Under the pieces are notes generated by a model. The model saw only the letters and a program-made list of their open reading frames with translations. It was not told where the DNA came from and made no database searches. A program made the translations under genes and the position numbers. A DNA stretch of 64,000 nucleotides from an uncultured Dehalococcoidia bacterium (GTDB lineage: Bacteria > Chloroflexota > Dehalococcoidia > Dehalococcoidales > UBA1222), in the NCBI GenBank assembly GCA_903844845.1, contig CAIMVG010000021.1, positions 70,992 to 134,991 of the forward strand. Reading direction: 5' to 3'. Shown here piece after piece: positions 1 through 64,000 of this stretch (position 1 is the stretch's first letter; the number at the start of each line of letters is the position of its first letter).

Positions 1-1
1 C

Positions 2-919
2 TGTGACGGCCGCATCAAGGCTATGTATATCATCGGCGAGAACCCCATGCTGAGCGATCCCAATCTGGCGCACATCGAAAAGGCCCTCAGGAGCCTTGAT
101 TTCCTGGTGGTGCAGGACATTTTCCAGACCGAAACGACAGCCCTCGCGCACGTCGTTCTTCCCGGAGCCAGCTTTGCGGAAAAAGACGGCACTTTTACCA
201 ATACCGAGCGGCGCGTCCAGCGCGTCCGGAAAGCCATCGAACCGGTGAGCGGCAGCCGCCCTGACTGGCTGGTGACCTGCCAGATAGCGCAGAAGATGGG
301 CGCCCAGGGGTTCGATTACAAAGGCCCGTATGACATAATGAATGAAATTAACCGCCTCTCCCCGAGCTGGGGCGGCATAACCTATGAACGGCTCGATGCC
401 TGCGGCAGTTTGCAGTGGCCGTGCCCAACCGTTGAGCACCCCGGCACCCCCATCCTGCACACCCACGTTTTCACCCGGGGGCGCGGCAAGTTCATGCCGC
501 TGGATTACTTCCCCCCATTCGAGATGCCGGATGACGAGTTCCCCTTCCTGCTGGACACCGGGCGGGCCCTTTTCCATTACCACACGGGCACGATGACGCG
601 CAGGGTTGGAGGCTTGAACCGGTTCATGAATGAGGAAAAGCTGCAGATCAACCCCGCAGATGCCCAAAATCTGGATATCCGGGACGGAGATATGCTGAGC
701 ATCGCCTCACGGCGCGGTAAGGTAACCGCCAGGGCGAAGATAACTGACGTCACCCCCGCCGGGACGGTCTACATGACTTTCCATTTCCGCGAGACCCCCT
801 CCAACCTCCTCACGAGCCCGGGCAGGGATGTGGTAACCGCGACGCCGGAGTATAAAGCCTGCGCGGTGAAAGTGGAAAAGGTAAAAGTCGAAAAATTGAA
901 ATCCGGCGGTGAGGGATAA
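2..919 (+). CDS. Molybdopterin oxidoreductase / formate dehydrogenase alpha subunit, C-terminal part (5' end outside window)
   Basis: The reading frame of ORF 23..919 stays open back to nt 2. IIGENPMLSDPN...VVQDIF.TET...VVLPGASFAEKDGTFTNTERRVQ plus a C-terminal molybdopterin-dinucleotide-binding-type segment are typical of FdhA-type enzymes. Confidence 0.8.
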   Translation, partial: CDGRIKAMYIIGENPMLSDPNLAHIEKALRSLDFLVVQDIFQTETTALAHVVLPGASFAEKDGTFTNTERRVQRVRKAIEPVSGSRPDWLVTCQIAQKMGAQGFDYKGPYDIMNEINRLSPSWGGITYERLDACGSLQWPCPTVEHPGTPILHTHVFTRGRGKFMPLDYFPPFEMPDDEFPFLLDTGRALFHYHTGTMTRRVGGLNRFMNEEKLQINPADAQNLDIRDGDMLSIASRRGKVTARAKITDVTPAGTVYMTFHFRETPSNLLTSPGRDVVTATPEYKACAVKVEKVKVEKLKSGGEG

Positions 920-1280
920 GGTGCAGCATATCGGCGTCGATATCATGGAGATAAGCCGCATCGAAGACGCCATACAGCGTTTCGGGCAGGCGTTTCTCGA
1001 CCGTATCTATACTCAGAACGAGCTTGACGCCTACAAAAGCAAACTGCCGTCGCTGGCCGCTCGTTTTTCAGGGAAAGAAGCTGTCATCAAAGCGCTCGAC
1101 GCGCCGGGCACCAGCCCCAGGGACATCGAGATACTTTCTTCCCCGGACGGCAAGCCGCTGGTTACGCTTTACGGGAAAGCCAAAGAAAAAGCCGAAAAAC
1201 TGGGCATCGCCTGTTTCGATATAACACTTTCCCACGCGCGGGACTACGCGGTGGCATTCGTGATCGGCCAGTCCGCATAA
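909..1280 (+). CDS. acpS: Holo-[acyl-carrier-protein] synthase (4'-phosphopantetheinyl transferase)
   Basis: 123 aa; IGVDIMEISRIE...FL.RIYT..E........LAARFSGKEAVIKAL...SLSH....A.AFVI is the AcpS pattern. GTG start overlaps the upstream stop by 11 nt. Confidence 0.85.
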   Translation: MRDKVQHIGVDIMEISRIEDAIQRFGQAFLDRIYTQNELDAYKSKLPSLAARFSGKEAVIKALDAPGTSPRDIEILSSPDGKPLVTLYGKAKEKAEKLGIACFDITLSHARDYAVAFVIGQSA

Positions 1281-1407
1281 TCTGCGACCTGGACTGGATT
1301 GCCTGACGTCGAGGCCCGGCAATGGGCATTATCAAGGATTTCACAAGCGAATAGAATGCGGATGCCGGCGATAACCCCTGCTCCTCACTTCGTCGATAAC
1401 TGCGCTA

Positions 1408-1436
1408 TTCAACTCTTGACAACAACGTGCTACAAT
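1408..1436 (+). promoter_or_regulatory. Candidate sigma70-type promoter for yebC (TTCAAC -17 nt- TACAAT)
   Basis: -35-like TTCAAC at 1408-1413 and -10 TACAAT at 1431-1436 with a 17-nt spacer, about 50 nt upstream of the yebC start. Sequence match only. Confidence 0.3.
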
Positions 1437-1483
1437 GTCCCATAAAAAGAAATACTTCCCGATTTTCGGAAAGGGGTTGAACT

Positions 1484-2242
1484 ATGTCCGGACACTCTAA
1501 GTGGCATACTATCAAGAACGCGAAGGGCGCAGCTGACGCCAAACGCGGCCAGCTTTTTACAAAGCTCTCACGTGAAATAATCTTTTCCGCCCGCGCCGGC
1601 GGCGGCAATCCCGACGGCAACTCGCGCCTGAGGCTCGCCATCCAGAAGGCCCGCGACGCCAGCATGCCGATGGAAAACATCGAGCGCGCCATCAAGAAAG
1701 GCGAAGGCACCGCCGAAGGCCAGGTGATGTTCGAAGCCACCTATGAAGGCTACGGGCCGGGAGGCTCGGCCATCATGGTCGATATCGTCAGCGACAACCG
1801 CAACCGCGCAGTGCAGGAACTGCGTTCCGCATTCACGCGCGCTGGCGGCAACCTCGGAGAAACAGGATCGGTCGGCTGGATGTTCGAATCCCGCGGTGTT
1901 ATCGGTGTCGACGCGACAGGCAAGAACATCGACGAGCTCACGATGCAGGCCATCGACGCCGGCGCAGAAGACGTGAACGTTCAGGGCGATTACATGGAGA
2001 TTTACACCAAGCCCACCGAACTGGAGATCGTCCGCAAGGGGCTTGAGAAAGCCGAAGTGGCCATCGACAGCGCCGAACTGGCCAAGGTCCCCAAGACGAC
2101 CATCAGCCTCGACGAACACACCTCCTTCCAGGCACTGCGGATGATCGACAGGCTGGAAGAGATGGACGACGTGCAGAACGTCTCTCATAACGTTGAGCTC
2201 ACCGACGAGATAATGGAAAAATACCAGTCCCAGGCCAAGTAA
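1484..2242 (+). CDS. yebC: YebC/PmpR family DNA-binding transcriptional regulator
   Basis: MSGHSKWHTIKN.KGAADAKRG.LFTKL.REI N-terminus and 252-aa length are diagnostic. Sits immediately upstream of ruvC, the usual arrangement. Confidence 0.92.
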   Translation: MSGHSKWHTIKNAKGAADAKRGQLFTKLSREIIFSARAGGGNPDGNSRLRLAIQKARDASMPMENIERAIKKGEGTAEGQVMFEATYEGYGPGGSAIMVDIVSDNRNRAVQELRSAFTRAGGNLGETGSVGWMFESRGVIGVDATGKNIDELTMQAIDAGAEDVNVQGDYMEIYTKPTELEIVRKGLEKAEVAIDSAELAKVPKTTISLDEHTSFQALRMIDRLEEMDDVQNVSHNVELTDEIMEKYQSQAK

Positions 2243-2254
2243 ACATGGCAGCCC

Positions 2255-2752
2255 ATGAGGATTTTAGGAGTTGACCCCGGAACTATAGTCCTCGGTTACG
2301 GGCTGATAGAAAGCGTCCGGGACGAGATGACTCTCGTCCATTATGATTCGATCAAATGCAAAGCGCGCTCCGACATGTCGGAGCGTTTGCTTTTTCTTTA
2401 TGACGGGCTCACTCAGGTGGTGGACAAATACGAGCCCGACGTCATGGCCGTCGAGTCCCCGTTCGTCGGCGAAAATATCAAGAGCGCGCTGGCAATCGGC
2501 AAGGCCCAGGCTATCGTGCTTCTCGTCGCCGCCCAGCACGGCCTGCCGATCTTCGAATATTCCCCGGCCAAGATCAAACACCACGTGGCCGACTACGGGG
2601 CTTCTTCCAAGGAACAGATGCAGGAGATGGTCAAGCTTCTGCTCGACCTCGACGAAATCCCCCAGCCCAACGACGCCGCCGACGCGCTGGCAGTGGCTAT
2701 CTGCCACCTGCGGGAATGCCGCCTGGCGGAGATGATAAAGGAAAGCCAATAA
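2255..2752 (+). CDS. ruvC: Crossover junction endodeoxyribonuclease RuvC
   Basis: MRILGVDPG...GYG.I N-terminus, 165 aa, DAADALA.A.CH C-terminal motif. Confidence 0.92.
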
Positions 2753-2773
2753 CCGCGGTATGAGGAGCAAATT

Positions 2774-3358
2774 ATGATAGCCAGTTTGAGAGGGACGCTT
2801 GAAGCACTTAATCCAGATTCCGCCGTCATCAATGTCGGCGGCGTAGGTTTCCGCGTTTTCATGCCTGTTTCGATGCTGTTAACGCTGGGTGGACTCGGGG
2901 AAGAGGTCCGCGTTCAGACCCACACTCACGTCAGGGAAGACGCCATCCTGCTTTACGGATTCGCTTCAGAGGAAGATCTCAAGCTCTTCGAGATGCTCAT
3001 CAACGTTTCCGGTTTCGGCCCCAAGCTGGCGCTGGGCATGCTCTCAGCCCTGAGTGTGGAACAGCTGGTTTCCGCCATCGCCGGAGGCAGCGAGGAACTG
3101 CTGACTTCGGTGCCGGGCATCGGCAAAAAGCTGGCAGGCCGGCTTATACTTGAACTCAAAGACAAGATAAACACGGGCTGGACCGGGGCGAAGGTAGTGC
3201 CGGTAGGGGAGGGGGACGGGGAAGTGGTCGCCGCCCTGCTGAGCCTGGGTTATTCCGCCGCCGAAGCGTCGCGCGCCGTAGCTTCACTGCCCCGCGACAA
3301 GAAGCTGCCCCTCGAAGACAAGATCAAATACACCCTCGGGTATTTCGGGGGAAAATAG
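2774..3358 (+). CDS. ruvA: Holliday junction branch migration protein RuvA
   Basis: MIASLRG.L........V.V.GVG..V......L, HhH segment PGIGKK.A.R...ELKDK, 194 aa. Confidence 0.92.
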   Translation: MIASLRGTLEALNPDSAVINVGGVGFRVFMPVSMLLTLGGLGEEVRVQTHTHVREDAILLYGFASEEDLKLFEMLINVSGFGPKLALGMLSALSVEQLVSAIAGGSEELLTSVPGIGKKLAGRLILELKDKINTGWTGAKVVPVGEGDGEVVAALLSLGYSAAEASRAVASLPRDKKLPLEDKIKYTLGYFGGK

Positions 3359-3382
3359 GCTTATATTCGATCGGGATAAAGG

Positions 3383-3409
3383 TACAGCCGGGGGGTTCCC
3401 CCGGCTGTA
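3383..3409. terminator. GC-rich hairpin between convergent ruvA and the membrane-sensor gene
   Basis: TACAGCCGGGG / CCCCGGCTGTA is a perfect 11-bp stem with a 5-nt loop. The U-tract is weak on both strands. Confidence 0.45.
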
Positions 3410-3470
3410 TGCGTGAAGGTGGGTTACGCCAGGAAATCTATTGTTTTTACGAGCACACGGACTCTTATCC

Positions 3471-3500
3471 TGGATCCCGGCTCGCGGGCCGGGATGACAC
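3471..3500 (-). repeat. Dispersed hairpin repeat (GTCAT-stem-loop-stem-ATCCAG family), reverse orientation
   Basis: TGGATCCCGGctcgcggGCCGGGATGACA matches copies at 15331, 17375, 33148, 43743 and 46791. Confidence 0.75.
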
Positions 3501-3517
3501 GGGATAAAGGGAAAATC

Positions 3518-4417
3518 CTATCCCCCGACAAGCATAGACTTAGCCAGCGCCCCCTGCCATTTGCCGACCTGTTTCGCGAGGTGGAATGTACTGAAGAAGA
3601 GCGCCACCCCTGCGACGAACATGATGGGAAGCAGCCAGGGGCTCAGCATGTAATGGTTCCAGCCGGAGACGGAAGAATCGCTGATGTTTATCAGCGACCA
3701 TCCGAGAGCCTGTGCGACAGGTTGGGCGATAAATGCGGCCGAAACCGAGAGCAATGTGACGACAACTGTGAAGTAGGTAACGCCCAACGGCAGCATGAGA
3801 AACATGTAAATCATGGAGAACCAAGTGTACCTGTCGGTGAACATCGCCTTGAAACGGGGCCACAGGCCCTTGCGGTTGTCCGAGAACCTTGCCCTGCGGG
3901 GCATGCGCTCGCCGAGCAGCCCTTCCACGATGCGGCCTTCGAGCCATGCTATGCCCCTGACGGATAGGACGAACAGCGCGAAGAACGGCACGCCGATGAT
4001 GAGCACAGCCAGACCGGCCGAGAGTGAAATCCCCGTGACAACCCAGGTGAAGTAAACGATGCCTGTCCCCAGCGCCAATAGCATGTAGAGCAAAGATGTC
4101 CACGCCCTGCCCTGGCCTAGTATCCCGAAGAAGCGGGCAACCGGGTTGTTGCGTTTAACGGGAGCGGCTCGTGCAGGTTCGATCTTCACAGGCGCCACCC
4201 TGTAGGCCGTAGCCACTTCGGCCGGGGTGCCATAATTCTTAATTATGCCCCCGAGCGCCTCTGCCTCGGACAACGCCGGGCGTGTCTTTTTGGCCGTTTC
4301 CAGAGCGATGCCTAGATATTCCGCCGCGTCGGACAGCGCGTCCTGCACCGTGGCCGGGTCCTGGCCCGCCAGTTCCGCTTTGAGGGAAACCAGGTAATCG
4401 TTAATGCTGTTTATCAT
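3518..4417 (-). CDS. Membrane sensor protein (DUF1700/HAAS-like N-terminus plus duplicated 2-TM sensor modules), partner of PadR
   Basis: Start taken at the ATG at 4417 (MINSINDYLVSLKAEL...), 2 nt after the PadR stop. Two similar hydrophobic modules follow. The PadR plus membrane-anchored partner pairing is a known architecture. Confidence 0.7.
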   Translation of the reverse strand: MINSINDYLVSLKAELAGQDPATVQDALSDAAEYLGIALETAKKTRPALSEAEALGGIIKNYGTPAEVATAYRVAPVKIEPARAAPVKRNNPVARFFGILGQGRAWTSLLYMLLALGTGIVYFTWVVTGISLSAGLAVLIIGVPFFALFVLSVRGIAWLEGRIVEGLLGERMPRRARFSDNRKGLWPRFKAMFTDRYTWFSMIYMFLMLPLGVTYFTVVVTLLSVSAAFIAQPVAQALGWSLINISDSSVSGWNHYMLSPWLLPIMFVAGVALFFSTFHLAKQVGKWQGALAKSMLVGG

Positions 4418-4419
4418 CT

Positions 4420-4776
4420 TCAACTCCTCAATATCGAATCGGCGAAATTTTTCGTGGCGGTCCATATCGTTTTCCAGCGCGCCAAAGCCTGGTTGCCGTC
4501 AGGCGTTATGCTGTAGTAGCGGCGGGGAGGCCCGGACACCGAGGGTTCCACCCTGCTGGTGAGCAGGCCGTTGTTCTCGAGGGAGTGCAGCACCGGATAG
4601 AATGTCCCCTGCTTGATGAATGAAACGTCCTGTTTACTTTCGCCTATCATGTTGGCGATCTGGTACCCGTACATCGGCTGTTCTGCCCGGCTGACGATGT
4701 CCAGCAGGACCAGCGCAGCCACACCCGAGTTCAGCTCTTTCTGGAACTTCTTGTCGACTGAATTTTCATCTTCCAT
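4420..4776 (-). CDS. PadR family transcriptional regulator
   Basis: LVLLDIVS....YGYQI.......S......QGT.YPVLHSLE..GLL.S......GPPRRYY.IT..G is the PadR winged-helix signature. Confidence 0.88.
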   Translation of the reverse strand: MEDENSVDKKFQKELNSGVAALVLLDIVSRAEQPMYGYQIANMIGESKQDVSFIKQGTFYPVLHSLENNGLLTSRVEPSVSGPPRRYYSITPDGNQALARWKTIWTATKNFADSILRS

Positions 4777-4974
4777 GACTTATCCCCTTCGGACTCTCTG
4801 ATTGACCATATTGTATTATCTGATTACTAGTATTATAAAGTGTAGTATAGTACTGCAACGGAAGGATGTCAAGGGGTTTAAGGGGGATATTTTTAGCCCA
4901 TCCAGACGCCAGTGCGGGGAAATCTCAATTGAAGCCAGCCAGGGTATCCTGGCGGGTATTTCTCCAGCCGGAAA

Positions 4975-5595
4975 CTACGGCTTGCGGCCCGGCTGCCTTA
5001 TGACCGTTTTCAACTTTTCCGGGGCGGTGCGCCGCGGGTCGGAAAGGTATATCTCGTGGTGCTTCTGCTTCACGCCGTCGAATACGTAGCCCTGTTCGTG
5101 GAGCAGGTCGTGCAGTCTCTTGATGGCAGGTCCCTCGTCGGCATAAGCGCCGATATAGAATATCTGGGCAGACGTTCCTTCGTCGAATTTTTCGAACTTC
5201 AGCTTCGGCAGCGCGGAGGGGTTCTTCTTGAAGCGGACGTCGTCCACTGCCCTTTTCACGATTTCAGCTGTCACGAAATCAGGCTGCATTATCATGTATG
5301 TCCATTTCCAGTTGGCCTTGTCTTCCGTCGAGAAACGGGTCATATCGTCAGCCCACCACAACCCCTCCAGGGGCATGACGGGGTAGTCTATCGATTTCAA
5401 TTTCCTGACCGAGAATTTGATGGTGTACGCTACTGCGTACAGTGCCTCTATGGCCGCCGCGGCGGCCAGGCTGTCGGGCTTGCCCGAGCCGTCTATCATC
5501 AGGAAATTCATGGCCGGGACCTCGACCATGACGGGCGCTTTCGAAGGCGGGTTATAAAGGTGCTTCAATGTCTTTTTGAGTTCGAGTTTTTCCAT
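4975..5595 (-). CDS. GyrI-like small-molecule-binding domain protein
   Basis: Start taken at MEKLELKK (5595). P.......F..IDG.G.P......A..ALY...Y..KF......IDY.V.PLEGLWW...F......W.W..MI.QP..V and a HEIYLSDPRRT C-terminus resemble the GyrI-like family. Confidence 0.72.
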   Translation of the reverse strand: MEKLELKKTLKHLYNPPSKAPVMVEVPAMNFLMIDGSGKPDSLAAAAAIEALYAVAYTIKFSVRKLKSIDYPVMPLEGLWWADDMTRFSTEDKANWKWTYMIMQPDFVTAEIVKRAVDDVRFKKNPSALPKLKFEKFDEGTSAQIFYIGAYADEGPAIKRLHDLLHEQGYVFDGVKQKHHEIYLSDPRRTAPEKLKTVIRQPGRKP

Positions 5596-5764
5596 CTTGC
5601 GCTCCCGATTATCCTGAAAATATCGATTTTTAACGATCCGAACAGAAGTATAAACCATTGGGACAGCAGGGGCCAAGAGGCGGAAAGAAATAATTAAAGG
5701 GCCCCCCAAATTGATGGCGGAGCCCTGTTAATCAACCCTGCGGGCGTTTCGGGCTAAATCGGTT

Positions 5765-6070
5765 TTAAGCCTTGACGTCTTGCCTGCCCGAAATTGTTTT
5801 GCTGTTGCGCGGTTTCACTTCGATATGTTCCCTCGGGTAATTGGTGGCCTTGCTCATTTCATTGGCGAACACATGGGCCTCCCCCGACGTTTTGAAAATC
5901 AGTATCGGCACGCCGTGAGACCCTTCGGTGGCTCCCCCGTCCTGCATCCCCTTGTATTCGGCAAGGTGTTTTTTGATAAAGGCCACCAGCTGGTCCCGGT
6001 CTTTCTCCCCGTTGTTCTTGGTTATTTTGACGATATGTTCTTCTCGGCTGTTCATTGTATATTTCTCCAA
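5765..6070 (-). CDS. Hypothetical small protein (101 aa)
   Basis: ORF only; no motif recognised. Codon usage is plausible. Confidence 0.45.
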   Translation of the reverse strand: MEKYTMNSREEHIVKITKNNGEKDRDQLVAFIKKHLAEYKGMQDGGATEGSHGVPILIFKTSGEAHVFANEMSKATNYPREHIEVKPRNSKTISGRQDVKA

Positions 6071-6216
6071 TCTGTTTCGGCGATTGAATCATTTCCGACA
6101 GGAAATCGCCTCGATTGGTAAAAAGATAACACGCGCATCGTTAAATAATCATAAAACGGGCGCGGAAAAGATGTCGAAATTGTGACATCTGAGAAATACG
6201 TCCCTGTGCAGGGCAA

Positions 6217-6810
6217 TCAACGTTTGAGGTGAAGGAATATCTGCGCGATTTCCGCTTTGAGTTCGGGAAGGGGTTTGTCAGTATCTATAACCATGTCGGC
6301 TGATTTAAGCTGCTGGGCAACCGTGTTCTGCGCGGCAATGCGTTGCCTGACCTGTTCGGGCGTCCATCGCTTCTTCGCAGCCATGCGTTCCATGATGACT
6401 TCCAGCGGGGCGGTCGTCACCCACACTTCGTCAACCAGCCCCTCCCACCCCGCTTCTATGAGCAAAGCAGCTTCCAGGACCGCGACCCTGATACCCTTCG
6501 AGCGCAGTTCGGCGAGCCTGGACCGTACTTCCTCCAGAATTATAGGCCGCATGATGGCATCGAGGCTAGAAAGCGCCTCGGGGCTGTTGAAAACCAGTTC
6601 CCCCAGCTTGTTCCGGTCTATGGTCAGGTCGGGGGCCAGTACGTCCCTGCCGAAAGTGTCCACGACCTCGTCCCATCCAGAGGTCCCGGGAAGGTAGACT
6701 TCGTGACCGACCTCGTCCGCGTTGATGACGGCCGCCCCGAGTTCATGCATTATCCCCGCAACCGTGCTCTTGCCGCTACCGATAGTGCCGGTAATGCCTA
6801 TCGTTATCAT
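6217..6810 (-). CDS. coaE: Dephospho-CoA kinase
   Basis: MITIGITGTIGSGKSTVA........GA.VI.AD..GHEV P-loop N-terminus, 197 aa. Confidence 0.9.
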   Translation of the reverse strand: MITIGITGTIGSGKSTVAGIMHELGAAVINADEVGHEVYLPGTSGWDEVVDTFGRDVLAPDLTIDRNKLGELVFNSPEALSSLDAIMRPIILEEVRSRLAELRSKGIRVAVLEAALLIEAGWEGLVDEVWVTTAPLEVIMERMAAKKRWTPEQVRQRIAAQNTVAQQLKSADMVIDTDKPLPELKAEIAQIFLHLKR

Positions 6811-6830
6811 CGTTCAGTCTCAGGATGCAA

Positions 6831-7907
6831 TTATACCGGGGCCAGCCCGGCGACGGTGGTTTTATCCAGTTTCATTATGATGGCCGCCAGCAGGCGTACG
6901 GTGTCATCGAAGTCGGTCCTGCGCATGATGGAGTTGTGGCTGTGGACGTGCCGCGTGGGGATGCCGATGACGAGGCTCGGTACGCCGCTCTTGTGGAGGT
7001 GGATGGCGCTGGTGTCGTAGCTGCCGAAATCCAGTGTCGAAAGCTGGAGCTTGACGCCGAGTTCTTTTGCCGTATCGACGGTAAGCTCGCGCAGCTTGAT
7101 GTTGGGTATCATGCCCTTGTCGTACATGATGATGGAAGGCCCGTCGCCGATCTTTTCCTTGGTCTGGTCGTCGGGGATACCCGGAACGTCGCCGATGGGG
7201 CTGACGTCCAGCGCGAAAGAGACGTCGGGATCTACGGATTCGGCACTGGTGCGGGCCCCCCGCGTCCCCACTTCCTCCTGTACCGTAGCCACGCCGTACA
7301 CTGCGTTCGGATGTTTTTTACCGACCAGGGCGCGCAGGGTGGAGACGATGAGCGCGCACCCCACCCGGTCGTCGAAGGCCTTGGCCATATAGGTCTTTTT
7401 CGGGTTTGACATGATAGTGAATTCGCTCACAGGCACCACCGGGTCTCCGACGCGCACGCCCGCTTCGACTACTTCCTCGATGGATGTGGCTCCGATATCG
7501 ATAAACATGTTTTTGCGTTCAGGGGGTTTCTTGCGCTCCTCTTCGGGCAGCACGTGGGGAGGAACGGTGCCGATGACGCCCGGGACTTTGCCTTTATGGG
7601 TCTGGATCATGACGCGCTGGGCAGGGAGATGCTGATTGGGCCAGCCGCCCAGCGTGGTGAAATTGATGAAGCCTTCCTTGGTTATGTGTTTCACCATGAA
7701 CCCGATCTCGTCCACGTGGCCGGCCAGCATGATGCGCGGCGCCGTCGCCGAGCCTTTTTTCAGGCAGATGAGCGAGCCGAGCTTGTCCTGCGACAGTTCC
7801 CCCAGCGGTGAAAGCATCCTGCGCATGACTCCGCGGGATTCTTCTTCGTAACCCGAGACGCCGCTCGCCTCGGTAAGTTCCTTGAGCATCAATTCTATTT
7901 CGTCCAT
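6831..7907 (-). CDS. M42 family metallopeptidase (glutamyl aminopeptidase / FrvX-like)
   Basis: Start taken at MDEIELMLKELTEASGVSGYE. Also AGHVDEIGFMV..I...GF..F...GGW and C-terminal H..E motifs. Confidence 0.85.
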   Translation of the reverse strand: MDEIELMLKELTEASGVSGYEEESRGVMRRMLSPLGELSQDKLGSLICLKKGSATAPRIMLAGHVDEIGFMVKHITKEGFINFTTLGGWPNQHLPAQRVMIQTHKGKVPGVIGTVPPHVLPEEERKKPPERKNMFIDIGATSIEEVVEAGVRVGDPVVPVSEFTIMSNPKKTYMAKAFDDRVGCALIVSTLRALVGKKHPNAVYGVATVQEEVGTRGARTSAESVDPDVSFALDVSPIGDVPGIPDDQTKEKIGDGPSIIMYDKGMIPNIKLRELTVDTAKELGVKLQLSTLDFGSYDTSAIHLHKSGVPSLVIGIPTRHVHSHNSIMRRTDFDDTVRLLAAIIMKLDKTTVAGLAPV

Positions 7908-7932
7908 GTTGCCTCCCGACCTGTGCAAAAAT

Positions 7933-9159
7933 CTAAACCGAGCTTGTGCGGAAACGCGCCACCGCGATGATGGCGAAGGCCAGCCCGAACCCGGCGAGGG
8001 CCAGCATACCGGGGACCACGTCGTGAAAAGTGCCGCCGTAAAGCAGGAGCTTGTTGAAGGAGGTGGTCGCCCATCCGTGCGGGGTGAACAATGCCATGTT
8101 CTGCATCCATTGGGGGGTGATGAACAACGGCCACCAGCACCCGCCGAGGGGGGCTAAAATCAGGGACGACAGCACGCCGATGGAACTGGCCGCCCTTTCG
8201 GTTTTGACCAGGGTACCCAGCATCAGGCTGAAGGCGGCCGCCATCAGCGTTACCAGCAGGGAGATAAGCACAACAACGAGTGGTTCGCTCCCCAGCTCGA
8301 GGTGGTAGAGGAATATCCCGACCCCCCAGAAGATGATTATCTGCACCAGTCCTTTGAGGACGGTGCCCACGTAGATCCCCCCGAGGATCGAGTTACGGCT
8401 GACCGATGAAGAAAGCAGCCGTTCCAGGGTCTGGTTCTGGCGCTCGCGCACCAGCCTTTCGGCCGAGAGCGCCGCCGTGAAGAATACGAACATCACGAGG
8501 TAGCCGGGGATGACCCAGTTGGCAGGGTTGGAGGCCTTGATATCACCCACCTGCTGGACCGAGGCCTGCACCAGACCGGCTGCTGCAGATGCGCTCCCCG
8601 CGTATATCCGGGCCAGTACGGCCGGGATGTCGGCCGCGCGCCCGCTCTGCGCCAGGATGCTCGCTGCGGCATTGGCTTCAACTTCCCTGGCTGCGATGTC
8701 TGCAGAAAGGCCGGCCGCCATCCCGTCCAGCGCGGCGCGTATGTCCTGGTTGGCCGGGTCTACCACCACGTCTAGCACGGATGCCTCGCCTGCGTAAACG
8801 TTCTGGGTGAAATCAGCCGGGAAGGATATGAACCCCTTTATCTTTTTTTGGTCGATCTGGGCCCGGGCGTCATTGTAATCCTGTATCCAGATGACCTGAG
8901 GCTGTCCGGGCTGAAGTGCCGCGACGTCCGCAGTCTGCAGGGAAGAGACGATATTGTAGCTGAGGCTCCCGGCAGCCTCCTGCGTGGTGACATACAGGGT
9001 CAGCCTGGTGTCCTGCGCTCCCGCCCCCTGGAACAGGAAATAGAACAATGTCACGAAGAAAAACGGGAACCCGATGCTGAATATCAGCGCCGCCCTGTCG
9101 GATGAGAATATCTTGAGTTCCTTGATGGCGATGTACCAGGCGTTTTTGATCTGTTTCAT
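7933..9159 (-). CDS. ABC-2 type transporter permease
   Basis: 408 aa: N-terminal TM, large extracytoplasmic loop, C-terminal multi-TM block. Lies in an operon with a second permease and an ATPase. Confidence 0.8.
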   Translation of the reverse strand: MKQIKNAWYIAIKELKIFSSDRAALIFSIGFPFFFVTLFYFLFQGAGAQDTRLTLYVTTQEAAGSLSYNIVSSLQTADVAALQPGQPQVIWIQDYNDARAQIDQKKIKGFISFPADFTQNVYAGEASVLDVVVDPANQDIRAALDGMAAGLSADIAAREVEANAAASILAQSGRAADIPAVLARIYAGSASAAAGLVQASVQQVGDIKASNPANWVIPGYLVMFVFFTAALSAERLVRERQNQTLERLLSSSVSRNSILGGIYVGTVLKGLVQIIIFWGVGIFLYHLELGSEPLVVVLISLLVTLMAAAFSLMLGTLVKTERAASSIGVLSSLILAPLGGCWWPLFITPQWMQNMALFTPHGWATTSFNKLLLYGGTFHDVVPGMLALAGFGLAFAIIAVARFRTSSV

Positions 9160-9163
9160 CGCT

Positions 9164-10342
9164 TTACCTTTGCCCCGATACGGCTGAAAAAAGCCTGCGG
9201 CTGATAAGAAGGGCGAAGACGGTGACTCCCGCCAAAATGATGAAGGGTACGCCCACGTCGGCGAACGACCCGCTACGGGCCACCAGAGCCTTGAAAGCCT
9301 GGTTGGCGTAGGTGTTGATAGAGAACCGGCTGAGAGTGTAAATAACGGTCCCTTTCGTCAGCGTGAAGAAGGTGCCCCCCAGCATGACGGTGCCCATGGT
9401 GAAGAAAACCGCGATCCAATTGGCTGAGTCGGGCGTCCGCGCCACCGAAGCGATAAGCATCCCCACGGCCCCGCCGGCCGCGGCGAAAACCAGTGAGAGC
9501 CCGATCACTTCAAGGAAGGAGAGCGGGGTGAAGATATGGAAAACCGCGTAGGACAATACAAGCAGGATGACCGTCTGCACGAAGCCGCGCCCCATGCCGG
9601 CCAGGAATTTGCCGGTGAAGAGCTGACTGGTCGTGAGCCGCGTTGTGAGCAGCCTTTCAAGCGTCCCCTTGCGTTTCTCTTCCGCGAAAGCCCTGGCGCC
9701 GATGGTGATTGAGAAGAGGACGTACATCGTTATGATGCCCGGAAGGAACTGGCCGACCGGGTCCGGGAGGCTGCCCGTAAGGTCTTCCCTGATCGAGACA
9801 CTGGGGGAAGTTTTTTCCGTCGCCACGGCCTGCTGCACGGTGTTGAAAATCACTGAAGTCGATATCCCTGTGCCGTCAAGCGCCTGGCTCACGACAGCCT
9901 GCACCTGGAAACCCATATTCAGGTCCGAGATAGCCGCGTTTTCGATGCTGTAGACTATCTGGCCTTCCTGACCGCCGTTGCCGCGCTGTTTGAACGTGAT
10001 TTGGGCCGGCTGCCCTGCAGCCAGTTTGGAGCTGAAATCGGCGGGTATTACCATCAACTGTATGATGTCGGACCGCCCGAGTTTGACTTCGGCGTCGCTC
10101 GCTTTAAGTATCTTTACCGTCAGGCTGTTATTGTGTTCAAGCGTGTTCAAAAGAGATTGTGCGAAAGGGCCGTTGTCCTCGTTCACGATGTTGGCGGTGC
10201 CGTGAAAGAGGTTCTGGCCTCCGAATGCGCCGTAGATGAGCGCGAAAGTGACCACGGGGAGCAACAGGCTGAAAGCCAGGTCCCCCCTGTCCTGCAGATA
10301 AGATTTTATCTCGCGCAGCGCGATCGCCAGTGCGTTCTTCAT
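9164..10342 (-). CDS. ABC-2 type transporter permease
   Basis: 392 aa with the same architecture as the downstream paralog. 4-nt gaps on both sides indicate operon coupling. Confidence 0.8.
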   Translation of the reverse strand: MKNALAIALREIKSYLQDRGDLAFSLLLPVVTFALIYGAFGGQNLFHGTANIVNEDNGPFAQSLLNTLEHNNSLTVKILKASDAEVKLGRSDIIQLMVIPADFSSKLAAGQPAQITFKQRGNGGQEGQIVYSIENAAISDLNMGFQVQAVVSQALDGTGISTSVIFNTVQQAVATEKTSPSVSIREDLTGSLPDPVGQFLPGIITMYVLFSITIGARAFAEEKRKGTLERLLTTRLTTSQLFTGKFLAGMGRGFVQTVILLVLSYAVFHIFTPLSFLEVIGLSLVFAAAGGAVGMLIASVARTPDSANWIAVFFTMGTVMLGGTFFTLTKGTVIYTLSRFSINTYANQAFKALVARSGSFADVGVPFIILAGVTVFALLISRRLFSAVSGQR

Positions 10343-10346
10343 CTTT

Positions 10347-11096
10347 TCAGTCCCGCAGACTTCGGCCCGTAAGGTTGAGGAAGACGTGCTCCAGGGTTAC
10401 GGTGTCGGGGTTGCCGATCTTCTTCTTTAATTCGTACGGCGAGTCCATGGCGATGACCTGCCCGCCGTCGATGATGGCCACGCGCTTGCACAGGTGGTCG
10501 GCTTCCTCCATGTAATGGGTGGTGTATAGCACCGTGATCCCCTGCTTTTGCAGGTTCTGGATGGTTTCGAATATCTTGTTGCGCGACTGGGGGTCGATGC
10601 CCACCGTCGGCTCGTCCAGGAATAGCAGTTGGGGGTGGCCCATGAGGGCGATGGCCAGGTTGACGCGGCGCTTCATTCCGCCCGAATATTTCTGGATCTT
10701 GTCTTTCCCGCGGTCGCTGAGTTCCATCAGTCGGAGGTTGGAGGCGGCCTGTTCGCGGGCTTCCTTGCCGGAGAGCCCTGCCATCTTCCCGAAGAATATA
10801 AGGTTGTCGATGGCCGACATCTCTTCATAGAGGGCCAGGTCCTGCGGGCATATGCCTATAATCTCCCGGACTTTGTCGGCCTGGTTCTTGATGGAGAAGC
10901 CGCCGATGGCGGCGTCTCCCCCGTCGGGGGCCAGCACCGTCGCGAGCATGCGTATGGTGGTCGTCTTGCCGGCCCCGTTGGGGCCCAGCAGGCCGAAACA
11001 TTCACCCTTGTCGATGGTGAACGAAACCCCATCGACGGCTTTTTGCCCGTTGAAATCCTTGCGCAAATCCTTGACTGCCACGAATGGTTCGGACAT
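10347..11096 (-). CDS. ABC transporter ATP-binding protein
   Basis: Walker A GPNGAGKTTT, signature YSGGMKRR, Walker B LLFLDEPT. Confidence 0.92.
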   Translation of the reverse strand: MSEPFVAVKDLRKDFNGQKAVDGVSFTIDKGECFGLLGPNGAGKTTTIRMLATVLAPDGGDAAIGGFSIKNQADKVREIIGICPQDLALYEEMSAIDNLIFFGKMAGLSGKEAREQAASNLRLMELSDRGKDKIQKYSGGMKRRVNLAIALMGHPQLLFLDEPTVGIDPQSRNKIFETIQNLQKQGITVLYTTHYMEEADHLCKRVAIIDGGQVIAMDSPYELKKKIGNPDTVTLEHVFLNLTGRSLRD

Positions 11097-11132
11097 ACGT
11101 GTACCTCCGGGAGGCCCGTTATGATTTTTCGA

Positions 11133-11582
11133 TTATATGCGGTTGTTCTGGATATAAGCCGGGATGTCGGCCGGCGGCACCACGAAGTAGGTCTTGTCGC
11201 CGTTGGCTACGAACAGGTAGACGTCCAGCGCTTTGAAGGCGAAGCTGTGCTCAAATTTCTGGAGGGCCTTGATGAAATCAGGCGTCGCCGGAAAGGCGAT
11301 GCCGTATTTCTTGTTCGGGTCGGTCATGCGGGCCATCAGCTGGCCGAGTCCCATCTGGAAATTCATCTCGGCTGCAGAAAAGCCGCCCTTATCCTCGCCC
11401 TTGGCTTCCAGGATGAACGAAACGCCGTCCTTGTCCACTGCGAGGTCGGCAAATCCACCCGGCAGTTTGACCTGTTCCTTGACGGACCAGCCGTCCTGCT
11501 TGAGGCCGCGCTTGAGAACCCCGATAACATCGCTTTCCTTGAATATATCCACAGTCATCATCCTTTCTATTTTTTCTCGCAT
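11133..11582 (-). CDS. Hypothetical protein with a PD-(D/E)xK-like motif
   Basis: GGFADLAVDKDGVSFILEAKG has D ... E-x-K spacing typical of restriction-endonuclease-fold proteins. No other support. Confidence 0.5.
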   Translation of the reverse strand: MREKIERMMTVDIFKESDVIGVLKRGLKQDGWSVKEQVKLPGGFADLAVDKDGVSFILEAKGEDKGGFSAAEMNFQMGLGQLMARMTDPNKKYGIAFPATPDFIKALQKFEHSFAFKALDVYLFVANGDKTYFVVPPADIPAYIQNNRI

Positions 11583-11728
11583 AGTTTAGCCACAAAAATC
11601 TGCGGGGTCAACTGCCCCGGGGGCATTACCGCCTTGCGGACGGCGAAATTTTGGTTATTGTGATTGTGTTACGGGTGATATATGATGGAGTCAGGGTAAA
11701 ATCAACCGCAGGCCGCGGGTGGGAATCT

Positions 11729-12601
11729 ATGCTGAGAAAATTTCTCTACACCGGCATACTGATCTCGCTGGTACTGGTGACTAACCAGGTAAGGGCCGAT
11801 TCAACCTCCTCTGGCAGCACGCCCGTCGGTTCGGTTACAGTCGCCTCCACCATGACGAGCGGGGCCGTCGAAGTGCGCGTGATGGCTTCCCAGGCAGATG
11901 CGTCTGTTACGTCGGTGAATATGACCCTCTCGAGCGTGGAGATCTACCTCGCTACCGGCTGGACGAAGATGGCAATGGCACAGTCGAACAAAGTGGACCT
12001 CGTCCAGGCGTTCGGAACCGAGCGAACCGTCGCAAGCATGAAGAACCTGAACCCGGGCACCTACAACCAGGTCAGGCTGAATATCTCCGGGTTGGACGTG
12101 ACCCCGGCGGGCGGCAAACCGGTGAAAGCCGCATTGACCCTAAATTCGATTTCCTTCACAAAGAACTACCAGGTGTCGATAAACAACACGACCGTTATCG
12201 TCATCAACTTCGATCCGGTAAAATCGATCGATACGAGCGTGAAGGACCATATCGCTTTCACCCCGGTGGCGAGCCTGCTGGTCGCCCCCGCCGGCGCCCT
12301 CCAGATAATCAACTTCAACCTTGTTCAGGGCAAGGTGGGCCAGGCTTATCATGCGCAGCTGGTAGCCATAGGCGGGCTCCAGCCGTACACCTGGACCATC
12401 ACAATGGGGGACATGCCGGACGGGCTCGCACTCGACCCCGCAACCGGGGTGATTTCCGGTACCCCTTCCAAAGACGGAATATTCTTTTTCACCGTCAGGG
12501 CGGATGATTCGTCGCCGGTCAGGAAAAGCACCGCCAGGGCGACGGCCGGCGGCGTCGTGAACGCGGGCGAACCGGGCGTGACCATCCGCATCTCGCCATA
12601 G
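11729..12601 (+). CDS. Secreted protein: DUF4382-like N-terminal domain plus Ig-like (cadherin/dystroglycan-type) domain
   Basis: Start taken at MLRKFLYTGILISLVLV (signal peptide). The C-terminal G.AY...L.A.GG..PYTW.I..G..P.GL.LD..TG.ISGTP...G...FTV is the putative-Ig motif. Confidence 0.65.
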   Translation: MLRKFLYTGILISLVLVTNQVRADSTSSGSTPVGSVTVASTMTSGAVEVRVMASQADASVTSVNMTLSSVEIYLATGWTKMAMAQSNKVDLVQAFGTERTVASMKNLNPGTYNQVRLNISGLDVTPAGGKPVKAALTLNSISFTKNYQVSINNTTVIVINFDPVKSIDTSVKDHIAFTPVASLLVAPAGALQIINFNLVQGKVGQAYHAQLVAIGGLQPYTWTITMGDMPDGLALDPATGVISGTPSKDGIFFFTVRADDSSPVRKSTARATAGGVVNAGEPGVTIRISP

Positions 12602-12694
12602 CTTTTTGCAAGTCGGTATAATTATTTTATGCATGGGGAAACGTGCATAAAAGGGCCGATTTGCCGGTTTCCGAGAGACGTAGAAACAAAAGAT

Positions 12695-13732
12695 ATGATC
12701 GAAGCGCGGCTCTACGAAAAACTCCCCGGGTCCATCGTCCGCTGCCACACGTGCCAGTGGCTCTGCAAGATACAGCCCGACAAGACCGGCGTGTGCAAGA
12801 TGTACAAGAACGAAGCCGGCACCCTTTTCAACCTGAATTACGCGCATACGTCATCCGTCGCGGTCGACCCGGTTGAAAAGAAGCCCCTCAACCACCTGTT
12901 TCCGGGCAGCTTGTGTTTTTCCCTGGGCGGCTGGGGCTGCAATTTCCACTGCATACACTGCCAGAACTGGGGCATCTCGTGCGTAAATATCCCGAACGGC
13001 GACCGCCGCCAGGCCGAGGTGCCCCCGCAAAAAGCCGTAGAAATGGCAGTTCACTACGGGTGCCAGGGCATCGCCTGGACCTACAACGAGCCGACCATGT
13101 GGTTCGAGTACACACTGGATTCGGCCAAACTGGCGCACGCTGCCGGGCTTTATTCCGTTTACGTCACCAACGGATACGCTACAGAAGAAGCCCTCGACCT
13201 CCTCGGGCCTTACCTGACGGCGTGGCGCGTGGACGTTAAAGGATTCAGCGACGGGTTTTACAGCAAACTGGCGCGTATCAGCCGCTGGCGCGGCATACTG
13301 GACGTCGCCAAACGCGCCAGGCATAAGTGGGGCATGCACGTCGAAGTGGTCACCAACGTTATACCGGGCATGAACGACGACGACGCCCAGCTAAGCGGTC
13401 TCGCAGGCTGGATAGCATCGGACCTTGGCGAACTGACGCCCTGGCATGTCACCCGTTTTCACCCTGATTACAACCTCCCGGATGTGCCCGCCACCCCCGT
13501 GGCCACAATCGAACGGGCGATATGCATCGGTAAAAAGGCGGGCCTCAAATTCATCTATGGGGGAAACATCCCCGGGCATTCGTCCGAGAGCACCGTCTGC
13601 TATAACTGCCGTAATCTCATCGTGGACCGGCAGGGTTATAAAACCGAAGTTATCGGCCTGGACGGCACGCACTGCAGGTTCTGCGGCGCGGACCTGAATT
13701 TCAGGATAGATATCAAGGGGGTTGCGAAATGA
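12695..13732 (+). CDS. amrS: AmmeMemoRadiSam system radical SAM enzyme
   Basis: Start taken at [11 protein letters not shown]-terminal C..C...C......G.C cluster, then radical [14 protein letters not shown]. Its stop overlaps the next start (ATGA at 13729-13732). Confidence 0.88.
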
Positions 13733-15054
13733 CAGCGATGATTCGAAAACCGACGGTGGCCGGATCTTTCTACCCCGGTTCGGCCAGGGAACTGGCGGCC
13801 ATGATAGAGACCATGGTGGACGACGGCGCGGCCAAAGCCCATGTGTTCGGGTTGGTCAGTCCGCATGCGGGCATCATCTATTCCGGGGCGGTGGCGGGGG
13901 CCGTTATCTCGCGAATCCGCATCACGGACACCGTCATCATCATGGGCCCGAACCACACGGGACTGGGCAAGCCCTTCGCTATAATGACGTCGGGCACCTG
14001 GGAAACGCCGCTGGGGAACGTCGATATCGACGGCGCACTCGCCTCTAAACTGCTCGCCGGTTCATCCTATCTCGCAGAAGATTACGACGCCCACTTACGG
14101 GAGCATTCCATCGAGGTCCAGCTGCCTTTCCTCCAGCATTTCAAAAAAGACGTCAAAATCGTGCCCATCGTGCTCTCGCACGCCGGCGGAGAAGTTTACA
14201 AGGAGATAGGTCAGGAGATAGCGGAGGTGTTGGCAGGGCTTGGCCGCGAAGTCGTCATCCTTGCTTCGAGCGACATGACGCATTACGAGCCGCGGAAAGA
14301 AGCCGAGCGCAAGGACAACTCGGCCATCGGCGCCATCCTGGACCTCGACGAAGACGCCCTCCTTGATCGCATCGCCGCCGAAAATATCACCATGTGCGGC
14401 TACGGGCCTGTGGCGGCCCTCATCTCCGCGGCCAAGGCCATGGGGGCCCAGAAGGCGGAACTGGTGAAATACCAGACCTCGGGGGAAACTTCAGGCGACT
14501 ATTCCAGCGTGGTCGGCTACGCGGGACTCATCATCCCCAGACCGGTCATGTCCCCGCTGGTGAAACTGGCGCACGAAGCCATCCGCGATTATATCGTGGA
14601 AGGCAGGGTCGTTTTGCCGCCCGAACCGCTCACTCCCGAGATGCAGGAAAAGGCCGGCGTGTTCGTTTCCATCCATGAGAACGGCGAACTGCGGGGGTGC
14701 ATCGGCACTTTCGAACCCGCCCGCCGCAACGTGGCGGAAGAGATAATCGTCAACGGTATCAGCGCGGCCACCCGCGACCCGCGTTTTTCGCCCATCGAGG
14801 AGCATGAACTCAACAAGCTGGAGATCAGCGTGGACGTCCTCACCGAACCCGAGGCCATTTCAGGCAGCGAACAGCTGGACCCCAAAAAATACGGCGCCAT
14901 CGTCCAGCGTGGGGCGCGGCGCGGCCTGCTCCTGCCTGACCTGGAGGGCGTAGACACCGCGGAGGAACAGATAGATATCTGCCGCCGCAAGGCGGACATC
15001 AGCCCGAATGAAAAGGTCCAGCTGTTCCGCTTCGAGGTGAAGCGGTACCACTAG
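13729..15054 (+). CDS. Fused AmmeMemoRadiSam system protein B (Memo-like) and protein A (AMMECR1)
   Basis: Residues 1 to about 268: R.P.VAGSFYP, SPHAG..YSG, MGPNH, H...EHS.EVQLPFL (Memo). From about nt 14540: GVFVS....G.LRGCIG, GLLLP (AMMECR1). Single uninterrupted 441-aa ORF. Confidence 0.85.
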
Positions 15055-15085
15055 ACCGAACTACTCCACAACCTCGTTCCATGCT

Positions 15086-15367
15086 CTGGATTGTCGGGTT
15101 TGGCCCGACAATGACTGCGGCTCGGAGGTTGGGTCATCCCGGCCCGTGCGCCGGGCCTCGGGATGTTCCCCGAGGTTCTCGCACTCGAGGCTCGGGTGTT
15201 CTTGTCCTCGAGCGTTGGCTCGAGGGATCCAGAATAACGGGTCCTTGGATGATTGTTGCGTCTGGCTTGTCGGATCACCCTCTTGACACCCGGGTACAAG
15301 CAAGCCCGACAATGCCGGGGCGCGAAGGCTGTGTCATCCCGGCCCGCGAGCCGGGATCCAGAATAAA
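15086..15367. repeat. Cluster of hairpin repeats (GTCAT...ATCCAG family, at least 4 units, mixed orientation and stem types)
   Basis: 15086-15115 CTGGAT|TGTCGGG..CCCGACA|ATGAC (reverse). 15133-15165 GTCAT|CCCGGC..GCCGGG. 15202-15237 GTC|CTCGAG..CTCGAG|GGATCCAGAATAA. 15331-15367 GTCAT|CCCGGC..GCCGGG|ATCCAGAATAA. Confidence 0.8.
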
Positions 15368-15431
15368 CATCCCATCCCTTCCCGTTGTGGTAAAATCCAT
15401 ACGATTCATCTATCGAGGAGTGCCTCCGAAT

Positions 15432-15965
15432 ATGCGAATGCGTTACAGCGATGTGAACGAACTCCACTACGAGAAAATGGGCTCATTCTGGGGCAGGCTG
15501 GCGGTGTTCCTCTTCTTTGCCGTCACCCTGCTTTTTGCGGGCCTCTATTTTTACCAGAGGGCGCACGGGCCGCTAGGCGACAGGCCCGCCCCTGACTGGT
15601 ATTACCTTATGATGTTTGGGATATTCCTGCTGGTGGGCGTCATCGTCATGAATTTTTTCACGCTCACCATCCACGTCACCACCGAGGGCCTTACCGTCGC
15701 GTACGGCATTTTCAAACAGCGTGTCTCCTGGGACAACGTTGCCGGTTACGAGATGGGGAAGGGCACGGGCCTGTTGAACTACGGCGGGTACGGGATACGT
15801 TTCGGGTACCGAAAAGGCGGGGCCGTGCTGGTTTACAATATCATGGGAGCCAGGCTGATAGTCCTTGAACTGCGGGCACCCGGGCGCTACAAGTATTTCG
15901 CTTTCTCGACAAGGCATCCCGAGGAAGTGGCGGCCCTTGTCGAGAAATGGGGCAATCCTGATTAG
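15432..15965 (+). CDS. Membrane protein with two TM helices and a C-terminal bacterial PH-like domain
   Basis: The track ORF 15081..15965 starts inside the repeat cluster. The plausible start is the ATG at 15432 (MRMRYSD...), or alternatively 15477. Hydrophobic helices are followed by a soluble beta-rich domain. Confidence 0.6.
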   Translation: MRMRYSDVNELHYEKMGSFWGRLAVFLFFAVTLLFAGLYFYQRAHGPLGDRPAPDWYYLMMFGIFLLVGVIVMNFFTLTIHVTTEGLTVAYGIFKQRVSWDNVAGYEMGKGTGLLNYGGYGIRFGYRKGGAVLVYNIMGARLIVLELRAPGRYKYFAFSTRHPEEVAALVEKWGNPD

Positions 15966-15989
15966 GCACTGTACCTCACAGGCGTAGAT

Positions 15990-17342
15990 ATGGACCTGTT
16001 CGATTTCAATTACGAGAAAGAGAAGCTGAAGGAAGCCCCCCTCGCCGCGCGCATGAGGCCGGCAAACCTGGCGGAGTTCGTGGGCCAGGAGCATATCATC
16101 GGGGCGGGACACGTCCTGCGCACAGCCATCGATTCGGGCAAACTACCCTCCGTCGTTCTCTGGGGGCCTCCCGGCTCCGGTAAAACGACACTCGCCTACA
16201 TCATGGCGCAGGCCACCTCCTCACACTTCAGCCCCGTTTCGGCGGTGAGCGCGGGTGTAGCCGACCTGCGGAAGATAATCGAAGAAGCCCGCGAGCGGCG
16301 CAAGATGTCGGGGCAGAGGACGCTCCTGTTCATCGATGAGATACACAGGTTCAATAAGGCGCAGCAGGATGCCATTCTGCCCTATGTGGAGGACGGGACC
16401 GTCACTCTTATCGGCGCGACCACCGAGAACCCCTCTTTCGAGGTCATATCGCCCCTGCTGTCGCGCTCGCAGGTGTTCGTCCTGAAGCCCCTTGCGCCCC
16501 CGGAGATCGCTACGATTATCAACCGGGCCATCTCGGACAACGAACGCGGCCTCGGGGCCTTCAAGGTCGCGCTGGAAGAAAGTGCGCTCGACTACCTGGT
16601 TTCCATGTCCAACAGCGACGCCCGCACCGCACTCAACGCTTTGGAAGTGGCGGCCATGACTACCCCGCCCGACGAGAACGGCAGGCGTTTCGTTACCCTC
16701 CCGATGGTTGAAGACGCAGTCCAGCACCGGGCTATCCTCTACGACAAGAACGGCGAACAGCATTTCGATATCATCTCTGCATTACATAAAACTTTAAGGG
16801 GTTCGGACCCCGACGCGGCGCTTTACTGGCTGGCGCGCATGCTGGAAGCCGGCGAAGACCCGCTATATATCGTGCGCCGGCTGGTCCGCTTCGCCTCCGA
16901 GGACGTCGGTATGGCCGACCCCCAGGCGCTGGTGGTATCGATGGCGGCCCAGCAGGCGGTGCATTTCATCGGCATGCCGGAGGGCAATCTGGCGCTGGCC
17001 GAGGCGGTGGTCTACCTGGCGACGGCCCCCAAGAGCAATTCGCTGTACACGGCCTATTCGGCGGTGAAGAAGGAAGTCACGGCAGGGCGCAACGAGCCCG
17101 TGCCCCTGCACCTGCGCAACGCCCCCACTAAACTGATGAAGGACCTGGATTACGGCAAGGGGTACAAATACGCCCACCAGTTCGAAGGGCACTTCGTCAG
17201 GCAGGAAAATCTGCCCGAAAGCCTCAAGGGAAGGCAGTTTTACGAACCGGGCGAGCAGGGGTTCGAGAAACAGGTCCTGGCGCGTCTCAGGGGGTGGTGG
17301 CCGGAAAGGTACAAGCCGAAAACCGAGAAGCCGGGGGAATAA
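15990..17342 (+). CDS. rarA: Replication-associated recombination protein A (AAA+ ATPase)
   Basis: LA.RMRP..L.EFVGQ.H, Walker A GPPGSGKTTLA, LFIDEIHRFNK.QQD..LP.VE.G, DPDAALYWLARML..GEDP. Confidence 0.92.
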   Translation: MDLFDFNYEKEKLKEAPLAARMRPANLAEFVGQEHIIGAGHVLRTAIDSGKLPSVVLWGPPGSGKTTLAYIMAQATSSHFSPVSAVSAGVADLRKIIEEARERRKMSGQRTLLFIDEIHRFNKAQQDAILPYVEDGTVTLIGATTENPSFEVISPLLSRSQVFVLKPLAPPEIATIINRAISDNERGLGAFKVALEESALDYLVSMSNSDARTALNALEVAAMTTPPDENGRRFVTLPMVEDAVQHRAILYDKNGEQHFDIISALHKTLRGSDPDAALYWLARMLEAGEDPLYIVRRLVRFASEDVGMADPQALVVSMAAQQAVHFIGMPEGNLALAEAVVYLATAPKSNSLYTAYSAVKKEVTAGRNEPVPLHLRNAPTKLMKDLDYGKGYKYAHQFEGHFVRQENLPESLKGRQFYEPGEQGFEKQVLARLRGWWPERYKPKTEKPGE

Positions 17343-17374
17343 TCAGTTTTATCATTCCAACCCCTACTCCCCCG

Positions 17375-17404
17375 TGTCATCCCGGGCCGAGACCCGGGAT
17401 CCAT
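17375..17404 (+). repeat. Dispersed hairpin repeat (GTCAT|CCCGGGcc-gag-aCCCGGG|ATCCAT)
   Basis: GTGTCATCCCGGGCCGAGACCCGGGATCCAT lies directly downstream of rarA. Same family as 43743 and 46791. Confidence 0.8.
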
Positions 17405-17497
17405 TATATATCCTGGCATTAACAATGCTGAAAGCTGAGTGCTGACAGTTGCATCGGTTGACACTCACCCCCCGTCCGCATATACTTATAAGGTTGA

Positions 17498-17572
17498 CGC
17501 GGGGTGGAGCAGTGGCAGCTCGTCGGGCTCATAACCCGAAGGTCGTTCGTTCGAATCGAACCCCCGCTACCA
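17498..17572 (+). tRNA. tRNA-Met (anticodon CAU), initiator type, CCA encoded
   Basis: Manual cloverleaf: acceptor CGCGGGG/CCCCGCT, D arm GAGC-AGTGGCA-GCTC, anticodon arm TCGGG-CTCATAA-CCCGA, T arm GTTCG-TTCGAAT-CGAAC, then ACCA. Three consecutive G:C pairs close the anticodon loop and positions 1:72 are unpaired (C:U); both are initiator hallmarks. Confidence 0.9.
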
Positions 17573-17582
17573 AATAAATAAT

Positions 17583-17612
17583 AAAGCCCCCTGGTAATTC
17601 AGGGGGCTTTTC
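17583..17612. terminator. Bidirectional intrinsic terminator (AAAGCCCCCTG-loop-CAGGGGGCTTT)
   Basis: Perfect GC-rich stem with T-rich runs on both strands. Lies downstream of the tRNA (+) and of gene 17642..18193 (-). Confidence 0.75.
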
Positions 17613-17641
17613 TGTGTTTCTCGAATAGTCCGGTTTTTTGT

Positions 17642-18193
17642 TCAGTTCCATTTTATAGAGAACTCGGTGCAGTCGTTGCCTTTAGCTATCGATTTTAGCG
17701 TTTGCAGTTGGACATTCTTGCAACCGCAGATCTCCAGAGAGCGCGTCACCCAGCCGGAGATTCTCAATTCGATCAGGCGGTGCATTCCGGGGAATTTGGT
17801 TATCTCTAGTGTCACGCTATGGGATTGCTCGTTCGTTACTTTGATGACGCTGTCTTTGTAATAGGTGGCCATAATCTGGCTACCCTTGCCGATGATGAAA
17901 CCGGGCGAGCCTAATTTCACAAACAGCTTGTAAACACCCTGTAAGGAGGACTCAGAACTGAATCTTCCGATTTCCGTGGCGAAATCTTCTTTTCCACCAT
18001 AGAACATAGAGCTAATCTTCTGCATCGGCTCTACCATTGCCTCTGTGATCGGGTACCAGCTGCTGGCCATCGGGCTATTTATGATTGCCGCAGCCTGGGG
18101 CGAAAGGGATTTGAACCAATCATCATACCTGTTTGCGTGTTTGGCTCGAACGAAATCGGGGATTGATTTTACCGCGGTGCCTTTTACTTCCAT
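17642..18193 (-). CDS. Hypothetical protein, DUF2378/TIGR02265-like (recollection only)
   Basis: 183 aa. VKGTAVKS..DFVR.........W...L.......I.....SSWYP ... GW......E..G.K.V......S.A.G.D.C.F.I.W resembles the Myxococcus paralogous family pattern. Bracketed by tRNA-3'-end repeats. Confidence 0.6.
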   Translation of the reverse strand: MEVKGTAVKSIPDFVRAKHANRYDDWFKSLSPQAAAIINSPMASSWYPITEAMVEPMQKISSMFYGGKEDFATEIGRFSSESSLQGVYKLFVKLGSPGFIIGKGSQIMATYYKDSVIKVTNEQSHSVTLEITKFPGMHRLIELRISGWVTRSLEICGCKNVQLQTLKSIAKGNDCTEFSIKWN

Positions 18194-18411
18194 GATTTCT
18201 CCTTATGCAATTACCGATGCCATTCCGCTTAAAGCAGCTATATCCGGCAATTTTAGGGTTGTTGCCGGGGTAGAAGGAAGAACCGCTCGGCTACAAATCG
18301 CGGGCTTGACGGCTTATCCGATTGGCTATTCAGGCCAAAATGCCGATGTTGTTACGGAACGGATCGAAATGGAAACCGATATTTCGAATAAGTTCCGTTT
18401 GGACAGGTGAT

Positions 18412-18480
18412 GGTTCGAATCGAACCCCCGCTATCAATCAAACAATAAAGCCCCCTGATAATTCAGGGGGCTTCTTCTTT
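18412..18480 (+). repeat. Direct repeat of the tRNA-fMet 3' end (T-arm plus acceptor) plus terminator hairpin, copy 2
   Basis: GGTTCGAATCGAACCCCCGCTA is identical to tRNA positions 17547-17568. The following ~40 nt, including the hairpin AAAGCCCCCTGATAATTCAGGGGGCTT, differ from copy 1 at about 5 positions. Confidence 0.85.
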
Positions 18481-18508
18481 TCTTGACGATATTTGCCGAG
18501 ATTAAAAA

Positions 18509-19069
18509 TCAAACCCTCAACGAGCCGCGGAATCCCCTGGCGCTATAATAAGAGTCCGCGCCGTTGTGATACACGAAGACGTGGTCGTAGCGGCGATCGG
18601 CGAAGATAGCGCCTCCGAGTTTTCTGATTTCGGGGGGCGTTTTCAACCAGCTGGACGTTTTAGTATCGAAATTCCCGAGTTTCTGCAACTCGCGGTATTG
18701 TTCTTCAGTTAAAACCTCGATGCCCATAACAGCCGCCATCCCCATGGCGCTGTCTTTTGGTTTAGCTGCTTTCCTTGAATCCAGCGCATCGGGGTCGTAA
18801 CAGACATTTCTGCGGCCTTCGGGACTTTCCTTCGAACAATCATAAAAGATGTATCCGCCAGTCGTTTTATCATGACCCGCGACATCTGGTTTACCGCCGG
18901 TTCTCTCCATCTCATTGAGAGACCAAAGTTTTTCGGTATCAGCTTCAATTTTTATTTGCACTTTAACCCATTCAAGACCTTCATGGCGGTTCATGTTGGT
19001 ATTAAAGCGCTCTTTCAAGGCTTTTAATAATTCTTCGCGTTGTCCGGGTGACAGAGTTTTAGTCTGCAT
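18509..19069 (-). CDS. DUF4256 domain-containing protein
   Basis: 186 aa. L...QREELL..LK.RF..NM.RH.GLEW..VQ.K.E...EKLWSLNEMERTGG.PDV...D..TG.Y.FYDCS.ESP.GRR..CYD and a C-terminal RYDHVFVYHNGA.SYY.ARGFRGSL.V match my memory of this family. Confidence 0.75.
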   Translation of the reverse strand: MQTKTLSPGQREELLKALKERFNTNMNRHEGLEWVKVQIKIEADTEKLWSLNEMERTGGKPDVAGHDKTTGGYIFYDCSKESPEGRRNVCYDPDALDSRKAAKPKDSAMGMAAVMGIEVLTEEQYRELQKLGNFDTKTSSWLKTPPEIRKLGGAIFADRRYDHVFVYHNGADSYYSARGFRGSLRV

Positions 19070-19152
19070 TATGCCCTCCTCTCTATCGTAAAACTATCTT
19101 ATCATAACTTCCGAAGCTGTCTTGCAACCGCGATCATTAGTGAAAGTAACGA

Positions 19153-19215
19153 GCGAATCGAATCCCCGCTGTCCATCATATAAAAAGCCCCCTGATGATT
19201 CAGGGGGCTTTTGGT
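19153..19215 (+). repeat. Degenerate direct repeat of the tRNA-fMet 3' end plus terminator hairpin, copy 3
   Basis: GCGAATCGAATCCCCGCTGTCCATCATATAAAAAGCCCCCTGATGATTCAGGGGGCTTTT is colinear with copies 1 and 2 but more diverged (about three quarters identical by eye). Confidence 0.7.
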
Positions 19216-19237
19216 TTAACACTCCATTTATGTTTAT

Positions 19238-19636
19238 TCAGGCGGTTTTTAACTGCGCCCCGCAGCCGGCGCAGAAGGCTTTGCCCGGCGTTATTTTTGC
19301 TCCGCATCGAGGGCATGCCAAGGGAGTTGTTTGCCTGGGTTTCATCAGGGACAACAGCGCTTCACGGGCCGCATGCGCGTCCCCGCCTTTCAATTGGGTG
19401 CATTTTTCGAAGGCGTTGTAACTGGCGAACCTGTCGTGCAGTTGCGTTATTTTTGATTTGGGCAGTGCCTTCATCGCGTCCGCTTTGCGTATCGATTTCG
19501 AAACCCTGTTTAAAGACTGGTCCGCGAACTCTTTTTTTATGGTCTCACCCATGGAAGCCCTTTTTACCGATTTATCCATGGAATATTTGGCTTCCATCAG
19601 GTCATTCAGGATCTGTTGGTTCCCCTGGTTTTCCAT
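19238..19636 (-). CDS. Zinc-ribbon protein (coiled N-terminal part, C-terminal CPRCG...CAGCG ribbon)
   Basis: 132 aa. CPRCGAKITPGKAFCAGCGAQL is at the C-terminus. The start lies 3 nt downstream of the stop of the 806-aa gene, suggesting an operon. Confidence 0.65.
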   Translation of the reverse strand: MENQGNQQILNDLMEAKYSMDKSVKRASMGETIKKEFADQSLNRVSKSIRKADAMKALPKSKITQLHDRFASYNAFEKCTQLKGGDAHAAREALLSLMKPRQTTPLACPRCGAKITPGKAFCAGCGAQLKTA

Positions 19637-19638
19637 TT

Positions 19639-22059
19639 TTATCTGCCTCCCGCGTTGGCATCATAGTTGCCGCCGGTTTGTTGTGCGGCGCCTGACTGCG
19701 CCTGCATCTGCTGCATCTGTTCCTTCGTATAGGTAGCCGTTTTCCCGCCGGCTTCGGTGGTCGTGACCGACCCGTCTCTATGCAGGTCTATCCTGTTGCC
19801 TTGTTTATCTTGAACGTAACCGGAGCCATCGCTTTTGGTCTTCATCGTGGTGCCTTTCGAGTCCGTGATATCGGAGTTGCCCTGGGCGTCCCAAGAGCCT
19901 GCCCCGTCGGGGCCTTTCATCTCGCCTGAGCCGTCGCTCTTTATATCCTGGGTATTCCCCTTGTCGTCTTTGATGTGCATGTTCCCCTTGTCGTCAGTGG
20001 TCAGATCTAACGTTCCCTGTTCATCCTTGACGTGTGCATCGGTAACATTCCCGCCTTTTATATCGACCGAATTACCCTTTTCATCCTTGATATGCGCCTC
20101 GTTGCCGTCCTGGCTGATATCGGCGGTATTGCCCTTGTCGTCCTTGATGTGCATGGTGCCCTTATCGTCGGTGTTGAGGTCGACCGTTCCCTTGTCATCC
20201 TTGATATGTGCGCTGGTCACGTTGCCGTCCGAGTTGATATCGGCGGTATTGCCCTTGTCGTCCTTGATATGAATGTTGTCGGCATCGTCAGTGTTGACGT
20301 CCATCGTGCCGCCGTCTTCAGTTTTGATATGGCCGTTCATCTTGCCGTCGGCATCGGCATTGATGAAAGAGCCGTCATGGAACTTGGCCCTCAGTCCGTT
20401 CTCGTCGACCGTGATCTTATCGCCATCAGGAGTTTCGCCTTCGAAAGAGCCATCCTCCTTGATGGTTATTTTATTGCCCTGTTCGTCGGTCATGGAACCG
20501 CTCATATTCCCGTCTTTGTCGATTTTCATCGTGCCGCCGGGAGTGGAGATGCTGGCGGAACCATCCTTGTTCATCGTCATTACGGTACCGTCATATGTGG
20601 TTAAAGACCCTTCAGGGTAGCCCTCCTTCGGGCAATGCAGTGTACCGCCATATGGTGATTTTACGTCGATGCTGCCATCCTTATTGAGGGTGGATCCGCC
20701 TGTCCGGCCGTCCGGCAAGGTTATCTCTATTTCGCCGCTAGGTTTTGTGACCTGCAGCCCTGTTTCGGGGCTCCACTCTTTTTTCGTACCGTCGGGGTAA
20801 GACGTGTAACTACTGCCGTCGGGCCCCTCCGAATAGGTGGTGCCGTCGGGATAAATCGTGGTAACCACTTTGTCAGGAGTCCGGTTGATGATCGTCCCGT
20901 CCGGTTGCATCGTGTTGGTCGAGCCGTCCGGCAGGCGCTGGGATTGGAACTTGCCGTCAGCATCGTAGGTGCTTACGGTACCGTTCGGCTGGCGCACCGT
21001 GAGGGTTTTATCCGGGTTCGTTTCGACGGTGGTTCCGGGAGGGTCATCGGGGTTTGTCGAAGGCACCGGACCCTGCGGTACAGGGGGTTCTTCAGGCACA
21101 TCAGGCGGTTCTTCGGGGGGCGGCCCTATTTCGCCGGTCGCGATATCCTCTCCCGCACCTTCGGGTATTTCCGACTCGTCCCCGCCTTCGGCTGACTGCC
21201 CGACGATGACTCCGGCACTTACTCCGGCGACACCGCCCGAAAAGATACCTGCAAAGGTATGGTGAGCACTTTCAAAGTCGAATAGCTGCGACAAGAGAGA
21301 ATGCCCGGAAAATCCCGGGACATTGAGGTGGCTCAAGGCTCCCAAAGCTACCAGGGGAGCCAGAAGGCTCATCGCGCCGGATACCCTTCGGACCGGGGCC
21401 GGTTCAGCTTTGAGAAAGCGCGGCAGGACCCTGGCTACCAGCAGCAGGGCCAGCCCTATCCAGGCAAAATAATATCCCACGCCGAAGAAAGCTTTCAGGA
21501 TGTGCACCCCGGGCCTTTCGGTCAGGTAGCCCGTGATGGTCGGGGAAAAGGTGTAAAGAAGCAATCCTGAAAGGGCCAGCAGCCAGTGGTCTATCTTCTC
21601 GAGGTTCATGCTGCCCCAGTACATGAGTATGATGCTGATGAAAACGATGAAAACAAAACCCGGGAAAATATCGCCTGAGGGGCGGGAGAACAGATTTTTA
21701 GGTATGGCGAATACGATGCTTATGTATTTCGGAATCGTATTAGGCGTATGGCCGCTGGGAAGCGTCATGTAGTCGGCTATCGGTAAAAGGAAAGCTAAAG
21801 AGAAAAAGAGTTTGGCCACTACGGGGCATAGATCGTTAACCAGGTCCTGCCAGGGTTTGAGGTGGAAAGGCAGGCGGTTGAATAGTTTCAACACTACGAA
21901 CCCGGCCAGAGTGGCCACTAAAAGGCCGACGATGCCGCTGAGGAAATAGCCGACGATCAAGCCGGCGAGGATGGAGAGCAAGACAGGGAAACCTTCTTTG
22001 GTGAATAGCCATCTGGTGCGGGCTGCAAGTGACTGTTTGACGCCTGCATCTTTTTTCAT
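19639..22059 (-). CDS. Large membrane-anchored repeat protein (N-terminal multi-TM domain, Pro-rich linker, PDG/DDKGN repeat ectodomain)
   Basis: 806 aa. About 290 aa of hydrophobic helices, then the linker GPPPEEPPDVPEEPPVPQGPVP, then many short ..PDG(T/S).. beta-like repeats. Six or more HIKDDKGN(T/S).D units follow. Confidence 0.75.
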   Translation of the reverse strand: MKKDAGVKQSLAARTRWLFTKEGFPVLLSILAGLIVGYFLSGIVGLLVATLAGFVVLKLFNRLPFHLKPWQDLVNDLCPVVAKLFFSLAFLLPIADYMTLPSGHTPNTIPKYISIVFAIPKNLFSRPSGDIFPGFVFIVFISIILMYWGSMNLEKIDHWLLALSGLLLYTFSPTITGYLTERPGVHILKAFFGVGYYFAWIGLALLLVARVLPRFLKAEPAPVRRVSGAMSLLAPLVALGALSHLNVPGFSGHSLLSQLFDFESAHHTFAGIFSGGVAGVSAGVIVGQSAEGGDESEIPEGAGEDIATGEIGPPPEEPPDVPEEPPVPQGPVPSTNPDDPPGTTVETNPDKTLTVRQPNGTVSTYDADGKFQSQRLPDGSTNTMQPDGTIINRTPDKVVTTIYPDGTTYSEGPDGSSYTSYPDGTKKEWSPETGLQVTKPSGEIEITLPDGRTGGSTLNKDGSIDVKSPYGGTLHCPKEGYPEGSLTTYDGTVMTMNKDGSASISTPGGTMKIDKDGNMSGSMTDEQGNKITIKEDGSFEGETPDGDKITVDENGLRAKFHDGSFINADADGKMNGHIKTEDGGTMDVNTDDADNIHIKDDKGNTADINSDGNVTSAHIKDDKGTVDLNTDDKGTMHIKDDKGNTADISQDGNEAHIKDEKGNSVDIKGGNVTDAHVKDEQGTLDLTTDDKGNMHIKDDKGNTQDIKSDGSGEMKGPDGAGSWDAQGNSDITDSKGTTMKTKSDGSGYVQDKQGNRIDLHRDGSVTTTEAGGKTATYTKEQMQQMQAQSGAAQQTGGNYDANAGGR
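19930..20290 (-). repeat. Intragenic tandem repeats encoding HIKDDKGNTADI.(S/Q)DGN...-type units (about 19-21 codons each)
   Basis: Repeated DNA strings GCCCTTGTCGTCCTTGATGTGCAT / ATTGCCCTTGTCGTCCTTGATATG recur across this interval. The protein shows at least 6 consecutive units. Confidence 0.8.
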
Positions 22060-22213
22060 GTATCACCCCTCTAATACATCTCTATTACACCCCTTTACGC
22101 GCCAATTGTATTACAGGGGGAGGAGGGATTCAATAGAAAAATGCGTAAAATTTTATTGATTTTATAAAAACTGAGGTATGGCGCGTTTCACCCGGCACGC
22201 GGAGTACATAACG

Positions 22214-22240
22214 AAGCCCCCTGAATCTCAGGGGGCTTTT
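22214..22240. terminator. Terminator hairpin of the same AGCCCCCTG...CAGGGGGCT type
   Basis: GAAGCCCCCTGAATCTCAGGGGGCTTTTT lies downstream of the MscS gene (-). The T-run is on the plus strand. Confidence 0.6.
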
Positions 22241-22315
22241 TCTATCGTAACCGGGGATCTTGGGCGGGGGATTACCCGGCCTGTCGCTTTGCGGCATGCA
22301 CCACGTTCCCTGGGG

Positions 22316-23395
22316 CTAAGCCGGGTTGTCAGTTTGCCGTAAAAGGACTCTTTGCACAGGATATTCGATGGTTATGCCCTCGGCTTTGAAACGCCTGTGC
22401 AGCGCCTTTATAAACTCGTGCTTCAGGGCGAACTGGCTGATGCGGTCTACCGATTTCAATAACACGGTGAAGTTGATATTTGAGTCGCCGAATTCTTTGA
22501 AACGCACTTCTGGTTCGTGGTCCTTGGCCGCTTCAGGGCACCTGAGTGTTACTTCACGCGCCACATCGAGCGCCACCCTCTCAACTTCGTCGAGGTCGCT
22601 CTCGTAACTGACCCCGCAGGGCACGGCGAACAATTTAGACAACTCGGCTGCTTCAAAGTCGGTCACCACTGCGTCTGCCAGTTTAGAATTAGGCAGGACT
22701 ATCAGGTTGCCTTGCCAGTGGCGGATTTTTGTTGTGCGCCAGCCTATATCTTCGACCAGCCCCTCCTGGCCGCTGTCCAGCAAGATGTAATGGCCTTTTC
22801 GTATCACTGCGTCGGTGATGACATAAGTGCCTGCCAGGAAATTGCTGAGGGTGGGTTGCAGCGCGACGGCGACCGCCAGGCCGCCCACGCCGAGGCCGGC
22901 GATAAGCGGGGTTATTTTGATATTCAGGTTATCGAGTATGAGGACTAAAGCCATCCCGTACACAACCACGTTGCTCACGCGCTTGATGACAGGGATGAGC
23001 TTGTCGTCGATATCCGTATGGGTGCGGTTGGCCACCTCGCCGCCGTACCAGGTCAAGATGGCGCCGAGAAAACGATCGGCCGCCAGCGTTCCGATAGCGA
23101 TCGCGGCGATGATGCCGGCACGGTTGATGATGCCGAGATTGTCTTTTAATTCAGGTAGGCGTACCAGTGCCATCCATATACCGAGCGCAACCAGCACCAG
23201 GTAAACCGGGATATCCAGGGCTTTTACGATATGATCGTCAAGGTTGGTTTTGGTCCTTTTGGTCAGCAAAGAAAGGAACTTGCCGAAAAACAGGTGAGAG
23301 AATAAAGCCAGGACCAAAAACAGCAGGAAGATCCCTGCGGAAATTAACCATCGCTCCCACTCGGTTGTTATCGCTATCGCTGCTATCATATCCAA
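22316..23395 (-). CDS. Mechanosensitive ion channel family protein (MscS-like)
   Basis: 359 aa with N-terminal TM helices. The conserved pore and beta domain reads GLGVGGLAVA.ALQ..L.N...G...........GD.I......G.VE.IG.R.T.IR. Confidence 0.85.
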   Translation of the reverse strand: MDMIAAIAITTEWERWLISAGIFLLFLVLALFSHLFFGKFLSLLTKRTKTNLDDHIVKALDIPVYLVLVALGIWMALVRLPELKDNLGIINRAGIIAAIAIGTLAADRFLGAILTWYGGEVANRTHTDIDDKLIPVIKRVSNVVVYGMALVLILDNLNIKITPLIAGLGVGGLAVAVALQPTLSNFLAGTYVITDAVIRKGHYILLDSGQEGLVEDIGWRTTKIRHWQGNLIVLPNSKLADAVVTDFEAAELSKLFAVPCGVSYESDLDEVERVALDVAREVTLRCPEAAKDHEPEVRFKEFGDSNINFTVLLKSVDRISQFALKHEFIKALHRRFKAEGITIEYPVQRVLLRQTDNPA

Positions 23396-23445
23396 ATTCT
23401 CCCAGCCAAAGAGTATAGCATGCCGGTAAACGGCTGTGGAGGTAT

Positions 23446-24030
23446 CTACCGGTCAGGAATCACGTGTCTTAGTTCTTTAATCATATTCCGGAATACATCT
23501 TTGCCGTATGCGCAATCCACGTGTACAGCGAGTATTTCCCCTGACATGCTGAACGGGTACAGCCGGCATACCACCGGATTAGATTCATGTATCTCGCATC
23601 GATGTTCTGCCTGGTTGCGAAAGGGACAGGGGAGCGGGAGCCATCTCGTGGGTTCTCTCGTGGTCGGGCCCGGCTTGGCTTCTGCGCCCTTTGTCGTCAT
23701 TTGTAACAGCTTTTCTATGGGTATGCGTGATGCCGCGCTGATGGCATCCAGTTCTGCCTCGAACACTTCGACACCGGGGGAGTCGGGGCGGTTCGGGTTC
23801 GGGTTGCAGCATCTCCCGCAATTTTCGCACTTGCCTTCATCGAGGGCTTTGCGTACGTTCACCCGGGACCACAGTATACCAAGCGAGAGGGCGATATCGT
23901 CGGCTGCCGCCGCATCCATCAGCTGTTCGATCTCCTCGTCGGTCAAGTCGATGGTGCGTTTACCTTCAAGGTGCCCCAGGTTATGTTTTTTCAGGTCGAG
24001 CTTGACCCTGTTGTGAACGTGCTTATCCAA
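23446..24030 (-). CDS. YkgJ family cysteine-cluster protein (UPF0153)
   Basis: C.NCG.CC ... CPF......C.I.......C..YPF pattern. Confidence 0.75.
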   Translation of the reverse strand: MDKHVHNRVKLDLKKHNLGHLEGKRTIDLTDEEIEQLMDAAAADDIALSLGILWSRVNVRKALDEGKCENCGRCCNPNPNRPDSPGVEVFEAELDAISAASRIPIEKLLQMTTKGAEAKPGPTTREPTRWLPLPCPFRNQAEHRCEIHESNPVVCRLYPFSMSGEILAVHVDCAYGKDVFRNMIKELRHVIPDR

Positions 24031-24966
24031 CTAATACTCGCTTTCGGGGTCAACGATTACCTTTTTCCCATGTGTCATATTCGCCAGATAGACGCCGCCT
24101 ATTACCAAGATTGTACCCGCGCTCTGGGCGACCGAGTATCCCTCTTTCAGGATGATGACCCCTGCCAGTATCGCCACCAGCGTCGCCAGTCCCGCGAAAG
24201 AAGAGGTCCGGTTGGTGCCGATGGCAGTCAGCGCGAAATTATACAGCAGGAAAGCGATGATGGAACAGCCTATACCCAGGTAGAGGATGGCTATCAGAAA
24301 CTCGTGGTTGTTGAACGGGAGCATCACAAAGGCTTTAAGTGAATCGTTCCGCGCGCTTTCCAAGAGTGCGAGGACGGTAAAAACCGCCGCCCCCATCGCC
24401 ATCATGGCATAGGTCTTCTCCGCACTGGAAAACTGTGTTGCCCTTTGAGCGTAAACGGAATAAAGGCCGTAGGAAACCACGGCGATGAGCAGCATCAGGT
24501 ACCCGAGGGGGTTGAAGGTCGCGCTCAAACCCTTGGCTGCCAGGATTAAAATGATGCCTGCGGTGGTGAGGCCCACGCCTCCAACCTGGAGTTTCGTGGG
24601 CGGTTGTTTCAACATGAAAGTTGAGAGCAGGAGTGCCCCGACAGGGATGCAGGCGATGATAGCGCCGCTTTCGGAGGCGGATGTCAACTTGATGCCGACG
24701 GTTTCGCCGATGAAATAGGAACCCGGCACGAAGACAGCCAGTAATAATAATGCTTTCAGTGATTTATTACGAAAATCCAGCTTCACGATGCGCAAGAGCG
24801 CAAGCAGGCTCATCACCAGGAGGGCGAGCACGAACCGCCACGCGAGGAGGGCAAGCGGCGATACGGTATCCGTCACCGTTTTGGTAAACATGAAGCTGAA
24901 GCCCCAGAGGACCTCGCAGGCGAGGACGGAGAGGATGCCGAGGGGCGTTTTATCTTTTAGAGACAA
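24031..24966 (-). CDS. EamA/DMT family transporter
   Basis: 311 aa, ten hydrophobic segments in two similar halves, typical EamA repeat architecture. Confidence 0.82.
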   Translation of the reverse strand: MSLKDKTPLGILSVLACEVLWGFSFMFTKTVTDTVSPLALLAWRFVLALLVMSLLALLRIVKLDFRNKSLKALLLLAVFVPGSYFIGETVGIKLTSASESGAIIACIPVGALLLSTFMLKQPPTKLQVGGVGLTTAGIILILAAKGLSATFNPLGYLMLLIAVVSYGLYSVYAQRATQFSSAEKTYAMMAMGAAVFTVLALLESARNDSLKAFVMLPFNNHEFLIAILYLGIGCSIIAFLLYNFALTAIGTNRTSSFAGLATLVAILAGVIILKEGYSVAQSAGTILVIGGVYLANMTHGKKVIVDPESEY

Positions 24967-25064
24967 ATATTAATTTCCTTTTAACGAATTTAATACTGAG
25001 CAAATGAAAAATTGCTTTGCTTTCGCGGTATCGAGGGCAATTGAAAATATTCGGTGATAATAAG

Positions 25065-26651
25065 TTAAATGCTGAGTCTTATGTTTTTTAATTCTTCATA
25101 TTGTCTGAAACATTTTTCCATCTCTTCGGCAGGAACATTTAAATTCTCGATGAACCAATTGTCCACGGTTTTCATAGCTAGAGCTCTTTGGTCTTTCAGA
25201 ATTAGGTCGTCGACTCTTGATTCAATGCCGTAAGGAAAAACAAAATTTTCGCCTAAAAAGACTAATGCTTTCTTTGCCGCAGACGGTTCTATCTTTAGCA
25301 CCCCACTTCCGTATGTCTTAGAATATATTTCAAAAGAAAGTTGGGACAATGAGCTGAGCATTGAGAACCGTATCCACCGTAAACTGAGGTCAATATTTTC
25401 AGTGTTCTTTAGATAAACTCCATGGACGTTATTTGTGCTATATATTTTGTCCGGATTCAAAACGATGGTCGGAGTTTCTTTAATCATATAAGGGAGAAAT
25501 GCATCGGGTGATTTCTTTGGTGCAATGCAATACCAAACATTTCTATTTTTACAATGAAGCCTTTTGGCATATCCTTCAACTACGCCTCGTTGTATGTATT
25601 TAGTGAGAGATTCAGAAAGTGGAATATTTTCTGGTATCTCTAAAATATAATCTTGTATGTTAATGGCAGAAATATCTTTGCATTTATACATATCCCGGGC
25701 TTTTCGGACGATTGGTTTAATGAAAGAATCCGGTATCCCCAATTCGGTGGCTTGTATTTTGTTAATAATGAAGAAATTATTTGCGCCAGTTACGGTGCCG
25801 ATTAAAACGTCCGTACATTTACCTAATGGCTGGAATTTGAGGAGATTTCTGAGTTTCTCCAAGCTCTTTGATTCTTTTCTAAATACCTGGAGATTTTCAA
25901 TTGTTGAATTTCCAACTGGAATGGTGCGCCACTTGACATCTCTGTCGGGAATCCCGCGTGAATTGCCGATTTGTATTTTATGAGACCGCGTTCCATATTG
26001 GTCTGCAAAGAGAAGGAGGATTCTTTCTTGGTTTGTATCAAACAATTGTTGTCCTATAACCGCAATTCTTATCTCTCCAAAATTCGCAAAAAGATATTCT
26101 TTGACGGGCCGAGAATATTCTGAATATAAGAACGACCATGGCAGAATTGCACCAAGACTGCCGTTTATCCTGATGTATTTAAGAGAATGTAATATAAAAT
26201 ATGCCCATAAATCACAGGTTTTTCTCACACATGTGGTGCTACTAACGAGCGTGTTTAAATATTTCTTTGTCTCTTTGGTTAATGAATGATGTCGAATATA
26301 TGGCGGATTCATAATGATTGCATCAAATTGGCTTGGTAGGTTGCAGTTCTTCAGATAAAAAAAATCTGTATTAGTTAAATTCCCAATCTCAACGGTTCGG
26401 TTGAGTAAATCCATAATTTTCTTTGGAGGTAGGTTGACGTCACATCCGAAAAGTTGCGTACTCGGATTCGGAGTTCCCAGTGATTCGAAGCGCTTGTGTG
26501 CGGCAAATAACAAGGCTCCATGCCCAAAACAGGGGTCAAATACCGTCGCATGCTCGTTTTTAATAGTATTGTATACCAGGTAGTCAGCTAAGGCTTCAGG
26601 TGTGAAATGAATTCCATCCTTTTTACGAGGGAGAGATTCAGACGTGGTCAT
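25065..26651 (-). CDS. N6-adenine DNA methyltransferase (gamma class, Eco57I/TaqI-like catalytic domain plus C-terminal target-recognition region)
   Basis: Motif I VFDPCFGHGALL, motif IV IIMNPPYIRHH, and a C-terminal GSGVLKIEPS-type segment. Start taken at the ATG at 26651 (MTTSESL), which forms a TAATG overlap with the upstream stop. An alternative start is at 26681. Confidence 0.85.
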   Translation of the reverse strand: MTTSESLPRKKDGIHFTPEALADYLVYNTIKNEHATVFDPCFGHGALLFAAHKRFESLGTPNPSTQLFGCDVNLPPKKIMDLLNRTVEIGNLTNTDFFYLKNCNLPSQFDAIIMNPPYIRHHSLTKETKKYLNTLVSSTTCVRKTCDLWAYFILHSLKYIRINGSLGAILPWSFLYSEYSRPVKEYLFANFGEIRIAVIGQQLFDTNQERILLLFADQYGTRSHKIQIGNSRGIPDRDVKWRTIPVGNSTIENLQVFRKESKSLEKLRNLLKFQPLGKCTDVLIGTVTGANNFFIINKIQATELGIPDSFIKPIVRKARDMYKCKDISAINIQDYILEIPENIPLSESLTKYIQRGVVEGYAKRLHCKNRNVWYCIAPKKSPDAFLPYMIKETPTIVLNPDKIYSTNNVHGVYLKNTENIDLSLRWIRFSMLSSLSQLSFEIYSKTYGSGVLKIEPSAAKKALVFLGENFVFPYGIESRVDDLILKDQRALAMKTVDNWFIENLNVPAEEMEKCFRQYEELKNIRLSI

Positions 26652-27430
26652 TATTGATATGCAATCTCGTGCAGACAGCACTTATCTTTTGCCATCACAG
26701 CATTAACCAAACTTACATAATTCACCCACCAAACTTTTTGGCTTTTGGACACCAAATTGTTCCAAGATCGCTCTTCAACCATGTCATTTAGCGGTGTATC
26801 AAATTCTCTTAAAGCCAAATCCAAAACTAATAAATAATCCATAGGAAAATATTGGATCCGCGGGTTTTCTAGAAATGGCTCAAGGCAATAATGCGAATTC
26901 ATGCCATTAGGTATGGAATTTGGAGGATTCCCACCGTATTGAAGATGGGAAGGGGGTATTTTTTGGTTGCCCGGTTGGAGATCAAAATGGAATTTTCTAA
27001 CAATCCTCTTTCCGGTTTTTTGTGAAACTCGGCAGCAAGAATCTCCGGGAGTAATAAGCCCCTCTGTTTGGAACGTGACCCAAAACGCGAACGAAGACCG
27101 AGTTATAGATTTCTTATCGCCTGTGATTACGCCTCCAATAATAATTGTGGGGTGATGTTGATTTAGCTTTTTGTTCAATACGGGAATTTCGATTAGTGGA
27201 ATATTGCAATGGAAATTGTTGCCTGTTTCTGACTTCAATTTAGCATAGGCTACGGCAATAGAAGCAGCAGGGCTCCCGGTGATTGTAGCGTATCGTTCTT
27301 CATTGATACTTCGAAACTCAGCAGAGCATTGTAAGTAATTTAGAGATTCCAACAGTTGGGTTTGGGCTTCATCACGATCCACTTCGCATGTCTCAGTTTT
27401 GTTGGTCAGTTTATTAGTTAAATCTGGCAT
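26651..27430 (-). CDS. Orphan 259-aa protein (candidate effector or specificity component of the island operon)
   Basis: Uninterrupted ORF, AT-rich like its neighbours, coupled on both sides. I recognise no family motif. Confidence 0.65.
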   Translation of the reverse strand: MPDLTNKLTNKTETCEVDRDEAQTQLLESLNYLQCSAEFRSINEERYATITGSPAASIAVAYAKLKSETGNNFHCNIPLIEIPVLNKKLNQHHPTIIIGGVITGDKKSITRSSFAFWVTFQTEGLITPGDSCCRVSQKTGKRIVRKFHFDLQPGNQKIPPSHLQYGGNPPNSIPNGMNSHYCLEPFLENPRIQYFPMDYLLVLDLALREFDTPLNDMVEERSWNNLVSKSQKVWWVNYVSLVNAVMAKDKCCLHEIAYQ

Positions 27431-27438
27431 ATTCGAGC

Positions 27439-28473
27439 CTAATTTTTTCTGAACGACCTAAATCCGTCAAAGTAGAGGTATCGTTGTTTCGAAATATCAG
27501 GTTGACTGCATCTTATGTGGACCGGAGATTCCTTTTTGTTATCGAGGTCCATCCCGACGGTCTCCGGGAATGGCTCGGAACAGACCGCACACCTACTGCG
27601 TTGTTCCGCTTGGATATCGAATATTTTGTTGGAAATGGACCAAGGTTCATCTGAATCCACGTCAGCGGCTCCAGGTTCCGAAAACAGTAATTGAGTTACT
27701 TCATTGACCCACCATAAAGATTTATGAGTACCATTAAAAACACCCGAATATTTGGCTTTGCTAAATATTTCGGCGATTTTTTCGAAACCCACCTCATTAA
27801 CACCCAATAAAGTTGAGATTCGCAAACTGTCCGAGAGAATGCCTGGCACAACCATCAATTGTCTTCGGACCCATCGAGAAAATGAAATTGTATTCCCCTC
27901 GCCTTCAGAGTCGGTGTCGGGAGTTAACCCATTTCTTAAATTATCTGGTAAAGTTAAAGATATTAACTTTTCACAAGAGTCTGGTACGCGCAACAAATCA
28001 ATTAAAGCTTTCACGTCACCTCTCGGGGTGTCGGCTCTTATTGTTTTGTAATCCAATGCATCGTAATAAAGGGATTGTTCATTTTTTTGGTATCTCTGCA
28101 GTTCTTTAACAGTTAAAATTCTATCAAATACACTTTCGGTTGCTTGTGACCACTTCGAAAGGTCTGCGTATCCGTTTTTATTTTCTTGGTTTGTCACTAG
28201 ATAAATTGGGTGTTCCGGGAATTTTTCTCTTATTAAAGCCCCTGGAGTGAGCCCGTGATCTTGGAAAAAAACATTTTCGGAATTTGGTTTCTGATTCAGA
28301 TATAAATCAACCAAGAAAATGTCCGGGAGATCCGATCCCTTCATCGTCGTTAGAGATGATTTGAATCGAGTTGGATGTGTCCATACTATTCTCAACAGGT
28401 CTGAGCTTAAATTCTGGGATTCCTCAGTTTGGTCTTGATCATCAATCCAAAAAGCCAGTAATTTGGTGCTCAT
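27439..28473 (-). CDS. REC-like (response-regulator receiver) protein with a possible HTH and a C-terminal Cys/His cluster
   Basis: D11 D12 (FWIDDQD), D56 (FLVDLYL), T94 (YLVTNQ) and K107 (DLSKW) reproduce the spacing of the CheY D12/D13/D57/T87/K109 quintet. LRISTLLGVNEVGFEKIAE is HTH-like. CAVC....(x21)..HIRC lies near the C-terminus. Confidence 0.7.
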   Translation of the reverse strand: MSTKLLAFWIDDQDQTEESQNLSSDLLRIVWTHPTRFKSSLTTMKGSDLPDIFLVDLYLNQKPNSENVFFQDHGLTPGALIREKFPEHPIYLVTNQENKNGYADLSKWSQATESVFDRILTVKELQRYQKNEQSLYYDALDYKTIRADTPRGDVKALIDLLRVPDSCEKLISLTLPDNLRNGLTPDTDSEGEGNTISFSRWVRRQLMVVPGILSDSLRISTLLGVNEVGFEKIAEIFSKAKYSGVFNGTHKSLWWVNEVTQLLFSEPGAADVDSDEPWSISNKIFDIQAEQRSRCAVCSEPFPETVGMDLDNKKESPVHIRCSQPDISKQRYLYFDGFRSFRKN

Positions 28474-30743
28474 GGAAATAATACCTCAATGCATGTTTTC
28501 CAAGGGGTCTCTGGTTTTGTGAATCGTATTGAGCCATTATAGGATTCCACAGTTGTTTTAACTATGTTAAGGCCTATTCCGCTACCCCTACCGAGCGCAG
28601 CAAGGGAATCGTTTGCGACCCTCCGTTTTAATGAAGAATATAAATTTCCGGCAGGGTCTGCGTTAAGGGGTTTGAAAACTTCCTCCCAGTATTTTTCTTC
28701 CAGCCCAATTCCATCATCGCAAACCGCTAAAACCTTTTTTCCATTTTGCGAGTATACTTTGACATAAATATTACGGCCGTTACCCGAAAGGTTCGCTTTT
28801 ACCGCATTGGAAATCAAGTTCACGATTATGGAATATATTTCCACTTCAAGGATTGGGCCGATTTTAAAATCTTCAGGGATTTCGACGACTGGTTTGTTAA
28901 TTCCATACTCTTCGATCAAATATTGGAACCCCATCATCACTTCATCGACAATTGGTTTTAACAGTATTAGCTGCCTTTTTGTTTCGCCAGATGTTCTACT
29001 CAATGTTCCAAACAATTGAATCTGTTGGTCTAGCCTGTCACGGGTTTTTCGAAGAGATTGTGCAAATAATGAAAAATCGTGCTGATATATTTTGGGTACA
29101 TCGTTCAACATTCTATCTATCGTGTTGGCGTGAGTATCTAATCTGGCCATCAGGTTTTTAATTTCATGAGAAAAATTGAACATCAAAGAACCTGTAGAGG
29201 CGACAGCTTTTAATATCCCAAGGTAAATTTCTGATATTGAATAGGATTGCTTTACGAATTCGCTTGCTGCATTCAATCTAATTTCAGCTTTGCGTCGTTG
29301 TTCTTCAGGTAAAGTTTTAAGAGCTGTTTTAGCTTCATCAGAAATCAATGTTAACGCTTTTAGGGCTATTGGGGTCGTTTCTTCGGTTGGGGAAAAGCTG
29401 AAATTTGTCTTATCACCGAGCAATCCTTCCAATTCCTCGGCTTTTTTATACAATTCTCTTCTTCCTGTGACAAGCAAAAATTCATTGTAATGTAAAACCA
29501 TCCATTGAATAGAAAGTCGAAGAACCGTAACAAGATCTTCGAATGATGAGTCCTCAATAAACCCTTCCCTATCGAGTTTGACCTGCAAGGGCATCGATGG
29601 ACCAGAATTTATCACAACATTCCCGTAAAGTTGTTGGTTTCGCGGGGAATTGAGCATTGCCCTCAGCGGGTCTACCCCCAATTTAGAAGCTATTTCGCTC
29701 AACCTGTCATCTGTTCGCCCTTTGCGCCTCGCGACGTCTGCATCGATGCGTAACCAATCGTTTCCTGCATCTCCATAAGGGTACACTCGGAATCCATCGA
29801 GATAAACTCGAACTCCACCTTGTTCTGTAAGAAGATCCAAGATACCTGTTTTTGTGATAATTCTAGTGTCTCTTAACAGGCTCTTTTGCATTGGAAGCCA
29901 GGCAATTTCAAAGGTTATTCCTTTTAAGTTTTCGAACGCTTCATCCAGTCCAAATTCTTTTAACCCGATTTCCTTTGCTTCGAGCTTCAAATTACAGATG
30001 CCTTGATTATTTATTTCTCCTTCAAGTTTCCCCCAACCTGCGTCTAATAATTGCCTTGATAAAATTCCCTCACCACTGGGAAATTCCGGGGCCTCCAGTT
30101 TTATTTCGAACCCCGGGTCTTCCTCAAAACCTTCTCTTCTCACGCCTTTAACGATGGAAAGTCCTAAAACGTGTCTTCTGAGAAGGTTGAAATCGCTGTC
30201 AGTCCAACGCTCCACAAGGTTGGTCAAAATCAAACTTAACCCAGTTTTCCCGTTTATTAACAAGTCTCGTGTATAGACACATGGTATTTGGGTTAGAGTG
30301 GTGCCCGGTTTGAAATCCCCCCAATTGAAAGTTACCTTTGTCTTTTCTAAACCTCTTTTTTCGGACGTCGTTCCAACTGTCTCCATCACCAGCTTTTTTG
30401 CCAGCCTGCGACAGGCGAATCGCCCTACACCCTTGTTACCGGTTTTACGTCTCCCGTATTTTGGTGATACGGGCGCGCGAACTTTTGAAGTCGTTGCTAT
30501 CCTCATCCAATAGTCACTTACCTCTTGGAAAGACATACCGTGCCCATTGTCTGAGATGTGAATTTCGCCTTGGTTAGGGCCTTTTTTTGCCTTGATAAAC
30601 TTGATGACAATTTCCGTTGCATCAGCGTCATAAGCGTTTTTGATGAGTTCTGCCAACGCAACATAGTTCCTGGTGACCAATCGCTCACCAAGTTCGCCTA
30701 ATAATTGGCTGTCAACGCTAAATGATAATTCAGTCTTAGGCAT
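28470..30743 (-). CDS. Dual Bergerat-fold protein: N-terminal MORC/MutL/Hsp90-like GHKL ATPase plus C-terminal histidine kinase (H-box plus HATPase_c)
   Basis: N-terminal module: ELIKNAYDADA (N box), ISDNGHGMS (G1), GNKGVGRFA (G2). C-terminal module: FSHEIKNLMARL (H box), IVNLISNAVKA (N), CDDGIGL (G1), GRGSGIGLNIV (G2). Start taken at the ATG at 30743 (MPKTEL). The track start at 30812 would add a hydrophobic 23-aa extension. Confidence 0.8.
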   Translation of the reverse strand: MPKTELSFSVDSQLLGELGERLVTRNYVALAELIKNAYDADATEIVIKFIKAKKGPNQGEIHISDNGHGMSFQEVSDYWMRIATTSKVRAPVSPKYGRRKTGNKGVGRFACRRLAKKLVMETVGTTSEKRGLEKTKVTFNWGDFKPGTTLTQIPCVYTRDLLINGKTGLSLILTNLVERWTDSDFNLLRRHVLGLSIVKGVRREGFEEDPGFEIKLEAPEFPSGEGILSRQLLDAGWGKLEGEINNQGICNLKLEAKEIGLKEFGLDEAFENLKGITFEIAWLPMQKSLLRDTRIITKTGILDLLTEQGGVRVYLDGFRVYPYGDAGNDWLRIDADVARRKGRTDDRLSEIASKLGVDPLRAMLNSPRNQQLYGNVVINSGPSMPLQVKLDREGFIEDSSFEDLVTVLRLSIQWMVLHYNEFLLVTGRRELYKKAEELEGLLGDKTNFSFSPTEETTPIALKALTLISDEAKTALKTLPEEQRRKAEIRLNAASEFVKQSYSISEIYLGILKAVASTGSLMFNFSHEIKNLMARLDTHANTIDRMLNDVPKIYQHDFSLFAQSLRKTRDRLDQQIQLFGTLSRTSGETKRQLILLKPIVDEVMMGFQYLIEEYGINKPVVEIPEDFKIGPILEVEIYSIIVNLISNAVKANLSGNGRNIYVKVYSQNGKKVLAVCDDGIGLEEKYWEEVFKPLNADPAGNLYSSLKRRVANDSLAALGRGSGIGLNIVKTTVESYNGSIRFTKPETPWKTCIEVLFP

Positions 30744-31023
30744 GGAAAAAGCTCTCCCAGCAAAGATAACAAGTCTGAGAATGAATATATTCCAAATTGG
30801 GGTTGCTTTCAAGCATGTTGTTTTTAGGGACTAAAATCTAAAAGAAGAATTGGAATAACGATGTTTGATTTTCACAAATCGTACTTTTTGGTACATTATT
30901 AAACATCGCGAGTCTAGCGGTGTAGTTTATTGAATAGAAATTCTGACGGTTAAAGACTTTAGTTGGGTCGCTCAAATGCAGGATTTCGTCTCGTTGTAAA
31001 ATCCTTACAGGAGGGAAATACAA

Positions 31024-31515
31024 ATGCAAAGGATAACCCCGAATCTGTGGTTCGATAACCGGGCAGAAGAAGCTGCCAATTTCTACGTCTCCATCTTCCC
31101 CAATTCCAAAATCAACGGGATCTCTCATTACGGGGAAGGAAACGCGAAGGTGTCGGGTATGAAAAAGGGCACCGTGATGACCGTCACTTTCGAACTCGAC
31201 GGCCAGCAGATGATGGCCCTCAACGGCGGCCCGGTTTTCAAGTTCAACGAAGCCGTCTCCCTGGTCGTCAATTGCATGACCCAGGACGAGATCGACCATT
31301 ACTGGGATTCCCTGTCGCAGGACGGCGACCCGAAAGCGCAGATATGCGGATGGCTGAAGGACAAATATGGAGTGTCCTGGCAGGTGGTCCCCGTCGCTCT
31401 TGGCGAGATGATGCAGGATGAAGACGCTAAGAAAACGGATAGGGTCATGGCTGCTTTGTTGAAGATGAAAAAAATCGATATCGCCACCCTGAAGAAAGCC
31501 TATCTCGGGAAGTGA
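31024..31515 (+). CDS. VOC family protein (PhnB / 3-demethylubiquinone-9 3-methyltransferase-domain type)
   Basis: MQ.ITP.LWFD..AEEA..FY.SIF.NS.I............G.V.TV.F.L.GQ....LNGGP.F.F.EA.S....C..Q.E.D..W..L...G....CGWLKDK.G.SWQ..P. Confidence 0.82.
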   Translation: MQRITPNLWFDNRAEEAANFYVSIFPNSKINGISHYGEGNAKVSGMKKGTVMTVTFELDGQQMMALNGGPVFKFNEAVSLVVNCMTQDEIDHYWDSLSQDGDPKAQICGWLKDKYGVSWQVVPVALGEMMQDEDAKKTDRVMAALLKMKKIDIATLKKAYLGK

Positions 31516-31537
31516 CGGGTTACTCCATCCCCTAAAT

Positions 31538-31577
31538 AATAGAGCCCCCGAATCAAAATTCGGGGGCTCTATTATTT
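31538..31577 (+). terminator. Long perfect hairpin downstream of the VOC gene
   Basis: AATAGAGCCCCCGAAT-caaa-ATTCGGGGGCTCTATT is a 16-bp perfect stem followed by ATTTG. Confidence 0.65.
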
Positions 31578-31649
31578 GCGACGGATGAATTCAACCCCTT
31601 AAAATGGTATCATTTTCATCCATAACCATTGACTTAAAAGGAAACGATA

Positions 31650-32615
31650 ATGGCAGAACCCAAAGGGCAAGGTGAATCGAAAATAGCCGTCATCGCGGCG
31701 GTTGTAGGCAATCTCTCGATCGCTGTCATCAAGTTTGTCGCCGCGGCCATCACGGGATCCTCGGCCATGCTTTCTGAGGGCATCCACTCCCTGGTCGATA
31801 CGGGCGACGGCGGCCTGCTCCTGTTGGGCATGAAAGAAGCCCGGAAGCCCCCCGACGAACTTCACCCGTTCGGCTACGGCAAGGCGCTATATTTCTGGAC
31901 GCTGGTCGTTTCGGTTTCTATCTTCGGCATCGGCGGCGGCGTTTCGTTATACGAGGGCATCTCCCATATCATGCATGTGACGCCTGAGGCTTTGAATGCC
32001 AACCCCCTTGTGAGCTATATCGTCCTGGTACTGGCGGTTTTTATCGAGGGCACGTCGTTCGCCGTGGCGTTCAAGCAGTTCAACCTTGCCCGGGGAAAAC
32101 TGGGGATTTGGACTTACATAACAACCACTAAGGACCCCAGCACTTATACCATCGTGTTCGAAGACAGCGCCGCGCTGGTCGGCCTCACCTTCGCGTTCAT
32201 AGGCATATTCTTCGGCCACCTGCTGAAAAACCCTTACCTCGACGGAGTGGCTTCCGTTCTTATCGGCTTGTTGCTTATGAGCGTGGCCTTCATTCTGGCC
32301 TTCCAGACGAAAGGTCTGCTGCTCGGTGAGGGCGCCGACCCTGCCATAGTAGCCGATATCCGCAAGCGAGTGGAGTCCGACCCCGCCGTCAATAAGGCCG
32401 CCGAGATCCTCACGATGTACATGGGGCCGTATGAACTCCTGGTGAACCTGGGAGTCACTTTCGAGGACAAAGTGACCCCCGAAGAGATGCATGAGTCCAT
32501 CCACCGCATCGAGGACGATATCGAAGAAGCCTATCCCGAAATCACCAGGGTTTACATCGAAACCGAATGGACCCCCGGGAAAACGCGGAAGACGCCGCGG
32601 CGCCACGTTCACTGA
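31650..32615 (+). CDS. Cation diffusion facilitator (CDF) family transporter
   Basis: S.A.L.EG.HSL.DT motif, six TM helices, C-terminal cytoplasmic domain, 321 aa. Confidence 0.88.
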   Translation: MAEPKGQGESKIAVIAAVVGNLSIAVIKFVAAAITGSSAMLSEGIHSLVDTGDGGLLLLGMKEARKPPDELHPFGYGKALYFWTLVVSVSIFGIGGGVSLYEGISHIMHVTPEALNANPLVSYIVLVLAVFIEGTSFAVAFKQFNLARGKLGIWTYITTTKDPSTYTIVFEDSAALVGLTFAFIGIFFGHLLKNPYLDGVASVLIGLLLMSVAFILAFQTKGLLLGEGADPAIVADIRKRVESDPAVNKAAEILTMYMGPYELLVNLGVTFEDKVTPEEMHESIHRIEDDIEEAYPEITRVYIETEWTPGKTRKTPRRHVH

Positions 32616-32669
32616 AGATACTTGAAGGGAAGCTGCCTGTCCGTTTCGGCTCAGGCTGGAGACTGACGT

Positions 32670-32840
32670 CTAGGAAACCTGCGACTCTGGAGCCGGGACG
32701 GCTTGTCCTGTGGAAAAAGTAGTTTCGAACCAATCAACGATGATTTTTTTTGAATTATTAAAAGGTGGATCCCCGGCCATAAAAGCCATAAAACATATCA
32801 AAATTGTACAAATGACGGCGGTAAGTAAGAATTTATTCAT
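32670..32840 (-). CDS. Candidate small secreted or membrane protein (56 aa), not in the ORF track
   Basis: ATG at 32840 is preceded by AGGAG 7 nt upstream. It translates to MNKFLLTAVICTILICFMAFMAGDPPFNNSKKIIVDWFETTFSTGQAVPAPESQVS with stop TAG at 32670-32672. The segment is locally AT-rich. Confidence 0.35.
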   Translation of the reverse strand: MNKFLLTAVICTILICFMAFMAGDPPFNNSKKIIVDWFETTFSTGQAVPAPESQVS

Positions 32841-32974
32841 TTGATTCTCCTACTTATCAACCCGGTTTAGATGCAAAGATAATTTCAGGATCCGGTTCAT
32901 GGCGACAGGATACGCCGCGGATTGGGCATAAACAAGGTTTTTACAGTACGATTTCCGAGGAACTTTTGTACCGT

Positions 32975-33350
32975 GGCCGGACCCAAGGCCCGGGATGACA
33001 CCCCCCATTGTTGTCATCATCTGACTTGCCTGTAACCGGGTGTCAGGAGGGTGATTCGACAATCCATCGTTTTAAGGGCGAAGTTACTGTATAGTTGCGC
33101 ACTAACGGAGGGGAATGGTACGAGAATACCTGGCCGCCTACGGATTCTGGATCCCGGGTCACGGCCCGGGATGACCACCCCCATCGTTGTCATTGTCGGA
33201 CTTGCTCCGACAATCCAGGCGTAAGCCCAGGGTTCGAGGCCCGGGTCTACCGCCCGAGGATGCCCACCCCCATCGGTGTCATTGTCGGACTTGTTCCGAC
33301 AATCCAGATGTAATCACCGGGTTTGATGCCCGGGCGCGGCCAGGGATGCT
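32975..33350. repeat. Hairpin-repeat cluster including an 89-bp-period alternating array (A-B-A-B-A)
   Basis: CACCCCCATCG(T/G)TGTCAT|TGTCGGACTTG(C/T)TCCGACA|ATCCAG occurs at 33176 and 33265. It is interleaved with CCCGGG-type hairpins ending in GGATG at 33148-33175, 33229-33264 and 33315-33350. A degenerate copy lies at 32975-33065. Confidence 0.85.
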
Positions 33351-33367
33351 AGCAGGCGCCGGGCCGT

Positions 33368-33865
33368 TTATTGTCCCGATATACTGTCCGCGAATGCCGC
33401 TACCTTTTTCTTCCAGCCTTCTTCCAGCGGCCCCTTTATGCCTATGACATGAACTTTTCCCTCAGCCACTTTGGACAGGCCTTTTCCCTGGAGGATCGAG
33501 TTCATCCTAGCGATCACGCGTTGCCTCTTGCTCAATTCTTCATCGGTAGGCACCTTGCCTGTTTTCTTGTCGGGGGCGGGGGCCGATTCCGTAGTGAATA
33601 TCGCGTATTTCGTTCCCTCCGGCAGGTCAAGTTCCTCCAGGAAACTGGTGACGCTTGATGTCGGGCTGCCCAGGCGGGCTGGAGAACTGAATACATACAG
33701 GTCGGCCGGGGGGAGCTGTTTCGCATCGGAGTCTTTCACCGCGTGGATGTTCACCGAGGCCCCTTTAGCCGCCATCTGGTGTTTGAATTCTTCCGCAACG
33801 GCTGCCCCGTTGCCGTATTTGGAGTCATGGTAGTATTCAATCTTCACGGATAAGCTCCTTGTCAT
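33368..33865 (-). CDS. Flavodoxin-like fold protein
   Basis: 165 aa. The N-terminal beta-strand plus GNG loop (YYHDSKYGNGAAVAEEF), LYVFSSP and AIFTT strand pattern are consistent with a flavodoxin family protein. Confidence 0.6.
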   Translation of the reverse strand: MTRSLSVKIEYYHDSKYGNGAAVAEEFKHQMAAKGASVNIHAVKDSDAKQLPPADLYVFSSPARLGSPTSSVTSFLEELDLPEGTKYAIFTTESAPAPDKKTGKVPTDEELSKRQRVIARMNSILQGKGLSKVAEGKVHVIGIKGPLEEGWKKKVAAFADSISGQ

Positions 33866-34032
33866 TTTCCCGATATCTTACACCCTGAAAACGCAGTTTT
33901 CATTATGCGAGGGCCGATAGGGGATACCCGCACGGCCTTTTTATGATTGCCCGGGGGAGCGACCTGTTCAATCACAAGATAGAGGAGTTCTTCGGGGGGG
34001 ATAACGCGGGCACCCGTTGATCGCCTGAAATC

Positions 34033-34062
34033 AAAAACCCTCCGAAAATCCGGGGGTTTTTT
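34033..34062 (-). terminator. Intrinsic terminator downstream of the two-component operon
   Basis: The minus strand reads AAAAAACCCCCGGATTTTCGGAGGGTTTTTGATTT, a stem followed by a U-tract, 68 nt after the REC gene stop. Confidence 0.65.
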
Positions 34063-34129
34063 GACGCGCATCCCAGCCGTGCCCGGCCTGGCTCAAGTTC
34101 AGTCTTGGGCCATCATTTCTTGTCTGAAA

Positions 34130-34510
34130 TCAAGCGTGCGTTAATACCGGGCCTGCGCATTGGGCGATTTTGTCCAGAAGCTCCCTGAGATTGAACGGCT
34201 TGGTGACATAATCGGCGGCGCCCACGTTCTTGGCAAATTGTTTGTTCAGCTGGAAACCCACCGCCGTCAACATGATGATAGGTATCCCGGCAGTCTTCGG
34301 GTTGGATTTCAGGCTGGATGCTACCGCGTAACCGTCCATCTCGGGCATCATGATATCCAGCAGGATGACATCCGTTTTTTGGCGGGCGGCTATGTCCAGC
34401 CCGTCTTTGCCGTTTGACGCTGAAAGCACGTTGTAGCCGTAAGCAGTAGCCATGTCCCGTACGAGTTTGACGGCCATCGGGTCATCATCGATAACAAGCA
34501 GGTTCTTCAC
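34130..34510 (-). CDS. Single-domain response regulator (REC only)
   Basis: LLVIDDDP ... DVILLDIMMPEMDG ... PIIMLTA ... K receiver signature, 126 aa. Confidence 0.9.
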   Translation of the reverse strand: MKNLLVIDDDPMAVKLVRDMATAYGYNVLSASNGKDGLDIAARQKTDVILLDIMMPEMDGYAVASSLKSNPKTAGIPIIMLTAVGFQLNKQFAKNVGAADYVTKPFNLRELLDKIAQCAGPVLTHA

Positions 34511-36791
34511 ATAGTTCTCCTTTTTTTATCGGCAAAGTAAAATAGAAACGGCTGCCTTTGTTTTTTCCGTCGCTCTCCACCCAGATATTTCCTCCGTGAG
34601 TTTCGACGATACGTTTGCTGATTGCCAGTCCCAATCCGGTGCCCGGTGTTTTAGAAATCAGGCCGCTCTGGACTTGATAGAAATCGGTAAAAAGTTTATC
34701 GATGTGTTCGGGAGGAATCCCGATGCCGTTGTCGGCCACGCTGAAAACGAGGGTGTTATCGTCGTTGCGGCCCTGGATATTGATGCTGCCGCCATCCGGC
34801 GTAAATTTCACGGCGTTGGAGAGCAGATTGAACATAACCTGTTTGATCCTGCGCTCGTCTATCGAATATTCACGGGTTTGCAGTTCCGGGGATACCTGAA
34901 CATTAATCTTGATCCCTCGCCTGGCGGTTTTTTCCTTTACCATCAGGAGGCTGCTGTTTATCAGGTTCTGGATGTTTACGGGTGAAAATTGCAGTTCCAC
35001 CTTGCCTGCTTCTATCTTCGCAAGGTCGAGTACGTCATTGATGAGTTCCAGTAAATGCCGCCCGCTGGTCAGGATGTCATCGATATATCCGGATTGCTTT
35101 TCATTGAGAGGGCCGTATAATTTCTGTTCGAGAAGCTGGGAGAACCCCAGGATAGCACTGAGCGGGGTGCGGAGTTCGTGGGACATACTGGCCAGGAAAT
35201 CGCTCTTGGCTTGGTTCGAAGCATTGGCGGCCACCACAGCCTGTTCGAGCTGTTCCGTTCTCTCGGCAACCTTGGCTTCCAATCTCAGGTTAAGCAATTT
35301 GAGGTCCTGGTTCAGTCGTGCCAGGGACTCGGCCGCATTTTGACGCTCCGTGTTATCGATGAGAGTGCTCACGAGTTGTTTTCCGTTGGCATCGTCAGTT
35401 TGAACTATAGTATTCTGGGATGCCCAGAATTTCATGCCGTTATTGCGTTTCCAGATGGTTTCGAAATTTTTGACCACCCCGTCTTGCTCCAACTTCTGAA
35501 ACAGGCGTGTTCTTTCTTCAGGATCGGCATACAGCGACCACGCATAAAGGTCCTGGATCTCATTTTCCCCATGAAAACCGAACATCTCCAGGGCGGTCTT
35601 GTTTGCACTCAGTATCTTGCCGTTGGACAAGGACGTCACTATCCCGATAGGGGCATTTTCCACTAGGTTGCGGAACTTGGCTTCGGATATCCTGAGGGCC
35701 TCTTCGGCATGCTGGCGCTCGATGAGTTCGGTTTCGAGCACTGCTCTCCGGGTAGATTCGGCTTCAGCTTCCTTTTGCCGGGTGATGTCGTGCAGCATCA
35801 CCAGGTACCCGCTGATGCAGTTCCGCGTGACGATGGGAGAGGTGCGGAGTTCATAGCAGCGCTTGTCGGGGTTTCCATCTGGCGAGTGGATAATGATTTC
35901 CCTGGAATCGGCCTCGGCTTGACTCGGTTGTGGTTGGCCCGGCAAAACACGCTCATACGCCTGCCCGATGACGTCACGCGTCCCGCTGCCGAGAATAGCC
36001 CTTGCTACGTAATTGAGTTCAATCACGCGCAGTTCGCTATCCAATACCATCACGCCGTCGGACATGCTTTTAAAAACTACGTCGTAGGCCACCGGCATGA
36101 TATCCAGCAGGTGGAAGCGGGAAAGGCCCCAAAAAAAGGCGGCCCCGGTGATGGTAAAGGCAAATGGCGTCGGATCGATGGCCAGCACCGTGGTGCCGAG
36201 GTAAAAGACGTTGGCCACCCAGGGCACCGCGGTCCCCAGCAGGACGACGACGAGCTGTTTCCGGTAGATGCCTGACGATCGCGTGAACGAGCTGTACAGC
36301 ATGACCGTGCCAGCCAGGATGAGGCCGTAAGAGTAGGCTGTGTGGGCCCAGAACCAGTAACCATGAGTGACGGCGTCAACCGGAGGTGAGACTGATGTGT
36401 TTAGCCAGATGTCCTTCCACATCAGGTGGGTGGTGCCATTCGTCCAGACGTTTATCAGAGTGATTGCCGGGAGGATGCAAAGCAGGATCAGCCTGCCCCG
36501 CGTAAGCCACTTTTCACGCCCTGTGTATTCCAGCGTGAATACAAACCAGAAGACAGGCATGACGGTGATGCCGAAATAAGACAGGTTTATGCAGACTTTC
36601 TTGGCGTCGAGGCTGAGGGCGGAATATTCGGCCAATGCTGCCAGAGACCACCATGCCAGTGAAAGCATTAGAACCAGAAAGGACAGCGCCATAGTTTTTT
36701 TTCTGAATTTCCTCAATCTCAAAGCGAGCAGGGCCGCTCCGCAAAAAGCCGTCAGGGGCAACAGTGTATTGACGTTAATAATGAAGCGCAT
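34485..36791 (-). CDS. Sensor histidine kinase (N-terminal 7TM domain, two PAS-like domains, HisKA, HATPase_c)
   Basis: About 230 aa of seven hydrophobic helices; PAS-like segments; H box FLASMSHELRTPL; N box FNLLSNAVKFT; G boxes DNGIGI and GTGLGLAI. Confidence 0.9.
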   Translation of the reverse strand: MRFIINVNTLLPLTAFCGAALLALRLRKFRKKTMALSFLVLMLSLAWWSLAALAEYSALSLDAKKVCINLSYFGITVMPVFWFVFTLEYTGREKWLTRGRLILLCILPAITLINVWTNGTTHLMWKDIWLNTSVSPPVDAVTHGYWFWAHTAYSYGLILAGTVMLYSSFTRSSGIYRKQLVVVLLGTAVPWVANVFYLGTTVLAIDPTPFAFTITGAAFFWGLSRFHLLDIMPVAYDVVFKSMSDGVMVLDSELRVIELNYVARAILGSGTRDVIGQAYERVLPGQPQPSQAEADSREIIIHSPDGNPDKRCYELRTSPIVTRNCISGYLVMLHDITRQKEAEAESTRRAVLETELIERQHAEEALRISEAKFRNLVENAPIGIVTSLSNGKILSANKTALEMFGFHGENEIQDLYAWSLYADPEERTRLFQKLEQDGVVKNFETIWKRNNGMKFWASQNTIVQTDDANGKQLVSTLIDNTERQNAAESLARLNQDLKLLNLRLEAKVAERTEQLEQAVVAANASNQAKSDFLASMSHELRTPLSAILGFSQLLEQKLYGPLNEKQSGYIDDILTSGRHLLELINDVLDLAKIEAGKVELQFSPVNIQNLINSSLLMVKEKTARRGIKINVQVSPELQTREYSIDERRIKQVMFNLLSNAVKFTPDGGSINIQGRNDDNTLVFSVADNGIGIPPEHIDKLFTDFYQVQSGLISKTPGTGLGLAISKRIVETHGGNIWVESDGKNKGSRFYFTLPIKKGELCEEPACYR

Positions 36792-36793
36792 CT

Positions 36794-37843
36794 CTACCTC
36801 ACGAACGCAAGGACGGCTTCGGCCCCGGCACGGGGTCCTTGTTCTTGTATCACACCGAGAAAAGCTTCAACGATTTTCGGATCGAATTGCGATCCGGAAC
36901 ACCTCATGATTTCGGCGATCGCCTGTTCGCGGGGGGTCCCGGGTCGGTATGGCCGGTCTGAAGTCATGGCGTCAAAACTGTCGGCAACGGCAACTATCCC
37001 CGTCCCTAAAGGCCATCCTTCGCCGGGTGCGGCTTGATTAAGCCCCTTGCCGTCGAAACGGTCGTGATGGTGGGCTATGATTTCGATGACTCTGCGGCTC
37101 GCGACCGGGCGGACGATGCCGGCCCCGACGATGGCGTGGGTCATAACGTGCGTGTATTCATCGGGTGTCAAAGTGTCGGGTTTGTTCTGGACAGCCGGGT
37201 TGACGGCGATTTTCCCCACGTCGTGCAGCAAGGCCCCCCAGCGGAGGTCTTCCAACTGATCTTCGGATATACCTACTTTTTCACCTATCAGGCAAGACAG
37301 TTCGCTGACCCTGCGCGAGTGCCCGCCCGTGTATGCGTCTTTAGCTTCCAGAGCCGAAACCAGCGATTCCACGGAATGCAGGAATGTCTCTCTTATCTTT
37401 TGTTTTTGGTCTTCAACCGTGTGTTCGAGCCCGCAATGGTACAGCCGGATCTTAAGTTCCAGCCGTTTCATTTCGAGGACCTTGTTAACGCTCTGCACGA
37501 CCTGGTCCAGGTCGAAGGGTTTTCCGACATAATCATCGGCGCCGTTTTTCATGCAGTCGATGATGATGCGGGGTTCGGATACCGCTGTGGCCATAATGAT
37601 GCCCGTGTCGGGATATTCGGATTGGATTTCGGGCACCAGCGCCTGCCCCGATTTGCCCGGCATCATCACGTCGAGGATGACGAGTTCGGGCGGGCTTTCC
37701 CTTATCTTGCTCATGGCTTCGAACGCGTCGCCGGCTTCGAGGCAAAAATAGCCTTCGAAGTCCAATCTGTCCTTCAGTATCCTTCGCATGAAAGGTTCGT
37801 CGTCAACGACCAGTATTGTGGTTTCAGGTGCCGATAGACTCAT
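36794..37843 (-). CDS. Response regulator with HD-GYP-type HD domain (GYP motif degenerate)
   Basis: REC: ILVVDDEP...LVILDVMMPG. HD domain: GGHSRRV...LLHDVGKI...HHHDRFDGKGL...VADSFDAMTSDRPYR. The canonical GYP is replaced by GKGL. Confidence 0.85.
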   Translation of the reverse strand: MSLSAPETTILVVDDEPFMRRILKDRLDFEGYFCLEAGDAFEAMSKIRESPPELVILDVMMPGKSGQALVPEIQSEYPDTGIIMATAVSEPRIIIDCMKNGADDYVGKPFDLDQVVQSVNKVLEMKRLELKIRLYHCGLEHTVEDQKQKIRETFLHSVESLVSALEAKDAYTGGHSRRVSELSCLIGEKVGISEDQLEDLRWGALLHDVGKIAVNPAVQNKPDTLTPDEYTHVMTHAIVGAGIVRPVASRRVIEIIAHHHDRFDGKGLNQAAPGEGWPLGTGIVAVADSFDAMTSDRPYRPGTPREQAIAEIMRCSGSQFDPKIVEAFLGVIQEQGPRAGAEAVLAFVR

Positions 37844-38182
37844 TGGTTCTTACAGCCTCGATAAACATATGAATGGGCAGGGTCCTTGTTTTGTCGACCT
37901 TGCTCAATGATGATTGTTGCGCTGTCTTTTTAATACCACTCCGAGGCGCATTTCATCAGTACTTTGGGTTCGACATCGTGAGCCGAATGCACTATTTCTT
38001 TTTTCGCTGCGGCAAGGTTAGTAAAATGCATGGAACGAGGTGTAAAACTGCCGGATCCAGCCGGGGAGTGACAGGAGGGAAAAAGAGGTCAAACGAGAAC
38101 AACGGCAATTCGGACGGTGAACCAAATGGTTCATCGCCGTCCGGTCTAACCAAAGCTTCCGGCAGGGGATACGGCGTTTTTG

Positions 38183-38683
38183 TTAGAAAATATGAAGGAC
38201 GGTCATGACATGAAAGAAGACGAGCAGATAAAAGGTGACCACCAGGCTGACATGCAGGTACCTGAACGCCGGCCGGTACCTGCCGCTGAAGCGGAACCTC
38301 ATGACGAAACCGGTGATCAGGAGGAACATCAGGGATATGTAGAGCGTCGGGCCGAGAAAGTCCAGGGCTACTTTAATGAACCGGACCGGCGTCTGGAACG
38401 TAGCGTGAAAGGTGATGAGCAATAAAGCCAATATGTTTCCGAAAACATGGAGTTTCATGATTGGCTGGTATTTTTCATTGAGCCTGTGCTTCGTATAAAA
38501 AAATACGGGGGTGCTTAAAGCCAGGTAGACGGCGGCTGTGACGGCCAGCCAATGGAAAATATCCTGATTGCCGGCGATCACGGCCCCGCCGCTGGCGGGA
38601 TTAAACAATATCAGGACTGCAGGCATGAAGGCTATCAAAATGGCGGCGATCCAGAATTCGATGCTTTCCAGGGGTTTTTTCAT
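38183..38683 (-). CDS. Hypothetical integral membrane protein (166 aa, His-rich TM helices)
   Basis: Five hydrophobic segments with conserved-looking His residues (HW, HVFG, FHATF, HVS, FHVM). A heme-binding role is speculative. Confidence 0.55.
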   Translation of the reverse strand: MKKPLESIEFWIAAILIAFMPAVLILFNPASGGAVIAGNQDIFHWLAVTAAVYLALSTPVFFYTKHRLNEKYQPIMKLHVFGNILALLLITFHATFQTPVRFIKVALDFLGPTLYISLMFLLITGFVMRFRFSGRYRPAFRYLHVSLVVTFYLLVFFHVMTVLHIF

Positions 38684-38853
38684 CCAGGTTCCTTCTATGC
38701 GTGCGGATGGCGATATTTTACTCTTACCGGGCAGTTTGCCACAACCAGATTCAATATAATGGTCAAGAAAACCAGGATGGGTATCTGTTTTTAGCCGTAA
38801 AACCTGTGCATGCGCAGGTTTTACGGCTGATCTCGAAGGCTATCAATAATTTG

Positions 38854-39288
38854 TCAGGCAGTGAGACCGCTGTCTTTGTTTCGATTCCTGATCGCCTCGA
38901 TACGGGCAACCAGTTCGTCCGGGTTGAAAGGTTTGTGCAGGTAGTCATCCGCGCCCGGCCGGAGTTCCTTGATGACCACGTCCTGGGCGTCAACCGCCGT
39001 CAGGATGATGACGGGTACGGATGAAAACTTGCGGATCTCTTTTAGCAGCCCCGGCCCGTCCAGGCGGGGCATTATCAGGTCGATGATGACCAGGTCGGGC
39101 ACTTTATCCTTAATCATTTCGAGGGCCTGAACACCGTCGGTGGCCGTCGATACCTGGTAGCCCGAGACTTTAAGCTTGATACCGACGAAAGCCAGGATAT
39201 ACTCTTCGTCATCCGCTATGAGTACGGAGAAAGGCCTCTTCGGCTTTTTCCCTGAGTATGCTTCCGTTCTGGATGAATCAGTATTCAC
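38854..39288 (-). CDS. Single-domain response regulator (REC only)
   Basis: VLIADDEE...DLVIIDLIMPRLDG...PVIILTA...K, 144 aa. Confidence 0.88.
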   Translation of the reverse strand: MNTDSSRTEAYSGKKPKRPFSVLIADDEEYILAFVGIKLKVSGYQVSTATDGVQALEMIKDKVPDLVIIDLIMPRLDGPGLLKEIRKFSSVPVIILTAVDAQDVVIKELRPGADDYLHKPFNPDELVARIEAIRNRNKDSGLTA

Positions 39289-39416
39289 TACTTTTTCTTC
39301 AACTATTTTCCTCGCTTCAGTATGGGATAAAAAGATGAAATAGTTATAAAATATACCCTGATTAAATGAAAAATATATGAAATCTCAAGAGATGGACAAA
39401 CAGGTTTAAACGGGGA

Positions 39417-39782
39417 TCAACCCGTTATCTTTTGAACCAGCGGGATGATCAGGAAGATGACCCCGACTGCCAGTGCAGCGGCGGCGGTGACCAGGACGGC
39501 GGCGGCGGAGAGGTCTTTCTCCCGTTTTACGAACTCGTTGTATGCCCCTCCGGAAAACCCATCCCCCAGCCGTTCGAGGGCCGTGTTGAAAAGTTCGGCG
39601 GCCAGAACCAGGCCGATGGACAGGAGGACGATCCCCCATGAAGAAAGGGAGATATCGTCGTAAAGGCCGATACCGACTGCGATTACCGCCGCCAGCAGGT
39701 GCAGGCGGAAGCTCTGTTCGGTTTTAACGGCAGCCCGCAGGCCTGCCAGTGCGAAGAAAAAGCTCCTGAAGAAACGTTTCAT
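39417..39782 (-). CDS. dgkA: Diacylglycerol kinase family protein (prokaryotic DgkA type)
   Basis: 121 aa, three TM helices, F..A..G.......E..FR.H and AELFNTALE motif. Confidence 0.85.
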   Translation of the reverse strand: MKRFFRSFFFALAGLRAAVKTEQSFRLHLLAAVIAVGIGLYDDISLSSWGIVLLSIGLVLAAELFNTALERLGDGFSGGAYNEFVKREKDLSAAAVLVTAAAALAVGVIFLIIPLVQKITG

Positions 39783-39800
39783 ATCCTGTTCAGTATAGCG

Positions 39801-41504
39801 CTATCTTCCTCTGAAGATTTCGAAAAGCGAGTTCACGTATCTCAGTTTCGTTTTTCCCACCGGCAGTTTAAGCTGGTGCCGCTCCACCACCGCCATCCCG
39901 TTGATGCGGTCAAGTTCGGGTTTCAGCGCCAATATCCCGGCGTTGTCGCCGGCCTGTTCGAGGGCCGATATCCTCTTTTCCATCTCCACCGCTTTGCCGA
40001 TGCGCGAAACCTGGGCGTCCGCCATTGCGGGGGTTATCTGCCCGTATTTTTCTTTAAGCCTGGTCAGGCCCGATATGGCGCCGTAAGTGGCGTCGACTAT
40101 CTGCTGCCGGCTCATCCAGTCGGTCTCGTAATTGAGTGTGTCTTTCCATTCGGGCATGGCCAGTGCCCTGCGGTGATCTTCCAGGGTGCGGTGGATAAGC
40201 TTGTAGCCGTGGCGCCCGGGGTTTTCGAAGGCCAGGCTTCCGGGGTCGAGGAAGGGCGATAGCGGCCCGATGAACAGGAACAGCCGCTTGCCTGCCCCGA
40301 ATTTCTTGTAAAGGTGCTCGCAGTAATCCAGCGTCTGGCTGACCGATTCCGTGGTCTGTTCCGGCAGGCCGATCATGAAATATATCTCCAGGCGCGACGC
40401 CCCGAGTTCGAGGGCCTTTCCAATGCTGGTTTCGAGGTCCTCGTTGGTGTAATTCAAGCCGAGCGCATGCCTGACTTTGGGGTCGTGGGAGTGGGGAGAG
40501 ATATCGATGGCGAAACCGGGCTTGGCCCGGGCGATGGCTTCCAGGAACTGCTGACCTGGAGGGCTGAAAAGCTCGAAATCGACGGTGTTCTTGACCGGGT
40601 TTTTCTCCATCAGCTTCAGCAGTTCGTACGCTCGTTCCTCACCGCCCATGCGGATATCCCCGAGGATGAATATGGGCCCGCCGCTGAGGCGACTGATGTT
40701 CTGGATGTCCTTGAACATGTCGCCTGCCGTTCGGAAGGCGGTTTTGCTGCGCCCCACGGTGCGGCGCATGGCCGAATTGGAACCGCCGCAGAAGATGCAG
40801 TTGTGGTCGCAGCCCTTGCAGGTGAGCACCGCTGTGACGGGGTAGTTGAGCCATTCTTTGACGGGGATAGTGCTGGCCAGGTCGCGGTAGCGCAGGACCG
40901 AGCGCACGACGGCCGAGTAATGGTTCTGCATGACGTCGCTGATGTTATCGGGGATAAAACTGAGGCCGTTGTCATGTACTTCCCCGCTTTCGTCCTTCCA
41001 CACCAGGTTGGGGATGGAAGCGACGTTTCCTTTCAGGAATTCCCCCATGAAAAGGCGCATGGGCTCCTCGGTTGAATCCCCCCGCATGACATAATCCACC
41101 TCGGGGTAGGCGATCAGCTCTTTCCAGAAATAAGAGGCGGAAAACCCGCCGAAGATGACCTTCGAACGCGGGTGGTGCCTCTTGACCAGCCTGGCGATTT
41201 CGATGGCCCCGTGGGCGTGCACCAGCCAGTGGAGGTCGATGCCGAATAGAGGTGCGTCGAGTTTCCTTATGAAGTCTTCGGCGTCGAAGCGGGCATCTTT
41301 CAGCATGCGCCCGGCCAGGTTCACTACCCTGACATGGTATCCCGCTTTGCCCAGGTACTCCGCCAGGCTCGAGAATCCTATCGGGTACATCTCGAAAGCG
41401 GGCGTGGACAAAACGAGGTCGCTTACCGGCCCGTAAAGCTGGGGCACTTTACGGAAATCGTAAACGTGAGGAGCGTGAAGAAGTATCAGGTCCGTTCCGG
41501 CCAT
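39801..41504 (-). CDS. B12-binding domain / radical SAM domain protein (class B), paralog 1
   Basis: N-terminal Rossmann-like cobalamin-binding region (DLILLHAPHVYDF...GIDLHW..HAHG) and radical SAM cluster CDHNCIFC. About 60% identical by eye to 44012..45748. Confidence 0.85.
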   Translation of the reverse strand: MAGTDLILLHAPHVYDFRKVPQLYGPVSDLVLSTPAFEMYPIGFSSLAEYLGKAGYHVRVVNLAGRMLKDARFDAEDFIRKLDAPLFGIDLHWLVHAHGAIEIARLVKRHHPRSKVIFGGFSASYFWKELIAYPEVDYVMRGDSTEEPMRLFMGEFLKGNVASIPNLVWKDESGEVHDNGLSFIPDNISDVMQNHYSAVVRSVLRYRDLASTIPVKEWLNYPVTAVLTCKGCDHNCIFCGGSNSAMRRTVGRSKTAFRTAGDMFKDIQNISRLSGGPIFILGDIRMGGEERAYELLKLMEKNPVKNTVDFELFSPPGQQFLEAIARAKPGFAIDISPHSHDPKVRHALGLNYTNEDLETSIGKALELGASRLEIYFMIGLPEQTTESVSQTLDYCEHLYKKFGAGKRLFLFIGPLSPFLDPGSLAFENPGRHGYKLIHRTLEDHRRALAMPEWKDTLNYETDWMSRQQIVDATYGAISGLTRLKEKYGQITPAMADAQVSRIGKAVEMEKRISALEQAGDNAGILALKPELDRINGMAVVERHQLKLPVGKTKLRYVNSLFEIFRGR

Positions 41505-41520
41505 CGTTCTCCCTGCCCGC

Positions 41521-42258
41521 CTACATCTTACTCGAAAGCAGCACTTTTTCTTTGGTCAGGGTGCGCGAGAGGATGAGATCAATCACGGTGCAAAGGAGCA
41601 CGATGGCCGCGTAAACCAGGGGGAAGAACGCGAAAGACACTCCGAGGCCCCCGATGGTCTGCACGCCGACTACCAGCAGTATGAAAATGGCGGTGAAGAT
41701 GAAATTGGCGATCCTCGGGTTAGAGATGACAAGTTGTATGAAGATGACGATGCTCACGACGGCGAATATCAGCACAGGGATGATGACGACGGCCGAAAGT
41801 ATCGCCAGGAGGTCGGGGAAGATAAAGGCATGGGTGTTGGGTATGACGAACGCGAAGTTCAGCGCCAGGTAAGCCAGGACCGAGATGGCGAGGCCCACGA
41901 GCACGCTCGGGAGGGTCACGGCGAGCGATTTGCCTAACCATAACTGGGTGATGCTGATGGGGGTGGCCATCAGCGATTCTATATTGCGCTTGGCTTTATC
42001 GACGATCACTGAATAGGTGGCGAAGATGGAACAGACGAATATCGAGTACATCATTGGCAGTATATACGCCAGCCCGCTTACGAACCTGCGGCTGAATTCG
42101 TCGACCAGCTGGGGCGAAGACAGGGAATCGATGGCCTTTGTGTACGCCTGGGCGTAATTCAGTGATACGAACATCATGACCAGGATGAACACGTAGGTGC
42201 TGCGGCTGCGAAAAGCCTCGCGTATGTCCTTGCGGGCGATTATCCAGATCTTGTTCAT
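41521..42258 (-). CDS. ABC-2 family transporter permease
   Basis: 245 aa, six hydrophobic segments. Starts 2 nt after the upstream ATPase gene's stop. Confidence 0.75.
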   Translation of the reverse strand: MNKIWIIARKDIREAFRSRSTYVFILVMMFVSLNYAQAYTKAIDSLSSPQLVDEFSRRFVSGLAYILPMMYSIFVCSIFATYSVIVDKAKRNIESLMATPISITQLWLGKSLAVTLPSVLVGLAISVLAYLALNFAFVIPNTHAFIFPDLLAILSAVVIIPVLIFAVVSIVIFIQLVISNPRIANFIFTAIFILLVVGVQTIGGLGVSFAFFPLVYAAIVLLCTVIDLILSRTLTKEKVLLSSKM

Positions 42259-42259
42259 T

Positions 42260-43189
42260 TTATTTCTGCTCCGCTTCCCTGACGATGGTGGTATACATCT
42301 CCTCGAGGGAGGCTTCCTGTTTTTTGACCCCTTCTATCCTGGCCCCGCGCGAGGCGAGCAGCGTCACGACGGCTGACACGTCCGCTTCCGGCGAATTCAT
42401 CAGGCTCAGGCGGTTCCCGTCTTGTTCGCCGACTTTGAAGCCGGGCAGACCGGCGATTTCCGCTATCAGCGAGGCGGTTACCGGTTCGGCGGTTTCTATC
42501 TGGACCCCGCCGTGCCCCATCTCCCGCTGAAGCTGGTCTTTCTCTCCGTAGAGGCGTATATCACCCTTGTGTATCAGCGCGATGCGGTTGCAGATGCGCT
42601 GGACCTCGTCGAGGTTGTGGGAGCTTAAAAGGATGGTTTTGCCCCGTTTGTGTATCAGGTCGAGCATCAACTCGCGTATGTCTATCTGGCCGGTGGGGTC
42701 GACGCCCGCAGTTGGTTCGTCGAGCACCAGTAGTTCAGGGTCGGGTGCGAGCGCCCTTGCCAGGGCCAGCCTCTGCCGCATGCCCTTGGAATAGGAGGAT
42801 ACCTTGTCGCTGCCCCTGTCCGCCAGGCCGACCAGCTTGAGCGCCGCATCGATCTTTTCGGCGGGTTTGTCTACCCCGTAGAGGCGGGCATAATATAACA
42901 GGTTGTTCCAGGCGGTCATGTTGTCGTAAAGGCCGTCTGCTTCAAGGACGAAACCTATTTTGCGCCGGGCGTTGTCGTCCTGGGCGTCCTTTCCGAGGAC
43001 GGAAACCGTGCCGGAGGTAGCCTTCATTAGCCCCAGGATGATGCGGATGGTGGTCGTTTTGCCTGCCCCGTTGGGGCCGAGGTATCCGAAGATGTCCCCG
43101 CGCATGACGGAGAGGGTGACATCCTTCAGTATCTGTCGCCCTCCCAGCGATTTGTCTATATGTTCCAGGCTGATTACAGGGTCTGCCAT
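42260..43189 (-). CDS. ABC transporter ATP-binding protein
   Basis: Walker A GPNGAGKTTT, signature YSKGMRQR, Walker B LLVLDEPT, plus a C-terminal extra domain. Confidence 0.9.
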   Translation of the reverse strand: MADPVISLEHIDKSLGGRQILKDVTLSVMRGDIFGYLGPNGAGKTTTIRIILGLMKATSGTVSVLGKDAQDDNARRKIGFVLEADGLYDNMTAWNNLLYYARLYGVDKPAEKIDAALKLVGLADRGSDKVSSYSKGMRQRLALARALAPDPELLVLDEPTAGVDPTGQIDIRELMLDLIHKRGKTILLSSHNLDEVQRICNRIALIHKGDIRLYGEKDQLQREMGHGGVQIETAEPVTASLIAEIAGLPGFKVGEQDGNRLSLMNSPEADVSAVVTLLASRGARIEGVKKQEASLEEMYTTIVREAEQK

Positions 43190-43403
43190 TATTTCTTCAC
43201 CTCTGGGAGTTTAGATTGTCCGTTCCTGGTGTACAGGAGTTGCCAATCGAACCATTCTAGCACCAGCGCCGCCTGTTGGGAAAGAACACTGGGAACCGCG
43301 GTTCCGGACCCATCGGTCAAAAAGACGGGACTGCGGATCCTTTGTGCCCGTAGCAGGCCTTGTTAGAATGTAATCAACATTCGAAACGGTTTTCGGAGCG
43401 AAT

Positions 43404-43568
43404 ATGGTTTTTAGCAGGTTCCTCGGCGCTGGGAGCGCTTTGTTGATCACGGCAATCCTGTTTATTTCGTTCTCGGCCGGTCCGGGAGCGCCGATGAAGT
43501 CCGCGCAATCCCTGGGACAAGCAGTTCAGGGCGGCATGACCGTTACGAACGTGCTCGCGGGCGGATAG
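43404..43568 (+). CDS. Candidate small ORF (54 aa, signal-peptide-like N-terminus), not in the ORF track
   Basis: ATG at 43404 follows GGAG with a 5-nt spacer. An extended -10-like TGTTAGAAT lies at 43361-43369. Product: MVFSRFLGAGSALLITAILFISFSAGPGAPMKSAQSLGQAVQGGMTVTNVLAGG. The hairpin-repeat cluster begins about 40 nt after its stop. Confidence 0.35.
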   Translation: MVFSRFLGAGSALLITAILFISFSAGPGAPMKSAQSLGQAVQGGMTVTNVLAGG

Positions 43569-43610
43569 CTCGCCGTCCCCTTTTATTGTTCGGGCGGTTC
43601 CCCCCTGGTT

Positions 43611-43910
43611 TGTCATGCCGGAGCGCAAATCCGGCATCCATTGCCACTGCCTTGCCGAACGGGGCGGGACCATGTCGATGTTGGCGATGTTAGCCCATCT
43701 CCCGGTTTAACCGCAGTATGTTCTTCGACATCACATTTTTTCTTGTCATCCCGGGCCGCGACCCGGGATCCAAAACAAATTCCTCGTTTCGTTCATGTTC
43801 CTATTTCCCCCGGGTTGTTCCACGAGGTTCTTGTCCTCGAGGGATCCAGAACTTGGATGCGGGGTGGTTTCTCCTCTCGTTTGTCATGCGCCGCCCGCTG
43901 GCGTCATTAG
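43611..43910 (+). repeat. Cluster of four forward-oriented hairpin repeats with different stems
   Basis: 43611 GTCAT|GCCGGA..TCCGGC|ATCCAT. 43743 GTCAT|CCCGGG..CCCGGG|ATCCAA. 43820 CCACGAGG..CCTCGAGG|GATCCAGAA. 43881 GTCAT|GCGCC..GGCGTC|ATTAG. Confidence 0.8.
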
Positions 43911-44011
43911 TCAAAAGTTATGCAAAATGTTATAATCGCATTCTGATTCAGGCGTGTGATTTCCGTTGACCCTGCCCGTAATCTCATTTTTCCCGGTATT
44001 ATTAAACAGGA

Positions 44012-45748
44012 TTGATTATGCCTAAAACCGACCTTATTCTCCTCCATGCGCCCCACGTGTACGACTTCCGCAAGGTGCCGCAGTTATACGGCCCTGTCAG
44101 CGACCTCGTGCTTTCCACCCCCATCTTCGAGATGTATCCCGTCGGCCTTTCCAGTATTTCGGAGTATCTCGAAAAAGCGGGTTTCAGGGTGCGCATCGTC
44201 AACCTCGCCTGGCGCATGCTGCGCGACGCGAGATTCGACGCCGAGGATTTCATCAAAAAACTCGACGCGCCTGTATTCGGCATCGACCTTCACTGGATGG
44301 TGCACGCTCACGGTTCGATAGAGATAGCCAAGCTGGTGAGGAAACATCACCCGGAAGCCAAAATCATCTTCGGCGGTTTCTCGTCATCCCGTTTCTACAA
44401 AGAACTCATCCAGTATCCGGCAGTGGATTTCGTTATGCGGGGAGACTCCACCGAAGAGCCTATGAAACAGTTTATGCAGGCCCTGAAAGCCGGGGATTTA
44501 AGCACGGTGCCCAACCTGGTCTGGAAAGACGCGGACGGGCAGGTACAAGAGAACGAATTCAGCTACGTGCCCAGCGATATCAGCCACGTGATGGGCAACC
44601 ATTACGGCAACGTGGTGCGGCAGGTCCTGCGCTACCACGATCTCGCGAGCGTCGTTCCATTCAAGGGCTGGCTGAAATACCCTGTTACGGCCGTATTCAC
44701 CTGCCGCGGCTGTAATTACAACTGCATCTTCTGCAGCGGCGCAAAAAATGCCATGCCTGGCTTTGCCAATCGTAAGGCCCCTGCCTATCGCACCGCCGAA
44801 GATATCTATAACGACATAAAAAACATAAGCAACATTTCCCGCGGCCCCATCCTCCTGGTCGGGGACATCCGCGAAGGCGGGCACGACAGGGCGCAGGACC
44901 TGATGGGCCTTTTGGAAGCCCATCCGGTAAAGAACACCCTTATGTTCGAGGCGTTCAACCCCATGTCGCCGGAGTTCGTCAGGGAACTGGCGAAAGCGGC
45001 GCCCGGTTTTTCGCTCGACATGTCCCCCGAATCGCATGACCCGGAGGTGCGCAAGGTTTCGCTGGGCAGGAGCTTTACCAACGAAGCCATGGAGAAAATG
45101 ATTGAAACCGCGCTTGAAATCGGTGCGAGCCGTGTGGAGATTTTCTTTATGATAGGGCTCCACAAGCAGACGCGGCAATCGGTTCTCGACACCATCGATT
45201 ACTGCGAATACCTGCTGAAGAAGTTCAAGGCGGACAAGCGCCTCTTCCTCTTCATGGGGCACCAGGCCCCGTTCATGGCTCCGGGGAGCCTGGCTTTCGA
45301 GCATCCCGAACAATACGGCTTCAAACTGCTTTACAAAACGCTGGAGGAGCACCGCCGGGCCCTTACCCTGCCCAGTTGGAAATTCAGCCTGAACTACGAA
45401 ACCGAGTGGCTGTCGCGCGACGCGATCACCGACGTGACCTACGAAGCCATCGCGCGCCTGACGAAGCTCAAGGCCAAATACGGGCAGATGGCGCAGGCAG
45501 AAGCAGACAGGCAGCTTGAGCGCATCGAAAGCGCTAAAAAGCTTGAAGCCAGGATCGAAGAGCTTATCGAAGCAGGGCGCATGGACGAAATCGCCGCCCT
45601 TCAGCCCGAGATGGACCGTATCAACGGCTTCCGCGCCGCTGAGCGGCTGGAACTTGAGATACCCGTGGGCCTGGTGCGCCTGCGTTACTTCTCGGCCGTC
45701 AAGAGCCTGTTTTCGGGGCGGAAAAAGAAACCCGCCGCCGCCAAATAA
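44012..45748 (+). CDS. B12-binding domain / radical SAM domain protein (class B), paralog 2
   Basis: Colinear with 39801..41504 (TDLILLHAPHVYDFRKVPQLYGPVSDLVLSTP identical); radical SAM cluster CNYNCIFC. The DNA is strongly diverged at synonymous sites. Confidence 0.85.
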   Translation: MIMPKTDLILLHAPHVYDFRKVPQLYGPVSDLVLSTPIFEMYPVGLSSISEYLEKAGFRVRIVNLAWRMLRDARFDAEDFIKKLDAPVFGIDLHWMVHAHGSIEIAKLVRKHHPEAKIIFGGFSSSRFYKELIQYPAVDFVMRGDSTEEPMKQFMQALKAGDLSTVPNLVWKDADGQVQENEFSYVPSDISHVMGNHYGNVVRQVLRYHDLASVVPFKGWLKYPVTAVFTCRGCNYNCIFCSGAKNAMPGFANRKAPAYRTAEDIYNDIKNISNISRGPILLVGDIREGGHDRAQDLMGLLEAHPVKNTLMFEAFNPMSPEFVRELAKAAPGFSLDMSPESHDPEVRKVSLGRSFTNEAMEKMIETALEIGASRVEIFFMIGLHKQTRQSVLDTIDYCEYLLKKFKADKRLFLFMGHQAPFMAPGSLAFEHPEQYGFKLLYKTLEEHRRALTLPSWKFSLNYETEWLSRDAITDVTYEAIARLTKLKAKYGQMAQAEADRQLERIESAKKLEARIEELIEAGRMDEIAALQPEMDRINGFRAAERLELEIPVGLVRLRYFSAVKSLFSGRKKKPAAAK

Positions 45749-45775
45749 TAGATATTTCAAGACAGGTTTTATAGA

Positions 45776-46717
45776 ATGGACCGAACTAAATTAAACGCCT
45801 GGATACAGGTACAGAAACTGCCCCGACACTCGAACGACATTTTTTCGTTCATCCTCGGCTCTGTGCTGGCCTGGTATCATACCGGCCATTTCAGCTGGCT
45901 GGTTTTTCTCGCCTCCCTTCTGGCTGTATTTTTCATCGCCAACGGGATATATCTCACCAACGAAGCCCAGGACTACGAGGGCGACAGGCGCAACGTTGAA
46001 CGCATCGGGGTCGGCGGGGGCATGAACCTGACCAGCACCGGCGGTACCCAGGTGCTGGTGCGCGGGCACCTCAGGAAAGAGCATGTCCAGCTGGTTGGGA
46101 TGCTGTTCTTCGCCGCCGCCGTACCGCTGGGGCTGATCGTGCAGTTCGTCGGCAAGACCGGGCCGCTGACCATCCCGTTGGGAGCACTCGGCATCCTTAT
46201 CACCTACAGCTATTCCAACCCGCCGGTCAAGGCCTCTTACCGCGGCCTCGGCGAGACTTTCATGATGCTCGGTTACGCCATGCTAGTCTTTACCGCCTAT
46301 TACATCCAGGCCGGTCCGAGCTGGCTTCCCCTGCTGGTCGCCCTGCCTCGCATACTGACCGTCCCGGCCCTGAAGCTTATACGCAATTTCCCCGACGCGA
46401 CCGCCGACGCCGCATCCGGCAAGCGTACTTCAGTGGTCATCTTTGGGAAAGAGCGCATGCACTACGTGTACATCGCGCTGGTCGCCGGGGCCATCCTGTC
46501 TTTCGTTTTCGCCGCCGTGGTTTCTAAATCGATCTTCGTTTTGCTGAACATCTGGCCCGCCTGGCTGTTTGTGCAGAGCGTTATCCCGGTAGTCAACGGG
46601 GGGTGGCGCGAAAGGGCAGGGCTGGAGATGGCCTGTAAAAAGGGCTTCCAGGGTTTGCTGCTGATACCGGTCACCCTAGCTTTGACTTTCCTGCTGAACG
46701 GCTGGCTGCACATCTGA
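45776..46717 (+). CDS. UbiA family prenyltransferase
   Basis: 313 aa, 8-9 TM helices, Asp-rich motif NEAQDYEGDRRN (N...D...D), and a second polar patch DATADAASGKRT. Confidence 0.8.
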   Translation: MDRTKLNAWIQVQKLPRHSNDIFSFILGSVLAWYHTGHFSWLVFLASLLAVFFIANGIYLTNEAQDYEGDRRNVERIGVGGGMNLTSTGGTQVLVRGHLRKEHVQLVGMLFFAAAVPLGLIVQFVGKTGPLTIPLGALGILITYSYSNPPVKASYRGLGETFMMLGYAMLVFTAYYIQAGPSWLPLLVALPRILTVPALKLIRNFPDATADAASGKRTSVVIFGKERMHYVYIALVAGAILSFVFAAVVSKSIFVLLNIWPAWLFVQSVIPVVNGGWRERAGLEMACKKGFQGLLLIPVTLALTFLLNGWLHI

Positions 46718-46760
46718 CAACAGCTTGTACCGGTCAGTTTTCCCCTTTCGGATAAAAAAA

Positions 46761-46790
46761 GAGGCAGAGCTGGATCTGCCCCTTTTTTTT
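46761..46790 (+). terminator. Intrinsic terminator after the UbiA gene
   Basis: GAGGCAGAgctggaTCTGCCCC followed by T8 and preceded by an A-run. Confidence 0.65.
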
Positions 46791-46910
46791 GTCATCCCGG
46801 GCCGTGACCCGGGATCCATTTCCCAAACTTTTGGTTGACCGGATTGTGTCATACACGAGCCGCAAATCAATATTTCATTCTCGAGCCGCAGACTCGGGAA
46901 TCCAGAATGA
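46791..46910 (+). repeat. Two hairpin repeats of the GTCAT...ATCCAG family
   Basis: 46791 GTCAT|CCCGGGcc-gtg-aCCCGGG|ATCCAT. 46874 TTCAT|TCTCGAG..CTCGGGA|ATCCAGAAT. Confidence 0.8.
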
Positions 46911-46966
46911 ACCCGCGGCGCGGCTTTCTTGGGTTAATACTCTAAAGTTCCCGTTCGTCCTGACCG

Positions 46967-47698
46967 CTACTTTGGCAGTCCCTGTTTATAGGGCGGCTCG
47001 GTGTTCTGCCGCAGTGACACGAGGTATTTGAAGATTTCCTCGCCGGTACGGTATTTCCTGCGATCGTATTTGTCGTAATGCACTATGTCCTCGAAAGGGC
47101 GGCGGTATGACGGTCCCGGCTTGTAGGCGGGGTAGCCGATGGCCGCCATCGTCTGTACTTCCAGTATCTCCGGGATGTCCAGTATTTTTTTTAGTGCCTG
47201 GCCCCAGGGCCGGTTGACGCTTATCCATTCCGAGCCCAGACCTGCGGCCGCTGCGGCGAGGTGCAGGTTTTGCGTGGCGTTCGCCATGTTCTTGAGATAG
47301 ATCGCGTCCGAAGCCCCTTCGGTCACCAGGAAATTGGCCCCGAGCACCGTCGCCTGGTAGGTACGGCGGTCCCCAACTATGACTATCAATACCGGAGCGT
47401 CCTTGAAGCTGGGTTCGGCGAGGGGTGTGCGGAGGTGGTGGTGCCTTATCTCAGGGACACGGGTCTGCTCGATAACATAGGCTTCGTTATTTGGTACCAG
47501 CCATGAATCCAGTACCCGCGCTTTTACCAGCGGGTCCCTGACCACCACGAATTCCCAGGGCTGGGCGTTGGCGCCCGACATGGCCCAGCGGCCTGCTTCT
47601 AGGATCTTTTCGAGAAGTTCTTCGGGAACCGCCTCATTCTTGAAGCGCCGGATGCTCCTGCGCGTGTGCACCAGGTCCAGAAATCCGTCGATGTTCAT
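46967..47698 (-). CDS. Nitroreductase family protein (tandem paralog 3 of 3)
   Basis: RRS.RRFK...VP......L.AGRWAMSGANAQPWEFVVV ... GDRR.YQ ... NA.QN..LAA.A.GLG. A 4-nt overlap links it to the upstream paralog. Confidence 0.88.
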   Translation of the reverse strand: MNIDGFLDLVHTRRSIRRFKNEAVPEELLEKILEAGRWAMSGANAQPWEFVVVRDPLVKARVLDSWLVPNNEAYVIEQTRVPEIRHHHLRTPLAEPSFKDAPVLIVIVGDRRTYQATVLGANFLVTEGASDAIYLKNMANATQNLHLAAAAAGLGSEWISVNRPWGQALKKILDIPEILEVQTMAAIGYPAYKPGPSYRRPFEDIVHYDKYDRRKYRTGEEIFKYLVSLRQNTEPPYKQGLPK

Positions 47699-48444
47699 GG
47701 CTGTTCCTTCCTGGGCATGTAGCCCAGCCTGTAGGGTATTTCCGTGGCTGTTCTCAAGGAATAGAGGAAGTTCTGGATATCGCCCGCGGAGCGTTCCCTC
47801 CCGGGATCGTACTTGTCATAATGTACAATATCTTTCAACGGTCTGCGCGAACCCGGAACCGGGAGGTATGCGGGATATCCCAGCGCCACCATCGTGTGCA
47901 CCTCCAGCATGTCGGGTATGTCGAGTATTCGTTTGATAGCGTCAGCCCAGACCCGCGTGATGCTTATCCACATCGCGCCGAGGCCGGCCGCCGAGGCCGC
48001 GAGGTTGACGTTCTGTGTGGAATTGGCCATGTTCTTGAGGTAGATGGCGTCTGCGGCTCCCTCGGTGACGAGGTATGGAGCCCCCAGTACCGTTCCCTGG
48101 TAGGTCCTCCGGTCGCCGAGGATAACGACCAGCACCGGTGCGCTTTTAAAGGCGGCCGTGGCCGCAAATTCGCGCAGGGGAGTGAGGCGCAGTGCCTCTA
48201 CCCGTGACTGCTCGATGGCGTACATCTCTTTATGCGGTTCGAACCATGATTCGGCCAGTTTGGCGAGCAGCGCCGCGTCCCTGACGGCCACGAATTCCCA
48301 GGGCTGGGCGTTGGCACCCGACATTGCCCATCGGCCTGCCTCGAGTACCTTATTGAGTATTTCGGTCGGGACGGAGTCCGGCTTGAAACGGCGCATGCTC
48401 CTGCGCGAGCGCACCAGGTCCAAGAAATCATCTATTTTCGTCAT
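47695..48444 (-). CDS. Nitroreductase family protein (tandem paralog 2 of 3)
   Basis: Same motifs, colinear with both neighbours, with 4-nt overlaps on both sides. Confidence 0.88.
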   Translation of the reverse strand: MTKIDDFLDLVRSRRSMRRFKPDSVPTEILNKVLEAGRWAMSGANAQPWEFVAVRDAALLAKLAESWFEPHKEMYAIEQSRVEALRLTPLREFAATAAFKSAPVLVVILGDRRTYQGTVLGAPYLVTEGAADAIYLKNMANSTQNVNLAASAAGLGAMWISITRVWADAIKRILDIPDMLEVHTMVALGYPAYLPVPGSRRPLKDIVHYDKYDPGRERSAGDIQNFLYSLRTATEIPYRLGYMPRKEQP

Positions 48445-49190
48445 ATCTGCCTTTCCACATCGTCCTTTCCATATCTGTCGTATCCCGGAGCCGTAGTCCG
48501 GCGCAGTTTCAGGATGAACCGCTGTACATCCTCGCCGGTGCGGTATTTGGAGAGGTCATAAGCGTTCCTGTGCACTATATCAGATAAAGGCCTGCGATGC
48601 CCTGGTTTTGGCTCAGAAGCCGGTTTGCCGATGGCTGCCAGCGTATGCACGTCCAGTATCTCGGGGATGCGCAATATCTCTTTCAGAGACTGCCCCCAGA
48701 TGCGGCTGACACTGACCCATTGCGAACTCAGTCCCAGTGCGGCGGCAGCCATGTGTATATTTTGTGTGGCATTGCCCACGTTTTTTAGATAAGTCGAATC
48801 GGTGCCGCCCTCGCCCCAGAGGTAATTGGCGGCGAGAACTGTGGCCTGGTAGGTACGGCGGTCTCCGAGTACCACGATGAAAACCGGCGCGTCCCTGAAT
48901 CCCGGAAATATCTCGAGGTTCCGGAAGTTCGGGTGCCGGAACTCGGGGCGGCGGGCCTGTTCGGCGGCGTATACCTCTTTACGCGGTTCGAGCCACGAAT
49001 CTAAGATTCGCCCTTTGACTGCCGGATCGTCGACGACCACGAATTCCCATGGCTGGGCGTTGGCGCCCGACATGGCCCAGCGGGCGGCCTCCAGTATCTT
49101 ATCGACGTCACCGGGTGGGATCGGATCAGGCTTGAACCTGCGGGCGCTTCTTCGCGCGCGCACCAGTGTCAAATAATCGTCTATCTGCAT
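48441..49190 (-). CDS. Nitroreductase family protein (tandem paralog 1 of 3)
   Basis: Same motifs. First gene of the three-gene minus-strand unit. Confidence 0.88.
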   Translation of the reverse strand: MQIDDYLTLVRARRSARRFKPDPIPPGDVDKILEAARWAMSGANAQPWEFVVVDDPAVKGRILDSWLEPRKEVYAAEQARRPEFRHPNFRNLEIFPGFRDAPVFIVVLGDRRTYQATVLAANYLWGEGGTDSTYLKNVGNATQNIHMAAAALGLSSQWVSVSRIWGQSLKEILRIPEILDVHTLAAIGKPASEPKPGHRRPLSDIVHRNAYDLSKYRTGEDVQRFILKLRRTTAPGYDRYGKDDVERQI

Positions 49191-49366
49191 AGGTTTCTCC
49201 CGGCAGTGTGTGCCTGCCAGCTTTCATTCTACATCGATATCGGGACCTGCACATGGGTCCCCGGGGCTCATGACAGCCTTCGTGACCGGTGGTATATTTG
49301 GCAGAACGGCACACGGCGGCCGCTGGTTAAGGGCGCTCACACAATTTTTCACAGGAGATAGAATTT

Positions 49367-50371
49367 TTGAGATTCAATAGATGGTTTGCACCTATTTCTT
49401 GCGTGGTTTCCTTCTTGTTGCTGGCAACCGGCGCCCTGGCCTGTAAATCGAATGACGGACCGACTGCGGTTCCCACCGTCAACATGGTGATGGCTACCCC
49501 TTTCAACACCTGGCTTTGTACTTACGGTATCCGCGAAGGTCTCGTTAAATCCGACAAAGTGAACGTAAATATCACCCTCGCGGCGGACTACGACACCCAG
49601 ATGATGGCGGGCAATTACCCGATGGGCGGTCTTTCCACCGCGACCTTCGCAGTTGCTACCCAGAACAACCACGTTGCGCTCGAAGCGCTCAGCACTTTTA
49701 TCGTCCAGGCCGGCTCGCAGTCTGCCTTGGGCGTCAACTACATCATGACACTCGCCGGCGCCAAGATTTCAACTCCAAAAGATCTGGTTGGCAAGAAAGT
49801 TGGTGTTCCCGACCTCACCGGCAGCGGCACCAGCGCTTTCCTCGCTTTGCTCAAAAAGGATTACGGCATCGATGAAAGCCAGCTTACCCTGGTCGACAAA
49901 TCCAACACCCTGCTGCTTCAGCTTCTTAAAAGCGGCGGCATCGATGCCGCACTCCTGGGGCAGAATACCGGCGTTCAGGCGTACCTGGACACTGCGACTT
50001 ACAGATCCATCTGGAATATCGATGAAACGTTCATCCACGATTACGGCACCCCTTTTGTTGCTTCACTCCTTGTCGTCGACAGCGCTTACCACAAAGCGAA
50101 CGCTTCTGCCGTCAAAGCAGCCTATGACCTGCTCAAACAATCCAACACTTACGGCGAACAGCACATCGCAGAACTCGCTCCCCTGTATGCTGCCCAATTC
50201 GGTCAAACGGCCGATTTCTACCAGACCGTCTTCAATGAGCATTCTAAATCGACACTGAACCTCATCGACAGTAAAACACAGGCATCGCTCACCGCGATAT
50301 TCCAATTCGTAATGGACAGGGGAGTCATCACTTCCTTGCCGGATCCCAAGGTGGTTTTCAAGAACCCGTAA
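49367..50371 (+). CDS. ABC transporter substrate-binding lipoprotein (NMT1/THI5-like, NitT/TauT family)
   Basis: Signal peptide with lipobox-like LATGALAC, periplasmic binding fold, followed by the cognate permease and ATPase. Confidence 0.75.
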   Translation: MRFNRWFAPISCVVSFLLLATGALACKSNDGPTAVPTVNMVMATPFNTWLCTYGIREGLVKSDKVNVNITLAADYDTQMMAGNYPMGGLSTATFAVATQNNHVALEALSTFIVQAGSQSALGVNYIMTLAGAKISTPKDLVGKKVGVPDLTGSGTSAFLALLKKDYGIDESQLTLVDKSNTLLLQLLKSGGIDAALLGQNTGVQAYLDTATYRSIWNIDETFIHDYGTPFVASLLVVDSAYHKANASAVKAAYDLLKQSNTYGEQHIAELAPLYAAQFGQTADFYQTVFNEHSKSTLNLIDSKTQASLTAIFQFVMDRGVITSLPDPKVVFKNP

Positions 50372-50472
50372 CCGGGTTATAACAATCATGGCTGCGCCAG
50401 GCGGTTGAACCGGGAAGTCACCGCCGGGCGGCACGTAAAAAGGCGCAGGATAAGTTATGAATCGCAGTATGT

Positions 50473-51258
50473 GTGTCCGGGTGGGTGCGGGGAGTGCGTA
50501 AACTTGCCCTGCCCGCGTTGGCTATCGTCGCCTTTATCGCTACCTGGTGGATACTGGCAGCGTCCGCTCGTTCCGGTTTGTTGCCGAATCCCTTGCAAAC
50601 GGTCGTCGCGCTCTACCAGCGGCTGACCGCTCCCCGGGGTTTCAATCATGTCGGCGTGACCGTTTACCGCGTTTTCCTGGGCACGCTCATCGGCGCCGTC
50701 GCCGGGATAGTGCTAGGGGTGGCTACCCGCTACAGCAAACTGGCCGAGGCCGCGGTACGCTCCGTTATCTACCCGCTCCTGCAGGCTGTGCCCACTATCT
50801 GCTGGGCCCTGGTATTCGTCCTCTGGTTCGGGCTGCATGATACGACGCCGATATTGACTATCGCCGTAGCGGCCGCCCCTTTCTTCCTCATCAATGTTTG
50901 GGAGGGCATGAAGGAATTGGACGCTAACCTCATCGAAATGGCTTCGTCCTACACCCACAACAAGGGCAGGATACTCGGCAAGGTCATCCTCCCGATGCTT
51001 TACCCATACCTGTTCGCCGCAGCCAAGAGCGGCTTTTCAACCGCCTGGAAGATAGTCGTACCTGCTGAGATATTCGGTTCCACCAGCGGGATGGGATACA
51101 TGCTTTCCATCGCTTTCGAGAGCTACCGAATTGCCGACGTGTTCGGCTGGACACTGGCTTTTGCGATAATAATCATCATTTTTGATTACGGTTTGTTTAA
51201 TTTTGTGGATAAAAGGTATATGCGCAAATGGAAAACCCCGGAACTGAAGCCCTCGTAA
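50473..51258 (+). CDS. ABC transporter permease (NitT/TauT family)
   Basis: Six TM helices and an EAA-like loop (MKELDANLIEMASSY..NKGRIL..V.LP). Confidence 0.8.
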   Translation: MSGWVRGVRKLALPALAIVAFIATWWILAASARSGLLPNPLQTVVALYQRLTAPRGFNHVGVTVYRVFLGTLIGAVAGIVLGVATRYSKLAEAAVRSVIYPLLQAVPTICWALVFVLWFGLHDTTPILTIAVAAAPFFLINVWEGMKELDANLIEMASSYTHNKGRILGKVILPMLYPYLFAAAKSGFSTAWKIVVPAEIFGSTSGMGYMLSIAFESYRIADVFGWTLAFAIIIIIFDYGLFNFVDKRYMRKWKTPELKPS

Positions 51259-52013
51259 TAAAGGACCTGCGCAAGGGATACGGTCCGCTCGAGGTGCTGT
51301 CGGGCATCAGCTTCAGTGTGGCACGGGGCGAACTGGTCTGTATCCTCGGTCCTTCTGGATGCGGCAAGACTACCATATTGCGCATCGCCGCCGGGCTTAT
51401 ACCCTTCGATTCGGGCGAAGTAGTGATAAACGGAGAGGACATCGGGAAGAACCGTAACGGCCTCAGGAATGTGTCGGTTGTGTTCCAGGAACCCAGGCTG
51501 CTGCCGTGGAGGAACGCGCGGAAGAATGTTCAGCTTTCGCTGGAACTGCGCAAGGATTCCCACGGGGAGGAAGGGACTGCTGAGGTTGACTCTGCCCTTG
51601 AACTGGTTGGGCTGTCGGATTTTGCCGGGTCCTATCCTCACGAACTCAGCGGCGGGATGAAACAGCGGGTTGCCCTCGCCCGCGCCATCGTCACCGAACC
51701 TGAAATCCTGTTCATGGACGAACCGCTGACCGGGCTGGATATGCGCAACCGCGAGGAACTGCAGGACGAGATAGTGCGGATATGGAGCAATAAGAAGGTC
51801 AGCCTGCTGCTGGTGACCCACGACCCGGCCGAGGCCATCCATATGGCCGACCGCATCATTGTCCTTTCCGGGCGCCCGACGCGCATCAAGAGCATCATCG
51901 GGGTCAAATCACCGAGGCCCCGCCCGCGTGATTCCTCCGAAGTACGCGAGCTCGAGAAAACTATACGCGGCCTGTTCGCCGGCGAAAGTATCGGAGAGAG
52001 CCCTCCCCGATGA
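51228..52013 (+). CDS. ABC transporter ATP-binding protein (NitT/TauT family)
   Basis: Walker A GPSGCGKTT, signature LSGGMKQRV, Walker B ILFMDEPL. Overlaps the permease gene by 31 nt. Confidence 0.9.
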   Translation: MENPGTEALVIKDLRKGYGPLEVLSGISFSVARGELVCILGPSGCGKTTILRIAAGLIPFDSGEVVINGEDIGKNRNGLRNVSVVFQEPRLLPWRNARKNVQLSLELRKDSHGEEGTAEVDSALELVGLSDFAGSYPHELSGGMKQRVALARAIVTEPEILFMDEPLTGLDMRNREELQDEIVRIWSNKKVSLLLVTHDPAEAIHMADRIIVLSGRPTRIKSIIGVKSPRPRPRDSSEVRELEKTIRGLFAGESIGESPPR

Positions 52014-52043
52014 ACCCGGTTATCTGTTAAGATAAGCGCCAGG

Positions 52044-52433
52044 ATGACTCGTACAAAACTATCCTGGGTACTTTTCGTGTCTTTACTGGCATTGATTGCC
52101 GCTGGGCTGACACTGCCCCGGCTGCTGCGAATGGGCGGAGACAGCAGAACGTTCATTTTCCCTCTAGGAGTATTGGGAATTTTATTGGTTGTTATCGCGG
52201 CACGCGTCAAAACAGCCGGGTGGCTGAGATTCTTTTTTATGCTTGTTGGCCTTTCAGCCTTCGGATTGCCCGCCGATCTTTTCGTGCATGATCAACTGTT
52301 CAAAATATGGCCGGCCGAACCTGTTACGTACGTTGTGCTTTTTTACATATTGCCTTTAACTTTCGTAATCGGGGTTTTGGGTACTATAATCACAGGGCTG
52401 GCATATTTGTTTTCCAAATCCGCGAAAAACTAA
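52044..52433 (+). CDS. Hypothetical membrane protein (129 aa, four TM segments)
   Basis: ORF with four hydrophobic helices. No motif recognised. Confidence 0.5.
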   Translation: MTRTKLSWVLFVSLLALIAAGLTLPRLLRMGGDSRTFIFPLGVLGILLVVIAARVKTAGWLRFFFMLVGLSAFGLPADLFVHDQLFKIWPAEPVTYVVLFYILPLTFVIGVLGTIITGLAYLFSKSAKN

Positions 52434-52463
52434 AAACAGTTCTATATTCGTTGGTAAACACCG

Positions 52464-52493
52464 GGGCCCCTTACAGTCGTAAGGGGCCCTTTA
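52464..52493. terminator. Hairpin between convergent genes
   Basis: GGGCCCCTTAC-agtc-GTAAGGGGCCC is a perfect 11-bp stem followed by TTTAT. Confidence 0.65.
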
Positions 52494-52511
52494 TCGCTCC
52501 GGTAAAAAGGC

Positions 52512-54197
52512 CTAGATGGTTTGATTCACATCGACGGTAGTAGTCTGCCCGTTGAGCGTGATGGAGAACGTGTAGATCACTTTGCCGGCCGGGATGTGGT
52601 TGTTGATGTTCCATGTGAACTTTACGAGGCCGTCGGCCCCTGCAGTCTGTGTGTTGTCCGGCGCAGGAGGATACGCGCTGGGTGTACCGGTCGCGGTGGC
52701 CGATAGGAAGTAGGTGAAGAGTATCTTTACCGTCGCGCCCGGGGTTGTCTTGCCTGTTACTGTCACATTGTCGCCCGGGTGCGGCGCGTTACCGGCGTCG
52801 TTCAGGACGCTGACGAGGGTGAACGGTATTTCGGTGGGCACAGGGGTGGTTGTGGCCGGAGGGGCCGTCGTCGCGGGGGGGGCGGTAGTCGCGGGCGCGA
52901 TGGTGGCCGCTATCGCAGTAGTTGCCGGGGCATAGCCCGCAGGCATGACGACGGGGGCATCCTGTGTCAGGCTGATGTGCATCTCGATCATCGGGATCTG
53001 GTTCGCCAGCTTGTAGTCCTCCCAGTACTGTATCCACTTGTCGTTGTTGGCCTTGACGTCGATTTTCAGTGCGGTCGCTTTGGCCATGGCGTCCTGGTAT
53101 GCGTTCAAATATTGCCTGAAAAGGGCCGTGTTGGCCTGGTTGCGCTTCTCGTAGTCCGCGTTCCAGATACCCTTGTCGGTGAGGTATTTGGCGAGCCCGG
53201 GGTGTACGGGGACATAGGTTGTTTGAAGCACGGTGATGAGGTCGTTCAAGGTCATCTGCGTGTTGGAGTCATACGAGGCCTTGTACTTGTCGTAATTGAC
53301 GTCGAGCCATTTTGCCATGTTGTACACTAGGTCGTTGTCGGTGCTCAGGTTCGAAGCAAGGTATTTGTAGCTGATGATGCCCCAGGTGCCGCGGGCGCTG
53401 TCGGGACCGACGGTGATGGGGCCGAAATTATACAGGGGGCTCAGGTTGAGAAATGCCCTGGCGCCGGCCGGGTTGTCGGCCGGATCCAGGGAGACATAAC
53501 GGATGCCGCCCGGCGAAGCGGCAGCGTCGGAGACGGCGGGCGATACGGGGGCTGTCATGCTGAGGTCGGCGCGGCCGTCGGCAACTGCCCTTGCGCAGGC
53601 GTCGTAGTCGCCGGTATTTACCCAGACGATGTCTTTCTGTGCTACCCCGGCCCATGCCAGGAGCGACAGGAAAGGCGTCATCGTGGCAGACTGGTCATTC
53701 CAGATGGCGAACTTGGTGCCGGGCTTGATGTCCTCCGGCTTGAATATCTTGGAGCCGCCGCGCACCATGAAACCGGTGTCGGCCAGCGAATCCACCCACA
53801 CCAGCCCGGCCATCCAGGGGCCGCCGTCGGGCATTGCGTATTCGTTGCGGGCCTCGATGCAGTCGCGCAGGGTGGACTTGTCTATCTGCGAGAGCACCAT
53901 GCCGCCGATTCCCATATCGCGGTAGGTGTTGGTCCACGCGGCTTCGGTGACGACGCGGATGAGGGGGCCCTTCAGGTCAGCCTGCATGACGCTGGCCCAG
54001 CTCTGCACCTTGATGGCGCCGGAATCGCCGGTAGCCGCGAAGTGCAGGGCATCCGGCCATTTGAACTGTATGCCGGTTCCGGTGACGGCGGGAACCATTA
54101 CGGTGTTCTTGCCGCAGCTCGCGAGGAGCGCCACCGATAATCCGGCCGCTCCCATCGTCGTCAAAAATTCTCTTCTGCTGACGTTATTGAGATTCAT
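52512..54197 (-). CDS. TAXI family TRAP transporter solute-binding lipoprotein with C-terminal Pro/Thr linker and Ig-like domain
   Basis: Tat-like RREFL plus lipobox LLASCG. A TAXI-type binding domain of about 400 aa is followed by the linker ATTAPPATTAPPATTTP and a beta-rich domain of about 130 aa. Confidence 0.75.
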   Translation of the reverse strand: MNLNNVSRREFLTTMGAAGLSVALLASCGKNTVMVPAVTGTGIQFKWPDALHFAATGDSGAIKVQSWASVMQADLKGPLIRVVTEAAWTNTYRDMGIGGMVLSQIDKSTLRDCIEARNEYAMPDGGPWMAGLVWVDSLADTGFMVRGGSKIFKPEDIKPGTKFAIWNDQSATMTPFLSLLAWAGVAQKDIVWVNTGDYDACARAVADGRADLSMTAPVSPAVSDAAASPGGIRYVSLDPADNPAGARAFLNLSPLYNFGPITVGPDSARGTWGIISYKYLASNLSTDNDLVYNMAKWLDVNYDKYKASYDSNTQMTLNDLITVLQTTYVPVHPGLAKYLTDKGIWNADYEKRNQANTALFRQYLNAYQDAMAKATALKIDVKANNDKWIQYWEDYKLANQIPMIEMHISLTQDAPVVMPAGYAPATTAIAATIAPATTAPPATTAPPATTTPVPTEIPFTLVSVLNDAGNAPHPGDNVTVTGKTTPGATVKILFTYFLSATATGTPSAYPPAPDNTQTAGADGLVKFTWNINNHIPAGKVIYTFSITLNGQTTTVDVNQTI

Positions 54198-54210
54198 CTT
54201 TTGTCCTTCC

Positions 54211-56346
54211 TTAAAGCGATTCTTTGTCGCCTGTGATAACAGGGTTTTTAAGGGGCTCCGGGTTCATTTCCGGCAGGAACTCCGGCGCCGGGGTTTTCCG
54301 GCGCAACGAGAGGCTGATGGTCACCGCGCAGACGCAAAGCCCCGCGCCGAAAACATATGCCTGCGGGAAGGCCAGCATGAAGCCGCCGACGAACAGGATG
54401 ATGCGCTGCGGTTTGGATAGTACCCCTATCCGCAGGAGGTAACCTTCGAGGGCGGACGAAAGTATCCATATTCCTGCGGCGGCCTGCACGAAGTGGGCGG
54501 CCGTTTGCCACCAGGGCGTATATATGATTAGCAGCGCGGGCTGGAGCACGAAAAATATCGGGATGAAAAAGAGTACCGCACCGAGGCGGCATGCAAGCCA
54601 TGCTGTCTTCATGGGGTTTGCTCCGGCGATGCTGGCCGCTACGAAAGCGTTCATGGCCACGGGAGGCGTGATGCCTCCGAGAGTTGCGTAGAAGATGAAA
54701 AACAGGTTGAGCCCGATGAGCGGTATGCCGCCGTATGCCGCCAGTTCGGGCACCGTTTTGCTGATGACGGAGATGGCGGGTACGGCGATTATCGCCAGCA
54801 TGATATAGGCTGTGCGCTGAAGCTCGGGCATCCCCATGACCGCCAGGAAAATGACGCACACGAACAGGACGAGGTAGAGGTTATGCCCGCCCGCGCTGAT
54901 GATCCACCCGGTCAAGCCGGCTGCGACCCCTGTTTTGAGGAGCCCGACGATGATGAAGCCCATGCCGATGAATATTGCGACTGTGTAATTAACCAGGCCG
55001 GCTGTCTGCACGAGCCCCGCTTCGACGCGGCGCGAGGCTTTCTTGATACTATCTCCGACGGGTTGGCGGCTCTCCCCGGGCCCGAGCGGGAGCATCCTCC
55101 TAACGGACCACTCTGCGATTCTGAGGCCGAGTACCGCCGCTGATGCGTAGATGGGCGTGATGGCTCCCCATCGCATGTAAAGCAGGCCATAGACGAGTAC
55201 ACCGATGCCGGCTAAGTATGTCCATCCTTCGGGGAGGATGCGCCACCATTTGGGCAGGTCCTGCGCCCTGCGAGCCTTGATATTGTTTCTCGCGGCATAC
55301 GAATCTACCTGGACCAGCAGGCCGAGGTAAAACAGTATTGCGGGGAGGATGGTTGCAACCACTACATCGGCATAATCCAGGCCGAAGATGATGACCATGA
55401 TAAAAACCATGCCCCCGAGTATGGGCGGCATGGTGTCGCTGCCGGTCGAGGCGCATGCTTCGATGGCTGCGGCGTATTCGGGGGAGTAGCCGGCGTCTTT
55501 CATGGCGGGGATGGTGAACGAACCCGTGCCTGCGACATTTGCGAAAGCGCTGCCGGTGATCGAGCCGAAGAATGCGCTCGCCATAACGGCGCCTTTGGCC
55601 TGCCCGCCGCGCATGCGGCCCATGAGCGAGTTCGCGAGCTTCATGAAATATTCCCCTCCGCCCGTTCCCATCACGAGCCCGGCGAACAGAAAGAAGCCGA
55701 GGACCATCTCGCCTAATGTGCGGGCGGGGATGCCTAGCAACCCGTCGGCCCCGTAGGCATACGATCCGAAGACGGCTTTCAGCGGGAAGGAAACACCGTA
55801 GAAAACACCTCCGAGATTGGTGGCCAGCCAGTGGGAACTGGCGAAAAGAGGATAGGCGATGGAGATCAGAATGATGGCGGCATAGCCCCATCCCGCCACG
55901 CGTCGCCCGGCTTCTAGACCGAGCGCTCCCATGACGATGGCGGCCCCGAACACTCTCGCGTTGGGCGGGAGGTCGAAATTATGGTATGCGATATCGTTGG
56001 AATTAGCCAGAAAAAATATAGTCACGCCCCATAAGGCCAGCGTGAGTGCGTAGTCGTACCAGGGAGGCGCTTTTTTGTTGGCTTTGGCGTTGGCGCCGAG
56101 GCCCATGAACACATTGACTCCGAGTATGGCATAAAGCAGGTAATAATAGGGGATGCCTGCCAGCACGTGCCCGAATATGGGTATTGAGCGCCAGTGGACG
56201 ATAAAAAGCAGGGTGGCCGCCACCGGGGCCAGGAGGTATACGGTCTTCATCGGCCATGGCAGAAACCGGTAGCGGCCAAGGCTGTTCCCCTGGGGGCTTT
56301 TGGCGTTATCGGACGCCGCGATCTCGGAAAGCTCTCTTTTTCCCAT
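54211..56346 (-). CDS. TRAP transporter fused permease (TAXI-associated 4TM/12TM fusion)
   Basis: 711 aa, highly hydrophobic throughout, immediately upstream of the TAXI receptor gene. Confidence 0.82.
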   Translation of the reverse strand: MGKRELSEIAASDNAKSPQGNSLGRYRFLPWPMKTVYLLAPVAATLLFIVHWRSIPIFGHVLAGIPYYYLLYAILGVNVFMGLGANAKANKKAPPWYDYALTLALWGVTIFFLANSNDIAYHNFDLPPNARVFGAAIVMGALGLEAGRRVAGWGYAAIILISIAYPLFASSHWLATNLGGVFYGVSFPLKAVFGSYAYGADGLLGIPARTLGEMVLGFFLFAGLVMGTGGGEYFMKLANSLMGRMRGGQAKGAVMASAFFGSITGSAFANVAGTGSFTIPAMKDAGYSPEYAAAIEACASTGSDTMPPILGGMVFIMVIIFGLDYADVVVATILPAILFYLGLLVQVDSYAARNNIKARRAQDLPKWWRILPEGWTYLAGIGVLVYGLLYMRWGAITPIYASAAVLGLRIAEWSVRRMLPLGPGESRQPVGDSIKKASRRVEAGLVQTAGLVNYTVAIFIGMGFIIVGLLKTGVAAGLTGWIISAGGHNLYLVLFVCVIFLAVMGMPELQRTAYIMLAIIAVPAISVISKTVPELAAYGGIPLIGLNLFFIFYATLGGITPPVAMNAFVAASIAGANPMKTAWLACRLGAVLFFIPIFFVLQPALLIIYTPWWQTAAHFVQAAAGIWILSSALEGYLLRIGVLSKPQRIILFVGGFMLAFPQAYVFGAGLCVCAVTISLSLRRKTPAPEFLPEMNPEPLKNPVITGDKESL

Positions 56347-57485
56347 CAGTTTCCCGGGAACGCGGGTTCAGCCTGGAAACGCTTCGGTTGGTAGACGCAG
56401 TAAGGCTCCGAAGCCAGGTAGTCGCCGGTATTTTCGAATGCCCGGGCGCGGCAACCCCCGCAAAGCCGCTTGAACTCGCAGGCGCCGCATTTTCCTGTAA
56501 GCAGTGAAATATCCCGCAGGCCGTTGAAAAGCGGTGATCCTTCCCAGACTTCCTTGAAAGTCTGTTTGGTGATGTTGCCGGCTTCAAGATCGAGGTAGCC
56601 GCACCCCTGGACTCGGCCGGTGTGCGAGATGAAGCAGAACCCGGTCCCTGCCAGGCAGCCGCGCGTGTGGGCGTTCATGTTCTGAGCTCCGCCCCCCGCT
56701 CCGGGGTGTCCCCCGGGATGGCCGTGCCCGTGTGTAACGCTCATGCCGCACTGCTGGGCGACGCGGTAGTAATGCGGGGCATCCGTGGGCTTGAACATCA
56801 GTCGGTCGCCGAGCTCGGCCTGTTTGGCGCAGATCCATTTGAGTGTGGCTTCGTAATCCTCGGGCGCAAGTTCTTCCTGTGCCAGCCCTTTGCCCCTGCC
56901 TGTGGGCACCAGCATGAATGGGTGGAATGCAGCGGCGTCAAGTTCGAGCGCCAGTTCCACCAGTTCGGGGAGGAAAGCGGCGTTCCTTTTCGTTATAGTG
57001 CTGTTTATCTGCACTTCGATGCCTGCTTTCCGTGCGGTTTTCACCCCGGCCACCGCCAGGTCGAAGGCGCCCTTCTGGCCGCGGAATTCGTCCTGCATGG
57101 CTGCCCCGGGGAAATCCAGGCTGATGCTGATGCGGGAGATGGGGACGGTCTTCATACGTTCTGTCATCTCCGTCGTAACGAGCGTGCCGTTGGTGCCGAT
57201 GACCACGCGGAAGCCTTTGGCCGAGGCATACCTGCCGACCTCGAACAGGTCTTGTCTTAAAAGGGGTTCTCCGCCGGTGAGGATAAGGATAGGCTTGCCG
57301 ACTTCAGCTATCTGGTCTACGAGGGCGAAACACTGCGCGGTCGAAAGTTCGCCCGCATAAGGGCCGCTCTCGGCCGAAGCCCGGCAATGGGCGCAGGAGA
57401 GGTTGCAGCTCCGGGTTATCTCCCAGGCAACCAGTTTGAGGTTGGGGATGACCAATTCGGAGGGCTTCGGGCTACCTTGTGTCAT
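56346..57485 (-). CDS. Radical SAM / SPASM domain protein (AhbD/NirJ-like)
   Basis: ITRSCNLSCAHC cluster, LTGGEPLLR, and C-terminal Cys-rich SPASM-type region (C..G..C.IS..G....C ... CG.C.....CGGCRA). Contains a His/Gly-rich insert HGHGHPGGHPGAGGG. Confidence 0.8.
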   Translation of the reverse strand: MTQGSPKPSELVIPNLKLVAWEITRSCNLSCAHCRASAESGPYAGELSTAQCFALVDQIAEVGKPILILTGGEPLLRQDLFEVGRYASAKGFRVVIGTNGTLVTTEMTERMKTVPISRISISLDFPGAAMQDEFRGQKGAFDLAVAGVKTARKAGIEVQINSTITKRNAAFLPELVELALELDAAAFHPFMLVPTGRGKGLAQEELAPEDYEATLKWICAKQAELGDRLMFKPTDAPHYYRVAQQCGMSVTHGHGHPGGHPGAGGGAQNMNAHTRGCLAGTGFCFISHTGRVQGCGYLDLEAGNITKQTFKEVWEGSPLFNGLRDISLLTGKCGACEFKRLCGGCRARAFENTGDYLASEPYCVYQPKRFQAEPAFPGN

Positions 57486-57765
57486 CTGTAATCTCCTGTC
57501 TGAAAGTCCCGTTTTACCACCTGCCTATTGGGGTGCAGGTATCTTATTGTTGGTTGGACTAATAATCTATTGTGCGTGAAAATCTCTATAAAACTATCAA
57601 ATGCTATTAAAATATTACAATATATTGAATATACTATCAGCAAGGATTACCGCACGTCAAGGCAACGCAAAGGAACAGCCGGGTGTACCAGAGGCTGGAA
57701 AACGTGTTAAAATCGAAAAAATACCGCGTAAAACATAAAAACGTTATTAAATCTAAAAGGAAAAT

Positions 57766-57954
57766 ATGATTAAAAGACTTATCCTGCCTGCGCTCCTTGC
57801 CGGGGTTCTCACTGCCATGATTTACCTTGCCGTTGAAAAGGTTTCGAATGGCGGGCTCGTTTCTTCGGATTTCAGTATCGCGCTTGTCGCCGGGGTACTG
57901 ACAGGTGCCGTAATAGTGCTCCTTTTCCGTAACCGAAACAGAAAAGGCAGTTAG
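57766..57954 (+). CDS. Hypothetical small membrane protein (62 aa)
   Basis: Two hydrophobic helices; AAGGAAAA precedes the ATG. Lies in an AT-rich intergenic stretch. Confidence 0.4.
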   Translation: MIKRLILPALLAGVLTAMIYLAVEKVSNGGLVSSDFSIALVAGVLTGAVIVLLFRNRNRKGS

Positions 57955-58107
57955 AAAACGAGGGATGCCGCTTATTCGCTTATCTGGCTTTATTCCATTT
58001 GATTTGATGACAATTTAATTATTAGCCCCGATTTGTTATACGTTTGTGATGCCTTTCCCGATATACTTCGGATTATACAGTCGTCCATTTTCCCTGCCGG
58101 AGGTATT

Positions 58108-58527
58108 ATGAGCGAAGACAGAATGCTAAAAAGCGACTCGGAATGGAAGCGTATCCTGCCTCCCGATGTCTACCGGGTAACACGGCAGAACGGTACCGAA
58201 CCGCCGTTTACCGGCAAATATCATGATTACAAAGAAAAAGGGATTTACGTTTGCGCTAATTGCGGAAACGAACTTTTCAGCTCAAAGGCTAAATTCGATT
58301 CGGGCACTGGCTGGCCGAGCTTTACTGCGGTCGTATCGGAAAAGAGCGTAAAGAGCGAGGTAGACGAAACCGGCGGCATGGTAAGAACGGCGGTTCTCTG
58401 CAAAAGATGCGATGCACACCTGGGGCATGTATTTTCGGACCGGCCGCCGCCGACAGGTTTGCGCTATTGTATGAATTCGATTGCCCTGAATTTTATCCCG
58501 CATGGGGTTATCAAAACACCGCGATAA
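58108..58527 (+). CDS. msrB: Peptide-methionine (R)-S-oxide reductase
   Basis: Start taken at MSEDRMLK. Motifs: W...L....Y.V.R...TE.PF.G.Y, G.Y.C..CG..LF.S..KFDSG.GWPSF, C..C..HLGHVF.D.P.PTG.RYC.NS. Confidence 0.92.
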   Translation: MSEDRMLKSDSEWKRILPPDVYRVTRQNGTEPPFTGKYHDYKEKGIYVCANCGNELFSSKAKFDSGTGWPSFTAVVSEKSVKSEVDETGGMVRTAVLCKRCDAHLGHVFSDRPPPTGLRYCMNSIALNFIPHGVIKTPR

Positions 58528-58590
58528 TATTTTCGGGTTGGTGACGGAACCTTTGTTGGATCAATAACCGCCTGTGGGGCAACTTCCGCA

Positions 58591-58953
58591 TCAGGGGTTT
58601 CTTTTAACGGTTTGCTTGTTACCTCTCACATCCACTGCAACAAAAGTTATTTTCGTCTCGAAAATAACGTCGCCTGGATGAATGGCATGCCGGGTACCGA
58701 AGGCCTTAACTCCATACTGAACGGATGTGTTGCCAAGATGGGTTCGATCGACTGAAAATCGCACTATCTCTCCGACACTCACCCTTTTCCTGAAAACGAC
58801 ATTATCCAATGCGACGGTCACAAAATTATTGCCAGGTAATTCCTGGTTTGCCGTGATATAGGCAAACTCGTCAATCCATTGGAGCATATGCCCGCCGAAA
58901 AGGTAGCCGTACTGGTTGAGGTGGGCGGGGAGTATTACTTTATAGTGTTCCAT
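58591..58953 (-). CDS. Acyl-CoA thioesterase (hotdog fold)
   Basis: P...N..G..FGG..L.W.DE.A...A.........VT...D...F...V..GE..... Confidence 0.8.
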   Translation of the reverse strand: MEHYKVILPAHLNQYGYLFGGHMLQWIDEFAYITANQELPGNNFVTVALDNVVFRKRVSVGEIVRFSVDRTHLGNTSVQYGVKAFGTRHAIHPGDVIFETKITFVAVDVRGNKQTVKRNP

Positions 58954-59122
58954 GACTGAATGTTATCATGTGCGTTCGGGCTCTTCAATCCTCCACGGAG
59001 GCTTTCTGGATTTAGCCGGGGGTGCTTTCCCGCTATCAATGTGAAGATCAACAATAAAAATTTATGAAAATAGCAATAAATATTATTGACATTTGTTCGT
59101 GGATGGTTGGTATAATACAACG

Positions 59123-59332
59123 ATGTTAGAAGGCAAATGCCCCAAATGCGGAAAGCAGTTTTACGGATTGGCCCTCGCCAATCCCCGCTATCAGATGTGC
59201 GAGGCCTGCGGATCAGGGCTAGATATTATAGACGGTGGCATTAGTATTCGCGGGTATTCCCCTTTCAATGCGGACAATATCAGTGTCAGGGCTGATTCGA
59301 ACACGGCTTCTCGGGAAAATGACATCGATTAA
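59123..59332 (+). CDS. Small zinc-ribbon protein
   Basis: Start taken at MLEGK. Two CxxC pairs: CPKCG...(x17)...CEACG. Confidence 0.5.
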   Translation: MLEGKCPKCGKQFYGLALANPRYQMCEACGSGLDIIDGGISIRGYSPFNADNISVRADSNTASRENDID

Positions 59333-59471
59333 TAACAACTCACCCGCCCTGTTTCCGTGTTTCCAAAGCCGGTTTTTTTCATTTTGCTCCGAAGCGTATC
59401 ATCCACACTGAAATAGTAAGTTCGGCGTTTGCCGACGGTCGCAAGCGGTCTTGGACGGTCAGGAGATAGAG

Positions 59472-59714
59472 ATGTCAACGCAAGTCTGGTCTATCGTCCT
59501 CGGTTCATTCTTCATCATTGTGAGTGTTGGGTTTTATTTCTGGGGACGTAAAGAGTCCCGGGCCTACGAGGAATCACTTATCAACCGGTACGACCTGAGG
59601 GAGTTCATCGAGCACACACCTGAACGGCCGGAACCGGGGGCCCTGAAAATCGGAGGTGTCATCGGGGCAGTGTTGGGGATTGGATTGGTCTTCGCGGGAA
59701 TATTTCTGCGCTGA
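59472..59714 (+). CDS. Hypothetical small membrane protein (80 aa, two TM helices)
   Basis: The ATG at 59472 is preceded by AGGAG with a 6-nt spacer. There are N- and C-terminal hydrophobic helices. Confidence 0.5.
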   Translation: MSTQVWSIVLGSFFIIVSVGFYFWGRKESRAYEESLINRYDLREFIEHTPERPEPGALKIGGVIGAVLGIGLVFAGIFLR

Positions 59715-59800
59715 GTGTATATTTCCTGAGCCAGTCGGATAAAAGGTTGTTTGGACGAATGGCGCTTAAACAAACGGTGCACCGGCCCGGTGGCTTCTTC

Positions 59801-60406
59801 TTAGCCGGGGACATTGGAGTGAATCACGGTCTCTCCGTGAGGTAGTCTGTGCCGGAAGCATCCGATTATGTGGTCATCGACGAGTCCCGTCGCTTGAAGG
59901 TGGGCATAAACGATAGTGGAGCCCACGAATTTGAATCCCCGCTTTTTCATGTCGGCGCTGATGCTGTCTGAAAGTTCAGTCCGGGGAGGGATTTGAGATA
60001 ATTCTTTCCACTCATTGACCAGTGTTTTATAATTTATAAATTTCCAAATATACTTGTCGAAGCTGCCTGATTCCTTTTGGATTTCCATGAACCTTGCCGC
60101 GTTATTTATCGCCGCAGCAATCTTGAGACGGTTGCGGATGATGCATGAATCTGTCAGTAGTCTTGCAATGTCTTTATAATCGAAGTCAGCTACCAGTTCA
60201 GGGTAGAAATCTGCGAATGCTTTTCTGAAAGCATCGCGTTTCTTCAATACCGTGAGCCAGCTGAGGCCTGCCTGGAATATCTCCAGGATAAGAAATTCGA
60301 AGTGTTTCCGGTCATCATGGACAGGCACTCCCCACTCTTCGTCGTGGTAACGCCTCATTATTCCATCCGCGCCCCACGAACAGCGCGTAAGGGTGGATTC
60401 GTTCAT
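59801..60406 (-). CDS. tag: DNA-3-methyladenine glycosylase I
   Basis: RC.W.......Y.YHD.EWG.P..D....FE.L.LE..QAGLSW.T.L.KR..FR.AF..F ... HL.A.G.V.DH...C. Confidence 0.9.
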   Translation of the reverse strand: MNESTLTRCSWGADGIMRRYHDEEWGVPVHDDRKHFEFLILEIFQAGLSWLTVLKKRDAFRKAFADFYPELVADFDYKDIARLLTDSCIIRNRLKIAAAINNAARFMEIQKESGSFDKYIWKFINYKTLVNEWKELSQIPPRTELSDSISADMKKRGFKFVGSTIVYAHLQATGLVDDHIIGCFRHRLPHGETVIHSNVPG

Positions 60407-62217
60407 TCCTCGTCCTCATTCATCTGGCCGCTTTTCTCCAGTCTGAACTGGGCTTTATTCAGCTTTTTATAGAGACCGTCTTTTGCCATAAGGGCTTCGT
60501 GGGTCCCCGTTTCCGCGATATGGCGGCCCTCCAGTACCACTATCTTGTCTGCTTTTCGTATGGTAGAAAGCCGGTGGGCGATTATGACGGTCGTACGCCC
60601 CGTTATCAGCCTCTCCAGCGCTTGTTGAATCAGGAATTCGGTTTCGGTATCGACGGAAGAGGTTGCTTCGTCGAGTATAAGTATCGGCGCGTCCTTGAGG
60701 ACGGCGCGCGCGATAGAAAGGCGCTGTTTCTGACCGCCCGAGAGCTTTATCCCGCGCTCGCCGATTAGCGTGTCATAGCGGTCCGGCATGGCATCGATGA
60801 ATTCCTGGGCGTTGGCCACTCTGGCAGCATCGGCTATCTGTTTATCCGAAGCATCTGGGTTACCGAACAGAATATTCTCCCGAACAGTACCGTGGAATAG
60901 GAACACGTCTTGCAGCACGATGCTAACCTGTCGCCGCAGGCTTTCCAGAGTGATATTTCGGAGATCGCAACCGTCCAGGTTGATCACACCGCTGCTCGCG
61001 TCATAAAAGCGAGGGATGAGGCTGACGAGAGTGGACTTGCCAACCCCGGAAGGTCCGACAAGCGCGACCATCTTTTTAGCAGGGATATCCAGGTCTATAT
61101 GTTCGAGGACCGGGATGCCTGTCTTGTATTCGAAACAGACGTTTTTAAATGAGATGGCCCCTTCCACAGTGCCGTTGAGTTTTACCGCTCCGGGTCGGTC
61201 ACGCATTTCCGGTTCCTCATTCAGTAATTCCGAAACCCTGTCCGCCGACGCCAGCGATCTTTGTACCTGTTCCCACGAGCCGCTTAATGTCCGCACTGGC
61301 TGGTACAGCAGATCTAGGTAAAGGAAGAAAGCCACCAGAACGGGAACGGAGAGTACCTGATTGAAAGCCAGTCGGCCGCCGAAGTAGATTACTATAAGTG
61401 TGCCCATCGCTGAGGAGAAATCGACGAACGGTTCGAACGCCGACATCAGTTTGATGGCTCTGAGCGACAAATATCGGTACGCGTCAACGCGGTCGTTGAA
61501 CCGGCGGCTTTCGGCGTCTTCGCGGGTGAAAGCCTTGATATCGCGGATACCGGACAAGTTGTCGGAGAGTATGGCATTAAGGTTGCCGAGTTCCTTTTGG
61601 CGCTCCCGGAAGGCTGGCCTTACATAACGTGCAAAGCCGCGCATCGAAAGCACCACGAAAGGTATCGGTATCAATGAAAGTAGCGCCAATCGCCAGTTCA
61701 TGAAAAACAGCACTAACAGCACGCCGACAAGAGTGATGAAGCTGACGAAGACATCGGGAACGGCATGGGCGATAAGGTCTTCAAATTGACCTGTATCATC
61801 CACGACTCGTGTCATCAGTTGCCCTGTTTGTTTGTTTTCATAAAAACGCAGCGTGAAACGCTGCATGCGTTCGTAGACATACTTACGCACGTCAGCCACG
61901 ACTCCCCACCCAGCTACGTGAGAAAGGTACATGCGCACGAAAGTGAGGCCAGCTCTGACTACAAAGACGATAAGTACCAACAGGCTGAGTTGGCTGATGA
62001 TGTGAAGGGTATCAGCTGTAGCACCTTTGTCCTGTAGTGCGCTCAGCAGCTTTTCGATGATCCATGGAACGAGCAACTGCAGCCCAACCAGCACGATCAT
62101 CGCCGTGATGGTGGATATCATGACGCGCGTATATTTACGTACGTATGTAAGAATAAAAGTGATTGGCTTCACACGTTCTCTTTTCCAGCAATGGCCGGCG
62201 GTGTTGAAATTAATCAA
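60403..62217 (-). CDS. ABC transporter ATP-binding/permease fusion (MsbA-like exporter)
   Basis: Six-TM domain plus Walker A GPSGVGKST, signature LSGGQKQR, Walker B ILILDEATS. The true start may be internal (for example the GTG at VKPITF). Confidence 0.88.
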   Translation of the reverse strand: MINFNTAGHCWKRERVKPITFILTYVRKYTRVMISTITAMIVLVGLQLLVPWIIEKLLSALQDKGATADTLHIISQLSLLVLIVFVVRAGLTFVRMYLSHVAGWGVVADVRKYVYERMQRFTLRFYENKQTGQLMTRVVDDTGQFEDLIAHAVPDVFVSFITLVGVLLVLFFMNWRLALLSLIPIPFVVLSMRGFARYVRPAFRERQKELGNLNAILSDNLSGIRDIKAFTREDAESRRFNDRVDAYRYLSLRAIKLMSAFEPFVDFSSAMGTLIVIYFGGRLAFNQVLSVPVLVAFFLYLDLLYQPVRTLSGSWEQVQRSLASADRVSELLNEEPEMRDRPGAVKLNGTVEGAISFKNVCFEYKTGIPVLEHIDLDIPAKKMVALVGPSGVGKSTLVSLIPRFYDASSGVINLDGCDLRNITLESLRRQVSIVLQDVFLFHGTVRENILFGNPDASDKQIADAARVANAQEFIDAMPDRYDTLIGERGIKLSGGQKQRLSIARAVLKDAPILILDEATSSVDTETEFLIQQALERLITGRTTVIIAHRLSTIRKADKIVVLEGRHIAETGTHEALMAKDGLYKKLNKAQFRLEKSGQMNEDEE

Positions 62218-62282
62218 TCGTATGATACGATTGGAGCTTTGTCAAACAATGGCGAACGCGGTTTTCTATTTAGATCCAAGCC

Positions 62283-63299
62283 TTATTCTACGACTTTCTC
62301 TCGAAGTAGGCTCCAGTAGAATGCCAGGCTGATCACGAAAGGTACGAAATAGTAAACGATTCGGAAAAGGATGGCGGCGATGACTCCCTCGGAAAAAGGG
62401 ACCCCGAACAGGGCGAAAACCCCGGCCATAGTGGCCTCCTGAACGCCCATATCACCGGGGATGAAAGAAATCACGGTTAAAGTTATGCCGAAATTGAACC
62501 CGGTAAGTAGAACTCCGACGTGCACCGGGATGCCTAGCGCAGCGAAGCAGAACCAAAGCGCCGCGATGGATGCAGCCACGTCGATGAGGATAGAAATTGC
62601 CAGGGGGACTCGATTGTCAGGGCGCTTTTTGAGGTCCTCAACTCCGAGGGTCACGGCTTCACTGAACTGGTCCAGTGTTTTTTGGATGTTCCGCCTGCTC
62701 ACCAGGTGCCAGATTCTTCCGATGCCCCGCAATACGAAAACCCGCAGCCTGGAATAAAAGGCAATGCCGGTAGCTACGACAAGTAAAGCAACAAGGGTCA
62801 GGATGATAAGCAGGATGGTCGTTATTCCAAATGCTGGCAGCGGGTGACTCACAACGATGTATATCAGGCTGATGGGAATAAGTGAAAAATACAGCAGGTT
62901 TTTAAAATAAGAAAGAAGGAGGGAAGCCGCCACGGTCAGATGGTTTCTCACACGATGCCTGCCGAGTAGTAAAATCCTCAGCGAAAGCCCCGCGGGTTGT
63001 CCGATGAGGTTTTGTAGCACCAGCGAAGCCATACCGATATTCAAAAGGTGTGGAGTTTTAATCCGATTCCCGAACACACGCATGATTACTACAAAGCTGT
63101 AACTTCCGGCTACGTAAGACAGCGTTGTCAATATCAAAGCCCCGAACAGGAAACTCCAGTTTGATGTATCCAGAAGGTGGATGACCTGTTTGCGGTCGAG
63201 TAGCACTATTCCCGCTCCAACCGCTACCAATATAAAAATGGAAATGATCGTCAGGCGGGAATAGGTCTGCGGGGACTTGGGTTTCTCTTCGTCGGCCAT
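62283..63299 (-). CDS. Flippase-like / lysylphosphatidylglycerol-synthase transmembrane-domain protein (UPF0104)
   Basis: 338 aa, 8 TM helices, pattern typical of the UPF0104 family (GD.G..E). Confidence 0.7.
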   Translation of the reverse strand: MADEEKPKSPQTYSRLTIISIFILVAVGAGIVLLDRKQVIHLLDTSNWSFLFGALILTTLSYVAGSYSFVVIMRVFGNRIKTPHLLNIGMASLVLQNLIGQPAGLSLRILLLGRHRVRNHLTVAASLLLSYFKNLLYFSLIPISLIYIVVSHPLPAFGITTILLIILTLVALLVVATGIAFYSRLRVFVLRGIGRIWHLVSRRNIQKTLDQFSEAVTLGVEDLKKRPDNRVPLAISILIDVAASIAALWFCFAALGIPVHVGVLLTGFNFGITLTVISFIPGDMGVQEATMAGVFALFGVPFSEGVIAAILFRIVYYFVPFVISLAFYWSLLREKVVE

Positions 63300-63357
63300 A
63301 TCTTTCGATTATAGTGTTTTCGTGCGCTTTACCGCAAGCGGTTTAGAATGGAAATCG

Positions 63358-63828
63358 TTACCCGCCATCGGTCTGCGGGAAGGCCACTTCCGTTAAGAGA
63401 GCTTCTATAGTTGCTTTGTGTTCGAGTTCCTGTGAAGCCAGTCTTTCGAGCAAATCCCTTACTTCTCCCCGGGCGTGAAGGTGCGCCAGCCTTAAATAGA
63501 ATTCGTAAGAGTCCTTTTCCCTGTCGGCGGCAAAAAGAAAGGCGTCTTTGAGGTCCATTCCAGCAGAATGCCCGGTTTTAGCAAAATGTTCGGCTATATG
63601 GAAATCGCAGGGGTGTTCCATGCGGAGTGCTCCCTGTATCAATAAACCGGAGCGGTAGTTTTCCAGCATATCCTGATGCTGTTTCTCCTGAAGGGCTAGG
63701 GCTTGGAGTGCCTCCCTCGCCGGTTGACTTTCAGTCTTCCCGCAGATGTCCGTATAAGCCTTTTGTGCATCAATTTCTTTCAAAATCGCAAAGTCGAGTA
63801 TTTCTTTGATATTCAGCAAACTTTTCAT
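63358..63828 (-). CDS. Ferritin-like (rubrerythrin-type diiron) domain protein
   Basis: Two E...E..H-type helices (EIDAQKAY / LQEKQH, and EKDSYEFY / ELEH). Confidence 0.7.
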   Translation of the reverse strand: MKSLLNIKEILDFAILKEIDAQKAYTDICGKTESQPAREALQALALQEKQHQDMLENYRSGLLIQGALRMEHPCDFHIAEHFAKTGHSAGMDLKDAFLFAADREKDSYEFYLRLAHLHARGEVRDLLERLASQELEHKATIEALLTEVAFPQTDGG

Positions 63829-63900
63829 GATTTTATCCAGATATTACTGATTCAAGATAACACAAAACAATGGACTGTGTATTCGATTGGGGTCTGCAAC

Positions 63901-63936
63901 AAATCAGCCCGGCGGCAATTGCCGCCGGGCTGATTT
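63901..63936 (-). terminator. Perfect 16-bp hairpin, likely terminator of the partial minus-strand gene at the window end
   Basis: AAATCAGCCCGGCGGC-AATT-GCCGCCGGGCTGATTT with T-rich runs on both strands. Confidence 0.65.
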
Positions 63937-63951
63937 TCCCCAAAGTATGGT

Positions 63952-64000
63952 CTAGGCGCAGGCGAGGATGGTTCTTTTAACCATAATCTTGGCGATCTGG
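63952..64000 (-). CDS. 3' end of an unidentified minus-strand CDS running off the window
   Basis: The open frame reads ...QIAKIMVKRTILACA then TAG at 63952-63954, followed by the hairpin. Too short to identify. Confidence 0.3.
   Translation of the reverse strand, partial: QIAKIMVKRTILACA

Follow-up and report, generated by a model that had tools for sequence, protein, structure and literature searches.

A protein family without a recognized fold as the putative effector of a mobile kinase-receiver-methyltransferase gene cassette in bacteria and archaea

A four-gene cassette in a low-GC island

The window analyzed here, a 64,000-nucleotide stretch of contig CAIMVG010000021.1 from an uncultured Dehalococcoidia bacterium, contains a low-GC island (positions 25000 to 31000, ~5.8 kb) that holds exactly four genes. 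All four are on the minus strand and encode, in the order of transcription, an ATPase-histidine kinase fusion, a receiver (REC)-like protein, a 259-aa orphan protein, and an N6-adenine methyltransferase. In the composition profile, GC content is 0.37 to 0.46 across positions 25000 to 31000 and 0.51 to 0.57 in both flanks; the orphan open reading frame (ORF), at 0.41, shares the AT-rich composition of its neighbors, as the first-pass annotation of this DNA had noticed. The genes on either side of the island are unrelated housekeeping genes, and a search for terminal repeats bounding the island found none.

The first gene of the cassette (28470 to 30743, minus strand) encodes a 757-aa protein, the proposed sensor, with an N-terminal MutL/MORC-type GHKL ATPase domain (HATPase_c_3, Pfam 5e-24) and a C-terminal histidine kinase module that consists of the H-box FSHEIKN and a HATPase_c domain (Pfam 1.9e-22). 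The NCBIfam matches are to the N-terminal part of the BbrUII/HgiDII restriction enzymes and to histidine kinases, and the GHKL, H-box, N-box, and G-box residues are all invariant in the alignment of this protein. Its middle region contains no recognizable nuclease motif. The start is most likely the ATG at position 30743, which is selected by gene callers and yields 757 aa, rather than the alternative TTG at position 30812.

The second gene (27439 to 28473, minus strand) encodes a 344-aa receiver-like protein, and its ATG overlaps the kinase stop codon by 4 nt (positions 28470-28473, ATGA-type by coordinates). The first-pass annotation referred to it as a REC gene, a description that is backed by the invariance of the acidic pocket D11/D12 and the acceptor D56 (alignment A3) but finds only weak support in sequence matches: Pfam Response_reg is hit by 5 of the 14 receiver homologs (best E-value, 0.011), and REC domains make up 15 of the 18 weak matches in the PDB (best E-value, 0.0046). 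Some sources nevertheless call the homologs “response regulator.” The protein also contains a conserved domain in its middle part (PGFLYD..WW) and, toward its C terminus, the zinc site C295-x2-C298...H319-x2-C322. The only invariant residues of the C-terminal half are the zinc ligands and structural aromatic or glycine residues, none of them of a catalytic type.

The orphan ORF, the third gene of the cassette and the proposed catalytic effector, runs from 27430 to 26651 on the minus strand, from an ATG start located 8 nt past the end of the receiver gene to a TAA stop. The first-pass annotation had placed this uninterrupted ORF at precisely these coordinates, with no strand given, and had described its 1-nt coupling to the methyltransferase gene; both observations hold, as the TAA codon (26653 to 26651) shares one base with the methyltransferase ATG (26651 to 26649) to form TAATG, with the frame verified. 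Because this ORF has homologs with E-values down to 3e-57 (43% identity for the best one) and belongs to a family that comprises 939 clusters when grouped at 50% identity (exhaustive HMMER search), it is a genuine gene and not a chance ORF. The last gene of the cassette (25065 to 26651, minus strand) encodes a 528-aa Eco57I-type gamma-class N6-adenine methyltransferase with an NPPY motif and its own C-terminal recognition domain, which matches the Pfam families N6_Mtase, Eco57I, and M_Eco57I_C and, over its full length, the PADLOC MTase_II model (8e-68).

The orphan protein family and its conserved residues

Members of the orphan family are found in bacteria and archaea, share ~20% pairwise identity, and are single-domain proteins, which among the best 150 of the 939 have lengths of about 220 to 280 aa (all shorter than 280 aa). 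The N-terminal half is variable, and many distant matches align only from profile positions ~95 to 130 on. Most members are basic, with a median pI of 9.0 in the broad alignment A4; the orphan in the window is slightly acidic (pI 6.65), an observation that was counted against its being an effector that acts on nucleic acids. Every copy found is labeled “hypothetical protein” or carries no annotation at all. Profile searches with the window protein gave zero matches in Pfam, NCBIfam, PADLOC, and PHROGs, and 99 diverse relatives, scanned singly in Pfam, PADLOC, and NCBIfam, gave no family match, only scattered single chance matches. PDB searches with the single sequence and with two profiles returned nothing usable (the Mediator subunit Med8, with an E-value of 0.08, and a poxvirus protein, with an E-value of 0.8, represent noise), and a search of a phage collection detected no homologs. 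No Pfam, NCBIfam, or PADLOC model covers this family, and the cassette is invisible to defense-system finders.

The checks on this protein that the first-pass annotation had proposed include a structure prediction followed by fold searches and an analysis of charged-residue conservation across homologs. The AlphaFold (AF2) model is confident (pLDDT 87, pTM 0.88), and a Foldseek comparison of it with the PDB and BFVD gave no match. When conservation was counted in sets of 99 and 120 sequences, R145, H148, D150, H162, Q164, and R191 proved to be invariant or nearly so. The conserved core, residues 141 to 167 (KRIVRKFHFD...PPSHLQYGG; 26930 to 27010, minus strand), is modeled with a pLDDT of 85 to 92 and comprises two neighboring β-strands, 141 to 151 and 161 to 165, which carry R145, H148, D150, H162, and Q164. 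A second conserved motif, residues 190 to 197 (PRIQYFPM; 26840 to 26863, minus strand), includes the invariant P190 as well as R191 and P196, which are invariant or nearly so; this PR..P motif can also be aligned in the homolog from a Rhizobium plasmid. The aromatic positions F149, Y165, F210, and W223 are invariant or highly conserved. The four key residues would be spatial neighbors, as deduced from strand parity and hairpin register, not from coordinates. The conservation pattern of R145, H148, D150, H162, Q164, and R191 suggests an enzyme. These residues would also be appropriate for a phosphatase or for the binding of a ligand, a point that was counted against the effector reading.

The orphan could not be assigned to any of the nuclease classes considered. 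By eye, the first-pass annotation had found no PD-(D/E)xK, HNH, GIY-YIG, PLD, or clear HEPN motifs, and the profile searches with the orphan and its 99 relatives agree. A PD-(D/E)xK enzyme is rejected: there was no nuclease match in Pfam, PADLOC, or NCBIfam for any of these proteins and no restriction endonuclease-fold match in Foldseek, and D198 and E209 in the local string PMD...LREF are not conserved across the family. HNH and His-Me finger nucleases gave no HNH profile match, and EndoG chains appeared in Foldseek only at E-values of >1 and TM scores of <0.1. GIY-YIG and PLD (HKD) motifs are absent from the conserved columns and from the profile matches. Structures in the PDB relevant to the PabI half-pipe, to ADP-ribosyltransferases, to histidine phosphatases, to the two-His spacing of EndoU, and to a 2-His-1-carboxylate triad (HxD...H) gave no match either, and the 12 residues between the HxD and the next His are too few for a double-stranded β-helix oxygenase. 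An HEPN-type RNase, with the string RIVRKFH (residues 142 to 148) as its Rx4-6H motif, is hardly conceivable. The string does fit the pattern, which the first-pass annotation had already suspected to be due to chance, but R142 is not maintained across the wider family (the A4 consensus is ILRKFHFD), the invariant arginine is R145, which gives Rx2H, and the segment forms a β-strand (141 to 151) in both models, whereas HEPN domains are all-helical; nor did the orphan match any HEPN profile or fold.

Genomic context and putative function of the orphan

The orphan family gene lies directly after the receiver gene in all 16 independent bacterial and archaeal loci examined, which cover Desulfobacteria, Chloroflexia, Planctomycetia, Phycisphaerales, Binatia, Syntrophobacteraceae, Pyrinomonadaceae, Thermoplasmata, and a Halomicrobium plasmid. 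Wherever the contig reaches far enough, the receiver gene follows a gene for a GHKL/paraMORC-like ATPase-kinase, and an N6-adenine methyltransferase gene is adjacent; starts and stops of the cassette genes are coupled across the examined loci. A fifth conserved gene was sought around these loci and not found, the flanks being occupied by unrelated housekeeping or mobile genes. The neighborhoods include Mrr, BglII, GmrSD, integrases, IS66, toxin-antitoxin pairs, and plasmids, i.e., defense or mobile contexts. The methyltransferase belongs to another lineage or is otherwise placed in locus L004 and on the Halomicrobium plasmid, and it is represented by a 64-aa stub in loci L001-L003 and L012, where the orphan keeps all of its invariant residues. 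The four-gene cassette is laterally mobile and patchily distributed across bacterial and archaeal phyla. Among cultured organisms, it is carried by Halomicrobium sp. LC1Hm on plasmid pLC1Hm-01, where it occupies positions 104177-108367, not counting the methyltransferase gene; plasmids of Rhizobium sp. TH2 and Paraburkholderia carry more distant relatives.

Distant full-length relatives of the kinase differ in what follows the receiver gene. The next gene codes for a metallo-β-lactamase (MBL)-fold hydrolase in Burkholderia and Hymenobacter, for Vsr in another distant relative, and for an orphan-like protein in Rhizobium (hhalign probability, 92%) and Paraburkholderia (57%). In Rhizobium, a further plasmid gene, annotated as GIY-YIG, stands after the orphan-like gene; the orphan-like protein may not be the nuclease there.

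The first-pass annotation had singled out the orphan as the best candidate for the missing effector of a defense operon, possibly a nuclease. The effector part of this proposal is strengthened, since the cassette consists of four genes only, with no conserved fifth gene to supply a nuclease; since the orphan alone, apart from the sites for ATPase, kinase, and methyltransferase activity, has invariant polar residues that resemble those of an enzyme; and since the post-receiver gene codes for an MBL-fold hydrolase or Vsr in relatives and for an HNH nuclease in the Ambrosia system (see below). As to the nuclease part, no known nuclease fold or motif could be assigned. On balance, we estimate a probability of about one-half for the reading in which the orphan provides the catalytic output of a mobile, Ambrosia-like, phosphorelay-gated and methylation-linked four-gene defense cassette. 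It is probably a hydrolase with nucleic acids as substrates.

In the mechanism that we envisage, the MutL/MORC-type GHKL ATPase part of the kinase, whose domains are evident, would sense invading or abnormal DNA. Once triggered, the kinase could autophosphorylate at the H-box histidine and then phosphorylate the receiver at D56; the residues involved are conserved, and the transfer is modeled on two-component systems, Detocs, and Ambrosia. The phosphorylated receiver, with its zinc-containing C-terminal half that looks like a DNA-binding domain, may then activate the orphan and methyltransferase genes or their products. The active site of the orphan would be formed by H148 and D150 on one β-strand and by H162 and Q164 on the adjoining strand, with R145 and R191 close by, and would most likely hydrolyze a phosphate ester of a nucleic acid, so that the orphan would work as a nuclease or nickase. 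Its target may be DNA marked by its partner methyltransferase, as proposed for AbrD of Ambrosia. The complete scheme, in which the orphan is a His/Asp nucleic acid hydrolase with a new enzyme fold that serves as an exchangeable effector within a widespread restriction system of the two-component type, the MORC-like ATPase-kinase senses infection, the phosphorelay licenses the response, and the co-translated methyltransferase marks DNA for cutting and not for self-protection, is offered as a tentative possibility. The variant described here provides H148, D150, H162, Q164, R145, and R191 as defined catalytic candidates, and, should the orphan indeed act on methyl-marked DNA, it could represent a new class of reagents.

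Other roles of the orphan are less probable to various degrees. [quoted passage not shown] The failure of Foldseek to recognize a catalytic fold, the translational coupling to the methyltransferase (compatible with a complex), the conserved aromatics F149, Y165, F210, and W223, and the extra GIY-YIG-annotated gene at the Rhizobium locus all fit this role. We still regard it as unlikely, as an invariant His/Asp/His/Gln/Arg/Arg set at ~20% identity would be unusual for a pure adaptor, the cassette offers no other conserved effector candidate, and other hydrolases fill the same position in relatives. An accessory role in the phosphorelay, as a phosphatase or phosphate sink that prevents autoimmunity in the manner of CheZ or of DtcB from Detocs, would shift the effector function to the receiver C-terminal domain. 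The combination of Asp and Gln with Arg and His is the chemistry of phospho-Asp and phospho-His phosphatases, as seen in CheZ, CheX, and the phosphatase motifs of kinases; a third, buffer gene is needed in Detocs, too, and some relatives work without a third gene (the Campylobacter and Acaryochloris relatives have none, which also counts against the effector reading). However, the orphan resembles no known phosphatase family or fold, the receiver C-terminal half has no catalytic-type invariants, which would leave the cassette effectorless, and the same slot in relatives is occupied by nucleases and hydrolases rather than relay proteins, all of which makes this role rather improbable.

The odds are poorer still for an ordinary type II restriction endonuclease that would recognize the same site as the methyltransferase and be blocked by methylation, with the kinase and receiver as mere regulators. 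Restriction enzymes frequently have no detectable homologs, the N-terminal half of the orphan is variable across the family, and the gene adjoins, and is translationally coupled to, the gene for a type II-like methyltransferase that stands alone (Pfam, PADLOC). On the other hand, a family of 939 clusters that has a single conserved core and an unchanging context is unlike typical restriction enzyme orphans, and wherever a locus reaches far enough upstream, the orphan is accompanied by the kinase and receiver genes. Furthermore, the orphan stays intact where the methyltransferase is different or moved (L004, Halomicrobium) or is a 64-aa stub (L001-L003, L012), and in Ambrosia methylation by AbrA does not protect the phage (bioRxiv 10.1101/2025.09.30.679545); for the same reasons, the supposition that the methyltransferase guards self DNA from the orphan now appears doubtful. 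We likewise see little chance that the cassette is not a defense system at all but an epigenetic switch under two-component control or else a selfish addiction module, with a regulatory or other role for the orphan. The island in the window does lie among housekeeping genes with no other defense genes there, and a 2021 study proposed only a functional association of such kinase/receiver pairs with restriction-modification systems (PMC8011034); the patchy spread over phyla, the low GC of the island, the integrase, IS, plasmid, and defense-island contexts elsewhere, and the fact that the nearest characterized architecture, Ambrosia, is a validated anti-phage system argue to the contrary.

Comparison with known systems

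Several previously described systems share parts of this architecture; MADS and WonAB were also considered and have no bearing on the cassette. In Detocs (DtcA/DtcB/DtcC), the effector, a PNP ATP nucleosidase, is fused to a REC domain, and the third gene encodes a bare REC buffer (10.1101/2023.01.24.525353). Detocs resembles the mechanism proposed here in being a His-Asp phosphorelay directed against phages, with a small third gene and effector domains that can be exchanged, whereas the methyltransferase and the GHKL/MORC sensor have no counterparts in Detocs, and PADLOC, which gave nothing beyond generic matches for the kinase, receiver, and orphan, revealed no sequence relationship to Detocs. 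The GHKL ATPases of the paraMORC/MORC type have been described in restriction-modification operons (Iyer, Abhiman and Aravind 2008, PMC2292703). The GHKL module in the window is likewise of the MutL/MORC type, matches the BbrUII/HgiDII N-terminus (NCBIfam; PADLOC REase_II), and is linked to a methyltransferase; the nuclease or helicase fused to, or encoded next to, the paraMORC, BbrUII, and HgiDII ATPases is, however, replaced here by the histidine kinase module, the receiver, and the orphan.

The HEF_HK/Response_reg_2 pairs are two-component-like and linked to restriction-modification systems (Bellieny-Rabelo et al. 2021, PMC8011034). The kinase in the window has the same combination of HATPase_c_3, DHp (H-box), and HATPase_c domains, and the two systems also share an adjacent divergent REC-like protein that lacks known output domains, a link to methyltransferases, and the soluble nature of the proteins. 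However, PF19191 (HEF_HK) and PF19192 (Response_reg_2) did not match the window proteins even at E-values of up to 1 to 5, the HEF_HK pairs are associated mostly with C5 methyltransferases and Vsr or HNH_2, and the orphan family is not named in that study (PMC8011034).

The closest likeness is to Ambrosia of Pseudomonas aeruginosa, AbrR-AbrA-AbrB-AbrC-AbrD, an experimentally validated anti-phage system that requires all of its genes and whose post-REC gene product, AbrD, is a type IV HNH endonuclease proposed to act on methyltransferase-marked DNA (bioRxiv 10.1101/2025.09.30.679545). Compared by domain content and order with the published description, both systems comprise, in a single cluster, an N6-adenine methyltransferase, a kinase/HSP90-like HATPase protein, a REC or REC-like protein, and one post-REC gene, and the acceptor Asp required in Ambrosia (D60) has its conserved counterpart in D56 of the window receiver. 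The Ambrosia order is seen in the relative from a Paraburkholderia plasmid, which has an HTH regulator, a methyltransferase, a kinase, a receiver-like gene, and an orphan-like gene. The window cassette, in contrast, lacks the XRE regulator gene, has the order kinase, REC, orphan, methyltransferase, and carries after the REC gene not an HNH nuclease but a protein with no HNH signature or recognized fold. Hybrids of two-component and restriction-modification systems have been validated only recently, with Ambrosia, which has been reported only from Gammaproteobacteria (bioRxiv 10.1101/2025.09.30.679545); the orphan family is found in many phyla and in archaea, and the variant described here carries this putative enzyme in its effector slot.

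Gene coupling and partners of the orphan

The 259-aa ORF reported in the first-pass annotation between the receiver and methyltransferase genes is real and lies where it had been placed; it is on the minus strand (27430..26651, ATG to TAA). In the string TAATG (frame checked), its stop codon and the methyltransferase start codon have one base in common, which bears out the claimed 1-nt coupling and therefore sets the methyltransferase gene at 25065..26651 on the same strand. Upstream, 8 nt separate the receiver gene from the orphan start, and the kinase stop overlaps the receiver ATG by 4 nt (28470-28473). The GC content is 0.37 to 0.46 across 25000-31000, which includes all four cassette genes, versus 0.51 to 0.57 in both flanks; the neighbors of this island in the window are housekeeping genes (EamA transporter, CxxCxxCC protein, and cation efflux), and a search for flanking repeats found none. 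A sigma-70-like match (TTGACG-17-AAAAAT, 9/12) is present at 27442-27470 (minus strand), within the 3'-terminal part of the receiver gene and shortly before the orphan ATG. As a possible internal promoter of the orphan and methyltransferase genes it is only a lead, because such matches are no commoner in this region than expected by chance. Separate transcriptional control of these last two genes is less obvious because all four genes are so tightly coupled.

The kinase gene (28470..30743, minus strand) encodes a 757-aa fusion of an N-terminal MutL/MORC-type GHKL ATPase (Pfam HATPase_c_3, 5e-24), which also matches the BbrUII/HgiDII restriction-enzyme N terminus in NCBIfam and REase_II in PADLOC, with a complete C-terminal histidine kinase (H-box FSHEIKN; HATPase_c, 1.9e-22). 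Fourteen orthologs show no variation in the ATP-binding, H, N, and G boxes. The start codon is ambiguous, with the longest ORF beginning at TTG 30812 (780 aa) versus ATG 30743 (757 aa), the latter being backed by orthologs and gene callers; of the promoter-like sequences in this region, the best (10/12) lies just upstream of this ATG, at 30812-30784. The receiver protein (344 aa) has no match in curated families, and its invariant residues D11, D12, and D56 fall where a REC domain has its acidic pocket and acceptor Asp. Pfam Response_reg is weakly matched by 5 of its 14 orthologs, orthologs are labeled "response regulator" in some sources, and 15 of the 18 weak matches of the receiver profile to PDB entries are REC domains, aligned at D11/D12/D56. 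The last 200 residues of the receiver protein contain a CxxC...HxxC zinc site and aromatic/glycine invariants, and the ortholog alignment revealed no catalytic-looking invariant set there. The methyltransferase belongs to the Eco57I-type gamma-class N6-adenine enzymes and contains a recognition domain of its own.

Two other loci of the window deserve mention. An unrelated, ordinary-looking two-component pair a few kilobases from the island (34130-36791, minus strand), consisting of a HisKA_7TM/PAS histidine kinase (768 aa) and a single-domain response regulator (126 aa), could be mistaken for the cassette. The 806-aa protein encoded at 19639-22059 (minus strand) combines a hydrophobic N-terminal region, which probably spans the membrane, with a Pro/Glu-rich linker and numerous degenerate "DGxxxxHIKDDKGN"-type repeats, without a confident family match.

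Cassette context and the variable third-gene slot

The cassette was compared in 16 independent loci, namely the window, contigs with close homologs, ten loci from a set of 185,579 species genomes, two found via the receiver protein, and one complete Halomicrobium plasmid. In 16 of 16, the orphan comes immediately after the receiver gene and on its strand, even at 27 to 38% identity; the receiver gene is preceded by a GHKL-kinase gene wherever the contig reaches upstream, and starts and stops overlap or almost abut. The hosts are Desulfobacteria, Chloroflexia, Planctomycetia, Phycisphaerales, Binatia, Syntrophobacteraceae, and Pyrinomonadaceae, as well as one Thermoplasmata archaeon and one haloarchaeon, a patchy distribution of a laterally transferred cassette. 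It occurs among integrases, IS66, toxin-antitoxin pairs, and Mrr, BglII, and GmrSD genes, and on plasmids; no conserved fifth gene emerged from the flanks of 15 loci. One Desulfobacteria genome (locus L001, 623-3229, with an integrase in between) and one Chloroflexia genome (L013, 1253-3823) each have a full-length mutS gene no more than ∼2 kb upstream of the cassette. The two are 47% identical, and their position could reflect chance, a common hotspot of insertion, or some connection with the MutL-like ATPase.

The least fixed part of the cassette is the methyltransferase. An N6 methyltransferase adjoins the cassette wherever the contig is long enough, usually after the orphan, but locus L004 has a convergent one from a different lineage. 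Four Desulfobacteria loci (L001-L003 and L012) retain just a 64-aa N-terminal stub of the cassette methyltransferase, after which come an unrelated Eco57I-type methyltransferase (577 aa in L001) and a XhoI-family endonuclease, while the kinase, receiver, and orphan are intact. This arrangement (9482-9676 and 10022-12496 in L001, from a MAG), seen in several samples, is a natural case of the orphan without its cognate methylase. Halomicrobium sp. LC1Hm is a cultured carrier of the cassette: its plasmid pLC1Hm-01 encodes an intact 269-aa homolog (L024 7728-8537 = NZ_CP044130.1 107558-108367), missing from the plasmid gene table, whose ATG overlaps the response-regulator stop. A metallophosphoesterase gene follows in the place of the methyltransferase, and the N6 methylase gene is upstream and divergent.

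Full-length relatives of the kinase (23 to 28% identity) are found on plasmids of many bacteria, and in the annotated neighborhoods the position after the receiver gene is a variable slot, since these relatives carry there an MBL hydrolase, Vsr, an orphan-like protein, or no third gene; in several, the occupant is a known hydrolase. Plasmids of Burkholderia aenigmatica and Hymenobacter volaticus encode an N6 methyltransferase, kinase, short receiver (∼228 aa), and MBL-fold metallo-hydrolase (L033 3619-8788 and L034 3637-8771), in what looks like another uncharacterized variant of the same modular system. The Burkholderia glumae plasmid has the order kinase, receiver-like, Vsr, C5 methyltransferase. 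On the Rhizobium sp. TH2 plasmid, with a divergent methyltransferase upstream, the kinase and receiver-like genes are followed by a 235-aa protein in which the motifs of the orphan recur (KSFHFD...HPPFHMQ...PRLP; hmmsearch E 4e-6; hhalign probability 92%) and, 13 nt later, by a gene annotated as a GIY-YIG nuclease (L026 10112-11041, 309 aa), whose Pfam match is limited to a C-terminal DUF4357; this suggests that some cassettes hold two candidate effectors. A Paraburkholderia plasmid (HTH regulator, methyltransferase, kinase, receiver-like, 225-aa protein) offers a weak match (HYD...HPIFHAQ; hhalign probability 57%). Finally, Campylobacter pTet-type and Acaryochloris plasmids encode a kinase, a receiver with a different C-terminal domain, and a C5 methyltransferase without a third gene, as read in the neighborhoods of L027 (Campylobacter coli pCCDM224L, 5998-10451, with a convergent Dcm) and L030 (Acaryochloris). 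The carriers in C. jejuni and C. coli are conjugative plasmids of the pTet type, and similar matches occur in 41 Campylobacter plasmid records. The C-terminal domain of these response regulators, with a "PSCD" string conserved in Campylobacter and common to Acaryochloris, may be a fused effector.

The orphan family and its predicted fold

Pfam, NCBIfam, PADLOC, PHROGs, and the PDB sequences contained no match to the orphan. When 5.8 billion proteins were searched through a word index, only 10 relatives emerged. An exhaustive HMMER search with their alignment then retrieved 939 clusters (50% identity, E ≤ 1e-3), of which 410 had E ≤ 1e-10; the best 150 of the 939 were all shorter than 280 aa. 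Searches of 99 diverse members against Pfam, PADLOC, and NCBIfam gave no consistent match, and the members are "hypothetical proteins" where sources name them at all; the family is unannotated and its fold unrecognized. A HEPN identity, for which the first-pass annotation had noted one Rx5H string that could be due to chance, was rejected.

The N-terminal part is variable, as many distant members align over the C-terminal half alone (from profile positions ∼95-130). Among 99 to 120 sequences with ∼20% identity, the invariant or near-invariant polar residues are R145, H148, D150, H162, Q164, and R191; F149, P159, Y165, G167, P190, P196, F210, and W223, conserved to the same degree, are probably structural. 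The AlphaFold model (pLDDT 78 and pTM 0.79 with 10 sequences; 86.9 and 0.88 with 120, topology unchanged) consists of N-terminal helices, long antiparallel strands (73-83, 95-104, 108-121, 141-151, and 161-165) plus two short ones, and a C-terminal helical bundle (199-257). In this model, H148/D150 and H162/Q164 lie on consecutive strands with equal residue parity, and they probably form one surface patch.

A candidate catalytic output and its known relatives

We propose, with a probability of about 0.5, that the orphan provides the catalytic output of a defense cassette that resembles Ambrosia, is gated by a phosphorelay, and is linked to methylation. This reading follows from elimination (three of the four genes are accounted for and the output half of the receiver looks noncatalytic), from the enzyme-like set of invariant residues, and from displacement, as HNH, MBL hydrolase, or Vsr occupy the same slot in relatives. 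The two His, Asp, Gln, and two Arg suit phosphate-ester chemistry, and nuclease would be the most likely activity. Of the earlier suggestion of a missing effector or nuclease, the effector part is well supported by context, and the nuclease part is a prediction.

The conserved third position could also belong to a noncatalytic adaptor, which we consider unlikely given the enzyme-like residues, or, more doubtfully still, to a phosphatase or buffer; the precedent for the latter is Detocs, where an immune effector can be controlled by a His-Asp relay and a third gene can serve as a buffer. Adjacency to a methyltransferase would fit a simple type II endonuclease that is constitutively active and matched to the same site. 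However, methyltransferases are naturally truncated or exchanged while the orphan stays, which argues against this alternative, renders questionable the premise that the methyltransferase shields self DNA, and favors a gated effector.

MORC/paraMORC GHKL ATPases have been assigned to restriction-modification operons (Iyer et al. 2008, PMC2292703). Kinases with the HATPase_c_3+HEF_HK+HATPase_c architecture pair with Response_reg_2 proteins (91.6% linked), and these pairs are enriched near type II R-M systems, with Vsr or HNH_2 common after the receiver-like gene (Bellieny-Rabelo et al. 2021, PMC8011034); the window proteins are alike in architecture but match neither the HEF_HK nor the Response_reg_2 Pfam model. 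Ambrosia, validated in P. aeruginosa, comprises an XRE regulator, an N6 methyltransferase (AbrA), a kinase/HATPase, a REC-wHTH protein, and a type IV HNH; neither the acceptor Asp nor any of the genes is dispensable, infection induces expression, AbrA methylation gives phage no protection, and gating is proposed to be transcriptional, with a "mark and cut" relation to methylation (2025 preprint, 10.1101/2025.09.30.679545). By analogy, the orphan may be a gated effector related to methylation in the same way, with gating that may be either transcriptional or post-translational. The cassette is a variant of a recently recognized kind of system, in which a protein of an unannotated family sits in the slot that in Ambrosia holds the type IV HNH.

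Follow-up and report, generated by a model that had tools for sequence, protein, structure and literature searches.

Introduction

What might a histidine kinase do when a MORC/MutL-like ATPase occupies the place of its sensor, and why would such an enzyme be encoded beside a DNA methyltransferase? This question is raised by a gene in a 64,000-nucleotide stretch of DNA from an uncultured Dehalococcoidia bacterium (GCA_903844845.1, CAIMVG010000021.1:70992-134991), which we refer to as the window.

Results

The hybrid kinase is a genuine fusion

The reading frame of the kinase gene was uninterrupted (Table 1), and every motif quoted in the first-pass annotation was found in its product: ELIKNAYDADA (residues 32–42), ISDNGHGMS (63–71), and GNKGVGRFA (102–110) in the N-terminal half and FSHEIKNLMARL (524–535), IVNLISNAVKA (640–650), CDDGIGL (675–681), and GRGSGIGLNIV (718–728) in the C-terminal half. 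A longer alternative begins with a TTG codon at 30812. We place the true start at the ATG at 30743 rather than at this TTG, because homologs start there and gene callers give the 757-residue protein, because a GGGAGA Shine-Dalgarno sequence lies ~9 nt upstream, and because the best promoter-like hexamers (30812–30784) overlap the longer start. The total number of promoter-like sites in the region was no higher than in shuffled sequences. No 19-residue window of the 757-residue protein attained a Kyte-Doolittle value of 1.6, and the kinase is therefore assigned as soluble, which bears out the earlier proposal of a cytoplasmic enzyme without transmembrane helices.

Table 1. Features of the kinase cassette in the window (positions counted from its first nucleotide).
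Feature	Position	Strand	Basis or remark
Low-GC island with four-gene cassette	25000..31000	.	37–42% G+C between 51–56% G+C flanks
Eco57I-like gamma-class N6-adenine DNA methyltransferase, 528 aa	25065..26651	(-)	Pfam, PADLOC; start from gene callers
P3, 259 aa, third conserved triad gene	26651..27430	(-)	Conservation and gene order
Response regulator (predicted), 344 aa	27439..28473	(-)	Receiver fold, profile, gene order
Hybrid kinase gene, 757 aa	28470..30743	(-)	MORC/MutL-like ATPase module, helical linker, DHp, CA
C-terminal catalytic ATP-binding (CA) domain	28473..28844	(-)	Pfam HATPase_c
DHp domain with H box	28989..29231	(-)	HK853 alignment and family profile
Long helical linker between ATPase module and DHp, ~aa 399–504	29232..29549	(-)	AF2
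Middle transducer-like region with beta-rich insert, ~aa 196–398	29550..30158	(-)	AF2 and Foldseek; boundaries approximate
N-terminal GHKL (Bergerat) ATP-binding domain, ~aa 1–195	30159..30743	(-)	Pfam HATPase_c_3
Promoter-like TTGAAA-17-TATATT	30784..30812	(-)	10/12 positions matched; ~40 nt upstream of kinase ATG; weak

In principle the fusion could be spurious, with a paraMORC gene and an independent kinase gene joined by a frameshift, by misassembly, or by faulty gene calling. We rejected this origin, whose probability we regard as vanishingly small, because the frame is open, the identical protein is encoded on nine independent contigs, and full-length two-domain homologs occur in hundreds of species. 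The best 120 database matches were all full-length proteins of 706–791 residues or fragments of such proteins, both Pfam GHKL domains were present in 116 of these 120, and relatives were encoded in at least 573 GTDB species genomes. Conservation of the fusion, which the first-pass annotation had left to be checked, thus extends across hundreds of bacterial and archaeal species.

A MORC-like ATPase module precedes a predicted class I kinase core

As had been claimed, profile searches detected two independent GHKL domains, both far above the Pfam gathering cut-offs. HATPase_c_3 matched residues 28–126 (85.4 bits, cut-off 25, E 4.6e-24), and HATPase_c matched residues 634–756 (80.4 bits, cut-off 26.4, E 1.7e-22). 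We assessed conservation in 64 relatives that were about 23–39% identical. In the N-terminal domain, E32, N36, D39, D65, G67, G69, K104, G105, and G107 were each present in 64/64 sequences. The CA domain contains an N box (N642, N646), a G1 box (D676, G678, G680), F690, and a G2 box (G720, G722, G724), among which N642, N646, G678, G720, and G722 were invariant, D676 was present in 57/64 relatives, and F690 in at least 90%.

The candidate phospho-acceptor of the DHp domain is H526 (codon 29166–29168, checked), followed by E527. This H-box histidine, on whose conservation the original kinase assignment depended, was invariant in all 64 divergent homologs, and E527 was present in 60 of them. The single kinase sequence gave no match to Pfam HisKA. 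An alignment by phmmer placed residues 520–693 on HK853 (2c2a), with FSHEIKN over ISHELRT, and a family profile of the C-terminal 250 residues matched the solved DHp+CA kinases ZraS, ThkA, and HK853 with E-values between 1e-32 and 1e-28. From these comparisons, the core is a complete one of the HisKA type (class I), as proposed earlier, with predicted kinase activity.

The AF2 model of residues 1–505 had a pLDDT of 84.5, and its top Foldseek matches were MORC2, MutL LN40, TRAP1/Hsp90 N+M, SMCHD1, and GyrB43, with alignments spanning 430–530 columns. NCBIfam matches of the N-terminus also included MutL, and the middle region carries the motifs DPGF, AGWG, GFRVYPYG..DDWL, and REGF, which were conserved in the alignment. 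Beyond this region, the model contains linker helices at residues 399–443, 459–475, and 480–504; this linker was the most variable stretch of the kinase alignment. On these models, the N-terminal half is predicted to form an ATPase module of two domains, a GHKL domain and a probable transducer, as in MutL, MORC, and Hsp90, and the 300 residues formerly listed as uncharacterized would belong to this module and to the helical linker. This arrangement fits an ATP-driven clamp at the position where kinases usually carry a sensor, and the module may act as a signal input or DNA sensor.

A response regulator and a third conserved gene lie downstream

Directly downstream of the kinase are a 344-residue gene and the conserved third gene P3, both of which the first-pass annotation overlooked. 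We recognize the first of these here as the predicted cognate response regulator of the kinase. First, its receiver domain (~residues 1–125, nt 28099–28473) contains D11, D12, D56 (codon 28306–28308), and T94, and among 58 relatives D56 was conserved in all 58 and D12 in 57, whereas 54 had a Ser or Thr at residue 94. Second, the N-terminal part had (beta-alpha)5 topology in an AF2 model, and the top 50 Foldseek matches of the regulator were all receivers. Third, the family profile matched receivers in the PDB at E 1e-5; Pfam Response_reg (PF00072) was matched by 6/58 relatives. Finally, NCBI labels homologs of this protein 'response regulator'. The receiver is followed by a helical output domain that ends in CxxC...HxxC. 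The AF2 model of this domain was poor (pLDDT <50 at residues 154–214 and 235–266), and conservation among the 58 relatives was confined to Y242, G244, W254, W255, L213, and one Cys.

P3 had no match in Pfam, NCBIfam, PADLOC, or the PDB, and no resemblance to a nuclease or any other enzyme could be detected. Nine of its residues (R145, H148, D150, H162, Q164, G167, P190, R191, and W223) were invariant or nearly so. The family comprises 939 cluster representatives, the best 150 of which were all stand-alone proteins of ~220–280 residues, and distant members were found in the same type of cassette. P3 thus appears from its sequence and gene order to be a dedicated, enzyme-like partner of the kinase and regulator. 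It is the best effector candidate, because it is the sole component with an unexplained invariant Arg/His/Asp/Gln set. Some kinase relatives lack P3; cassettes on Campylobacter pTet plasmids consist only of kinase, regulator, and dcm, and P3 is therefore not a universal effector. We also considered P3 as a receiver and rejected this assignment in domain and profile comparisons.

The triad adjoins interchangeable DNA-modification modules

The methylase at the end of the cassette matched Pfam N6_Mtase, Eco57I, and M_Eco57I_C as well as PADLOC MTase_II (E 8e-68), retains intact motifs I (DPCFGHG) and IV (NPPY, residue 115), and supplies a specificity domain of its own at the C terminus. The methylase start codon overlaps the stop codon of P3 (TAATG), and the ATG of the regulator overlaps the kinase stop codon (ATGA). 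The methyltransferase-linked operon of the original description is thus a four-gene cassette with an N6-adenine methylase downstream of the kinase.

Across 80 loci from bacteria and archaea, the regulator followed the kinase in 59 and P3 followed the regulator in 46. In 66 of the 75 loci with a callable kinase ORF, a methylase (N6 or C5) or else an Ssp-like module lay within ~7–9 kb; an Eco57I-like N6 methylase was present in 49 loci, a C5 methylase in 15, and in 4 a co-directional module of DUF4007, a large ATPase, and a PAPS-reductase (SspBCD-like) adjoined the triad. Kinases linked to phosphorothioation genes were 44–47% identical to N6-linked kinases and 46–48% identical among themselves, which points to module swapping. 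The kinase-regulator-P3 triad therefore adjoins interchangeable modification modules for N6-adenine methylation, C5 methylation, or SspBCD-like phosphorothioation. No recognizable nuclease or SF2 helicase recurred in the 80 kinase neighborhoods, and Pfam, PADLOC, and NCBIfam detected no recognizable endonuclease or helicase in the window cassette. PADLOC did not class the cassette as a defense system, matching only the methylase and an N-terminal REase_II-like segment.

These neighborhoods bear on the possibility that the kinase and regulator form a regulatory, C-protein-like two-component system. The kinase would then sense a cytoplasmic cue (nucleotide pools, DNA state), and the regulator would be a DNA-binding transcription factor that controls the methylase, P3, or an unlinked R-M system. 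Bellieny-Rabelo, Pretorius & Moleleki (2021; PMC8011034) came to much the same view, proposing a regulatory role tied to R-M systems, and it agrees with an output domain that has no conserved catalytic-type residues in 58 relatives and with an HTH-like helix-Gly-helix around regulator residues 216–238 in the low-confidence model. We nevertheless consider it unlikely. The cassette offers no restriction endonuclease to control, the dedicated enzyme-like P3 is left unexplained, and the compact triad travels in the company of three modification systems that are unrelated to one another, as would be better expected of a restriction partner. The regulator and P3 (~15–25% identity) also evolve much faster than the kinase (~25–39%), as is typical of conflict proteins.

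The cassette appears mobile

Relatives were present in 157 plasmid records, among them one archaeal plasmid that carries the full cassette. One cassette copy lies between a CI-like repressor and an integrase, and relatives also occur close to integrases and TA genes. In the window, the cassette coincides with the low-GC island. Judged by its composition and overlapping genes, the four-gene cassette, which begins with the kinase, is horizontally acquired and translationally coupled.

R-M systems are known to act as addiction modules, and this behavior, the low-GC island, and the plasmid-borne relatives and those close to integrases and TA genes would all suit a selfish module in which P3, or the regulator with P3, is a toxin curbed by methylation and the cassette serves self-maintenance after transfer over host defense. 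We give this explanation little chance, as it leaves two ATP-consuming GHKL modules and a phosphorelay unaccounted for, and it is itself compatible with defense.

Relation to known systems

The novelty of the fusion was overstated in the original description, as a 2021 paper (PMC8011034) had already presented this architecture, its association with R-M systems, and the notion of a sensor. That computational study described kinases with HATPase_c_3, HEF_HK, and HATPase_c domains that adjoin response-regulator-like genes in R-M neighborhoods; its 'group 1' (174 of 222 sequences) combines HATPase_c_3, a DHp domain with His followed by Glu/Asp, and HATPase_c, and its authors suggested that the N-terminal GHKL domain descends from a paraMORC and serves as the sensor (PMC8011034). 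The window system resembles these HEF_HK/Response_reg_2 systems in its soluble kinase, architecture, adjacent regulator-like gene, and strong methylase link. The published sequences come mainly from proteobacteria and are associated with C5 methylase and Vsr (PMC8011034), whereas members of the window clade occur in archaea as well as in many bacterial phyla and mostly accompany Eco57I-like N6-adenine methylases. A further probable difference is the conserved third gene P3 of the window clade, although it may correspond to one of the orthologous groups left unnamed in the 2021 paper. The window kinase did not match PF19191 (HEF_HK), nor the regulator PF19192 (Response_reg_2), even at E up to 10. 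HEF_HK gave weak matches in only 5/64 kinase relatives (best 1e-3) and none in the C5-linked or Campylobacter kinases tested, and Response_reg_2 matched 0/58 regulator relatives and none of the others tested. By these profile comparisons, the window kinase and regulator represent a variant beyond the 2021 Pfam models.

MORC and paraMORC proteins share with the window kinase an N-terminal GHKL domain with intact ATPase motifs, including E32; the region that follows it in the window kinase is probably transducer-like as well. They share with its family R-M-type neighborhoods with methylases and a sporadic distribution, through lateral transfer, among bacteria and archaea. At the C terminus, paraMORCs have nuclease, TIR, or uncharacterized domains, or else they are paired with SF2 helicases and nucleases, and DNA looping was suggested for those encoded in R-M operons (Iyer, Abhiman & Aravind, 2008; PMC2292703). 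That paper describes no paraMORC with a DHp+CA kinase and a receiver partner, and the term 'receiver' is absent from it. Unlike in paraMORC operons, no recognizable helicase or nuclease partner was found in the window cassette.

Detocs is a three-gene His-Asp phosphorelay that is itself anti-phage and requires the kinase His and receiver Asp; its kinase has a TPR sensor, a PNP ATP-nucleosidase fused to a receiver serves as effector, and its third protein is a stand-alone receiver (Rousset et al., 2023; 10.1101/2023.01.24.525353). The window triad likewise combines a phosphorelay with a third accessory protein, but TPR and PNP domains are absent from its proteins, P3 does not belong to the receivers, and Detocs has no DNA-modification gene.

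These two comparisons bear on a further explanation, in which the work is done by the N-terminal module itself, as a MORC/MutL-type clamp, looper, or compactor on unmodified DNA, and kinase and regulator together control this module or report its state through a phospho-switch. In one version, phosphotransfer would tune or limit the ATPase, and P3 would be an aspartyl-phosphate phosphatase or a sink like Detocs DtcB. The invariance of the catalytic Glu (E32) and all N-terminal ATPase motifs suggests hydrolysis beyond mere binding, and the module resembles MutL and MORC2, the latter solved with DNA. The DNA looping proposed for paraMORCs in R-M operons (PMC2292703) and the dependence of Detocs on a third, safety component (10.1101/2023.01.24.525353) also speak for such a machine, and the invariant Gln, His, and Arg of P3 may suit phosphate chemistry. 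We still judge it distinctly unlikely, given that a paraMORC-style helicase or nuclease partner is missing, that P3 is no receiver, and that nothing marks P3 as a phosphatase.

Other resemblances were partial. The best NCBIfam match of the kinase was the BbrUII/HgiDII model NF050001, which covered the first ~190 residues (E 1.4e-18) but reached only 66.8 bits against a cut-off of 550 and only model positions 2–182 of 659; the rest of such an enzyme is absent from the kinase. PADLOC REase_II models matched residues 5–133. BREX, SspABCD-SspE/FGH, and Dnd systems, like the window cassette, combine a modification module with ATP-using partners and no classical endonuclease. PglZ, BrxL, SspE, SspFGH, and DndFGH were absent beside the triad, and two recent surveys of BREX/Ssp/Dnd-type systems mention no GHKL/MORC components and no such histidine kinase; the sole kinase mentioned in the BREX survey is a minimal kinase fused to Schlafen RNases. 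Compared with classical type II R-M systems, the cassette has an intact N6-adenine methylase and no recognizable endonuclease, with P3 as an uncharacterized candidate.

Discussion

The reading we favor, with confidence evenly balanced between acceptance and doubt, is that the kinase is a soluble hybrid sensor kinase with a MORC-like ATPase at the sensor position and that the triad belongs to a non-canonical R-M or defense system. In such a system, the methylase would mark host DNA. The MORC-like module would bind ATP and dimerize or clamp upon a DNA-related cue, most plausibly DNA without the cognate modification or the state of the modification machinery, and the architecture suggests that the resulting conformational change would travel through the ~100-residue helical linker to the DHp domain. 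The CA domain, whose catalytic residues are conserved and whose activity is predicted, would phosphorylate H526, and the phosphoryl group would pass to D56 of the regulator. The phosphorylated regulator would act through its output domain, which is non-catalytic and probably binds DNA or protein, and may switch on, recruit, or release P3, the candidate effector, which could be a nuclease or other hydrolase. The triad would thus form the 'restriction' half of the system. As Detocs shows, a two-component phosphorelay can itself be anti-phage, which favors defense. Against this reading, a generic triad would have to read three chemically different marks (m6A, m5C, and phosphorothioate).

More tentatively, and with more doubt than belief, we suggest that the triad may be a portable 'restriction' module, in which the MORC-like clamp would read whether DNA bears the host mark (m6A, m5C, or phosphorothioate, according to the partner module) and a phosphorelay to the fast-evolving regulator would unleash P3 as an effector enzyme whose fold is not known from any family. 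If so, the triad would provide the first R-M-type immunity gated by a two-component phosphorelay and the first defined signaling output for a prokaryotic MORC-type ATPase.

Two ATPase modules in one kinase

The kinase matched Pfam HATPase_c_3 at residues 28–126 (E 4.6e-24) and HATPase_c at residues 634–756 (E 1.7e-22), each at about three times the gathering score, and the motifs quoted in a first-pass annotation, which had proposed two separate GHKL modules with the N-terminal one as the input of a histidine kinase, were all found in place. Pfam HisKA did not match the kinase. A phmmer alignment placed residues 520–693 on the DHp and CA domains of HK853 with the H-box histidine in register, and a profile of 64 family members matched the DHp and CA domains of solved kinases (ZraS, ThkA, HK853, CpxA, EnvZ, and others) with E-values down to 1.5e-32. 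The first 190 residues resembled MutL in NCBIfam searches, where their best match was the N-terminal GHKL part of the BbrUII/HgiDII restriction enzymes; the score was 66.8 bits, where the cut-off is 550, and the similarity is at the domain level only.

An AlphaFold2 model of residues 1–505, built from 17 homologues (mean pLDDT 84.5, pTM 0.76), contains the GHKL domain, a mixed α/β middle region with a β-rich insert, and ~100 residues of long helices (399–443, 459–475, and 480–504) that run into the DHp domain. In Foldseek searches of the PDB with this model, all top 50 matches were two-domain GHKL ATPase modules, among them MORC2 (with DNA), MutL LN40, the N and middle domains of TRAP1/Hsp90, SMCHD1, MORC3/4, GyrB 43K, and Topo VI-B, with E-values of 3e-11 to 1e-8 over 430–600 aligned columns. 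GHKL ATPases of the MORC and MutL types act as DNA clamps, and prokaryotic relatives occur in restriction-modification (R-M) operons.

Sequence comparisons place the kinase start at ATG 30743. Homologues begin at the matching position, gene callers gave a length of 757 residues on nine independent contigs, and a GGGAGA sequence lies ~9 nt upstream. These observations, together with hydrophobicity and the best promoter-like hexamers, which overlap the alternative TTG codon, rule out a longer product with a hydrophobic N-terminus. As first proposed, the protein lacks transmembrane helices when read from this ATG, with no window of transmembrane-grade hydrophobicity.

Across 64 relatives with 23–39% identity to the kinase, E32, N36, D39, D65, G67, G69, K104, G105, and G107 of the N-terminal module, H526 of the H box, and N642, N646, G678, G720, and G722 of the CA domain were invariant, and E527 was kept in 60. 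Because the ATP-site residues and H526 do not vary in this sample, neither of two possible objections to the initial observation, missing profile support for two GHKL domains (Pfam supports both) or a variable H-box histidine, holds, and that observation is correct and robust.

The fusion of a MORC-like module to a kinase is an old, widespread family. The best 120 protein-database matches were essentially all 740–790 residues long with both Pfam domains, and came from bacteria and archaea, including Methanoperedens, Bathyarchaeia, Hodarchaeota, Chloroflexota, and Desulfobacteria. Relatives occur in at least 573 GTDB species genomes, with cultured hosts that include Halolamina, Campylobacter concisus, Tannerella forsythia, Mesorhizobium, Chryseobacterium, and Anabaena, and in 157 plasmid records but almost no phage records. 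A gene of Escherichia phage PhiR44_1 annotated 'ParaMORC3' is 29% identical to kinase residues 1–118.

A response regulator and a new protein family downstream

The kinase and regulator genes are coupled in one operon, with the kinase stop codon overlapping the regulator start (ATGA). Several lines of sequence and modelling evidence indicate that the regulator gene product is a response regulator. First, its N-terminus carries the receiver motifs D11-D12, IFLVD56, IYLVT94, and K123, and D56 is kept in 58 of 58 relatives. Second, its AlphaFold2 model shows a (βα)5 fold order, and every one of the best 50 Foldseek matches was a receiver; this model can be interpreted in the receiver part only, as the output domain is modelled too poorly for a meaningful structure search. 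Third, the family profile matched receivers in the PDB at E 1e-5. Finally, Pfam Response_reg matched six of the 58 relatives, and NCBI already calls some homologues 'response regulator'. The output domain does not look catalytic, judging from family-wide conservation, which is limited to hydrophobic or aromatic positions and a single cysteine (C295, kept by 52 of the 58 relatives); the complete CxxC...(C/H)xxC zinc-ribbon-like pair of this regulator recurs in just nine of them.

P3, the product of the third gene, had no match in Pfam, NCBIfam, PADLOC, or the PDB, and its profile found nothing among solved structures. Its family comprises 939 clusters of stand-alone proteins without annotation, in which R145, H148, D150, H162, G167, P190, and W223 show no variation and Q164 and R191 very little; the resulting pattern, R..H.D...H.Q...PR...W, suggests an active site. 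In Pfam, one of 46 P3 members matched DUF2290 (E 0.036), and PADLOC also gave a single such match (E 0.081); this is too weak for an assignment and is left as a lead. Distant P3 representatives had the same cassette around them in every informative case, and one such copy is flanked by a CI-type repressor and an integrase.

Genomic setting of the cassette

Kinase, regulator, P3, and an N6-adenine methylase form a four-gene cassette that stands out as a sharp island of 37–42% G+C between flanks of 51–56% G+C, with an EamA transporter gene on one side and a PF06983 gene on the other. Neither flanking repeats nor a tRNA or integrase gene was found next to it, and candidate direct or inverted repeats that might have marked insertion were short matches at chance level. 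An ORF upstream of the kinase was rejected as a fifth gene, as it had no homologue in 80 loci with kinase relatives; it is probably not a gene, and gene callers annotate an overlapping gene on the other strand. A conventional two-component pair, recognized through correspondence with another locus (L083), lies ~3.4 kb from the cassette, and an otherwise unannotated 806-residue ORF has a sub-threshold match to the Tcp10_C repeat (30.8 bits; cut-off 36).

Features of the cassette, its surroundings, and related loci
Feature	Sequence	Position	Strand	Remarks
Kinase	window	28470–30743	–	757 aa
Regulator	window	27439–28473	–	344 aa
Regulator output domain	window	27442–28098	–	~aa 126–344; helical, poor AF2 model
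P3	window	26651–27430	–	259 aa
Eco57I-like gamma-class N6-adenine methyltransferase	window	25065–26651	–	last cassette gene; motifs I and IV (NPPY) intact, own specificity domain
Low-G+C island	window	25000–31000		four-gene cassette
Rejected ORF	window	30838–31299	–	153 aa
PF06983 (3-dmu-9_3-mt) gene	window	31024–31515	+	163 aa
Two-component pair	window	34130–36791	–	768-aa HisKA_7TM-PAS-HisKA-HATPase_c kinase, 126-aa stand-alone receiver
ORF with Tcp10_C-like repeat	window	19639–22059	–	806 aa
C5-linked third gene (alt220)	L038	13487–14125		~220 aa
C5-linked third gene (alt220)	L047	10134–10805		~220 aa
Trio locus	L039, Chitinophagales	4714–14157
Trio locus	L057, Tannerella forsythia	4768–14073
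Trio locus	L058, Synechococcus	248–8890
Trio locus	L078, Saprospiraceae	9980–19358
Reduced cassette	L082, Campylobacter coli pTet plasmid NZ_AP028372.1	31841–36271		AAA ATPase, HicB, and protein kinase gene nearby
P3 homologue	L081, Halomicrobium sp. LC1Hm plasmid pLC1Hm-01	10358–11167		E 2e-20
Transposase_mut IS element	L092, metagenomic	1384–2664		between kinase and truncated regulator gene
'ParaMORC3' gene	phage PV340563.1	8734–9066

A conserved triad with interchangeable modification partners

The order kinase, regulator, P3 is repeated across 80 loci of different species, many of them truncated; the regulator was found in 59 of these and P3 in 46, in every case downstream and running in the same direction. 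The other recurrent neighbours of this triad are DNA-modification genes only, and no recognizable nuclease or helicase recurs in these neighbourhoods. An Eco57I-like N6 methylase is present in 49 loci. A C5 methylase takes part in 15, where the regulator is divergent yet homologous (hhalign 96.8%) and the third gene is small and different: its RF..HxQ..P..P pattern lines up with the P3 core RFHFD..HxQ..PR..P, but at an hhalign probability of 3% homology to P3 is not established.

In four loci, the triad abuts, in place of any methylase, a tight trio encoding a DUF4007 protein, a ~1070-residue ATPase, and a PAPS reductase. NCBIfam gave no specific SspBCD match for these genes; we read them as SspBCD-like because of their Pfam domains and because published work treats such a trio as equivalent to the phosphorothioation proteins SspB, SspC, and SspD. 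Two recent surveys, which cover phosphorothioation and BREX systems, mention no GHKL or kinase partner. The phosphorothioation-linked kinases are 44–47% identical to N6-linked ones and 46–48% to one another, and this roughly equal nearness indicates that the modification module has been swapped around a conserved triad.

The cassette is mobile. The P3 homologue on the haloarchaeal plasmid sits where the gene table has no gene, and its presence means that haloarchaea also have the full cassette. The metagenomic locus interrupted by an IS element is apparently a decaying copy.

Relation to known systems

The architecture itself is known. Bellieny-Rabelo, Pretorius and Moleleki (2021; PMC8011034), whose starting point was a Pectobacterium gene with 'two HATPase domains', defined PF19191 (HEF_HK, which stands for the DHp) and PF19192 (Response_reg_2), found 91.6% linkage of the two genes across 644 regions as well as an enrichment of R-M genes, mostly C5 methylases and Vsr, and described HATPase_c_3 + HEF_HK + HATPase_c as the dominant architecture. 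That purely computational work, to which we found no experimental follow-up in the literature, further suggested that the N-terminal GHKL domain works as a sensor, with the family as an offshoot of paraMORCs (PMC8011034); the idea of the GHKL module as kinase input is reasonable but only partly supported, and not new. Our kinase and regulator are of the same architectural kind, yet the PF19191 and PF19192 models miss them, and they belong to a clade that is divergent and has a broader distribution. We add to the published picture the identity of the regulator, a dedicated family of P3 proteins, and modification partners that can replace one another, phosphorothioation among them.

ParaMORCs in R-M operons were described in 2008 without a kinase or receiver (PMC2292703). 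Detocs is the experimental precedent for a two-component phosphorelay that is itself an anti-phage system (bioRxiv 10.1101/2023.01.24.525353); domain content rules out membership of our cassette. The cassette methylase weakly matched mad2/MAD2, but MADS is an unrelated eight-gene operon, in whose description the sole histidine kinase is a flanking gene rather than a component. The DefensePredictor paper lists a predicted, unvalidated system with HATPase and REC domains.

A possible relay from DNA to effector

Alignments show that all residues expected to be required for both ATP sites and for His-to-Asp transfer are conserved. We propose that the MORC-like module is the input of the kinase. 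DNA or its modification status would drive ATP-dependent dimerization of this module, which would act through the helical linker on kinase autophosphorylation; the phosphorylated regulator would then control P3, the sole candidate enzyme, while the methylase would protect self DNA. We give this defence-type reading as a whole an even chance, and consider its specific version, in which P3 is a new effector under control of the relay, possible but doubtful. One weak point is that a single triad would have to read three different marks.

Another is that some relatives lack P3. On conjugative tetracycline-resistance plasmids of Campylobacter (43 plasmid records), kinase and regulator accompany dcm without it. 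A purely regulatory two-component system seems unlikely. The Foldseek matches would also suit a MORC machine for which the kinase–regulator pair and P3 serve as a control or safety circuit, an account that we judge quite unlikely. An addiction module, in keeping with carriage on plasmids and compatible with the other readings, is improbable.

Phosphorylation assays can read the output of the MORC-like module directly, because the module is fused to a kinase that has its own regulator. If the triad supplies the restriction half of modification-based immunity, it would be a second example of two-component immunity after Detocs, mechanistically different from it, would form a new class of partner for phosphorothioation and methylation systems, and would define a function for the ~900-cluster P3 family. 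If it only regulates methylation, it would still be a cytoplasmic signalling pair that is widespread and moves laterally, with relatives in over 570 species, archaea included, and also on plasmids.

Follow-up and report, generated by a model that had tools for sequence, protein, structure and literature searches.

What a receiver-like protein controls when its gene shares an operon with a kinase and a DNA methyltransferase is the question raised by the open reading frame at positions 27439-28473 of a 64,000-nucleotide stretch of DNA from an uncultured Dehalococcoidia bacterium, the whole of which is referred to here as the window. The first-pass annotation had described a CheY-like protein at these coordinates; the frame is indeed present there, lies on the minus strand and codes for 344 amino acids. 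Our analysis places it in a mobile cassette in which a two-component phosphorelay is linked with a DNA methyltransferase, a variant of a recently described anti-phage class. As to the role of the protein itself, our tentative answer, which we lean towards without holding it as established, is that it would serve as response regulator in a defence cassette of four genes that resembles a restriction-modification system and was acquired horizontally, and that it would act by switching transcription.

Gene content of the low-GC island

The regulator gene lies within an island of low GC content (0.39-0.42 in comparison to 0.53-0.55 in the flanks) that holds four genes only, encoding the kinase, the regulator, a partner protein (ORF3) and an Eco57I-type methyltransferase, all on the minus strand and forming one translationally coupled operon (Table 1). 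The ATGA overlap reported at the first reading was confirmed, the ATG of the regulator overlapping the TGA of the kinase, and the stop codon of ORF3 and the methyltransferase ATG likewise share bases in the sequence TAATG. Gene callers placed the kinase start at ATG 30743, and the TTG with which the mechanically called kinase ORF of 780 aa would begin proved to be the -35 box of the cassette promoter. This promoter is the best promoter-like site in the interval 24800-31100, and the arrangement TTGAAA-N17-TATATTCA was also found 5' of the kinase gene in two related loci (L004 and L008). Alignment of the promoter regions revealed no conserved operator, and no direct repeats were found flanking the island ends.

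PADLOC searches matched the four cassette proteins only to the REase_II and MTase_II models, and Detocs and other known defence families, having no PADLOC match, were rejected as the identity of the cassette. The cassette is not in PADLOC v2 (2023), so that such loci are not flagged by PADLOC. Detocs, reportedly described by Rousset and colleagues in 2023, is said to use a histidine kinase and a receiver-containing effector for anti-phage defence, as is proposed here, and reportedly combines a TPR sensor with a buffer receiver and an enzymatic (PNP) output, no methyltransferase being included.

Table 1. Positions of the cassette features in the window.
Feature	Position	Strand	Basis or remark
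Sigma-70-type promoter of the cassette, TTGAAA-17 nt-TATATT	30784..30812	-	10/12 consensus positions
Kinase: soluble hybrid GHKL ATPase / histidine kinase, 757 aa	28470..30743	-	Pfam, NCBIfam, HK853 alignment
HATPase_c_3, kinase N-terminal	30366-30662	-	Pfam 5e-24
H-box His526 codon	29166-29168	-	Conserved in 15 homologues
HATPase_c catalytic domain, kinase C-terminal	28476-28844	-	Pfam 1.9e-22
Receiver (REC) domain of the regulator, residues 1-132	28078..28473	-	AF2 fold, Foldseek, family profile
Phospho-acceptor D56 codon	28306-28308	-	Within receiver domain
Helical middle region of the regulator, residues 133-290	27604-28077	-	AF2 model
Predicted winged helix-turn-helix, residues 195-255	27709..27891	-	AF2 secondary-structure order
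Predicted CCHC zinc site, treble-clef-like geometry, residues 292-325	27499..27600	-	AF2 and ligand conservation
ORF3, 259-aa partner protein, candidate effector	26651..27430	-	Starts 8 nt after regulator stop
Eco57I-type (gamma-class, NPPY) N6-adenine DNA methyltransferase, 528 aa, own specificity domain	25065..26651	-	Pfam, PADLOC

A receiver domain with a conserved acidic pocket

The flavodoxin-like (beta-alpha)5 fold, for which structure prediction and Foldseek had been suggested as checks, was predicted with high confidence (pLDDT 96.5) in an AF2 model built from 148 sequences, which replaced a poor 12-sequence model (pLDDT 60.7); the elements follow the (beta-alpha)5 order from b1 (5-10) to a5 (122-132). 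Foldseek gave 90 matches in the PDB at E<=1e-3, the best 50 listed being receiver domains or proteins that contain one; TM scores, normalised to isolated receivers, were 0.6-0.67 (about 0.65). The top matches in BFVD, among those listed, were all receiver domains. The family profile matched PDB receivers down to E 6.9e-6. The Pfam Response_reg model (PF00072) matched 11 of 72 relatives (best 2.6e-9), and the target itself had no match at E<=1.

Residue conservation was counted across 148 relatives at 20-50% identity. A CheY-type quintet of D11, D12, D56, T94 and K107 had been proposed, and the first four of these residues stood in both position and conservation. D56, whose conservation among homologues had been singled out for checking, was invariant (148/148), D11 and D12 were kept in 144 and 145 relatives respectively (97-98%), and position 94 was occupied by Thr in 73 and by Ser in 75, that is, by Ser/Thr in 148/148. 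The family profile aligned D12, D13, D57 and T87 of CheY to these four residues, the alignment ending before beta5. The conservation of this pocket, together with that of the zinc ligands described below, indicates that most of the first-pass observation was not due to chance. On the predicted structure, the N-terminus of the regulator is a true CheY-like receiver.

K107 is present where it had been placed, but it is not the fifth quintet residue, a role ruled out both by its conservation and by its place in the AF2 model. K107 falls inside a subfamily-specific insertion, adjoining columns 97 and 101-105 that are gaps in most relatives; its own column contains K, E, V or G among the 12 closest homologues and D, E, K or S, with no preference, across the 148. 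As beta5 comprises residues 118-121 in the model, only K123 could fill the role of CheY K109. This residue is K or R in 11 of 12 close homologues (P0003 has E there and K one residue later), sits at the first turn of alpha5 and not at the end of beta5, and is followed by no proline, the Lys-Pro at beta5 being missing. No lysine was found at 122-124 in 111 of the 148 relatives. Arg15 was considered as a stand-in for the missing lysine and was dropped, as only a weak inverse association was seen.

Absence of the beta5 lysine from most relatives, together with its uncertain identity in the target, counts against a response-regulator reading, as does the missing Response_reg match of the target. 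Taken with the CheY alignment that stops short of beta5, this can be interpreted as a protein that kept the receiver fold to serve as an adaptor bridging the kinase-like ATPase and ORF3 or DNA, with phosphorylation absent in vivo or irrelevant. However, conservation of the three acidic pocket residues and the Ser/Thr at 97-100% is hard to explain without phosphoryl chemistry, and the kinase H-box His is invariant. In addition, in the homologous anti-phage system Ambrosia the D60A substitution in the receiver AbrC abolishes defence, as does N40A in the kinase AbrB (bioRxiv 10.1101/2025.09.30.679545). The chance that the protein is such a pseudo-receiver appears very small.

The upstream kinase

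Analysis of the kinase with NCBIfam identified a BbrUII/HgiDII restriction-enzyme N-terminus and MutL, and the N-terminus matched the REBASE-derived REase_II models of PADLOC through the GHKL domain only. Residues 520-693 align to the DHp and catalytic module of T. maritima HK853. The H-box His was invariant in 15 kinase homologues, in which both ATPase domains also kept their N, G1 and G2 boxes. The kinase and regulator genes are always adjacent and translationally coupled. Of 12 homologous junctions compared, 10 have an NTGA overlap (the exceptions are ATGC in the Chloroflexia locus L008 and an 8-nt overlap in the Halomicrobium locus L011). The suggestion that the regulator is the cognate phospho-acceptor of this kinase gained support from the HK853-like module, the invariant H-box His and the fixed adjacency and coupling of the two genes; the phosphotransfer itself we infer.

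The output module of the regulator

The C-terminal 210 aa of the regulator form a tail larger than a plain DNA-binding domain and matched nothing in Pfam, NCBIfam, PADLOC, PHROGs or the PDB sequences. Residues 133-344 had no Pfam or NCBIfam match in the target or in 72 relatives, and a tail-only profile found nothing credible among PDB sequences. The first-pass annotation had set the output domain outside the known classes, and this was borne out, with no OmpR, NarL, NtrC, LytTR, GGDEF, HD-GYP or other Pfam, NCBIfam or PADLOC match.

Within the helical middle region the AF2 model orders a helix (195-206), a strand (213-214), a helix (216-222), a turn with G224, a helix (227-240), a strand (241), a loop and a strand (254-255), an order and topology that suggest a winged helix. 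The helix-turn-helix-like stretch picked out earlier (LRISTLLGVNEVGFEKIAE) starts at residue 217 and fits this predicted topology. Conservation of W201, G211, G224, Y242, G244, F246, W254 and W255 was 96-100%, G224 being invariant. The terminal Cys/His cluster also held up, C295, C298, H319 and C322 being conserved predicted zinc ligands that are modelled as a C295-x2-C298 knuckle, a beta-hairpin (305-309/315-318) and H319-x2-C322 at a helix start. The full CCHC set was found in 128 of 148 relatives, and the ligands are lost together, most variants losing three. Similarity to PHD-type fingers was weak (PHF6, E 0.16; PHD_4 in one relative), and the PHF6 ePHD match is a mere hint of a treble-clef finger. 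From the modelled structure, the tail probably binds DNA.

In comparison to OmpR-PhoB and CheY, the regulator has in common the (beta-alpha)5 fold, the acidic pocket, a Thr/Ser ending beta4, a HisKA-type kinase directly upstream and a winged-helix-like output. It differs in having no Trans_reg_C or other output model and no beta5 Lys-Pro, and in possessing an insertion in the beta4-alpha4 loop, an extra helical region and the zinc finger, while the kinase, unlike those of OmpR-PhoB systems, has a MORC-like ATPase in place of a membrane or PAS sensor.

Distribution of the core genes and association with ORF3

The regulator family comprises approximately 760 clusters at 50% identity, with members in Proteobacteria, Chloroflexota, Desulfobacteria-like bacteria, haloarchaea, Methanoperedens and Bathyarchaeota. 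Beyond the window, 13 independent bacterial and archaeal loci were found to have the kinase-regulator-ORF3 core in this order, and the core loci, with unrelated flanks, represent Methanoperedens, Bathyarchaeota, Halomicrobium, Chloroflexia, Dehalococcoidia, Pseudomonas, Paraburkholderia and Rhizobium. An Eco57I-family methyltransferase was present in all related loci that extend far enough to include one. A scan of JGI metagenomes yielded one extra locus only, a search of IMG/VR viral contigs gave no relative, and a profile search of a word-indexed database with the broad alignment added almost nothing.

ORF3 had no match in Pfam, NCBIfam, PADLOC, PHROGs or the PDB, its family profile found nothing credible among PDB sequences, and all of its database relatives are named 'hypothetical'. 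Four residues are invariant in the family (H148, D150, H162 and Q164; the H-D-H-Q motif). ORF3 lies directly 3' of the regulator gene wherever the regulator has the middle domain (14/14 independent loci) and is absent at the 3 loci whose regulators are without it. Zinc-finger regulators pair with long ORF3 proteins (245-279 aa) and regulators without the finger with short ones (211-235 aa).

The size of the tail and the strict co-occurrence with ORF3 are explained by a protein partnership no less well than by control of transcription. Alternatively to a transcription switch, the phosphorylated regulator may be a DNA-binding or targeting subunit that recruits or activates ORF3, which would be a nuclease of a new kind or some other effector, directly on DNA, so that the His-Asp phosphorelay gates restriction and the methyltransferase marks self DNA or makes the substrate. 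In addition to the associations above, this post-translational licensing is favoured by the kinase-regulator-ORF3 order and coupling, which are fixed while the position and strand of the methyltransferase vary between loci, and by the invariant H, D, H and Q, which are typical of a metal-dependent active site. The near-consensus promoter, unlike the usual activator-dependent promoter, the want of a conserved operator and the single coupled operon without an Ambrosia-like XRE repressor gene also count against transcription control; the promoter and the missing repressor gene suggest constitutive expression, for which control at the protein level would be needed. The co-occurrence may, however, reflect common descent of one cassette lineage and not contact, the searches recognised neither a nuclease fold nor a nuclease motif in ORF3, and proteins that combine a receiver with a winged helix are overwhelmingly transcription factors. 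Furthermore, Ambrosia, the only tested homologue, shows induced expression, as reporters in its cluster were induced on infection (bioRxiv 10.1101/2025.09.30.679545). We consider licensing somewhat unlikely. A fuller form of post-translationally gated restriction, in which the MORC-like ATPase-kinase loads on or senses foreign DNA and the phosphorylated regulator then reads DNA and turns ORF3 on, is speculative and rather improbable; the same is our judgement of its details, a Trp-rich winged helix and zinc finger possibly reading N6-methyladenine and an ORF3 nuclease of uncatalogued fold. If true, this would be a new mechanistic type of restriction system common to bacteria and archaea.

Relationship to Ambrosia and a proposed transcription switch

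Ambrosia consists of an XRE regulator (AbrR), an N6-methyltransferase (AbrA), a HATPase/histidine kinase (AbrB), a receiver (AbrC) and an HNH nuclease (AbrD), was validated experimentally as anti-phage in a single Pseudomonas system and has been reported in Gammaproteobacteria only (bioRxiv 10.1101/2025.09.30.679545). Judged by BLASTP and the family profile, the cassette is related to Ambrosia: the kinase, which has two ATPase domains of the GHKL type, is homologous to AbrB (residues 12-347; 27.6% identity over 351 aa, E 1.5e-24), and residues 1-121 of AbrC were matched by the family receiver profile at E 7.5e-8 in a database of three sequences. AbrC and the family receiver have the motifs P-D-x-x-L-x-D and P-I-Y-x-x-S/T in common, and both operons include an N6-adenine methyltransferase and follow a kinase-receiver-effector order. 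In contrast, AbrC has 209 aa and no winged-helix or CCHC segment, while the target has 344 aa with the 210-aa module, and the fourth protein here belongs to an unrelated uncharacterised family, while AbrD is an HNH nuclease. ORF3 was considered as an AbrD-type HNH protein and rejected, having no similarity to AbrD; it had no HNH match, and no HNH gene was found in the island. No XRE regulator gene of the AbrR type was found among the four genes of the island either, and the regulator family is found in archaea, Chloroflexota and Desulfobacteria-type bacteria besides Proteobacteria. A Bacteroides finegoldii plasmid presents an intermediate layout of kinase, 209-aa receiver, HNH and Eco57I methyltransferase.

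The transcription switch that we tentatively prefer would operate as follows. The kinase would sense an intracellular cue, most likely invading DNA or infection, via its N-terminal MORC/MutL-like GHKL ATPase, would autophosphorylate on His526 of the HK853-like DHp and would pass the phosphoryl group to Asp56 of the regulator. Phosphorylation of Asp56 would bring the C-terminal winged-helix and CCHC-zinc module into a DNA-binding state, in which, if the analogy with the homologous Ambrosia holds, the regulator may stimulate transcription of the operon that encodes it; transcription as the regulated step is likewise suggested by this analogy. The conserved promoter would provide basal expression, and on induction the ORF3 effector and the methyltransferase would be made in a burst. 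The cassette would in this way act in anti-phage defence.

A plainer possibility is that ORF3 and the methyltransferase form an ordinary type II pair, with ORF3 as the cognate restriction endonuclease, and that the kinase-regulator pair acts like a C protein, setting the timing or level of restriction versus methylation after transfer or stress with no phage sensing. The methyltransferase, for which Pfam identified N6_Mtase, Eco57I and M_Eco57I_C and whose NPPY motif lies at residue 115, matches the REBASE-derived type II model MTase_II of PADLOC over its full length (7.9e-68). ORF3 has the position and size of a type II endonuclease; no REase model of PADLOC, Pfam or NCBIfam matched it, and type II endonucleases are commonly without recognisable sequence similarity. 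In one lineage an in-frame TAA decays the kinase while the remaining cassette is intact, and a regulatory link between kinase-regulator pairs and restriction-modification was proposed in a 2021 survey (PMC8011034). However, C proteins are small HTH proteins, in comparison to which a 757-aa dual-ATPase kinase with conserved boxes would be an expensive replacement, and the kinship of the kinase GHKL module with BbrUII/HgiDII restriction enzymes suggests a role in DNA handling beyond regulation alone. Methylation by AbrA gave phage DNA no protection, which indicates that Ambrosia is not a classical type II system (bioRxiv 10.1101/2025.09.30.679545). Such housekeeping of restriction and modification is in our view distinctly improbable.

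The combination of two-component signalling with restriction-modification in anti-phage defence was shown only recently and for Ambrosia alone, and the window would hold a second and far more widespread form. Two of its four parts have no catalogued family, namely the 210-aa winged-helix/zinc output domain, which would add a new response-regulator output class to the two-component census, and the H-D-H-Q protein ORF3, a candidate new effector family. The cassette also offers a small defined system in which the sensing of infection by a MORC-like ATPase-kinase can be studied.

Comparison with HEF_HK/Response_reg_2 pairs

Kinase-regulator pairs of the HEF_HK/Response_reg_2 type linked to restriction-modification genes were described in 2021 (PMC8011034). 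Together with Ambrosia, they come nearest to the cassette among known systems. The window pair resembles them in its soluble kinase with HATPase_c_3, DHp and HATPase_c, in the adjacent receiver-like protein without other known domain and in its restriction-modification neighbourhood. Unlike the published pairs, which are mostly found beside C5-cytosine methyltransferases and Vsr, those surveyed here always accompany an Eco57I-type N6-adenine enzyme, and most of the regulator family lacks the conserved beta5 lysine reported for Response_reg_2 (PMC8011034). PF19192, whose presence in the Pfam copy searched was unconfirmed, matched neither the target (E<=1) nor 72 relatives (E<=0.01), and PF19191, which is present in that copy, did not match the window kinase at E<=1. 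With neither model matched, membership of the regulator-kinase pair in these families was rejected. The sole trace of PF19191 was a sub-threshold hit to the Paraburkholderia kinase (E 0.0079), which scored 17.1 bits where the cut-off is 24.1. As a separate observation, the related Paraburkholderia locus has a small HTH gene.

Regulator gene and receiver domain

The open reading frame that the first-pass annotation assigned to the regulator was borne out on the minus strand. Its 344-residue product carries D11, D12, D56, T94 and K107 exactly where they had been placed, the helix-turn-helix-like stretch LRISTLLGVNEVGFEKIAE starting at residue 217, and the terminal Cys/His residues, located at C295, C298, H319 and C322. 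The translational coupling to the kinase was also found, as the start codon of the regulator (ATG) and the stop codon of the upstream ORF (TGA) overlap in ATGA. The gene lies within a four-gene island of low GC content (0.39–0.42 vs 0.53–0.55 in the flanks), where the kinase/regulator junction is this ATGA overlap, the regulator and ORF3 are spaced by 8 nt, and ORF3 and the methyltransferase meet at TAATG.

Coordinates of the four-gene cassette and of other features in the window
Feature	Position	Strand	Description
Low-GC island	25065-30812		four genes
ORF3	26651-27430	-	259 aa; always directly 3' of such regulators
Regulator ORF	27439-28473	-	344 aa
Kinase	28470-30743	-	757 aa; ATG start (gene callers) at 30743
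Cassette promoter	30784-30812	-	TTGAAA-17-TATATT; near-consensus, best promoter-like site in the region
Receiver of separate pair	34130-34510	-	126 aa, CheY-like
Kinase of separate pair	34485-36791	-	membrane PAS histidine kinase
Repeat-containing ORF	19639-22059	-	806 aa

A word-indexed protein search returned only 12 relatives of the regulator, none with a Pfam domain. An exhaustive profile search brought in 760 cluster representatives with E ≤1e-3, of which 432 reached E ≤1e-10; almost all were of 320–360 aa and matched over their full length. Conservation was assessed in an alignment of 148 relatives with 20–50% identity to the target, where D56, whose conservation the annotation had made a point to check, was invariant, D11 and D12 were kept in 144 and 145 sequences, respectively, and position 94 was S or T throughout. 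AlphaFold2 modelling was poor with 12 sequences (pLDDT 60.7) and reached pLDDT 96.5 and pTM 0.92 with the 148-sequence alignment, all five models falling at pLDDT 96.0–96.5.

Residues 1–132 were modelled in the (βα)5 order expected of the proposed CheY-like fold: β1 5–10, α1 16–22, β2 27–32, α2 34–43, β3 52–56, α3 75–84, β4 90–94, α4 109–115, β5 118–121 and α5 122–132. Foldseek matched this domain to receivers, with 90 PDB matches at E ≤1e-3, the best being PorX, RcsB, HupR, CheY, PmrA and similar proteins (TM ~0.65 normalised to isolated receivers); best matches in a viral structure library were mainly receivers and kinases. By sequence, the family profile matched solved receivers down to 6.9e-6 and Pfam Response_reg was matched by 11 of 72 relatives (best 2.6e-9). 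A receiver-only profile covered residues 2–98 of E. coli CheY, pairing D12/D13, D57 and T87 of CheY with D11/D12, D56 and T94 and ending before β5. The receiver domain is real, and the catalytic quintet of the first-pass annotation is a quartet.

The residue lost from the quintet is K107, which varied in the 12 closest homologues, showed no preference across the 148 relatives, and borders an insertion that is missing from most of them. On the model, K123, just past β5, is the only lysine that may reach the pocket; position 123 was basic (K or R) in 11 of those 12 homologues, and P0003, the remaining one, had E with K one residue on. A lysine at 122–124 was missing from 111/148 relatives, and there was no following proline. 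An ordinary two-component pair elsewhere in the window consists of a PAS kinase and, adjoining it, a CheY-like receiver whose quintet is complete, YVTKPF included; the β5 of this receiver contrasts with that of the target and shows what the target is without.

Kinase and cassette promoter

Pfam searches placed HATPase_c_3 at the N-terminus of the kinase (5e-24) and HATPase_c at its C-terminus (1.9e-22). The N-terminal domain is similar to BbrUII/HgiDII restriction enzymes and MutL (NCBIfam), and residues 520–693 aligned with T. maritima HK853 across its DHp and catalytic domain. In 15 kinase homologues the H-box histidine His526 (FSHEIKN) was invariant, as were the N, G1 and G2 boxes in each of the two ATPase domains. 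A mechanically called kinase ORF of 780 aa opens at a TTG that is in fact the -35 box of the cassette promoter. This promoter and part of the spacer were shared by two related loci with kinases 55–59% identical, lying ~110 nt (L004) and ~15 nt (L008, Chloroflexia) 5' of the mechanically called kinase starts. In MAG GCA_041643025.1 (L001 7962-7964, also L002) the kinase has an in-frame TAA vs GAA in the near-identical Methanoperedens locus L007; the kinase is a pseudogene there, beside intact regulator, ORF3 and methyltransferase genes.

Output domain of the regulator

Residues 133–344 were modelled at pLDDT >90. Helix 195–206, strand 213–214, helix 216–222, a four-residue turn with invariant G224, helix 227–240, strand 241, a loop and strand 254–255 follow one another in what the model presents as canonical winged-helix order, and the helix-turn-helix suspected earlier corresponds to helix 2, turn and helix 3 of this predicted fold. 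W201, G211, Y242, G244, F246, W254 and W255 were 96–100% conserved. At the C-terminus, a C295-x2-C298 knuckle, a β-hairpin (305–309/315–318) and H319-x2-C322 at a helix start adopt a predicted treble-clef geometry. The Cys/His cluster is read as a zinc site, its CCHC ligand set being present in 128/148 relatives; variants (CSKY, CSRY, CTKY and the like) had mostly lost three ligands together, as expected of a structural zinc site.

The earlier view that this output domain belongs to no recognised response-regulator class was upheld, as no model in Pfam, NCBIfam, PADLOC or PHROG matched residues 133–344; a tail-only profile had no match among PDB sequences. Given no library match, the winged-helix and treble-clef folds are drawn from predicted topology.

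ORF3, methyltransferase and cassette distribution

ORF3 had no match in any library searched (Pfam, NCBIfam, PADLOC, PHROGs, PDB sequences) and its relatives are all named hypothetical. Residues H148, D150, H162 and Q164 were invariant (motif FHFD...P.SH.Q.GG) and D198 and D204 conserved, and the protein may belong to a novel family of effectors or nucleases. On a plasmid of Rhizobium sp. TH2 (L014 10112-11041), the ORF3-like gene is directly followed by an additional GIY-YIG nuclease gene, so the nuclease role may not fall to ORF3 in every version. The fourth gene encodes an N6-adenine methyltransferase of the Eco57I type, which carries its own specificity domain as well as the motif NPPY.

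The kinase-regulator-ORF3-methyltransferase order recurred with unrelated flanks in metagenome contigs, MAGs and Methanoperedens, Chloroflexia and Dehalococcoidia genomes, and in one JGI contig that stops after ORF3, while a Bathyarchaeota genome had the first three genes and a convergent Eco57I/TaqI_C methyltransferase. More distant loci on Halomicrobium, Paraburkholderia and Rhizobium plasmids, a Pseudomonas chromosome and another MAG kept the kinase-regulator-ORF3 core, with an Eco57I-family methyltransferase upstream, divergent or convergent. On the Halomicrobium sp. LC1Hm plasmid NZ_CP044130.1, an ORF3-like ORF (L011 8975-9811, plus strand; E 5e-31 to the family profile) just 3' of an annotated response regulator is missing from the gene table. 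No relative was found in the viral contigs searched. The cassette is a conserved mobile unit.

Regulators of Paraburkholderia, Rhizobium and Pseudomonas have the middle domain and no zinc finger, and their ORF3 is a short form. Three loci with the same kinase type and a regulator without the middle domain, on Campylobacter pTet, Enterobacter mori and Bacteroides finegoldii plasmids, all lacked ORF3; the B. finegoldii locus instead encodes an HNH nuclease, an Eco57I methyltransferase and a receiver of 209 aa. On Campylobacter coli pTet (L013 8180-9175) and the E. mori plasmid (L015 8144-9217), this dual-ATPase kinase type is paired with receivers sharing a different C-terminal domain that ends ...PFLKDI[VI]ARFS.YYARQG.P, another unclassified output module; the Campylobacter pair has a dcm cytosine methyltransferase as its neighbour, and its plasmids are conjugative and carry tetracycline resistance.

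Relation to known systems and proposed mechanism

Response_reg_2/HEF_HK pairs share this kinase architecture and are associated with restriction-modification genes as well as with paraMORC ATPases (Bellieny-Rabelo et al., PMC8011034). Neither Pfam model matched the window pair or 72 relatives, and we therefore place the family beside these pairs as a sister group, not among them; one homologous kinase gave a sub-threshold HEF_HK match. In the anti-phage system Ambrosia, validated in Pseudomonas, a HATPase kinase and a receiver of 209 aa are encoded together with an HNH nuclease, an N6-methyltransferase and a regulator of the XRE type. Defence was lost when the nuclease, the methyltransferase, the N-box of the kinase or the Asp of the receiver (D60A) was mutated, cluster reporters were induced on infection, and phage DNA was unprotected by methylation (bioRxiv 10.1101/2025.09.30.679545). 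In comparisons with the Ambrosia proteins, the window kinase aligned with AbrB over 351 aa at 27.6% identity (E 1.5e-24) and the family receiver profile matched AbrC residues 1–121; AbrD was unrelated to ORF3. The cassette is thus Ambrosia-like, with a different fourth protein, a regulator output that is both larger and different, and no XRE gene.

Within a defence-type cassette, the target is probably a true response regulator that accepts the phosphoryl group from the adjacent kinase. The observation of the first-pass annotation holds apart from K107, and its interpretation holds. The step past phosphorylation is less certain. A receiver joined to a winged helix is the classic layout of a transcription factor, and for this reason, together with the induced expression in homologous Ambrosia, we tentatively rank first that the phosphorylated regulator would auto-induce transcription of its operon. 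Ranked second, and rather doubtful, is a direct, protein-level licensing of ORF3, which is favoured by the strict co-occurrence and co-variation of tail and ORF3, the fixed and coupled kinase-regulator-ORF3 core, a cassette promoter already near consensus and a missing repressor gene. A housekeeping role resembling that of controller proteins is unlikely, and a pseudo-receiver role very improbable.

Since this class of system has been published, the finding is not categorically new; it does define a response-regulator output domain and a partner protein that are both uncatalogued, in a variant of the class widespread in bacteria and archaea. Separately, the repeat-containing ORF of the window combines a membrane-like N-terminal region with an extended array of degenerate HIKDDKGN..D repeats.
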